Below are positions 1 to 33,262 of a DNA stretch of 33,262 bases, piece by piece. The notes under the pieces are model-generated. The model made no database searches. It was not told where the DNA came from and saw nothing but the letters and a program-made list of their open reading frames with translations. The translations under genes were made by a program, and so were the position numbers. Positions within the stretch are counted from its first letter, which is position 1. Each line of letters starts with the position of its first letter. This DNA comes from Bacteroidales bacterium. GTDB taxonomy: Bacteria > Bacteroidota > Bacteroidia > Bacteroidales > UBA10428. Where the stretch lies: contig DAOUOU010000003.1 in assembly GCA_030626465.1 (NCBI GenBank), positions 1 to 33,262 on the forward strand, in the 5' to 3' direction.

Positions 1-561
<561 letters not shown>

Positions 562-600
562 TATAGAGAAGTTAATAATATCTGAGTCGAGGCTGTCTAA

Positions 601-691
601 GCCGCCACTTTTCAAGTGACGCAAGGGGGTAAATAAAACTACACCTGATAATCAGATTGTTAATACTTTTACTTATGTCGAGCTCACGTTA
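601..691. mobile_element. Possible insertion-sequence terminal remnant (no transposase)
   Basis: 671-691 reads TAACGTGAGCTCGACATAAGT on the minus strand, which from memory resembles IS terminal inverted repeats (AACGTGAGTTCGA-like). It is preceded by the palindrome CTGATAATCAG (645-655). Not verified by search. Confidence 0.3.
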
Positions 692-775
692 AATAGGATA
701 ATATCATATGATAGGATTGTTTCTTACCATTTAGTTAACTAATTTTAGTATATATATCTCTGAGTAAATAAATTC

Positions 776-3700
776 ATGAGAAGCAGATTATTACTACTGT
801 TTTATATACTATTTATATTTCAATCAATATGGGCTCAAAAATACCATCCTGTAGAAAGATTTACTATTAAGCAGGGTTTATCTCACAATGATATCACAAG
901 TCTTTATCTCGACAGTAAAGGTTTTCTGTGGATTGGCACCAGCGAGGGACTAAATCGTTACGATGGATATACTTTTTATAAATATTATTCTGATTTAAAG
1001 GATATTTCTTCCATACCAAATGATCATCTTTTTAAAATACAGGGCGAAGGCGATGATAATCTTTGGTGTGCATCAGCAACCGGAATTTTTAAGCTGGATT
1101 TGAAAAACAATAGTTTCACTTCATATACTAATTTTCTGGACACACTTAACTATTCTGCTTTTTCACCAGTATATGATTTTGTTATTGATACGCTAAATAA
1201 TAAAGTCTACTATGTGGGGAAACAGTTTTTTGGTAAGTTAGACATGATATCAGGATATAGCGAACGAATTCCTCTCGGGAACAATAATCCTTTCACCAGC
1301 TTTACTCACAATTATTCTATCGAATCTTTTTCTGATAGTGACAGCATAATCATTGTTGCCGGGAATGAAATTTTTAACTACAATAACAAAAATGATACGA
1401 TCTTCCCGATATTGGATACATATACTGAATTGTTTGAAAAAGATGGTGGAATCAACGGAATTAGGTCTGGTTTAAACAATGAATTATGGATTTTTTCCAA
1501 GAAGAGAATATGGCAGTACGTTAATAATCAGCAATTGATAGAGATATCTTCTCTAAAGATTGCAGGGGATCATAACATTGAGATCATAAATATTGTCCAG
1601 AAAAATGATAGCACTCTTCAGGTTTTTACTTTCAAGCGGATAATTGAATTTGATTTTCTCAACCAATCCGTAATTTCTTTTTCTATATTTGAAATACCAT
1701 CAACTTCTACCTGTGAGATTTCATCATATCTAAAGGATCGATCTGGTATTTACTGGCTGGGTAGTGATCAAGGCTTATACAAATTCAATCCCCATATAAA
1801 TGTCTTCAAGCATTATTTTATGACTGAGGCTTTTGAAAGATCTTTTTCTTCAGATATTGCATCGGCCGTTTTCGATTCGAATGGAAAGATATGGTTAGGT
1901 CTAAGCTCCGGATACTTATTAATAGTTGATCCTGAAAGGAAAGATCTCATAAATTCCATTCTCGTCAGTAAAAACCTTAACTCAAGGATCAACTCATTGA
2001 AAATAAATAATTCAGGAAAAATATTGGTATGTACCAATAGCGGCTTAAGTGAGTTTGATGTGCCATCTAATAACCTTTATACCAATAATTCCCTGAAATC
2101 AGAAATTATTCTCCTTGATAATATCGTTTATACGGCTTATACAGATGGCCCAGATACTATCTGGATATCAACCAGTAATGGTATTTACTTTCTTGATGGA
2201 AGCAATGATGCCTTACCCAAATCTATCTCATCTGAATTACTCTCATCTGAACCATACGAAAAAATCAAATCTACTTCGGAGCATATATATTTTATGCAGA
2301 CTCACCAGCTTGCTGAATTGAATCGCGCAAACAATCAAATACAACTTATCACAATAACTGATTCAATAAAAAATAATATAAGCTATCTTAATGATATTCT
2401 CCCACTGGATAACAAGCGTTTATTAATTGCAACTTCGGATGGAATGTATGTGTATGATTCTCAGGGTAAACAGATTACCTCATTTGATTTTCATACAAAG
2501 GGAATTAATAATTGCATTAATTCCCTTTTAAAAGATAGCAATGGAGATTTATGGATAGCAACAAGCAATGAGCTGATCTCCATTGAAAATAATAAAAACA
2601 GAGTCAAGCATTATACTATTCAGGATGGTCTAAATATTGGAATATTCGGCAGGAGGGTTGCATCGGTAGCTCCTGATGGCAAATTGCTCTTTGGTGGTAA
2701 GCATGGATTTGTTACTTTTTATCCCGATTCTATCATAGCGAATAAGTATATTCCAAACATTGAATTAACGCAAGCCATATTCTCCGGGAAAAATCGAAGA
2801 TTCACTAAAAATCTGGTCGGGCTTGATACACTCTTGGTTGAACCTGAGTATCGTTATTTAAGAATTGGTTTTTCAGCATTGAACTTCTGGGCTCCGGGAA
2901 AGAACCAATACAAATATTCCTTGGAGCGTTTGGAAAGACCGGAGAATTGGATCCCGCTTTATAACCAGAATTTCATTGATGTATCAGGTTTAAAAGCCGG
3001 CATTTATCGTCTTAAAATATTGGGATCAAATAGTGATGGCATCTGGAATTCTGACTCACGCGACCTCGTAATTCAAATTAATGCTCCCATATGGCAGTCA
3101 AGGGTATCCATTCTTGTTTACGGAATTATTCTAATTATTGTATTTTATATTACAATCTATTTTAGAACCAAACAACTGAGAAAACTTAACAAGGGATATC
3201 GCGAACGAGAGCATATTGGTAAAAAAATAGAATTACAAAAGGAAGAATTAGCCATAAAAAATAAAAATATTACGGATAGCATTAATTATGCAAAACGAAT
3301 TCAAATTGCTCTGATGCCATCCCAAAAACTGTTTAAGAAATTATTTTCTGATTCTTTTATTCTTCATATTCCAAAAGATATAGTAAGTGGCGATTTTTAT
3401 TGGGTCAACGAAGTTGAAGGAAGAATATACATTGCAGCTGTCGATTGCACTGGGCATGGAGTACCGGGAGCTTTTATGTCAGTCATAGGATTTGAATTAT
3501 TTCGACGCATCACTGAAACGGAAAAGAAAAAACAGCCAGCAGAAATTTTAAACAGTCTGAATAGAGGATTTGAGTCCATTTTCAGTGATGCCGATAGTGT
3601 AATACTTCGTGACGGAATGGATGTAGCCTTTTGTGCTATCGATCAGGAAATGAAGGTTCTCGAGTTTGCAGGTGCTTTTAATCCACTTTATCTTATTCGT

Positions 3701-4027
3701 GAGAACAGCATTACTGAGATTAAAGGAGATAGATTTTCTGTTGGCTTGAATGAAGAGGAGAATGAACAAAAATCATTTAATGATCATGTTATTCCTCTTT
3801 CTAGAGGCGATGTAATTTATATTTTTACTGATGGTTTTGCCGATCAATTTGGAGGTCCGGACGGGAAAAAATACAAATACAGAAGATTTCGTCACTTATT
3901 GTTAGCATTGCATCAATTACCTATGGAACGTCAGGGTGAATTTCTTAAAAGAAGTATTTTGGATTGGAAGGGATCCCTGGACCAGGTGGATGATGTTTTG
4001 GTTGTTGGTATAAGGATTGATAAATAA
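776..4027 (+). CDS. Membrane sensor: signal peptide, two-component-regulator beta-propeller, Y_Y_Y domain, TM helix and SpoIIE/PP2C-type Ser/Thr phosphatase
   Basis: Reg_prop motifs (GLSHNDITSLYLDSKGFLWIGTSEGLNRYDG); YYY region (NQYKYSLE..GIYRLKILGSNSDGIWN); TM after PIWQS; PP2C motifs VSGDFYW, AAVDCTGHGVPGA, DGMD, FTDGFADQFGG and QVDDVLV. Confidence 0.92.
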   Translation: MRSRLLLLFYILFIFQSIWAQKYHPVERFTIKQGLSHNDITSLYLDSKGFLWIGTSEGLNRYDGYTFYKYYSDLKDISSIPNDHLFKIQGEGDDNLWCASATGIFKLDLKNNSFTSYTNFLDTLNYSAFSPVYDFVIDTLNNKVYYVGKQFFGKLDMISGYSERIPLGNNNPFTSFTHNYSIESFSDSDSIIIVAGNEIFNYNNKNDTIFPILDTYTELFEKDGGINGIRSGLNNELWIFSKKRIWQYVNNQQLIEISSLKIAGDHNIEIINIVQKNDSTLQVFTFKRIIEFDFLNQSVISFSIFEIPSTSTCEISSYLKDRSGIYWLGSDQGLYKFNPHINVFKHYFMTEAFERSFSSDIASAVFDSNGKIWLGLSSGYLLIVDPERKDLINSILVSKNLNSRINSLKINNSGKILVCTNSGLSEFDVPSNNLYTNNSLKSEIILLDNIVYTAYTDGPDTIWISTSNGIYFLDGSNDALPKSISSELLSSEPYEKIKSTSEHIYFMQTHQLAELNRANNQIQLITITDSIKNNISYLNDILPLDNKRLLIATSDGMYVYDSQGKQITSFDFHTKGINNCINSLLKDSNGDLWIATSNELISIENNKNRVKHYTIQDGLNIGIFGRRVASVAPDGKLLFGGKHGFVTFYPDSIIANKYIPNIELTQAIFSGKNRRFTKNLVGLDTLLVEPEYRYLRIGFSALNFWAPGKNQYKYSLERLERPENWIPLYNQNFIDVSGLKAGIYRLKILGSNSDGIWNSDSRDLVIQINAPIWQSRVSILVYGIILIIVFYITIYFRTKQLRKLNKGYREREHIGKKIELQKEELAIKNKNITDSINYAKRIQIALMPSQKLFKKLFSDSFILHIPKDIVSGDFYWVNEVEGRIYIAAVDCTGHGVPGAFMSVIGFELFRRITETEKKKQPAEILNSLNRGFESIFSDADSVILRDGMDVAFCAIDQEMKVLEFAGAFNPLYLIRENSITEIKGDRFSVGLNEEENEQKSFNDHVIPLSRGDVIYIFTDGFADQFGGPDGKKYKYRRFRHLLLALHQLPMERQGEFLKRSILDWKGSLDQVDDVLVVGIRIDK

Positions 4028-4028
4028 G

Positions 4029-5771
4029 TTAAGACTCAGGATTTTGCAGAGATAGAAGGTTACGCATTTTTTGTAGCAAAATCTCTACCTGAAATGGTTT
4101 GGAAATGTACTCGTTCATTCCGGCTGCCAGACAAGACTCTTTATCGCCAGATAAGGCGTTTGCAGTAATAGCAATAATAGGCGTTTGTGTATTCGTACTT
4201 GATTCAAGCTCCCTTATTTTCTTTGTTGCAAGAATACCATTCATAACAGGCATCTGAATATCCATCAGTATAAGATCATATTTGGTAGTGCCAAATTTAT
4301 CCAGTGCTTCCTTGCCATTACTGGCAACCTCAATATTCTTAACCTTATTCTTCAGACTCAGTATAACTATTTTCTGATTTATAGAATTATCTTCAACAAG
4401 CAACACATTTGCATCTTCAAGTTTTTGGCTAATGTAAGGTTGAATAATTTGCTTTGATTGTACATCAGGTGTGACTCTTTGTGTCTTATCGTTATTCAAT
4501 AAAAAGGCAAGACCAATATAAGTACGATTATTCTTTGTACTAACCTCAAAGCTTCCGTGATAATGATGAACTATTTTTCGAGCGATGCTAAAATCAAGAT
4601 AATTCTTTTGCAATTCATTTTTTGTTTGAATCGGATTATCCGGAGAAACAAAATAATTATCCTTATCATCTTTTTTCAGTTTTAGCAGAGGACAGGCAAT
4701 TTGAAATTCCAGTTTACTAAATTCATCATTTTCAGCTGAGATAGTCACATCGATTGAGATTTTTGGTTTCCCGTTAAAGCTAATTTTAATAAGGTTTTCT
4801 ATCAGGTTAAGTATTAATTGTTTAATTCTTACCGGATTGCCAATATAATGAGTTTCAGGAGCATTTATTGTTGATTCTATCTCAAGCTTATCCTTATGTT
4901 GATTTCTGAAAAGCATAAGCGTATTATCGATAGTAGATTGAATGTTAAAACTTACCTGACTCTTTTCATCATCATCTATATCAATGGTTGATATCTGAAC
5001 AATATTGTCTACAACATTTACAAGATTATTAGTAGAAGCAATTATGGTCTCAAACAAATCTAGTTGATCCGGAGGCAATTTACTTCTGTCGACGAGATTT
5101 GATATCAGCGTAATATTATTTAATGGTGTTCTGATCTGGTGTGAAAGTTTAGATAGAAAATCATCCTTTCTCTTACTTTCATTTCGACTATCAGCAATCC
5201 ATTCCTGCATAGTTTTCAGATTACGCACACGCAAAAATTCATAGGTATAAATTATTGCATGGATTGAGAGATATGCACCAATTATTCTCAAGCTAAAGCT
5301 TAACTCATAATCGGGAAGCACAGTAATATAAAGATTTAGATAACAAATTAGTGTAATGAAAATCAAGAAAACAAGAGATCCTCTTGTCCCATTATCGAGT
5401 CCTTTTAAGGCAATAGCAAGAATAGGGAAAGGAAAAACCCACAGGAAGCCAGTTCCAAACGCACCTCCGGTTGCAAGACAATACAATAAAACACAGGCGG
5501 TAATGACCAGAATGATGTTAGAGGATAATTCAATTTTTAACGATCTATAGAGAAAATAATATGTTAAGTATACCAATGCAGAAGCAATACCCAATACAAG
5601 TGCAAGCAGGTAATTCTCATTGATGATTGCAATAACACCAAAAGTGAGGTAGAAAAATAGTGAGATAATACCTGCATAGCTGATTGTAATAACCTTATCA
5701 GTATCTTGCAGATCAAGGTTTTTGTCAACTTTCTGCGAGAAATAGTTTGTTAACTGCTGAAGTAATCCCAT
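4029..5771 (-). CDS. Multi-TM hybrid histidine-kinase-like / receiver protein with a degenerate HATPase (probable pseudokinase)
   Basis: About 5-6 N-terminal TM segments; H-box LSHQIRTPLN; N-box remnant RIKQLILNLIEN; no G1/G2 boxes; intact REC domain (VLLVEDN, LILMDIQMP, AITANA, SKPF). Confidence 0.88.
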   Translation of the reverse strand: MGLLQQLTNYFSQKVDKNLDLQDTDKVITISYAGIISLFFYLTFGVIAIINENYLLALVLGIASALVYLTYYFLYRSLKIELSSNIILVITACVLLYCLATGGAFGTGFLWVFPFPILAIALKGLDNGTRGSLVFLIFITLICYLNLYITVLPDYELSFSLRIIGAYLSIHAIIYTYEFLRVRNLKTMQEWIADSRNESKRKDDFLSKLSHQIRTPLNNITLISNLVDRSKLPPDQLDLFETIIASTNNLVNVVDNIVQISTIDIDDDEKSQVSFNIQSTIDNTLMLFRNQHKDKLEIESTINAPETHYIGNPVRIKQLILNLIENLIKISFNGKPKISIDVTISAENDEFSKLEFQIACPLLKLKKDDKDNYFVSPDNPIQTKNELQKNYLDFSIARKIVHHYHGSFEVSTKNNRTYIGLAFLLNNDKTQRVTPDVQSKQIIQPYISQKLEDANVLLVEDNSINQKIVILSLKNKVKNIEVASNGKEALDKFGTTKYDLILMDIQMPVMNGILATKKIRELESSTNTQTPIIAITANALSGDKESCLAAGMNEYISKPFQVEILLQKMRNLLSLQNPES

Positions 5772-5924
5772 AATGGGGAATGGTTTAATACTTATTAAAT
5801 TTAATTAAAATTAGCATAAATAGTAATTTTCTTCGTTATTAAAATTACAAGCCCTTAAGTTATTTTCAACTTTAAATCATTTACAAAAGCTGAATTTTTA
5901 TTTCTGACTTTGCTACAGAAAAGG

Positions 5925-5932
5925 TAAATTTG
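5925..5932 (+). promoter_or_regulatory. Putative Bacteroidota sigma-A -7 element
   Basis: TAAATTTG matches TAnnTTTG, just upstream of the ATG at 5956. Confidence 0.4.
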
Positions 5933-5955
5933 TTTTGACAGGAACTATTTTTATT

Positions 5956-6630
5956 ATGAGATTATTGGCCGGATTGATTTTTCTTGTACTTGTTAACCAC
6001 TGCGTTTCTTCACAGGTTGATTCCACTGAACTAGTTGAATATACAACTGATTTTCAGTTCAAAGAGGGACTATATCTTAATTTTAATCAGATAAAAACCA
6101 ATTCTCCTCTTCCAAAATCCAGAATAATCTCAACATATGATTACAATGATCCCGAATTTTTTGATAAAGTATTGTCCAAGTTGAAAGTCTTTTATTACGA
6201 TAACATTGGTAACAGGAATGAATTAAAATCTGATAATATTTGGGGATATTCCAGAAATGGATTCCTGTATATAAATATAGATGATGATTTTTTTAGAATT
6301 ACATTAATAGGAGCCATTTGTCACTTTATTGCAAGTCATACAACATACACCAATTATTATAATTCGCCCTATTACTACAATTCATATTATGATCCATATC
6401 GTATGCATCCTTCCTCATACCCAACTACAGAGATGAGACAATATTTACTGGATTTTACAACAGGAAGGGTATTGGATTATAACTTTGAATCGCTTGAAGC
6501 AATATTAATGCAGGATCCGGAATTACATGACGAATTCGTTGCTCTGAGTAAGAAAAAAAAGAAACAACTTAAATTTATTTATATACGTAAGTTCAACTCA
6601 AGAAATCCTTTATATTTTCCAAAAAATTAA
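5956..6630 (+). CDS. Secreted hypothetical protein with a Tyr-rich segment
   Basis: ATG 5956 (the ORF track starts at TTG 5935) gives signal peptide MRLLAGLIFLVLVNHCVSS-Q; contains YTNYYNSPYYYNSYYDPY. Confidence 0.8.
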   Translation: MRLLAGLIFLVLVNHCVSSQVDSTELVEYTTDFQFKEGLYLNFNQIKTNSPLPKSRIISTYDYNDPEFFDKVLSKLKVFYYDNIGNRNELKSDNIWGYSRNGFLYINIDDDFFRITLIGAICHFIASHTTYTNYYNSPYYYNSYYDPYRMHPSSYPTTEMRQYLLDFTTGRVLDYNFESLEAILMQDPELHDEFVALSKKKKKQLKFIYIRKFNSRNPLYFPKN

Positions 6631-6642
6631 AAATGTTTAATC

Positions 6643-7491
6643 ATGAGAAAAACGATAATTGCTCTGATCTATAGTGCCTTGTCAACTATAATTATTGCGC
6701 AAAGTTACATCCCAAGCAGAGACGATATCAATGCCTTTTTTAACACTAAAACCATGGTAGTGTTGCTGGATAATCCCTTATTGGAATATAATATTGTAAT
6801 CAAGGAGGTAATGGAACAGGAATGGACCATCACAGAATTCGAATACATCACCTTCAAAGAATTTGAGGAGCTGAGATTTGATCCACAGTATTCTTTTCTT
6901 TATATGTCGCAGGTTACATTTGAAAATGACAAAACAGACGCGAGATACAGATTCCTTCACCTATCACTTGGCGGAGATTATTTCAGAAAGAACCAGATGC
7001 CAGATATTGCTTCTATTCCTCTATCCTACTATAATGTTGAGGAAGACAACTACATATATAAACTGGCAATTCTGGTGAGATTCATCCAGAAACATGCTTT
7101 GCTGATTAAAGATCATCCTGAGATAGTTTCAGCAAATGTTCTTCAACATTACAATAATAATATCAAGGACATAAAGGGCAAGAACCTGTATTTGCTTGAA
7201 GAAGAATTATCAGATGAAGTGAATTCCACAGCCAGGATAAAGAAAATATATTCCTACGATTTCAGGATTGTAACAAAGGAAAATATCACTGAGGCTATTG
7301 CTAACAGGGATAAGGATATTGTATTTCTCCATAAAGTTGGACCTGAAGGTACGAAAATTAATGCAAGGTGTTATAAAATTATTATTGGAGCTGCAGATGC
7401 CAATTTTTACTATTTCGATTATCATAAAATCTCAAATAAAAAACCTGATGGATTTTTAAGTCAGGATTTTAAAAAACTTGAAAGGAAATAA
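6643..7491 (+). CDS. Secreted hypothetical protein
   Basis: 282-aa ORF 12 bp after the previous gene; signal peptide ending IIA-Q; no recognised domain. Confidence 0.82.
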   Translation: MRKTIIALIYSALSTIIIAQSYIPSRDDINAFFNTKTMVVLLDNPLLEYNIVIKEVMEQEWTITEFEYITFKEFEELRFDPQYSFLYMSQVTFENDKTDARYRFLHLSLGGDYFRKNQMPDIASIPLSYYNVEEDNYIYKLAILVRFIQKHALLIKDHPEIVSANVLQHYNNNIKDIKGKNLYLLEEELSDEVNSTARIKKIYSYDFRIVTKENITEAIANRDKDIVFLHKVGPEGTKINARCYKIIIGAADANFYYFDYHKISNKKPDGFLSQDFKKLERK

Positions 7492-7650
7492 TCTGTGGCT
7501 GATTGAAATAGCTTCGACAGGTATTTTCACAGATATTATTTTACCTAAAAAATCGAGGATACCCAGCCATATACTGTTTATATGTTCTTAATACGCGAGG
7601 TAAAACTCAAATTTCTTTTTACTATCTTACATGCCAAATAGGATAGAACC

Positions 7651-8406
7651 ATGACCTGCAGATTATATTTTTCTATTCTTATTCTTCTTTTATTATCATT
7701 TAATGCCCAATTATTATCGCAACAAGAAGATTTAGAAGCAAGTTTATTATTGGTAGACAGATATATAGCATCTGGAGAAATTACTAAGGCTCTGACTACA
7801 ATAGAGAATATTCTGGTAAAACAACCAAATAATGTTGATGGACAAGAAAAGAAGATCAGCATACTTACGGAACAGGATAGAAGTAAAGACGCTTATAATG
7901 ATGTAGAGGACTATATGAGGATGTATCCTGACCAGCCGGAATATTTTTATTTTAGAGCTCTACTGCATCTTCAAAAAGGAAAATACTCAAAAGCAATTGA
8001 TGATTTTAACCGGGCTATTCAACTGGACATGCCAGATAATACTGTTTACAAGGTATACCTGAACAGGGGAATGGCTCACTTTTATCTGCAGGATTTTGAT
8101 TTAGCTGAAGATGATTTTAATGAAGTATTATCATTACATTCTAAATCTGCAGCAGCATGTCATGGTAAGGGTATGATTAAATATGAACTGCGTGAATACG
8201 AGGAAGCTGTAATACAGTTTCAGAAAGCATTAAAGCTTGAAGATGAAAACCCTATCACTCATTTTAACATGGCTATGACTTATTTCAGACTGGAAGAGAT
8301 AGATAATGCATGCTATCATTTTAATAAATCATGTTCTCTTGGACATAGAAATGCGTGCAGACTACTTATGATGGAATGTTCCCAGGAAATAAAAATTTCT
8401 AAATGA
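7651..8406 (+). CDS. Tetratricopeptide repeat protein, secreted
   Basis: Signal peptide and several TPRs (YFYFRALLHLQKGKYSKAIDDFNRAIQL, VYLNRGMAHFYLQDFDLAEDDF, HFNMAMTYFRL); Cys-rich C-terminal cap. Confidence 0.9.
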   Translation: MTCRLYFSILILLLLSFNAQLLSQQEDLEASLLLVDRYIASGEITKALTTIENILVKQPNNVDGQEKKISILTEQDRSKDAYNDVEDYMRMYPDQPEYFYFRALLHLQKGKYSKAIDDFNRAIQLDMPDNTVYKVYLNRGMAHFYLQDFDLAEDDFNEVLSLHSKSAAACHGKGMIKYELREYEEAVIQFQKALKLEDENPITHFNMAMTYFRLEEIDNACYHFNKSCSLGHRNACRLLMMECSQEIKISK

Positions 8407-8438
8407 GGGTCTTACTACACCCCTAAATATTTATATTG

Positions 8439-8446
8439 TATATTTG
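8439..8446 (+). promoter_or_regulatory. Putative Bacteroidota -7 promoter element for the GT2-E2 operon
   Basis: TATATTTG, 17 nt before ATG 8464. Confidence 0.5.
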
Positions 8447-8463
8447 TCCTCTTTTCGCAACCG

Positions 8464-10422
8464 ATGGATCTTTCGGTAATAATAGTAAATTATAACGTCA
8501 AGTATTTCCTTGAACAGTGCCTTCATTCGGTTTTCAAATCATTAGAAGGCATGAGTGGTGAGGTTATTGTGGCAGACAATAACTCGGTTGACGGATCGTG
8601 TCAGATGGTGAAAGAAAAATTCGAGGATGTTATTCTTTTTCAAAACAACAGAAACCTGGGCTTCTCCAAGGCAAACAATCAGGGTATTAAAATTTCCAAA
8701 GGGAAGTATGTTTTATTACTTAATCCGGATACTATTGTACAGGAAGATACTTTTTCAAAATGTTTTTCCTTTATGGAAAAGCATTCAGATGCAGGAAGTC
8801 TGGGTGTAAAAATGATTGATGGCAAAGGTAATTTTTTGCCTGAATCGAAAAGATCCCTGCCAACTCCACTTGTATCTTTTTTTAAAATTTTTGGATTATC
8901 TGCTCTTTTACCTAAATCAAAATTATTCGGAAGATATCATTTAGGTTATCTGAATAATAATGATATAAATAAAGTTGAAATATTATCGGGCGCATTTATG
9001 TTTATTAGAAAGTCTGTTCTTGACCAAACAGGGTTTCTTGATGAGACATTCTTTATGTATGGAGAAGACATCGATCTTTCCTACAGAATCATTCTTGCAG
9101 GGTATGACAACTATTATTATCCCGAAACAACTATCATTCATTATAAGGGAGAGAGTACAAAAAAGGGCAGTATCAATTATGTAATGATGTTTTACAGAGC
9201 CATGATAATATTTGCAAGGAAACACTTTTCGGTAAAAAATGCACGCTTGTTTAGTTTTCTGATCAATTCGGCAATTTATTTACGTGCTTCAGCCTCAATC
9301 ATCAGAAGATTCTTTCTTTCCATTATTATTCCCTTAAGTGATGCTTTGTTAGTATTTGTCGGATTCTATTTTCTGGAACCGTTCTGGGAGAAATTCAAGT
9401 TTGGCAAGGAGAATTATTATCCTAATGAATACCTGATGTATGTAGTTCCTTCTTATATTATAATATGGTTTTTCTTTTTATACATTTCTGGTGCTTATGA
9501 AAAACGCACCAGATCTATTGACCTGATAAAGGGTATTTCACTTGGTACAATGGTGTTACTCCTTATCTATGCTTTACTTCCCGAGAGTTTGAGATATTCA
9601 AGGGCACTTATTCTTCTTGGAACTCTTTGGGCAACATTCTCCATATTTTTCACCAGAATCACTATTGGTACTATCCTGAATAATGTAAAACTATCCTTTA
9701 GAAAACAGAAAAGAAGAATTGTTATAGCAGGGTCACCCAGAGAAAGTAACAGGGTTCTTTCAATTATGAAACAGGTAAATATTGATCCCTCTTTTATTGG
9801 ATTAGTGGGATGGAAAGATGAAGATAAAGTTGAAAGCTACATGGGAAATCTTTCGCAACTTAATGATATCATAAAAATAAACCGAATTGATGAGATAGTT
9901 TTCTGTGCCAAGGATATCCCTTCACAGAAGATAATTCAGACCATGTTAAGTGTTTCCGAAACATCAGTTGATTTTAAAATAGCTCCCCCTGAAAGCCTGT
10001 CAATAATTGGAAGCAGTTCAATAAATTCGGCAGGTGAGTTGTACGTTGTTCATTTCAATTCACTTAGTCAAAATCTGGCCAGAAGAAAAAAGAGAATATT
10101 TGATTTAATTGCAGCATTGGCCCTTTTGCTGACAATTCCCATATCTGTTCTTTTTATCAAAAAACCTTTAGGATTTATACGGAATATTGTTCTTGTGATC
10201 ATAGGTGTCAGAACATGGGTCGGATTTTATTATATCCATTCAAGTGAGTTGAGTTTGCTTCCTCGTATTAGTCCGGGAATTCTTACTCCTATAACAGCAT
10301 CCAGGAATAAGGCAATTAATACTGAAACTATTAAGCGGATGAACTTGTTGTATGCAAAAGATTATAAAATGATAACCGATTTATCTATCATATTACGTGA
10401 CTTTAATTATTTGGGCAGATAA
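8464..10422 (+). CDS. Family 2 glycosyltransferase fused to a WcaJ/WbaP-like membrane region, Rossmann-like domain and degenerate sugar-transferase domain
   Basis: GT2 motifs SVIIVNYN, ADNNSVDGS, NLGFSKANN, LLNPD and FFMYGEDIDLS; then TM helices, IVIAGS/IDEIVF and a KKRIFDL...YAKDY..TDLSII tail. Confidence 0.9.
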   Translation: MDLSVIIVNYNVKYFLEQCLHSVFKSLEGMSGEVIVADNNSVDGSCQMVKEKFEDVILFQNNRNLGFSKANNQGIKISKGKYVLLLNPDTIVQEDTFSKCFSFMEKHSDAGSLGVKMIDGKGNFLPESKRSLPTPLVSFFKIFGLSALLPKSKLFGRYHLGYLNNNDINKVEILSGAFMFIRKSVLDQTGFLDETFFMYGEDIDLSYRIILAGYDNYYYPETTIIHYKGESTKKGSINYVMMFYRAMIIFARKHFSVKNARLFSFLINSAIYLRASASIIRRFFLSIIIPLSDALLVFVGFYFLEPFWEKFKFGKENYYPNEYLMYVVPSYIIIWFFFLYISGAYEKRTRSIDLIKGISLGTMVLLLIYALLPESLRYSRALILLGTLWATFSIFFTRITIGTILNNVKLSFRKQKRRIVIAGSPRESNRVLSIMKQVNIDPSFIGLVGWKDEDKVESYMGNLSQLNDIIKINRIDEIVFCAKDIPSQKIIQTMLSVSETSVDFKIAPPESLSIIGSSSINSAGELYVVHFNSLSQNLARRKKRIFDLIAALALLLTIPISVLFIKKPLGFIRNIVLVIIGVRTWVGFYYIHSSELSLLPRISPGILTPITASRNKAINTETIKRMNLLYAKDYKMITDLSIILRDFNYLGR

Positions 10423-10428
10423 TTCATT

Positions 10429-11757
10429 ATGAGTAAAATAGAAGTTATATTACCAGCAATGGGAGAAGGAATTATTGAGGCCACCATTACGAAGTGGTTG
10501 GTCGAGGAAGGTAAATTTGTTCATGAAGATGAATCCTTGCTGGAAATTGCTACAGACAAAGTTGATTCAGAGATACCTGCTCCTGCATCGGGCATGCTTT
10601 CGCGCATCATTTATCGTGAAGGTGAAATACCAAAAGTTGGAGAAGTTCTGGCAATAATTGAGAGCGGGATCGAAAAAAAAATCGTTATTACAGAAGAAAA
10701 AACAGATACAGACATTGGAGATAATACAATTTTTAAAGAGGTGGCAGATAATGAGATCCTTCCTGATAAACCTGTTATTTCGAGCTCAGAATCAAAAAAA
10801 ATCAGATCCTCATCTGAGGATCTGATTTTGACTCCTTTTATACGTTTTCTTGCCAAGAACCGTGGAATCACATTCGAAGAACTTAGGCAAATAAAAGGTA
10901 CTGGGCTTAACGGACGTATTACAAAAGCAGATTTAACTTCCTATATTGTTTCAGGAAGAAGCTATCAGGCGGTTAGATCAGCAGACTTTTCCAGGGAGCA
11001 AGTATCAAAAACTGTGCAGAAGGAAAACAAACAGGAGGAGTACAACATAGGTCCCGGCGAAGAACTGATAGAAATGGATCGCACGCGAAAGTTAATTGCT
11101 GAGCACATGGTACGTTCCAAACGAATTTCCCCACATGTAACCTCTACAGTTGAAGTTGATGTAACCTCCCTTGTCCTATGGCGGAACAAGAATAAAGATA
11201 ACTTTTCTAAGAAGTATGGAGTTAAGCTAACATTTACACCAACAGTTGTTTATGCTGCCGTAAAAGCATTGAAAGAATTTCCGGACATTAATATCTCGGT
11301 TTCCGGTCATTCTATTATTCGCAAGAAATATATTAACATTGGTGTGGCAACAGCATTACCTGATGGAAACCTGATCGTACCGGTGATAAAAGATGCCGAT
11401 AAACGGAATTTTGCAAACATTGCTCTTCAGGTTGCTGATTTAGCATCAAAAGCCAGGCAAAGCAAACTAAAACCATCTGATATCAAAGGAGGTACATTCA
11501 CCATTACAAATATGGGAAGGTATGATAATATTTCAGGCACTCCAATAATCAATCAACCCGAAGTTGCGATATTAGCTGTGGGAGCTATAAAAAGAAAGCC
11601 TGCTGTTGTAATAAATAATGGCACGGAAACACTGGGGATTCGCGATATCATGGTATTATCCCTGACTTATGATCACAGGGTTGTGGATGGTTCTTTAGGT
11701 GGCTCATTTGTTCAGACTCTGGGAAAATATTTAACCAAAGAACTGCCTGAGTATTAG
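10429..11757 (+). CDS. 2-oxo-acid dehydrogenase E2 (dihydrolipoamide acyltransferase)
   Basis: Lipoyl motif IATDKVDSEIPAP; E3-binding motif IKGTGLNGRITKAD; GGTFTITN, PIINQPEVAIL and catalytic TYDHRVVDG. Confidence 0.96.
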   Translation: MSKIEVILPAMGEGIIEATITKWLVEEGKFVHEDESLLEIATDKVDSEIPAPASGMLSRIIYREGEIPKVGEVLAIIESGIEKKIVITEEKTDTDIGDNTIFKEVADNEILPDKPVISSSESKKIRSSSEDLILTPFIRFLAKNRGITFEELRQIKGTGLNGRITKADLTSYIVSGRSYQAVRSADFSREQVSKTVQKENKQEEYNIGPGEELIEMDRTRKLIAEHMVRSKRISPHVTSTVEVDVTSLVLWRNKNKDNFSKKYGVKLTFTPTVVYAAVKALKEFPDINISVSGHSIIRKKYINIGVATALPDGNLIVPVIKDADKRNFANIALQVADLASKARQSKLKPSDIKGGTFTITNMGRYDNISGTPIINQPEVAILAVGAIKRKPAVVINNGTETLGIRDIMVLSLTYDHRVVDGSLGGSFVQTLGKYLTKELPEY

Positions 11758-11843
11758 TATTGGTACACAAAAGTTAGAATGATCTTTCTACTATATATGG
11801 TTACTCTCGTAAAATAATCATTATGTGCATTACAAATTATTTT

Positions 11844-11851
11844 TAAATTTG
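11844..11851 (+). promoter_or_regulatory. Putative -7 promoter element for TPR-PD40 paralogs 1 and 2
   Basis: TAAATTTG, 25 nt before ATG 11877. Confidence 0.5.
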
Positions 11852-11876
11852 TTAAAAACCAACCAATCTTTAAAAG

Positions 11877-14800
11877 ATGAGGATTAACTATCAGTTTTTG
11901 TCTCTCATTTCCATTGCCTCCCTAATTTGCTTTAATGCGATTACTCAGGAGGTAATCAATACCAAAGAATTATTTATTGAGGCTGAATCTTATTTTCTGT
12001 TTGAAGAATACAGGGATGCATTACCCTTGTACCAGAAGATAATACGTACAGAACCAAATAATTATAATGTTCTCTTCAAAATTGGAGTATGTTATCTCAA
12101 CGATACCTATTTGGCAAATAAATCTTTGCAATACCTTAAACAATCTGCTGAAAACATCAATCTTAAATACAAGCGGAATAACTTTCGAGAGAAACAAGCT
12201 CCTCTTGAAGCCCTTTATTATTTTGGCAGAGCTTACCATATCAACAATATGCTTGACGAAGCCATTGAAAGTTATCAGCGTTTTAAAAATCTTGCACATC
12301 CTGATGAATTTGACATAGATATTGTCAATGAAGATATAAATGCCTGTCAGGTTGCAAAAAAGATGCTTGGCAATCCTGTATTTTTCTCACCTATAAATAT
12401 GGGTAATACAATTAATTCAAGGTTTGAAGAGATCAATCCGGTTGTTTCCGGCGATGGGAAAACATTAATATTTACAAGAAAACTACAGTTCTATGATGGG
12501 GTATTTTTAAGCAAGAAAGATGACAATGGAAATTGGTATGAACTCATAAATCTAACTTCTGATTTTGGATTGGATGGGAATACTTACTCATGCGGAATTT
12601 CCTATTTTGGAGATGAAATTTTTGTGTATCGAAGTGACAATTATGACGGTAATATTTATTCCAGCAAACTTGTTGGAGATAATTGGGGAAGATTAATCAA
12701 ATTGAACTTTAACATCAACACCAAATTCTGGGAATCGCATGCAACTCCTTCACCAGACGGACAATACCTATATTTCACTTCAAATCGTACCGGCGGATAT
12801 GGAGGCCTTGATATTTATAAATCAAAGAAAGGCGCAAAAGGAGAGTGGGGATCTGCAGTAAACCTTGGCCCGGTTATTAACTCTCCTTATAATGAAGACA
12901 CACCTTTTTTAAGTAACGAAGGATATACAATTTTTTTTAGTTCTCAAGGGCATGAAACAATGGGAGGTTATGATATTTTTGTAAGCAATTTAAAGAGCAA
13001 TGGTACCTGGAGTAAACCAAAAAATATGGGTTCTCCGGTTAATACTACCAACGACGATTTATTTTATAATCCGATAGGAGTAAATTCTTTTGGTTACTAT
13101 TCCTTGTTTGATGAATCAAGTTCTTTTGGCATGTTGGACATTTATAAGATTGAAGTGTATAATGAGATGATTCCTCGAAGTTTTGAGGTAAAGGGACAGT
13201 TAAACGTTGCTGATGCCAGTTCGAGATTTTATAAAAAGCTTACTGCAAAACTTATTGATACAGAAACAAGGGAAATAGTTAACGAAACCATGGTTGAAGG
13301 AGACGGGAGTATTTCATTACCCGCCTCACAGGGCGCATATATTTTAGTAATTGAGGGGCAGGAAGTTGAATCTTACCAGAAAGAAATAATCCTTTCCCTT
13401 ACACAACCTGAGACAATTGTTGTTTTGCCTGCAATGAATTTAGTGAAAACTGACAGTAAAACACCTCCTGTAGAAATTGGATCACCAGTAAAAGAAAAGA
13501 TAGTAGCAAAAAGCGATTTCTATGCAGTAAGTGATTCAAGTGTTGTTCCTATTTCCCTTATCATTCCAAAAGGATCCGATTTGAATATTGAGGTTTCGGT
13601 TAACGACAGATTTGGCTATTCAGAACGGTTAGAATCTGTTAATAAGAGATTTACATATTTCTACAAACCAAAACCAGGAGAAAATCTATTAAAGTTTACG
13701 GCTACTGATAAAGATGGAGTTATTTCTTCAACAGAAGTTGTAGTTACCTATTATTTGCCTTATGTGGCTGAAAAAGAAATTAAATTACAGGAAAAGGAAG
13801 CTATTCTGTCGTTGTATGCCAAATCGTTTGATTTGTTAGCAGTAGGAGCATTGCAGGAGTATTTGCATGAGATAGAAACCTCTGATTTCAAGAGCTATTA
13901 CCATTTGTATACTCATCTTTTAGAAGTATCAGAGGAAAAGGGATTTATAAAGAAAGATATTGACGAGGTCTTTTCCATATATTTTACACAAAAGAGCATT
14001 ATACTATTCGATCTGGAGCTTAAAAAAGCATATTCAGAACAAGACAGTAATTGGCAACGTGTTCTTGATAGTTCAACTATCCCTATAATCTATATTCAAA
14101 CTCTTCTAAAGAAAAAACTTGTTTTAGAAAAGAACATACAGGAAGCATTACTGAAAATTGTATCAGATAAATTTGAGAGTGGTAAAGAGACATACAATTA
14201 TCTGTTAGGATTTCATAGGAATACAGATGAGTTTTCCATAAAAGACATTGATATGGCAACATCCGTTCAGGCCTGGGAATTGCTTTCAAACAATATTGGT
14301 GATAAGGATGCTTATTCCTTACTTCAACTGGCATCTACTACCGAAGGCCTGGATTATTTTTACCAGAATTTATTAGCAGCTTCAACAGATAGTTTGCATG
14401 ATTATCTGACAAGTATACAATTTGAACCTCTGGGGATTAATAATTCGGTTGATTTGACCGAACATTTGTTTGATATTGCATCCCAGGGAAGCTTTACTTT
14501 GGCAGAACTTATTAAAATTCTGGAACTGGTCTCAAATAATAAAAAGTATTATTTGAATTCTTTTAACGAGGTACTTACCAATAGTGCAAGAGGCACTTTA
14601 AAATCACAACTTTTACTGCTTAATATGGATGAAAAGCAGATTCACAGTTACGAAGGATTATTGCGGTATCTTGTTGAACAATCCCAACATAAAGATTTCT
14701 CAAGAGAAGAAGTGTATAACTTACTTCTCGAATTGATAGGTATTACAGATATTAATGTATTTGCACATAAAATAAAATCTTATAGTATTGCCTCAATCAA

Positions 14801-15083
14801 TAAGGCTCTTGCAGATACTTCATTAAAATATTTTTCAAATCCATTTGAGCTATTGCAATATCTTTTAGTTTCGGTTCAGGATTACGACTTCACTGAGTCT
14901 GATATCAATAATTTACTCATAAGAATGATTTTGGAACGTGGACTTGCAGAGGGAATTGATAAAAATTATGATGTGGATGAAAAGAAAATTTGGAAGAACA
15001 AGAATTTCCTGACATCCATTATCTTAGTAAATATCGTAATATTGATATTAATTATTCTCCTATCCCGACGTAGAAAAAAATAA
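11877..15083 (+). CDS. TPR-PD40 (PorE-like) protein with beta-sandwich domains, helical repeats and a C-terminal TM anchor; no OmpA domain
   Basis: Signal peptide; TPRs; PD40 repeats (SPDGQYLYFTSNRTGGYGGLDIY, NLGPVINSPYNEDTPF, MGGYDIF); Ig-like KPGENLLKFTATD; C-terminal FLTSIILVNIVILILIILL followed by SRRRKK. Confidence 0.85.
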   Translation: MRINYQFLSLISIASLICFNAITQEVINTKELFIEAESYFLFEEYRDALPLYQKIIRTEPNNYNVLFKIGVCYLNDTYLANKSLQYLKQSAENINLKYKRNNFREKQAPLEALYYFGRAYHINNMLDEAIESYQRFKNLAHPDEFDIDIVNEDINACQVAKKMLGNPVFFSPINMGNTINSRFEEINPVVSGDGKTLIFTRKLQFYDGVFLSKKDDNGNWYELINLTSDFGLDGNTYSCGISYFGDEIFVYRSDNYDGNIYSSKLVGDNWGRLIKLNFNINTKFWESHATPSPDGQYLYFTSNRTGGYGGLDIYKSKKGAKGEWGSAVNLGPVINSPYNEDTPFLSNEGYTIFFSSQGHETMGGYDIFVSNLKSNGTWSKPKNMGSPVNTTNDDLFYNPIGVNSFGYYSLFDESSSFGMLDIYKIEVYNEMIPRSFEVKGQLNVADASSRFYKKLTAKLIDTETREIVNETMVEGDGSISLPASQGAYILVIEGQEVESYQKEIILSLTQPETIVVLPAMNLVKTDSKTPPVEIGSPVKEKIVAKSDFYAVSDSSVVPISLIIPKGSDLNIEVSVNDRFGYSERLESVNKRFTYFYKPKPGENLLKFTATDKDGVISSTEVVVTYYLPYVAEKEIKLQEKEAILSLYAKSFDLLAVGALQEYLHEIETSDFKSYYHLYTHLLEVSEEKGFIKKDIDEVFSIYFTQKSIILFDLELKKAYSEQDSNWQRVLDSSTIPIIYIQTLLKKKLVLEKNIQEALLKIVSDKFESGKETYNYLLGFHRNTDEFSIKDIDMATSVQAWELLSNNIGDKDAYSLLQLASTTEGLDYFYQNLLAASTDSLHDYLTSIQFEPLGINNSVDLTEHLFDIASQGSFTLAELIKILELVSNNKKYYLNSFNEVLTNSARGTLKSQLLLLNMDEKQIHSYEGLLRYLVEQSQHKDFSREEVYNLLLELIGITDINVFAHKIKSYSIASINKALADTSLKYFSNPFELLQYLLVSVQDYDFTESDINNLLIRMILERGLAEGIDKNYDVDEKKIWKNKNFLTSIILVNIVILILIILLSRRRKK

Positions 15084-15094
15084 TAGCCAAGTAT

Positions 15095-17104
15095 ATGAAA
15101 TATTGCCTATATTCAGCACTAGTACTCATCTTACAGACAATTTTTATTGTAGATATTCCCGCTCAAATCTGGCTTTCAAATAAGGATATATATAATGAGG
15201 CAGAAGAATACCTGCACGCCAATGAATACATAGAGGCTCTGCCTCTTTATATGTTACTTGAGAAAAAAGAAGTAATAAATGCCAATATCTCTTATAAAAT
15301 TGGTATATGTTATTTGAATATCCGGGGTAAAAAGAATAGGTCAATTCCATATCTGGAAAGTGCCAGCCAAAATGTAAGGTATGATTATCAAAATACTGTT
15401 GAGGAAACAAATGCTCCGCTCAAGGCGATTCTCTTATTAGGTGTAGCATACAGAATAAATAACGAACTAAAAAAAGCGATTAAAACTTTTGAATCACTTC
15501 GAGATAAGGTGGCAATTAGTGACTCGGAGCTGGATGCAATAATCGATATGCATATCAAACGATGCGAAAATGCTATTCTTCTGGGTGCTTTCCCGGGAGA
15601 ACCGCGTACTGAGAAACTTCCGGATCATATAAATAATGAATTTTCAAATTTCAATCCTGTTTTGGTTGACCATGACAGAGTATTGTACTATATGGAAGAA
15701 CTGAAGTTTTATGATGCTTTAATGCGTGTGGAAAGTGATAATGATAGTTGGGGTATGCCTGAAAACTTAACACCAAAAATTGGAAGTGATGGGGATCATA
15801 TACTTGTTGGTGCATCATCCGATGGAAAAACATTGCTGCTATACATATATGAAGCCCTGAAGGCAGGTGAAATTTACTCCATTCAATTTGCTGATGGTGG
15901 CTGGTCTAAACTAAAGCCACTGAATAAAAATATTAACACAAAGTATCACGAAACACATGCCAGTTATTCGGCAAAGAATGAGACCCTGTATTTTACAAGT
16001 AATCGTCCCGAAGGTTATGGAGGCTTGGATATTTATATGTCAAAACTTGACGAAAATAACAACTGGGGACCTGCGGTAAATCTGGGACCAATTATTAATA
16101 CCCCCTACAACGAAGAAACTCCCATTATCAATAACGATGATAATATTCTGTATTTTAGTTCACAGGGGCATCTGAATATGGGAGGATACGATGTTTTTCA
16201 TTCCTTGCGTAAAGAAAAAAACGAGTGGAGACAACCGATCAATATGGGATCGCCGGTATCAACAACCGATGATGACCTTTTTTATTTTCCTCTTGAAAGT
16301 GGTATTTCCGGATTAATGTCACGTCTGGAAGAGTCCAATTCAACTGCATACGACATATACCGTTACAATAGCATGGTGTTTGCAAATTCTCCCCGGTTTG
16401 ATGTAAGGGGAAAAGTACAATCGGTTGATAGTTCAAATTACATAGATCACCAGGTAATAGTTGTTAATAATGAAACATCAGACACACTTATAAGCAGAAT
16501 TCCTGAACCGGATGGAAATTACGAAATATTATTGCCTGCAGGAAATTTTTCGATTCTTGTTTTTGATCAGAAGGGAAATATTAGTTCCGGCACGGTAATT
16601 CTCGAAGATGGAGATACCGAGAAGGAAGTAATTACAGGAACTCTCGCTCAAAGGGTTGATAGTATTGAATCAGAGGAAATAAGAAGAGATACCGTGTATC
16701 TAAAACATTTGCTTTTTGGTTTTGATAATCATGTATTTTCAACCGTATACAAGAATTATCTCGATACCATAATCAGTATTATGCACAAATATCCCTCTCT
16801 TGTAATTAACATTGAAGGATATACAGATGCAATTGGTAGCGAGAATTATAATCTTTATCTTTCAAGGCGACGGGCAAACGCCGTTGCCAGATATCTCCTT
16901 TCTGATAATATTGGCCAGGAAAGGATTAAGGTTATAGCCCATGGAGAATCCAATCCGATTGCAATTAACACAAATACAGATGGGACTGATTGTTCTGATG
17001 GACGAAGATATAACAGAAGAGTTGAACTCGTACCTCAACAGGATACATCAGAAGTTATCTTTGTTATAGAGATTCATATGCCTGAAAGACTAAAACAGAA
17101 GTAA
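15095..17104 (+). CDS. TPR-PD40-carboxypeptidase-regulatory-like-OmpA protein (PorE-like architecture)
   Basis: Signal peptide IPA-Q; TPR; PD40 (LYFTSNRPEGYGGLDIY); DGNYEILLPAG; OmpA C-terminal motifs LLFGFD, IEGYTDAIGSENYNLYLSRRRA and NRRVE. Confidence 0.92.
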   Translation: MKYCLYSALVLILQTIFIVDIPAQIWLSNKDIYNEAEEYLHANEYIEALPLYMLLEKKEVINANISYKIGICYLNIRGKKNRSIPYLESASQNVRYDYQNTVEETNAPLKAILLLGVAYRINNELKKAIKTFESLRDKVAISDSELDAIIDMHIKRCENAILLGAFPGEPRTEKLPDHINNEFSNFNPVLVDHDRVLYYMEELKFYDALMRVESDNDSWGMPENLTPKIGSDGDHILVGASSDGKTLLLYIYEALKAGEIYSIQFADGGWSKLKPLNKNINTKYHETHASYSAKNETLYFTSNRPEGYGGLDIYMSKLDENNNWGPAVNLGPIINTPYNEETPIINNDDNILYFSSQGHLNMGGYDVFHSLRKEKNEWRQPINMGSPVSTTDDDLFYFPLESGISGLMSRLEESNSTAYDIYRYNSMVFANSPRFDVRGKVQSVDSSNYIDHQVIVVNNETSDTLISRIPEPDGNYEILLPAGNFSILVFDQKGNISSGTVILEDGDTEKEVITGTLAQRVDSIESEEIRRDTVYLKHLLFGFDNHVFSTVYKNYLDTIISIMHKYPSLVINIEGYTDAIGSENYNLYLSRRRANAVARYLLSDNIGQERIKVIAHGESNPIAINTNTDGTDCSDGRRYNRRVELVPQQDTSEVIFVIEIHMPERLKQK

Positions 17105-17223
17105 CAAATTCAGAATTCAAGATATTTGTATCAATCTTATCTCAACTTTTTTTATTAATTTAATGGTGTTAACATGGAATGAAATTGTTAATAGAGTGAT
17201 CTGTTTTATTCATGTTATTGATT

Positions 17224-17231
17224 TAAATTTG
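17224..17231 (+). promoter_or_regulatory. Putative -7 promoter element for paralog 3
   Basis: TAAATTTG, 16 nt before ATG 17248. Confidence 0.5.
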
Positions 17232-17247
17232 AATAAAATCCATCCTG

Positions 17248-19110
17248 ATGAAAAGGCTGATTATTATCTTAATACTGGTTCATTATGTGGGATTCAGTTC
17301 TTTTGGGCAAAAAAGTGAAAGTGAAATTGCTTTGAAAGAATATTTTATCGATGCTGAGTTTTTTCTTGCTCAGGAATTCTATATAGACGCGCTTAACGAT
17401 TATTTACAGGTTTACAGAAGAGGGTATGATAATAATGCAAATATCAATTACAGAATAGGTATCTGTTATTTGAATATTCCGGGGCAAAAAGAAAAATCCA
17501 TTCAGTATTTTGAAACTGCTAAAACATCAGTATCTGCAAAATATCGTGAAAGTAGCCTTAAAGAAAAGAATGCTGCCATTGATGTTTATCTATACCTTGG
17601 TAATGCTTATAGGGTAAACAACAGATTGGATGATGCTATTCGTTCTTATAAAGAATATAAGAAACTTTTGCCCGAGAATGAATCAAATTTGCATAAATAT
17701 GCTGACCAGCAGATTGAGGCCTGCAATATTGCCAGCGAATTCATGAAACATCCGATAGATGTTGAATTTTCTAATCTTGGTCCTGTTATCAATAACAGTG
17801 GTGAAAACTACAAAGCTGTGGTTTCAGGAGACGGATCAGTTCTTGTTTATATGAATCGGTTGCCTTTTTATGATGCGGTATCTTTTTCCAGGAATATTGG
17901 TGGAGAGTGGTCAGAACCTGAAAATATTACGCCTCAGATAATGTCTGATGGAAACCAATTTGTCACTTCTTTATCGTATGATGGCACCATGCTCCTTCTT
18001 ACAAAGGAAGATGAATTCAATAGTGATGTACTTGTCAGTCATTATGTAGATAACAGATGGACAAAATCTGAACTCCTGGGCTCAAACATTAATACAAAAT
18101 ACTGGGAGTCTCATGCCTGCATTTCAAAAGATGGTAAAACACTTTATTTTACAAGTAACCGCAAAGGAGGAATAGGAGACATGGACATCTATGTTTCTCA
18201 TCTGACCGCAGAGGGGAAGTGGGGACCGGCGATAAATCTGGGCACTGACATTAACACCAAACTTAATGAAGATACTCCATTTATTACTGAAGATGGTCAA
18301 CAACTTTATTTTGGCTCACAGGGATTTACAAGCATGGGAGGTTATGATATATTTGAATCAAAATTGGAAGGTGAGGGGAAATGGTCTGTACCTGAGAATC
18401 TGGGTTTTCCGATAAACACAACAGATGATGATTTGTTTTACTATCCTTGGAACAATGGTGTAGTGGCATACATGGAAAAAATACAAGAGGATAGTTATGG
18501 TGCTACCGATATATATAAAGTTATATATCCTTTAAAAATCGATGAAAGTATTGCACAACAAGTTATTCCTGTTGATACAAAACCTGATACGACAACCGGG
18601 ATCATTCCGGCACCATTGACAGAGATGCCGGAATCTTCCGAAATTAGAGAAGAACCTGAGCAGACGCTTGAAATAGCGGAGGTTAAAACCATTGCTATTT
18701 CTCCCGTCTTTTTTGGCTTTGATAAATCGATTCTAACTGAAAAGGGCAAGGAAGAATTACACAAGATCGTTGATTTGCTCAGGCAAAATTCGCATATACG
18801 TGTAGAACTGATTGGGTATACTGATCCTTTAGGACCAGCTTATTATAACGTAAGATTGGCAGAAAAAAGAGCAGTATCAGCCATGAATTTCCTTATTGAA
18901 CAGGGGATTGATGCTGATCGGCTAAAAGCAATTGGAAAAGGTGAAGTTGATTTTATCGCAGTGAACACCAATAAAGACGGATCAGATAATAGTAAGGGCA
19001 GAAAATACAATCGCAGAGTCGAATTTGAGATAACAGGTGTTGATAACAATACCTTAATTATAAAGCGGATTGATCCGGTGCCAGAGCATTTGAAAATTCA
19101 ACAGAAATAA
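17248..19110 (+). CDS. TPR-PD40-OmpA protein (PorE-like) with a Pro/Thr/Glu-rich linker
   Basis: Signal peptide SFG-Q; TPR; PD40 (SKDGKTLYFTSNRKGGIGDMDIY); linker DTKPDTTTGIIPAPLTEMPESSE; OmpA motifs VFFGFDK, GYTDPLG and NRRVE. Confidence 0.92.
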   Translation: MKRLIIILILVHYVGFSSFGQKSESEIALKEYFIDAEFFLAQEFYIDALNDYLQVYRRGYDNNANINYRIGICYLNIPGQKEKSIQYFETAKTSVSAKYRESSLKEKNAAIDVYLYLGNAYRVNNRLDDAIRSYKEYKKLLPENESNLHKYADQQIEACNIASEFMKHPIDVEFSNLGPVINNSGENYKAVVSGDGSVLVYMNRLPFYDAVSFSRNIGGEWSEPENITPQIMSDGNQFVTSLSYDGTMLLLTKEDEFNSDVLVSHYVDNRWTKSELLGSNINTKYWESHACISKDGKTLYFTSNRKGGIGDMDIYVSHLTAEGKWGPAINLGTDINTKLNEDTPFITEDGQQLYFGSQGFTSMGGYDIFESKLEGEGKWSVPENLGFPINTTDDDLFYYPWNNGVVAYMEKIQEDSYGATDIYKVIYPLKIDESIAQQVIPVDTKPDTTTGIIPAPLTEMPESSEIREEPEQTLEIAEVKTIAISPVFFGFDKSILTEKGKEELHKIVDLLRQNSHIRVELIGYTDPLGPAYYNVRLAEKRAVSAMNFLIEQGIDADRLKAIGKGEVDFIAVNTNKDGSDNSKGRKYNRRVEFEITGVDNNTLIIKRIDPVPEHLKIQQK

Positions 19111-19116
19111 ATAAAT

Positions 19117-19143
19117 GAGCTGTCTTTCTACCAGACAGCTTTT
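19117..19143 (+). terminator. Intrinsic terminator
   Basis: Stem AGCTGTCT (19118-25), 7-nt loop, AGACAGCT (19133-40), then TTT; directly after the stop at 19110. Confidence 0.7.
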
Positions 19144-19230
19144 GTTATTCATTGCCAATTGAGCTCTTAATAAATCGGTATACATTTTGCTGCCTTTTTT
19201 TTATTTTTGAATTAACCAAACTTGCTATCG

Positions 19231-20562
19231 ATGAAAATGTTTCTTTCATGCCTGTTTATAGCATTCGTTATAGGCTTTACTACAATACAGACTTTTTGCC
19301 AAAATGATAATGCAATTAGTGAAAACTTTAGAGAAGGTGAGTATTTCTTTAAAAGGGGAGAATATAAAAATGCAGTGATGTATTATATCAAACTGGTAGC
19401 AATAGACTCGCTTAATTCAAATTATAATTTTAAGGTTGGAGAATGTTATCTGAATATTCCTTCAAAGGAGCATCTTGCAATACCTTATTTTGAAGTAGCG
19501 GTAAAAAATGTTGTACCAAAGAAAAAGTATAAGAGAAGGTCGCAGGAAGAAAGGAACGCTCCATTGCATGCATATTTTTATCTGGGCAATGCTTATCGTA
19601 TCAATAACAAATTGGATAAGGCTTTGGAGAGCTATGCAAAGTTTATTGATTCTCCCTTTTTTTGGGGCAACTATAATCCGGGTATTGTCGAGCGGGAAAT
19701 CAAGTCCTGCGAAAGAGCAAAAATTATTCAAGATGCTCCTATTGAATATGAAAAAATAAATCTTGGAGAGGCAATTAATTCGCGTTTCTCAGAAGAAAGA
19801 CCTGTTGTATCGGGTGACGGGAATACACTAGTATTCATAAGACGCTTACAATTCTACGATGCTATATTTTACTCTGTGAAGGAGAATGGCAAATGGCGAA
19901 AAGCGAAAAATATTAATCCGCAAATTTTATCTGATGGTGAATTCTACCCTTCAGGGTTATCGCACGATGGAAGTCAATTGCTATTAATAAAAAAAGAATC
20001 AGAGACAAGCAATATTTATATTTCGTATCTTGAAGTAGACAACTGGTCAGAAGCCATAGAAGCAGATAATAATCTGAATTCAAATTCATCCGAAATACAT
20101 GCAAGTTTCGATCGGGAAGGAAATACTATTTATATAACTAGCAACAGATCAAAGAGCAAAGGTGGTTATGATATTTTTAAATCGAAACTTACTTCAAAAG
20201 GAACATGGAGCAAGCCTAAGAATCTGGGGAAGACAATTAATTCCGAATTCAATGAACAGGGAGCATATAATTATTCAATTCCCGGCGTACTCTTTTTTTC
20301 CTCCAAAGGGCATTATAACATGGGAGGCTTTGACATCTTTTATAGCAGAAGAACAGGTAAGAAATGGTCCATACCGGTAAACATTGGATATCCAATTAAT
20401 GATACTCGTGACAATCTGAATTATTGTCCTTCAGAGAAACTGAAAGAAGGATATTATGCTATCAATGATTCCCAAGGACTTGGCCAGTCTGATATATTTC
20501 TTATAAAAATTAAATCACTAAGTGTGTTGAATTTTGAACTGGAAGATGAGAAGGAACAATGA
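19231..20562 (+). CDS. TPR-PD40 protein without any C-terminal anchor domain
   Basis: ATG 19231 (alternative TTG 19222); signal peptide TFC-Q; same TPR and PD40 motifs as the upstream paralogs; ends just after the last blade. TATTTTTG -7 element at 19202-19209. Confidence 0.88.
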   Translation: MKMFLSCLFIAFVIGFTTIQTFCQNDNAISENFREGEYFFKRGEYKNAVMYYIKLVAIDSLNSNYNFKVGECYLNIPSKEHLAIPYFEVAVKNVVPKKKYKRRSQEERNAPLHAYFYLGNAYRINNKLDKALESYAKFIDSPFFWGNYNPGIVEREIKSCERAKIIQDAPIEYEKINLGEAINSRFSEERPVVSGDGNTLVFIRRLQFYDAIFYSVKENGKWRKAKNINPQILSDGEFYPSGLSHDGSQLLLIKKESETSNIYISYLEVDNWSEAIEADNNLNSNSSEIHASFDREGNTIYITSNRSKSKGGYDIFKSKLTSKGTWSKPKNLGKTINSEFNEQGAYNYSIPGVLFFSSKGHYNMGGFDIFYSRRTGKKWSIPVNIGYPINDTRDNLNYCPSEKLKEGYYAINDSQGLGQSDIFLIKIKSLSVLNFELEDEKEQ

Positions 20563-20578
20563 AGCATAAGTACCAGAA

Positions 20579-20701
20579 TTGAAAACAGATCTTAAATACC
20601 ATAGATTTTTATATGTGTTAGCTGTCTCTCTAATCCTGACATCCTATTTAGATGGACAAGCAACCGGGGATGCGAAAGAGGATTTCCTGATGCCTTTCTA
20701 A
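20579..20701 (+). pseudogene. Probable remnant (signal peptide plus first helix) of a fifth TPR-PD40 paralog
   Basis: TTG 20579 to TAA 20701 encodes MKTDLKYHRFLYVLAVSLILTSYLDG-QATGDAKEDFLMPF. AKEDFL resembles the mature N-termini LKEYFIDA and TKELFIEA of the paralogs. Confidence 0.5.
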
Positions 20702-20752
20702 GAACTATAGTTACTGTCCAGAATTATTCAGGAGAATAAAATAGATGGAGCT

Positions 20753-21286
20753 ATGAAGAAAAAAAAGAAAATAAATCTTAGAGCGCTCGAAGCTGAGGAT
20801 ATTGGCTTGCTTTACGAGTGGGAGAATGATAAACGAATATGGCAAGTGAGCAATACCATTACTCCGTTTTCAAAATTTATCCTGCAAAAATATCTTGATA
20901 ATTCTCACATGGATATTTATCAGGCAAAACAACTGAGATTAATGATCGATCTTGCTGAAGGCGATTCAAAGAGAACAGTTGGAGCAATTGACCTTTTTGA
21001 CTTTGATCCTTTTCATCTGAGAGCAGGTGTTGGAATTCTAATAGGGGGAGAAGCAGACCGCAATAAGGGGATTGCTACTATGGCCATGGAGGAACTTATC
21101 AATTATTCTTTTAACATTCTTCACCTACATCAGCTATACTGTAATATTTCTGCAAAAAATAAAGCAAGCTTGAGTGTATTCAAAAAAGCAGGATTTAGTA
21201 TTTGTGGCACAAAAAGAGAATGGTTGAAGTCACATGAAGGATTTGTTGATGAAGTTTTACTTCAACTAATCAATTCAAGTTATTAA
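20753..21286 (+). CDS. GNAT N-acetyltransferase (RimJ/RimL/SpeG-like)
   Basis: INLRALEAEDI..LYEWEND, GAIDLFDFDP, RNKGIATMAM, LHQLYCNI..NKASL..FKKAGF. Confidence 0.92.
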   Translation: MKKKKKINLRALEAEDIGLLYEWENDKRIWQVSNTITPFSKFILQKYLDNSHMDIYQAKQLRLMIDLAEGDSKRTVGAIDLFDFDPFHLRAGVGILIGGEADRNKGIATMAMEELINYSFNILHLHQLYCNISAKNKASLSVFKKAGFSICGTKREWLKSHEGFVDEVLLQLINSSY

Positions 21287-21422
21287 CATTTTTAATAAGT
21301 TAAATAAACAAATTCAAATATTATTTATAACTTAAGTGCATTAACAGCATAATATGGTTTGCACTGGGAAAGGAAATACTCCTGCTTCTATAAAATATCA
21401 ATTACCCTTGAGCCTTATTATT

Positions 21423-23006
21423 ATGAGAAGGAAAGTTATTGAGTACATTATACTGATTTTTATTTGCTCATGTTCTTTTCAAGCAAAAGCTCAGAGTCTG
21501 ATCGCTTTAAAGGATTATGTTATCAAAAAAGACAAATTTGCAGTCGATAAGGCCATTGACAAAATAAAAGAGGCAGGAGAACTCACGCAGGAAGCCAATA
21601 ATTACTATAATGAGGCATTGGAACTACAATCGAATTATAAGCTTGATGAACAGACACTTCAGAAAAAGTTAGCAAAGGTTGAGAAGAAGGCACTGGAAAC
21701 CCAGATGAAAGCAGATAAAATCTATACTTCTGCCTATAAGTCTTTGTATGAAATATGCCAGAAAACTCTACAAGCCACTGGCACTGTTACTTATGGTGAT
21801 GCGGATAGTTTTATAGAAACAGCCGAAGAAATGATGAATAATGCTTCATCAAAAAGAAAGGAAGCATCGGGTGTTACTAATCCATATGAAAAAGCAGCAA
21901 TGCTGAATGATGCAGCAGGAATGGAAAATACTGCAATTGAGAATATGATCGTGGCGTTTAAGGCACAGGCAGGAGAAGATGTTACATCGGCTATGGCAGA
22001 ATCAACTGCTGAGGAATATTATGATTACCAGGAAGAAAGTTATGCCTCTTCTCAGGAAGAGTCATATACCAGTGAGGTATATCAAGTTAGTGAAAATCTG
22101 GCAATCGACAAGAATATAATCCAAAAGTATGAGGATTATGTATCAGACGAATCTATACCTGATCCAATAATGATAAATCGTTCAGGAGTAGTTGGAGTAT
22201 CTGAAGCATCGGTAGATCAGGCAAGGATAATTCTTCATGAGTACACAACAGGAGATATCAGTGCAATGTATACGGACAAAGAACCTTCATTGGCTATCCT
22301 GGATTCCATTAGCAGCATAACTCAGACAGAAGAAGTCACTGGTACTATTGATGATGAATATGCAAGTCAGTACGAGGAGAGAATCATAGAGATGGAGGAG
22401 CCTACCGAAGCAAGAGAAGTTTTTGACATAAGTTATGTGACGCAATCTAAAGGGGTTCGGTTCATGGTGCAATTGGCGGCAAGCAGAATCCCTCTTAATC
22501 GTGCTCAGATGTGGGCTATTTATCCGGGCAATCTTACCATTGGAGTTATCAGAGAAGATAACTGGTACAAGTATCGCATAACAGGATTCAGACTTTTTTC
22601 AGAGGCAAACCGGGTTGCAATTAAATCAGGTGTTAAATATGCCTGGGTTTTATCATCAAACGATGGGATCTTAATAAACCTTGTAGAGGCAAGAGACATG
22701 ACGAGGGTTTTGGAAGCTGATGTAAAACGGAGAGGTAGAGGTGTTATTGAAAATGAAACTGATTTCTTTGTGCAGGTTTTGGCTTCCAAAATAAGACTAA
22801 ACGAGCAGGAGATGAATAGCCATTGCGGTTATTCAGGCCGTTGCAGAGAAATAATTGAAGAAGGATGGTTCAAATATCAAATTTATGCTGGCACATCTTA
22901 CCAGGAGGCGCTCTCGTTGAAAAATGAGATTACCGGTAAGTCATTTATTGTTACATATAAAGCCGGATCTAAACAAAATCTATATAAAGCTATACATAAC
23001 AAGTAA
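21423..23006 (+). CDS. Secreted protein with a helical N-domain, acidic linker and two C-terminal SPOR-like domains
   Basis: ATG 21423 (ORF track 21354) gives a signal peptide ending AKA-Q; two repeats FMVQLAAS...WYKYRI..F..FSEA and FFVQVLAS...WFKYQI....YQEA. Confidence 0.75.
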   Translation: MRRKVIEYIILIFICSCSFQAKAQSLIALKDYVIKKDKFAVDKAIDKIKEAGELTQEANNYYNEALELQSNYKLDEQTLQKKLAKVEKKALETQMKADKIYTSAYKSLYEICQKTLQATGTVTYGDADSFIETAEEMMNNASSKRKEASGVTNPYEKAAMLNDAAGMENTAIENMIVAFKAQAGEDVTSAMAESTAEEYYDYQEESYASSQEESYTSEVYQVSENLAIDKNIIQKYEDYVSDESIPDPIMINRSGVVGVSEASVDQARIILHEYTTGDISAMYTDKEPSLAILDSISSITQTEEVTGTIDDEYASQYEERIIEMEEPTEAREVFDISYVTQSKGVRFMVQLAASRIPLNRAQMWAIYPGNLTIGVIREDNWYKYRITGFRLFSEANRVAIKSGVKYAWVLSSNDGILINLVEARDMTRVLEADVKRRGRGVIENETDFFVQVLASKIRLNEQEMNSHCGYSGRCREIIEEGWFKYQIYAGTSYQEALSLKNEITGKSFIVTYKAGSKQNLYKAIHNK

Positions 23007-23025
23007 TTACTTTAAATCTATTGAT

Positions 23026-23811
23026 ATGGAACGTATTTACAACCAACGGATTAGAATGCTGATTTTTGCTATTTTACCAGTAGCACTGGTAATGACCTCT
23101 TGTGTTTCACAAAAGAAAGTGAAACTGATTCAGGAAAGAGTAAACAAGGAAATGACCACTCAATTTGAGAATCCTCGTACTACTACTTACCGGATTCAAA
23201 CCGGGGATCATATATACATTCGTGTGTATAGTGTAGATCCTAAGACAAGTAAATTTTTTCAGTCGGATTTTCCTTACCTGATGAATTCAACATACCAATA
23301 CTTAAATACTTATGTTGTTGATGAGTTTGGATATATCTCCTTCTCATTTATCGAGAAATTGTATGTAAAAGGATTAACCATTCAGGAAGTTCAACAATCT
23401 ATCCAGACGCAGCTCGATGAGTATTTTAAGGAAGCAACTGCTTATGTGAAGCTTGTAAATTTTCAGGTTGGCGTTCTGGGAGATGTTAACTCACCCGGAA
23501 ATTATACGATTGAACAAGACCAGATCAATGTATTTCAGGCTATTGGTCTTGCTGGCGGAATAACAGATTTTGGAAATTATAAAGAAGTAAAAATAATAAG
23601 ACAAACTCAAAACGGATCAGAGGTTTATATTCTTGATTTAACAGATAACCGAATTCTTGAATCACCTTATTATTATATGTTGCCTAATGATGTACTCTAT
23701 ATTGAACCTCGAAATTCTAAATCGTGGGCATATAGTAAGTTTCCATATCAAACCTTATTTTACTTCTTTTCTGTGGCTATTTTAGGTGCTGCTTTGTATT
23801 TAAACTACTAA
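23026..23811 (+). CDS. wza: Polysaccharide export outer-membrane lipoprotein (Wza/OPX family)
   Basis: Likely start ATG 23026; lipobox MTS-C; YRIQTGDHI, YVVDEFGYI, VGVLGDVNSPG, AIGLAGGITDFG and PNDVLYIEP. Confidence 0.92.
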   Translation: MERIYNQRIRMLIFAILPVALVMTSCVSQKKVKLIQERVNKEMTTQFENPRTTTYRIQTGDHIYIRVYSVDPKTSKFFQSDFPYLMNSTYQYLNTYVVDEFGYISFSFIEKLYVKGLTIQEVQQSIQTQLDEYFKEATAYVKLVNFQVGVLGDVNSPGNYTIEQDQINVFQAIGLAGGITDFGNYKEVKIIRQTQNGSEVYILDLTDNRILESPYYYMLPNDVLYIEPRNSKSWAYSKFPYQTLFYFFSVAILGAALYLNY

Positions 23812-23826
23812 TGCTGGGGTATCTTA

Positions 23827-26223
23827 ATGAATGATGAGAATCTGATAGCGGTTGAGGAGCAGGGTATTGATTTACAAAAATGGCTTAGACTTTTTTTACA
23901 CAACTGGCTGCTTTTTTTCATCAGTGTTTTAATTGCGCTGATAGCTGCAGTTGTCTTTATCAGACTTTCAACAACTCAATATGAGTTAACAACTCACGTT
24001 CTGGTAAATAAAGAGCATAATCCGCTGGATAAATCAGAGCTTTTCTCTACGCTTTATACAGATCCATATCAATTAGAAAACGAAAAGGGTGTATTAAGGG
24101 CCAAAACAATCACAAGCCGGACTTTACAACAATTGGATTTTCAAACCAGCTACTATGTTAACCAGCGATTCAACAAAGTAGAATTATACAACAACACTCC
24201 AATTACGGTTGAGATGGATACTACCCATCTTCAACCTCTTGGGATCTACTTTTCAGCAATATTCTTAAGTGATACTTTAATAGAACTTGAGGCAGAAGGT
24301 GAGGATGTCGTTTTGTACGATTTCTCAAACAATCAGGTGCAACAAATAATACCTGAATTCAAATTTTCAGATACAGTGAAATTTGGGCAGATAACAGGCA
24401 ATTCCTATTGCAGGTTTACGATCTTGCCTGGATATGCTTATGTCACAAACCAGGATTTAGACAAGAATTACCTTTACAGATTTCATTCATTGAGTGAACT
24501 GATTCGTACGTTTCGTCATTTCAAAATTGAAAACGATCGTGGTTCTTCCATATTAACAGTTTCTTTTCGATACAGACATCCACAAAAAGCAGCCGATTTT
24601 TTAAACAAACTGATCAGGGAATATTTGGTCAGGGGGGTTGAACGTGATAATCAGATTGCCGAAGCAACAATTCGGTTTATCGATGCACAATTGATAGATA
24701 TTGTTGACTCTTTGCATCTATCAGGCGAACGTCTGCAAGATTTCCAGTCTTCCAAACAGGTATTGGATATTGGTTTTCAGGCAGAGAAGGTATACACAAA
24801 GCTTGAAGTTCTTGAAGCAGAAAGAGCCAAATTGCTGGTTAAAAAGAGATATTTTAATTATTTGCTTCAAAACCTTCAGACCAAGTCGGATATAAATGAC
24901 TTAATAGCACCTACTACACTCGAAATTAATGACCCGGTATTAAACAATCTTATTATAGAGCTGGCAGATCTTTATAGCGAAAGAGCTGAAATTTCCTTTA
25001 TTTCTATTAAGAACAATCCCTATCTAAGCTCTCTTGAAGTGCAGATTAACAATACAAGACGCAAGCTGATGGATGCTGCACGAACAGTTCTCGAAGCAAC
25101 CGAAATAACCATTGAAGAAACCGATGCCCAGATTTACAGTGCGGAGCAGACATTAAATCGTTTGCCAAAAGATCAACAGCAGTTATTGAATATAGAACGT
25201 AAATTTAAATTGAATGATGAGCTTTATACCTATCTGCTTACCCGCCGATCGGAGATGGAAATTTTTAAAGCATCCAATTTGCCCGCAAATGAGATTCTTG
25301 ATCGGGCTGATCCCGATGATGCCCAGGCTGTATCACCGAATGTGAGATTGAATCTTATTGTTGCATTGATGCTCGGATTCTTTTTTCCCGGAGCGTTGAT
25401 CTATCTTCGTGAGACACTGAATAATAAGATACGTACCAGGGAAGATATACAAAAGCTTTCTGCTTTACCAATTATTGGACAGGTCATTGATTCAAAATTT
25501 AGTTTTTTCCCGGCCGTGCTGAGTAAGCCAAATTCTGTATTAACAGAATCGTATCGTACATTGCGGACCAACCTTCAATTTGTAATTGATGAAGCCGTAT
25601 CGAATGCTGTACTGATAACATCAGCAATTCAAGGCGAGGGAAAAAGTTTTACTGCTTTGAATTTAGCATCTGTATACGCCTTTTATGGAAAGAAAACAGT
25701 ATTGGTTGATTTTGACTTAAGAAAATCGCAGCTAAAAGAAAATCTTGGAATAGAAAAAGATATGGGTTTAAGCAATTATCTTAGTAAAAATGCCGACTAC
25801 AAAGAGATAATATACACGAATGATAAAATAAACTTTGATCTCATACTCTCTGGTCCTGTTCCGCCAAATCCATCGGAACTGATCGCTTCATCACAAACTG
25901 ATATTCTTTTTGATAAGATGAGAAAGGATTATGATCTGATAATTATTGATTCTCCTCCTTTGGGAGTAGTATCAGATGCACTTCTCATATACCCTCATAC
26001 CGATATTTCATTATTGGTAGTTCGATACAATTTTACTTCAATGGAAGTGTTTGAAAATGTTATAGAAGATCTGAAAACTCGCAAAATAGAAAAAATCAAT
26101 ATAATCTTAAACGATGTAATCATTTCCAAATCAAAGTATGGCTATGGCTATGGTTATGGATACGGGTACGGTTATCTTGAAAGCAGGCAGAGAAAAAAAA
26201 GATTTTGGAGCAAAAGGCAATAA
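23827..26223 (+). CDS. wzc: Polysaccharide copolymerase / BY-kinase (Wzc, GumC family)
   Basis: Two TMs flanking a coiled-coil; ESYRTLRTNL, Walker A SAIQGEGKS, VDFDLRK, PPNPSEL and IIIDSPP; C-terminal (YG)6Y cluster at 26137-26175. Confidence 0.95.
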   Translation: MNDENLIAVEEQGIDLQKWLRLFLHNWLLFFISVLIALIAAVVFIRLSTTQYELTTHVLVNKEHNPLDKSELFSTLYTDPYQLENEKGVLRAKTITSRTLQQLDFQTSYYVNQRFNKVELYNNTPITVEMDTTHLQPLGIYFSAIFLSDTLIELEAEGEDVVLYDFSNNQVQQIIPEFKFSDTVKFGQITGNSYCRFTILPGYAYVTNQDLDKNYLYRFHSLSELIRTFRHFKIENDRGSSILTVSFRYRHPQKAADFLNKLIREYLVRGVERDNQIAEATIRFIDAQLIDIVDSLHLSGERLQDFQSSKQVLDIGFQAEKVYTKLEVLEAERAKLLVKKRYFNYLLQNLQTKSDINDLIAPTTLEINDPVLNNLIIELADLYSERAEISFISIKNNPYLSSLEVQINNTRRKLMDAARTVLEATEITIEETDAQIYSAEQTLNRLPKDQQQLLNIERKFKLNDELYTYLLTRRSEMEIFKASNLPANEILDRADPDDAQAVSPNVRLNLIVALMLGFFFPGALIYLRETLNNKIRTREDIQKLSALPIIGQVIDSKFSFFPAVLSKPNSVLTESYRTLRTNLQFVIDEAVSNAVLITSAIQGEGKSFTALNLASVYAFYGKKTVLVDFDLRKSQLKENLGIEKDMGLSNYLSKNADYKEIIYTNDKINFDLILSGPVPPNPSELIASSQTDILFDKMRKDYDLIIIDSPPLGVVSDALLIYPHTDISLLVVRYNFTSMEVFENVIEDLKTRKIEKINIILNDVIISKSKYGYGYGYGYGYGYLESRQRKKRFWSKRQ

Positions 26224-26228
26224 GATCA

Positions 26229-26681
26229 TCATAATATACTGAAACGAGGGATCTCTTTCAGAAAATCGAAAGTATTTTCAGCATCATTTAACTTACAACA
26301 GTAATGTTTCATTCCGTTCGTTACGAGTAAGTAGTTGGCCTTTATTGAAATATTGTACAATGATATCTGGTCGAATGTATCCTGGTTTACAGCTATTTCA
26401 GGAGCTTTACATTCAATAAGCATAAGGGCATGACCATTTCGATCATATACCAATGCATCATATCGGCGTATCTGTCGATTCACTTTAATGGCTGCTTCAG
26501 TGGATATTAACGAAGGGGGATAATCCTTTTCTTGTATAAGGAACTGCAATATATTCTGACGAACCCATTCTTCCGGGGTAAGTAAAACAAACTTTTTTCG
26601 ATACGGATCATAGATCTGCTGTTTATCATTTTCTGACAGAGTGATAGTAAAAGAATATTCCGGCAGATTCAACTTTTTCAT
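26229..26681 (-). CDS. Stand-alone type I restriction HsdR N-terminal-like domain protein (HSDR_N_2)
   Basis: Start likely ATG 26681 (MKKLNLP); RKKFVLLTPEEWVRQ, RYDALV, IECKAP, QISLYN and LVTNG. Confidence 0.9.
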   Translation of the reverse strand: MKKLNLPEYSFTITLSENDKQQIYDPYRKKFVLLTPEEWVRQNILQFLIQEKDYPPSLISTEAAIKVNRQIRRYDALVYDRNGHALMLIECKAPEIAVNQDTFDQISLYNISIKANYLLVTNGMKHYCCKLNDAENTFDFLKEIPRFSIL

Positions 26682-26761
26682 TTTTGCGTAAGGATAATTC
26701 ATTTTGTGAACGGCAAATTAATAATCTTTTTCTATTTTTAGCCCGTTTGAAATTCACTGTG

Positions 26762-27763
26762 ATGACCTTTGAAAAAATATTTAGTGACCTTCAGAATAAA
26801 GTATATGCTCCCATCTATCTGTTAATGGGTGAAGAGCCTTATTACATTGATCAGATCAGTGAATACATTGTTTCGAATGTCCTGACAGATGAGGAGAAAG
26901 CATTTAATCAGACAATATTGTATGGAAGAGAAATCGATGCTGCGGCAATAACAGATGCTGCAAAACGTTTTCCCATGATGTCGGAATGCCAGGTAGTGGT
27001 AGTACGGGAGGCACAAAATATAGGAAACATCGATGATCTTGTTTATTATGCTTCAGATCCCTTAAAATCAACAATACTGGTTTTAAACTATAAGTACAAG
27101 AATCTCGATAAGCGAAAAAAACTGTACAAAGTGATTGAAAAAACGGGAATCATTTTCGAATCAAAAAAAATCTATGAAGACAAGGTTCCGGGATGGATCA
27201 ACGAACATCTTAAAAAAAAGGGTTATACCATTCAACCTCCTGCAGCAAGCTTGCTTACTGAATATTTGGGCAACGATCTTCAAAAAATTGATATGGAGTT
27301 GGGGAAACTGATCATTACACTTCCAAAAAACGAAAAGCAAATTACCACATTTCATATTGAAGAGAATATAGGCATAAGCAAAGAATTCAATACTATTGAA
27401 CTTCAGAAAGCATTGGTAGAGAAAAATGCCTTGAAGGCTTTCAGGATTGTGAATTATTTTGGGCATAATCAGAAAAATAATCCCATCACCGTAACCATTA
27501 CATCTTTGTATTTTTTCTTTAGCAAAGTGTTCTTATATTCAGTTCTTAAGGATAAGTCCCGTCAGAATATTGCTGAGAAACTTAAAATCCATCCTTACTT
27601 CCTTACCGAATACCAGAAGGCAGCTCGTGTTTTTAATCCGGCTGAAACGGCACGAATTATTCACTGGCTTCGTGAATACGATTTGAAATCCAAGGGAGTC
27701 GGGAATCTCTCAGGCACTCCACATGATTTACTTAACGAGTTAATATATAAAATTCTTAATTGA
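26762..27763 (+). CDS. holA: DNA polymerase III delta subunit
   Basis: Likely start ATG 26762; PIYLLMGEEPYYID, AFNQTILYG, AKRFPMM..QVVVVREAQ, IGISKEFN and YDLKSKGV. Confidence 0.95.
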   Translation: MTFEKIFSDLQNKVYAPIYLLMGEEPYYIDQISEYIVSNVLTDEEKAFNQTILYGREIDAAAITDAAKRFPMMSECQVVVVREAQNIGNIDDLVYYASDPLKSTILVLNYKYKNLDKRKKLYKVIEKTGIIFESKKIYEDKVPGWINEHLKKKGYTIQPPAASLLTEYLGNDLQKIDMELGKLIITLPKNEKQITTFHIEENIGISKEFNTIELQKALVEKNALKAFRIVNYFGHNQKNNPITVTITSLYFFFSKVFLYSVLKDKSRQNIAEKLKIHPYFLTEYQKAARVFNPAETARIIHWLREYDLKSKGVGNLSGTPHDLLNELIYKILN

Positions 27764-27772
27764 GGATAAGAT

Positions 27773-28393
27773 ATGACTGTACTCATTATTGCAATTACAA
27801 TACTTATTTCTGTACTGGCCTTTAATAACCGGACTTTATTCTCTCGTCTGCAGTTTAATGCTTATCAGATCTATTACCGCAGAGAATTTTACAGACTTTT
27901 AAGTCATGGTTTTGTGCATGCAAACTGGTGGCACCTGCTTATCAATATGCTTGTTTTGTATTTCTTTGGAGGGTATGTTGAGCAGACATTAAAAATACTT
28001 TCTGTGCAAGGCATGTTAAAATATCCATTACTTGTATATCTGATCCTGTATCTTTCCGCCATCGTTTTTGCCTCAAGTATCAGCCTGGTAAGGCACAAAG
28101 ATAATCATTGGTACAATTCGGTCGGAGCCTCGGGAGCAGTCTCGGCAGTGGTTTTTTTCAGTATCTTTTTTGAGCCATGGAAGAAACTATACCTTTATGG
28201 CGTGCTGGGTATACCGGGGATCGTATTCGCTGTTCTTTACCTGATATATGCGCAATATATGTCGCGCCGGGGAGGAGACAACATCAATCACGACGCACAC
28301 TTCCTGGGGGCTGTTTTCGGCTTTGTTTTTCCTCTTTTTATTGATATGAACTTGTTCAAATACTTTCTTTCCCAGCTGGGAGGGATTTTTTGA
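27773..28393 (+). CDS. Rhomboid family intramembrane serine protease
   Basis: YRLLSHGFVHANWWHLLINM, catalytic GASG and HDAHFLGA. Confidence 0.95.
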   Translation: MTVLIIAITILISVLAFNNRTLFSRLQFNAYQIYYRREFYRLLSHGFVHANWWHLLINMLVLYFFGGYVEQTLKILSVQGMLKYPLLVYLILYLSAIVFASSISLVRHKDNHWYNSVGASGAVSAVVFFSIFFEPWKKLYLYGVLGIPGIVFAVLYLIYAQYMSRRGGDNINHDAHFLGAVFGFVFPLFIDMNLFKYFLSQLGGIF

Positions 28394-28450
28394 TATTTTG
28401 CTACAGCATTAAAGTCGTGGCAAAGGATAAAAAGATATTTATTTTCATTA

Positions 28451-28575
28451 GAATTTCTATAACTACTCAGTGTCTTAAGTGCCTAAAGTACTTAAAGTGC
28501 CTGAAATACTTAGAGTGCCTGAAATACTTAGAGTGCCTAAAGTACTTTAAGTACTGATTTGTTACGAATTTCTAT
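28451..28575. mobile_element. Putative MITE-like insertion carrying the 9-bp array
   Basis: Direct repeat GAATTTCTAT at 28451-60 and 28566-75. Imperfect inverted ends TAACTACTCAGT (28460-71) and ACTGATTTGTTA (28553-64) match at 10 of 12 positions. Confidence 0.4.
28469..28558. repeat. Tandem array of ten 9-bp units with 18-bp higher-order periodicity
   Basis: AGTGTCTTA AGTGCCTAA AGTACTTAA AGTGCCTGA AATACTTAG AGTGCCTGA AATACTTAG AGTGCCTAA AGTACTTTA AGTACTGAT. Confidence 0.9.
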
Positions 28576-28666
28576 TGCCCGGACTTTAAAGCCTGTGCAA
28601 CATGATATAGCATGCAACAGATCATCTTATGCCCTGGAAAAATTGTTTATTCCTCGATTGGATTGC

Positions 28667-28674
28667 TAATTTTG
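28667..28674 (+). promoter_or_regulatory. Putative -7 promoter element
   Basis: TAATTTTG with an ATTG -33-like element at 28642-45 (21-nt spacer), upstream of ATG 28703. Confidence 0.5.
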
Positions 28675-28702
28675 TAAGGCATTTTCATATTTATTTTTCT
28701 CC

Positions 28703-29554
28703 ATGCAAGCAAGATACATCTGCCTGAACGGAAAATTCTTACTCAGTACAGAGAATACTCTGCTGCACAACAACCGTGCATTCTGTTACGGAGATGCCTT
28801 ATTTGAAACAATACATTGTCTGGGAACAGAGCCGCAGTTTTTTGAAAGGCACTGGACAAGACTTTTGCATGGTATGAAGCTATTAAAAATGGAAGCTGGC
28901 AGTGATTTTATACAGGAAACGATTCGGTATTCTGTTGAGAAACTTCTGAATAAAAACCGGATCTTTAAAGGGGCACGAATACGGTTCATGATATTTCGCG
29001 ACCATGGTGGATTGTACACCCCGGAAAAAAATTCGGTTTCATGGTTGATGGAATCCTCAGTGCTTGAACACGAGAGGTACGAACTAAACACGAAAGGTAT
29101 GGTAGTTGGTATTTACGATGGTGTGTATAAACCTGCAAATAAGCTCTCAAACCTGAAAACAACAAATGCATTAATATATATACTTGCCGGATTGTATTGC
29201 AAAGAAAATGATCTGGATGAATGTTTTGTCTTAAATCAATATAGTCGAATCGCGGAGTGCATAAGTTCTAATGTATTCCTTGTAGTTGAAGATGAAATTG
29301 TAACCCCTGCATTGTCAGAGGGATGTATTGCCGGAGTTATGCGACAGATAGTAATTGATACTGCTTCCTCAAAAGATTACAAGCTCAGCGAACGGGCAAT
29401 TTCAGGAAAAGACCTGATCAAAGCCGAGGAAATTTTCATCACTAATGCCATACAGGGAATCAGATGGGTAGTGGCCTATAAGGATCGCAGGTATTTTAAC
29501 TTTATCGCAAGGAGACTTATCTCTTCTTTGAACGAGATGGCATTTAGTACTTAA
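28703..29554 (+). CDS. Aminotransferase class IV (PabC / branched-chain / D-amino-acid aminotransferase-like)
   Basis: NRAFCYGDALFET, HWTRL, PLP Lys in NLKTTN, ECISSNVF, GCIAGVMR and EEIFITNA. Confidence 0.93.
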   Translation: MQARYICLNGKFLLSTENTLLHNNRAFCYGDALFETIHCLGTEPQFFERHWTRLLHGMKLLKMEAGSDFIQETIRYSVEKLLNKNRIFKGARIRFMIFRDHGGLYTPEKNSVSWLMESSVLEHERYELNTKGMVVGIYDGVYKPANKLSNLKTTNALIYILAGLYCKENDLDECFVLNQYSRIAECISSNVFLVVEDEIVTPALSEGCIAGVMRQIVIDTASSKDYKLSERAISGKDLIKAEEIFITNAIQGIRWVVAYKDRRYFNFIARRLISSLNEMAFST

Positions 29555-30138
29555 TTCATCTCCGGATTCTCAGGGAAGTTTGACCACATCTCATACTTCT
29601 TACCCATGCGTTGAAGCGTTTTTGTCCAGAAGTGCTTGTTCATTGGCATCATAACTTCTTCGGGGGTTATGTCACCAACAACCCATGCATTCTCTGCAAG
29701 CTCATCCTTTAGTTGATTTGGTGACCATCCCGAGTATCCCAGGAAAAACCGGACCTGACCTTTTCCAATATTTCCTGAACTTATTAAGCGTTCAACTACT
29801 TCAAATTCCCCTCCCCAATAAATATTCCCCATCACATGAACACTATCAGGTATGATATCGCCAAGTGTATGAAGATAATGCAAGGTATTGGTGCTTACCG
29901 GTCCTCCAAGGGCAACATCTGCATTTATTTCAGGAAAGTTTTCAATTACATCGCTGATATTCACATCAACAGGTTTGTTCAGCACAAAACCGATTGTACC
30001 GTTCTCATTGTGCTCGGTGATCAGTACAATGGAACGCTTAAAGTAATTATCCAGCAAAAAAGGCTCACTTAACAATACTTTGCCTTTTTGTGGCTCCTGG
30101 TTATTATCCGGTTCGAAAAAATTATAATCCAATACCAT
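29551..30138 (-). CDS. yqgE: YqgE/AlgH family protein (UPF0301)
   Basis: FKRSIVL, GFVLNKP, GGPV, FFLGYSGWSPNQL and C-terminal PEMN. Confidence 0.95.
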   Translation of the reverse strand: MVLDYNFFEPDNNQEPQKGKVLLSEPFLLDNYFKRSIVLITEHNENGTIGFVLNKPVDVNISDVIENFPEINADVALGGPVSTNTLHYLHTLGDIIPDSVHVMGNIYWGGEFEVVERLISSGNIGKGQVRFFLGYSGWSPNQLKDELAENAWVVGDITPEEVMMPMNKHFWTKTLQRMGKKYEMWSNFPENPEMN

Positions 30139-30359
30139 AATAAACCTAAATTAATCGAGTTCCTGGTTGGCAGTAGTGCATTATGTTACAAAAATAAATT
30201 ATTTCCTGTATATCCAACTATGCTTAGATTATTTTATGGTTAAATTAACAATAAATGATTAGATTGTCTGATTTGAAAAAGACAAATACCATCTTTCTTT
30301 TTAGGAAAATTATGGTAAATATGCGTTCTTTGAAAAACCACCTATTACATATCTAATTA

Positions 30360-31808
30360 ATGAGCAGCTTAAAAAAACCTTCAATTCTTATTTCACTAGT
30401 ACCTGTTATTTTTCTTATCATCTTTCTTACTGCGAATGTTTTGATATATGGAGATGCCACACTTGAGGGGTCAAACCAGATCGCTCTTCTGCTTGCAGCT
30501 TCTTTGGCATCCTTAATCGCCTATCGTTATAAAATCAACTGGACAAGAATAAGCGATTCGATTATCAACAACATAGGGAAAGCCATGCCAGCTATGTTAA
30601 TATTACTACTGATTGGATCTCTTGCAGGAACCTGGCTGATCAGCGGGGTAGTGCCCGCAATGATCTTCTATGGCTTGAAAATAATTCATCCGAAGGTATT
30701 TTTGGTCACAGCATTGATTGCTAGTGGGCTGATCTCCATGGCCACAGGCTCTTCATGGTCTACAATTGCTACTATTGGTGTGGCTTTGCTGGGCATAGGC
30801 AAAGCATTAGGAATTCATGAGGGTCTGGTAGCAGGAGCAATTATCTCCGGAGCGTATTTTGGAGATAAAATGTCACCCTTGTCAGATACAACAAACCTTG
30901 CTCCTGCAATTGCAGGAACAGACTTGTTTACCCACATACGCTATATGGTTATTACTACCGGACCGTCAATAACCCTGGCCGGAATTATTTTCCTGATAAC
31001 AGGTTTTCTTCACAAATACAATAATGAAGTTTCTGATATAGAGGGAGTAATGCAGGCTATTGAAGGGAAATTCTACCTGTCTCCGGTTTTGCTGCTGGTT
31101 CCAATTGTATTAATCTTCATCATAATAAAAAAAGTACCTCCCCTGCCTTCTCTTATGATGGGCACTTTGCTGGGTGGATTTTTCGCCGTTTTTTTTCAAC
31201 CGGCACTTGTTAAGGAGATAGCCATGCATGATGCTCCTTACCTGGTTCAGTCATACAAAACATTTATGCAGGCTATGTTTGGAGAGATTAAGATTATCAC
31301 TGATAATGCAATTGTAAGTGAGCTTTTTAACACAGGGGGAATGAAGGGAATGTTAAATACTGTCTGGCTGATATTATCTGCAATGATTTTTGGAGGTTCT
31401 ATGGAGGCTGCAGGTTTCTTGTCGCGTATAACTGAGGCTATAATAAGTCGCGTAAAGTCGACCGGATCATTAATCATGTCCACCATTTTCACATCAGTTT
31501 TTTTCAATATTACGGCATCCGATCAATACATATCCATTGTAGTTCCCGGACGCATGTATTCTGATGTATACAGAAAAAGGGGGCTGAAACCGGAGGTTCT
31601 TAGCCGTACGCTTGAGGACGGAGGCACATTAACGTCTGTACTTATTCCATGGAATACATGCGGTGCAACGCAATCAAAAGTGTTGGGTGTGTCAACATGG
31701 ACATATCTGCCCTATTGTTTTTTCAATCTTATCAATCCATTGGTTGCCATACTAATTGGGTATCTCAATTATAAAATAAGAAGAACTGAAGAAACAAAGG
31801 AGGATTGA
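30360..31808 (+). CDS. nhaC: Na+/H+ antiporter, NhaC family
   Basis: Many TM helices; ATGSSWST, GAIISGAYFGDKMSPLSDTTNLA and SRTLEDGGT..LIPWN. Confidence 0.93.
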   Translation: MSSLKKPSILISLVPVIFLIIFLTANVLIYGDATLEGSNQIALLLAASLASLIAYRYKINWTRISDSIINNIGKAMPAMLILLLIGSLAGTWLISGVVPAMIFYGLKIIHPKVFLVTALIASGLISMATGSSWSTIATIGVALLGIGKALGIHEGLVAGAIISGAYFGDKMSPLSDTTNLAPAIAGTDLFTHIRYMVITTGPSITLAGIIFLITGFLHKYNNEVSDIEGVMQAIEGKFYLSPVLLLVPIVLIFIIIKKVPPLPSLMMGTLLGGFFAVFFQPALVKEIAMHDAPYLVQSYKTFMQAMFGEIKIITDNAIVSELFNTGGMKGMLNTVWLILSAMIFGGSMEAAGFLSRITEAIISRVKSTGSLIMSTIFTSVFFNITASDQYISIVVPGRMYSDVYRKRGLKPEVLSRTLEDGGTLTSVLIPWNTCGATQSKVLGVSTWTYLPYCFFNLINPLVAILIGYLNYKIRRTEETKED

Positions 31809-31881
31809 AAAGGAATAGTATCATTGTATGAACACTAATTTAATTTATTTATAAAATATTTATTTGCTAAAATCAATCAAA

Positions 31882-32520
31882 ATGCTGAAAACTTGGATTA
31901 CAGCAGTGAGACATGGTGAGACGAAATGGAATGTTGCCATGCGACTGCAGGGTATTCAGAACAGTGAATTATCAGAGAAAGGGAACCAGCAGGTTGAATC
32001 GGTTTCAAAGGAGCTGAGTAACAAAAAGTTTGATATGATTATTTCAAGCGATCTTGGCAGGGCCATAAAAACAGCAGAGGTAATTAATAAATACCATAAG
32101 CTTGATATTATCAGAGATCCTTCTTTGAGGGAAAGAAATTTTGGCATAATGGAAGGTCTTACCCGGGAGGAGATTCTGGAAAAGTATCCTGATGTTTTTA
32201 GTGCCTATCAGAAAAGGAAAGAAAGTTATAAAATACCCCAAGGCGATAGTCTTATTGAGTTTTATGAAAGAGTATTAACAGGATTAGAAAAGGTAATCAG
32301 TTTGAATAAAGGGAAAAGGATTTTGATTGTAACGCATGGAGGTGTACTCGATTGTATCATACGCATGATGTTTAACTATTCATTGTCGGCCCGTCGAAAT
32401 TTTTCAATTTACAATACTGCGATCAATATCTTTTCTGTCATGAATAATGAGTGGACACTTGAAGAATGGGGAAATTCAAATCATCTTAATACCGATGAAG
32501 CATCCAGTGAGTTCAATTAG
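31882..32520 (+). CDS. Histidine phosphatase (phosphoglycerate mutase family)
   Basis: RHGET, SSDLGRA, LRERNFG and VTHGG; start ATG 31882 (alternative TTG 31864). Confidence 0.93.
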   Translation: MLKTWITAVRHGETKWNVAMRLQGIQNSELSEKGNQQVESVSKELSNKKFDMIISSDLGRAIKTAEVINKYHKLDIIRDPSLRERNFGIMEGLTREEILEKYPDVFSAYQKRKESYKIPQGDSLIEFYERVLTGLEKVISLNKGKRILIVTHGGVLDCIIRMMFNYSLSARRNFSIYNTAINIFSVMNNEWTLEEWGNSNHLNTDEASSEFN

Positions 32521-32601
32521 CAAATTTGTCCCGGTATTGAATTATTGAATCATTAATTTTATATACCCAGCATAACTCTAAAAGAAATTAGTTATTTACG
32601 T

Positions 32602-32629
32602 TAAACCTTTTTATAATATTATCATCAAA
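32602..32629 (+). promoter_or_regulatory. Putative ECF sigma promoter (autoregulatory)
   Basis: TAAACC-N16-ATCAAA upstream of the ECF gene; a similar motif occurs at 33220-33247. Confidence 0.6.
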
Positions 32630-32661
32630 CAGAACAAAAAGTCCTCTGGCTGATAACAGGA

Positions 32662-33222
32662 ATGGTGCAAATGAAGGGTGAATATACCGATTCGGAACTC
32701 ATAAGACTTTTTCATGAGCCGGGGAAAAGTAACTATGCCTTTAACCTTATTGTGCTCAGGTACCAGGAACGATTGTACTGGCACATTCGAAAATTACTTA
32801 TTGACCACGAAGATACGGATGATGTATTGCAGGATACCTTCATTAAGGCCTGGAACGGATTGGATGGTTTCAGGGAGGATGCATCACTATATACCTGGTT
32901 GTACCGTATAGCTACAAATGAAGCTCTTAGTTTTTTAAGAAAGAGAAAGAAACGGTTTATATTGCCTTTGTTCGATAGTGAACATAAACTTGAAGAGAAA
33001 CTCGAAAGCGATGTATATTTCGATGGTGATACCATTCAAAAAAAATTGCAAAAAGCAATTCTCACCTTGCCGGAGAAGCAGAGGATTGTCTTTAATATGA
33101 GGTATTTTGATGAAATGAAATACGATGAAATATCGAAAATCCTTAATACAACTATAGGTTCTCTAAAAGCATCGTACCATCATGCAGTTAAAAAAATAGA
33201 AAATTTTCTATTGAGCGAATAA
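32662..33222 (+). CDS. RNA polymerase ECF-type sigma-70 factor
   Basis: Region 2 DDVLQDTFIKAW...LYTWLYRIATNEAL; region 4 LPEKQRIVF...YDEISKIL...GSLKASYHHA. Confidence 0.96.
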   Translation: MVQMKGEYTDSELIRLFHEPGKSNYAFNLIVLRYQERLYWHIRKLLIDHEDTDDVLQDTFIKAWNGLDGFREDASLYTWLYRIATNEALSFLRKRKKRFILPLFDSEHKLEEKLESDVYFDGDTIQKKLQKAILTLPEKQRIVFNMRYFDEMKYDEISKILNTTIGSLKASYHHAVKKIENFLLSE

Positions 33223-33247
33223 ACCTTTTATAATTTTATTAGTCAAA
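33220..33247 (+). promoter_or_regulatory. Second putative ECF promoter, overlapping the sigma stop codon
   Basis: TAAACC-N16-GTCAAA; the next ATG is at 33255. Confidence 0.6.
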
Positions 33248-33262
33248 GTAGAGAATGAAAAA

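Follow-up and report, generated by a model that had tools for sequence, protein, structure and literature searches.

Four adjacent genes of a Bacteroidales bacterium (P1 to P4, all on the + strand, 11877-20562) encode proteins that carry one kind of head, TPR plus PD40 propeller, on different C-terminal tails. They are probably conserved non-lipidated periplasmic tethers that form a distinct clade of the PorE/CHU_0125 superfamily and would couple an outer-membrane-side partner to envelope layers. The window is the whole stretch of DNA analysed: 33,262 nt, assembly GCA_030626465.1, contig DAOUOU010000003.1, positions 1-33,262, forward strand. No published description of the P1-P4 array was found in a literature search. 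Bacteroidota have no Tol-Pal system that can be recognised, and the way in which they secure the outer membrane and constrict it is still an open question. The array puts a published proposal on PorE-type fusions (PMC12204202) into testable form: one head, five anchoring versions and a fixed order over many species, including a predicted inner-membrane copy on a new repeat stalk and a putative septal copy that is often lost. It also matters for annotation, as not every "PorE-like" gene is an accessory of type IX secretion (T9SS).

The array and its members

PD40 and TPR are recognised by Pfam in all four proteins. PD40 (PF07676) scores 74.5, 49.7, 58.6 and 32.6 bits in P1, P2, P3 and P4, respectively (cut-off 20.9). 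OmpA (PF00691) is found in P2 and P3 only (62.7 and 67.4 bits; cut-off 27.2). P1 is 33-38% identical to P2, P3 and P4. Three motifs, (K/R)(I/V)GxCYLN, AxxxxxxxxGxAYx(I/V)NNxL and LxFYD(A/G), had been called private to the four genes by an earlier sequence-only reading. They are exact: used as regular expressions, each matches P1 to P4 and nothing else among all 3,416 ORFs of 80 aa or longer that the assembly contains (876,227 aa), a restriction that far exceeds chance. The tails also differ as that reading had listed them (β-sandwich, repeats and TM/basic end; CRD-like and OmpA; P/T/E linker and OmpA; none), and its view of paralogs with one head and different anchors was upheld.

Table 1. Features of the array and its surroundings (a)
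Feature	Position	Strand	Description (b)
GT2-phosphoglycosyltransferase fusion	8464-10422		upstream of the array
-7 motif TAAATTTG	11844-11851	+	26 nt upstream of P1
P1	11877-15083	+	1068 aa ORF; signal peptide aa 1-23; TPR aa ~24-165; PD40 propeller aa ~166-432; CRD-like and second β-rich region aa ~433-640; helical-repeat stalk aa ~654-1018; TM helix aa 1044-1062, then RRRKK; full-length same-genus orthologs 40-66% identical
P1 stalk	13836-14930	+	tandem helical repeats, ~66-residue period
P1 C-terminal hydrophobic helix and basic tail	15006-15080	+	helix 15006-15062, 19 residues; tail 15066-15080
P2	15095-17104	+	669 aa; head, CRD-like region, OmpA_C (Pfam aa 541-629)
-7 motif TAAATTTG	17224-17231	+	17 nt upstream of P3
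P3	17248-19110	+	620 aa; head, P/T/E-rich linker (aa ~432-487), OmpA_C (Pfam aa 488-579)
Terminator-like hairpin (c)	19117-19141	+	9-bp stem, directly after P3
-7 motif TATTTTTG	19202-19209	+	upstream of P4
P4	19222-20562	+	head only (signal, TPR, propeller); 446 aa from TTG
P5 scar	20558-20739	+	microhomology deletion remnant of a paralog with a SPOR-like tail
Rhomboid-family protein	27773-28393		206 aa
a Positions are those of the window. b aa, residues of the encoded protein. c Consensus scan only.

The OmpA_C motif TD..G....N..LS..RA lies at aa 577 of P2 and aa 525 of P3, and the Asp/Asn/Arg binding residues are retained in both. Those of P3 (D526, N534, R541) are invariant in 13/13 orthologs, and the PDB match list of its OmpA_C includes PorE's C-terminal domain (6TOP, E 1.3e-19). 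For the CRD-like β-sandwich of P1, PF13620 is precomputed in 3 of the 32 homologs listed. P4 stops directly after the propeller, without a tail; judging from ortholog N-termini, its start is more likely the ATG at 19231.

Export signals

Gln directly follows the hydrophobic leader in 66/66 of the P1-P6 ortholog N-termini listed (judged by eye), among which no conserved Cys was found at the lipobox position. The Gln +1 column reaches at least 85% in each of four clades (43 species). The earlier description of these leaders as SPI-type, followed by Gln and without a clear lipobox, is borne out; as far as leaders can tell, P1-P4 are not clear lipoproteins. The +1 Gln is the known Bacteroidetes Q-rule (PMC5837995, PMC10653852) and is not peculiar to this cluster. 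As P1-P4 carry no lipid anchor, any contact with the outer membrane would rest wholly on a putative protein contact. The leader of the genome's own PorE (...IYSQ) likewise lacks Cys.

Stalk and membrane helix of P1

Four stalk copies are detectable in this P1 (aa 654-700, 835-882, 903-954 and 980-1018), with degenerate ones between them. Across P1s, 2-9 copies are detected, and their number grows with protein length (2-4 at 835-967 aa, 7-9 at about 1490 aa). The unit consists of three amphipathic segments split by G/D/N/P positions, and its hydrophobic periodicity suggests a three-helix repeat. It has no match in Pfam, PDB or Atlas, and few public proteins carry it: of 1.84 billion representatives, 201 match. 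At the level of sequence, the ~66-residue repeat is a small new domain family.

A hydrophobic stretch followed by a K/R tail is kept in 26/26 aligned stalk tails and is flagged in most full-length P1 ORFs. This C-terminal helix is a predicted inner-membrane stop-transfer anchor; given such a helix with a basic tail at the end of P1, an inner-membrane location is to be expected.

Phylogeny of the heads and conservation of gene order

In a tree whose outgroups are three paralogs only, all from this genome (PorE, C95 and C97), the heads of the cluster form one clade (SH-aLRT 100, branch length 1.42). Another paralog of the genome, C51 (branch length 4.14), is placed within the P1 clade; this position is taken to be a long-branch artefact. 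Each array position is a separate ortholog clade (support 98-100), P1 and P2 are already found in other families of the order, and no long DNA repeats were found in the region. Of the local duplication suggested by the sequence-only reading, the paralogy therefore stands but not the recency: the duplication is ancient.

Head identity is 47-61% within clades and 32-42% between them. Clade-private conserved positions number 19 in P1, 13 in P3 and 19 in P4; 16 of the 19 in P4, and about half (10/19) in P1, lie in the TPR part. The four proteins thus have a common kind of head, but not, as had been supposed, the same binding head; because the heads have diverged and hold clade-private conserved residues, one common ligand is not required.

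P1 is present in 24/24 same-genus genomes. Informative loci are those with at least 9.5 kb downstream of the P1 start (n=56). The order TM-OmpA-OmpA-none, with or without SPOR, is found in 44 of them: 30 have this order as such and 14 have a further member, which is a fifth member with SPOR in 12. Heads of mixed origin and a cluster not kept in relatives had been named in advance as grounds against the array; the heads being monophyletic against PorE and the two other paralogs, and the cluster being conserved, neither of these two refutations applies. The array carriers seen are all uncultured.

A fifth paralog and its scar

The end of the array had been placed at 20701, which is inside the P5 scar; the scar had gone unrecognised. 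What is left is the P5 N-terminus (through ...GQATGDAKEDFL, to 20689), fused in a different frame to the P5 C-end (GFPDAFLRTIVTVQNYSGE*, from 20680), with a loss of ~1.5 kb. Intact relatives have words similar to the junction GGATTTCCTG (at 20680) at each of the two sites, and one Logan contig of run X1 (record 5, 20565-20886) bridges the junction. The deletion scar, the two conserved transcription units described below and the distribution of clade-private residues are new here.

P5 is intact in 10/12 same-genus loci, where it consists of a head, an acidic linker and a SPOR-like domain. Pfam SPOR (PF05036) scores 37.9 bits in one relative (cut-off 21), whereas two others give E values of 0.014 and 0.2 and two give no hit; all 10 P5/P6 tails align over one conserved C-terminal domain of ~85 residues, of which the window holds the last ~20 only. 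SPOR-domain division proteins include FtsN and DamX. In relatives' P5 the C-terminal domain is SPOR-like, as in proteins of the FtsN/DamX type, but is fused to a PorE-type head.

Relation to PorE and CHU_0125

P1-P4 match the models NF052230 (PorE) and NF053607 (CHU_0125) with E values of 1e-30 to 1e-63. An identity as true PorE was rejected, with 103-204 bits against a cut-off of 600 (whole-protein scores on NF052230: P1 128.8, P2 193.5, P3 204.2, P4 107.7 bits). The true PorE of this genome lies on another contig (C81:15274-17268, 671.6 bits). Membership of the CHU_0125 family was also rejected (whole-protein 131-215.7 bits, cut-off 620; best single matches in the genome search 116.5-171.6 bits).

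PorE (PG1058 of Porphyromonas gingivalis) shares the TPR and β-propeller head with P1-P4. Its domain order (TPR, propeller, CRD, OmpA_C) is that of P2, whose match covers model positions 6-604 of 648; the CRD is absent from P3 and P4, and OmpA_C from P1 and P4. The OmpA_C binding residues of PorE are likewise kept in the OmpA_C domains of the array. According to PMC12773672, PorE function needs the matching OmpA_C Asp and Asn, and its WD40 domain is likely involved in PorP binding. PorE is, however, an outer-membrane lipoprotein, whereas P1-P4 have no lipobox Cys (by eye); it often adjoins a PorP-type gene, whereas the array has no PorP neighbour; and a membrane helix on a repeat stalk, the absence of a tail and SPOR are foreign to it. 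CHU_0125 of Cytophaga hutchinsonii has the TPR, PD40 and OmpA_C architecture in common with the array and is likewise proposed to keep outer membrane and wall together; its loss damages outer-membrane integrity (PMC5891637). Unlike the array, it is a lone gene, and its annotation is that of a Pal-like lipoprotein.

Orthology, synteny, operon spacing, domain make-up and export type are shown by the sequences, whereas the topology, partner and contacts given below are proposed for the array as a set of tethers. The leaders are those of Sec export with cleavage by signal peptidase I, the +1 Gln following the Q-rule, and each head comprises about three TPR motifs and a PD40 β-propeller of about 270 residues. 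P1 would sit in the inner membrane, its two β-rich domains and its chain of three-helix repeats, variable in number by lineage, projecting the head into the periplasm. P2 and P3 would bind peptidoglycan through OmpA_C, with its known binding residues; P4 would be a free head that may cap or compete. In relatives P5 would couple to the septal wall through its SPOR-like domain, whereas only the scar is left here. By analogy with the PorE propeller and the outer-membrane barrel PorP, the propellers may dock on an outer-membrane-side partner; the tails would connect this partner with inner membrane and bulk wall and, in the case of relatives, also with septal wall; the diverged TPR parts may supply a second contact specific to each paralog. 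Such a set could act as the envelope-spanning scaffold suggested by the sequence-only reading. No outer-membrane protein gene was found in the window, nor any of the genome's PorP/SprF or type-B CTD genes on the contig, which speaks against this reading.

Alternative roles

P1-P4 could instead be ordinary PorE-like T9SS accessories, each head holding a PorP/SprF barrel and fixing a type-B-CTD surface protein to the wall, a role proposed for PorE-like genes of Flavobacterium johnsoniae. This is judged unlikely. P1-P4 are homologous to PorE, whose binding to PorP was shown in P. gingivalis (PMC9143113), and PorP/SprF genes are plentiful (8 in this genome, 10-24 in same-genus relatives). F. johnsoniae also has several PorE paralogs per genome, proposed as wall anchors (PMC9143113, PMC12618676), and five operons in each of which a PorE homolog stands with a type-B substrate and an SprF-like shuttle (PMC12618676). 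Within the present genome, the paralog C97 lies directly 3' of a PorP-like gene; a type-B CTD gene is found ~2 kb upstream, on the other strand. The F. johnsoniae genes are, however, dispersed, each with a barrel and a cargo gene of its own next to it, whereas the paralogs of the array form a cluster that has neither, and their anchors vary. The array is never found in that operon form: the genome's PorP/SprF genes (8) and type-B CTD genes (6) all lie on other contigs, and what is conserved next to the array is a GT2 fusion, an E2 acyltransferase and a GNAT. PorP was found in 15/16 sampled genomes of other families but a P1 match extending past the head in only 2/16 of them, and the P1 stalk in 32/401 genomes of the order, so that the array is not a general part of T9SS. 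Inner-membrane, tail-less and SPOR members misfit a simple wall-anchor role.

Equally doubtful is a Tol-Pal-like role without a motor, in which the array would tether the outer membrane and constrict it at division: P1 would stand for TolA as a stalk from the inner membrane, P4 for TolB as a mobile propeller, and P2 and P3 for Pal as wall binders, with P5 acting at the septum. Tol-Pal (TolA, TolB, Pal, CpoB) uses the same three periplasmic folds as the array (PMC12204202), and both have an inner-membrane-anchored stalk protein, a soluble propeller protein and wall binders. The set of CpoB-like TPR, TolB-like propeller and Pal-like OmpA_C was noted for PorE in PMC12204202, where such CpoB-TolB-Pal fusions are proposed as outer membrane-peptidoglycan tethers in Bacteroidetes, a group in which that paper found no recognisable tol-pal loci. 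TolB (TIGR02800) was rejected in this genome, which is 70% complete (best match 51.5 bits, on another contig; cut-off 343). The OmpA_C profile matches Pal chains, TolB-Pal complex entries included. P5 has a SPOR-like domain, and in many relatives a 550-aa neighbour carries two SPOR-like repeats.

Against this, no TolQ/R- or ExbB/D-type motor gene was found in or beside the array; all members share one fused head and lack a lipid anchor; the P1 anchor is C-terminal and purely hydrophobic, unlike TolA; and the head profile matches no TolB chain in PDB at E <= 0.001. P5 is missing from 30/56 informative loci and deleted here, so that the septal member is dispensable. A working Tol-Pal substitute in a subset of Bacteroidales, derived from one copied and re-anchored ancestral CpoB-TolB-Pal fusion, is an unlikely further reading. 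The inner-membrane copy would then reach outward on a stalk of adjustable length, built from a three-helix repeat that had no name before; the bulk wall would be held by two copies, one would mark the septal wall and the free copy would exchange with them; jointly they would tether the outer membrane and draw it inward at division without a proton-driven motor.

Neighbourhood and transcription units

Beside the tether reading, a periplasmic scaffold serving the neighbouring polysaccharide machinery, for capsule or exopolysaccharide export, is very improbable. The GT2 fusion is present in 71/80 related loci and directly precedes P1 in another family (L044), and Wza and Wzc are encoded less than 3 kb downstream in the window; however, Wza and Wzc homologs are found in 18/80 and 17/80 loci, and in several same-genus loci (L038, L045) the GNAT is followed by unrelated housekeeping genes. 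The wide synteny also takes in holA and the rhomboid gene, which gives it the look of a chromosomal neighbourhood that has stayed stable, not that of a functional operon. Least probable of all is that the P1 C-terminus (tripartite, with a conserved W-K-x-x-K-F, hydrophobic helix and K/R cluster, as in sortase- or rhombosortase-type signals) is a cleavable sorting signal for the syntenic rhomboid-family protease, found with the array in 26/80 loci, rather than a permanent anchor: the best NCBIfam match of that protein, rhombosortase, scores 46.3 bits (cut-off 84), P1 has no Gly-Gly motif, its last 60 residues match sorting-signal models sub-threshold only (E 0.028 and 0.16), and unrelated genes separate the two.

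The motif TAnnTTTG, the Bacteroidetes-type -7 promoter consensus, occurs within -150..+30 of the P1 start in 38/42 canonical loci; it lies upstream of P3 in 36/42, P4 in 17/42 and P2 in 5/42. From P1 stop to P2 start there are 11 nt here (median 5.5 nt; <=15 nt in 31/42 loci), and across loci the two genes nearly always abut or overlap. Two conserved transcription units, P1-P2 and P3-P4, are indicated by the sequence. Terminator-like sites number 13 in the region, against 8.1 +/- 3.0 in shuffles.

The array and its relation to PorE

The window corresponds to contig C31 of a 2.46 Mb assembly (233 contigs; estimated completeness, 70%). P1, P2, P3 and P4 are arranged head to tail on the + strand. 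All four carry PD40 and TPR repeats; an OmpA domain is found by Pfam only in P2 and P3. P1 is 33-38% identical to P2, P3 and P4 across about 430 N-terminal residues. The three private motifs listed in the sequence-only reading are exact: each regular expression matches P1-P4 alone when the 3,416 ORFs of the full assembly (80 aa or longer) are searched. DNA repeats between the four genes are only short and located at conserved motifs (longest, 86 nt; 60-74% identity), showing that no recent duplication or gene conversion has occurred. No RNA gene is found in the window (Rfam, 0 matches; ARAGORN, 0 tRNAs).

Features of the array, its surroundings and the PorE-like loci of the same genome (coordinates without a contig name are those of the window)
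Feature	Location	Strand	Description
SpoIIE-domain protein	776-4027	+	1083 aa; Reg_prop/Y_Y_Y sensor and SpoIIE phosphatase domain
Hybrid histidine kinase-receiver protein	4029-5771	-	Adjoins the SpoIIE-domain protein
GT2 fusion	8464-10422	+	652 aa; GT2 glycosyltransferase fused to a polyprenyl glycosylphosphotransferase-like membrane part (TIGR03025, 73 bits)
Inverted repeat	10798-10829		14-bp stem (AAAATCAGATCCTC...GAGGATCTGATTTT) within the E2 acyltransferase ORF
P1	11877-15083	+	ORF, 1068 aa
P2	15095-17104	+	ORF, 669 aa
P3	17248-19110	+	ORF, 620 aa
P4	19222-20562	+	ORF, 446 aa
P5 scar	20558-20739
550-aa protein	21354-23006	+	Q-rule signal peptide, coiled-coil-like N-terminal half, acidic linker, two C-terminal SPOR-like repeats (RFMVQLAASR... 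and FFVQVLASK...)
Rhomboid-family protein	27773-28393	+	Top NCBIfam match, rhombosortase (46.3 bits; below the cut-off of 84)
PorE	C81:15274-17268	-	671.6 bits
Type-B CTD, PorP/SprF and PorE-like group	C97:1726-6893		Type-B CTD gene on the opposite strand
PorP/SprF gene	C97:3857-4741		Precedes the PorE-like paralog
PorE-like gene	C97:4782-6893		703 aa; directly after PorP/SprF

The nearest NCBIfam families of P1-P4 are PorE (NF052230) and the CHU_0125 outer-membrane integrity family (NF053607). The whole-protein scores (108-216 bits) are below the respective cut-offs of 600 and 620, and P1-P4 are not PorE proper; the real PorE of the genome is encoded on contig C81. Three further PorE-like paralogs are found, on C97, C95 and C51. 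The C97 paralog, which has a type-B CTD gene on the other strand roughly 2 kb upstream, belongs to a group resembling the form of PorE-like operon described in F. johnsoniae (PMC9143113, PMC12618676). The array contrasts with this form: none of the 8 PorP/SprF genes and none of the 6 type-B CTD genes of the genome is located on its contig.

The leader of the C81 PorE ends with ...IYSQ and lacks a Cys, so that this protein may not be a lipoprotein, unlike the PorE of P. gingivalis, which is reported as one.

Phylogeny and conservation of the heads

A maximum-likelihood tree was built from 70 head sequences, namely every ORF with a head in 14 loci and 8 from the genome of the window; none was dropped, and the tree was rooted on the C81 PorE. 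The array heads had been expected to share a single origin. They are monophyletic with respect to PorE and the C95 and C97 paralogs (three outgroup rows from one genome), on a single branch of length 1.42 (SH-aLRT 100). Every array position forms a separate clade (support: P1, 99; P2, 99; P3, 100; P4, 100; P5, 98), and P1 and P2 from other families branch basally within the P1 and P2 clades. The position of the C51 paralog in the P1 clade (branch length 4.14) was set aside as a long-branch attraction artefact.

The proposal that all members present the same head stands for the propeller core but not for the head as a whole. Over 43 species, each of the four clades is at least 85% conserved at 51 columns, 50 of which have the same residue throughout (propeller, 36; TPR part, 14). 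P1, P3 and P4 nevertheless have their own conserved positions (clade-private positions: P1, 19/184; P2, 1/110; P3, 13/171; P4, 19/127). Those of P4 are concentrated in the TPR part (16 before residue 166; P1, 10). Mean head identity is 47-61% within clades versus 32-42% between them. The propeller core is thus shared, and P1, P3 and P4 are individually marked. A Cys pair conserved in the TPR part was considered and rejected: no Cys other than that at P1 position 157 reaches 85% conservation in every clade.

Export signals and tails

A signal-peptidase-I-type leader followed by Gln, rather than a clear lipobox, had been noticed in the window. The same arrangement is seen by eye in 66 of 66 N-termini of P1-P6 orthologs. 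Gln makes up at least 85% of the column after the leader in every clade (P1-P4; 43 species), and Cys occurs only sporadically nearby. This arrangement is the Q-rule of Bacteroidetes signal-peptidase-I substrates (PMC5837995, PMC10653852). P1-P4 are therefore most likely, judging from their leaders, soluble or tail-anchored periplasmic proteins rather than lipoproteins.

In P1, the propeller is followed by a CRD-like stretch that can be aligned with that of P2 (of the 32 homologs listed, 3 have a precomputed PF13620 match), then by a second beta-rich stretch, then by about 400 residues without known domain. No Pfam match to this tail is obtained at E ≤ 1 and no usable match in the ESM Atlas; the PDB gives no sequence match beyond one at E = 0.97. 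Alignment with 25 orthologs resolves a stalk of tandem units of about 66 residues each, with a 52-residue core (xAxGxLKxxLxxLDxxxxxIxxxxxLxxYLxxxAxxxGYxxxDVxxLL). Each core comprises three amphipathic segments, with G/D/N/P positions between them and S/T-x-x-E/D caps, and is read as three predicted helices. Longer P1 proteins have more detectable copies: 2-4 at 835-967 aa, 3-6 at 1015-1196 aa and 7-9 at about 1490 aa. The repeat profile matches 201 of 1.84 billion representative proteins at E ≤ 0.001. Of 25 matches examined with Pfam, PD40 is present in 9, and another domain (Laminin_G_3 or GT2) in 3. One metagenomic protein (P0033; 2108 aa, up to 19 copies) gives no PD40 match at E ≤ 1e-5, so that the repeat is not confined to PorE-like proteins.

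P1 ends with a 19-residue hydrophobic segment followed by RRRKK, a pattern kept in 26 of 26 aligned tails. A cleaved sorting signal is an unlikely alternative for this end: a C-terminal helix with a basic tail has this appearance, and no known sorting signal was matched.

The Asp, Asn and Arg of OmpA_C are kept in P2 and P3. A strict motif expression, which may be too narrow, is matched by 30 of 42 P2 orthologs and 22 of 42 P3 orthologs. The P3 profile matches the solved C-terminal domain of PorE, as well as Pal and OmpA chains. P4 ends after the propeller.

A fifth member and its remnant

In relatives, P4 may be followed by a fifth paralog, P5. Its C-terminal domain matches Pfam SPOR above the cut-off in one relative (37.9 bits) and weakly in 2 of 4 others scanned. 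The 190-nt gap between P4 and the GNAT gene of the window holds the N-terminus of P5 (signal peptide through ...GQATGDAKEDFL), fused out of frame to its last ~20 residues (GFPDAFLRTIVTVQNYSGE, then a stop). Since the junction word (GGATTTCCTG, at 20680) is similar to words found at both sites in intact relatives, the sequence indicates that about 1.5 kb was lost by deletion across a short direct repeat. The junction is bridged by one independently built contig of sequencing run X1, probably the source sample; no contig of run X3 spans it. P5 is absent from 2 of 12 same-genus loci. When 29 other P5-less loci and the window were searched for remnants, a clear one was found only in the window (E = 4.7e-5).

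One contig of run X1 diverges from the window after 19853 (loose end, 255 letters), and this sample may contain another variant of P4. Orthologs of the 550-aa protein encoded further downstream match Pfam SPOR at E ≤ 0.1 in 3 of 8 cases (best, 2.8e-4), and homologs are found in 27 of 80 related loci (best-hit blastp).

Conservation, distribution and neighbouring genes

P1 orthologs are found in 24 of 24 same-genus genomes searched (E ≤ 1.1e-196; contig ends truncate some of them). In 16 genomes from 16 other families, a match extending past the head is found in 2 (G028 and G033). The order in 12 same-genus loci is GT2 fusion, E2 acyltransferase, P1, P2, P3, P4, P5 (in 10 of 12), GNAT.

A scan of species-representative genomes gave 80 loci; every one comes from a metagenome-assembled genome with the label Bacteroidales or Bacteroidota. 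Excluding 9 loci whose P1 ORF is not intact and 15 that ended early, 56 were informative; tail classes were assigned by HMMs built for this analysis. Synteny is borne out among these loci: the tail order TM-OmpA-OmpA-none is found in 30 of 56 loci, and the same order plus an additional member, carrying SPOR in 12 cases, in 14. TM-OmpA-none is found in 7.

No neighbour of the array is more constant than the GT2 fusion (71/80 loci). The rhomboid-family gene is syntenic with the array in 26 of 80 loci; homologs of the SpoIIE-domain protein and of the hybrid kinase are found in about half (41/80 and 43/80, respectively).

A profile search detects the P1 stalk in 32 genomes out of 401 drawn evenly from the order (high-quality genomes, 28/342; genera, 24/236); this search supersedes one with a single sequence (12/301 genomes).

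Proposed function

The data fit an array of periplasmic tethers whose related heads are anchored to the inner membrane or to the wall, or are free. The propeller would, by analogy with PorE, hold a partner on the outer-membrane side. In PorE, the WD40 part is described as likely involved in PorP binding, and the Asp and Asn of OmpA_C as required (PMC12773672). Loss of CHU_0125 is reported to damage the outer membrane (PMC5891637).

One rival reading is an analogue of Tol-Pal. Section 10 of PMC12204202 argues that CpoB-TolB-Pal fusions replace Tol-Pal in Bacteroidetes, and a SPOR member, a soluble member and an inner-membrane stalk member make this idea more concrete. No motor gene accompanies the array. 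A second rival is a set of wall anchors of type IX secretion. The array is a minority trait (stalk in 32/401 genomes) versus PorP/SprF in 40 of 41 relatives searched, and thus not a general part of that system. A scaffold for polysaccharide export is a less likely rival.

The papers found deal with PorE, CHU_0125 and scattered PorE-like genes; they describe neither a tandem array whose anchors differ, nor a member fixed in the inner membrane, nor the stalk repeat (file S1 of PMC12204202 may list relevant fusions).

Transcription units

P1 and P2 are separated by a median of 5.5 nt, and by at most 15 nt in 31 of 42 canonical loci, some genes overlapping; between P2 and P3 the median is 132 nt, and none of the 42 gaps is that short. 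TAnnTTTG, which we take to be a Bacteroidetes promoter motif, lies near the gene start of P1 in 38 of 42 loci, P3 in 36, P4 in 17 and P2 in 5; the loci are related and the counts not independent. The motif density in the window (16 matches on the + strand in 33 kb) predicts about 8%. In the window, the motif precedes P1, P3 and P4, and a hairpin follows P3. From gap lengths, motif positions and hairpin, two putative transcription units are read, P1-P2 and P3-P4(-P5). Sigma-70-type promoter-like sites are at shuffle level (73 versus 69.7 +/- 8.3), and the composite pattern TTTG-N17-23-TAnnTTTG has 0 matches. The inverted repeat within the E2 acyltransferase ORF has a terminator-like score on both strands.
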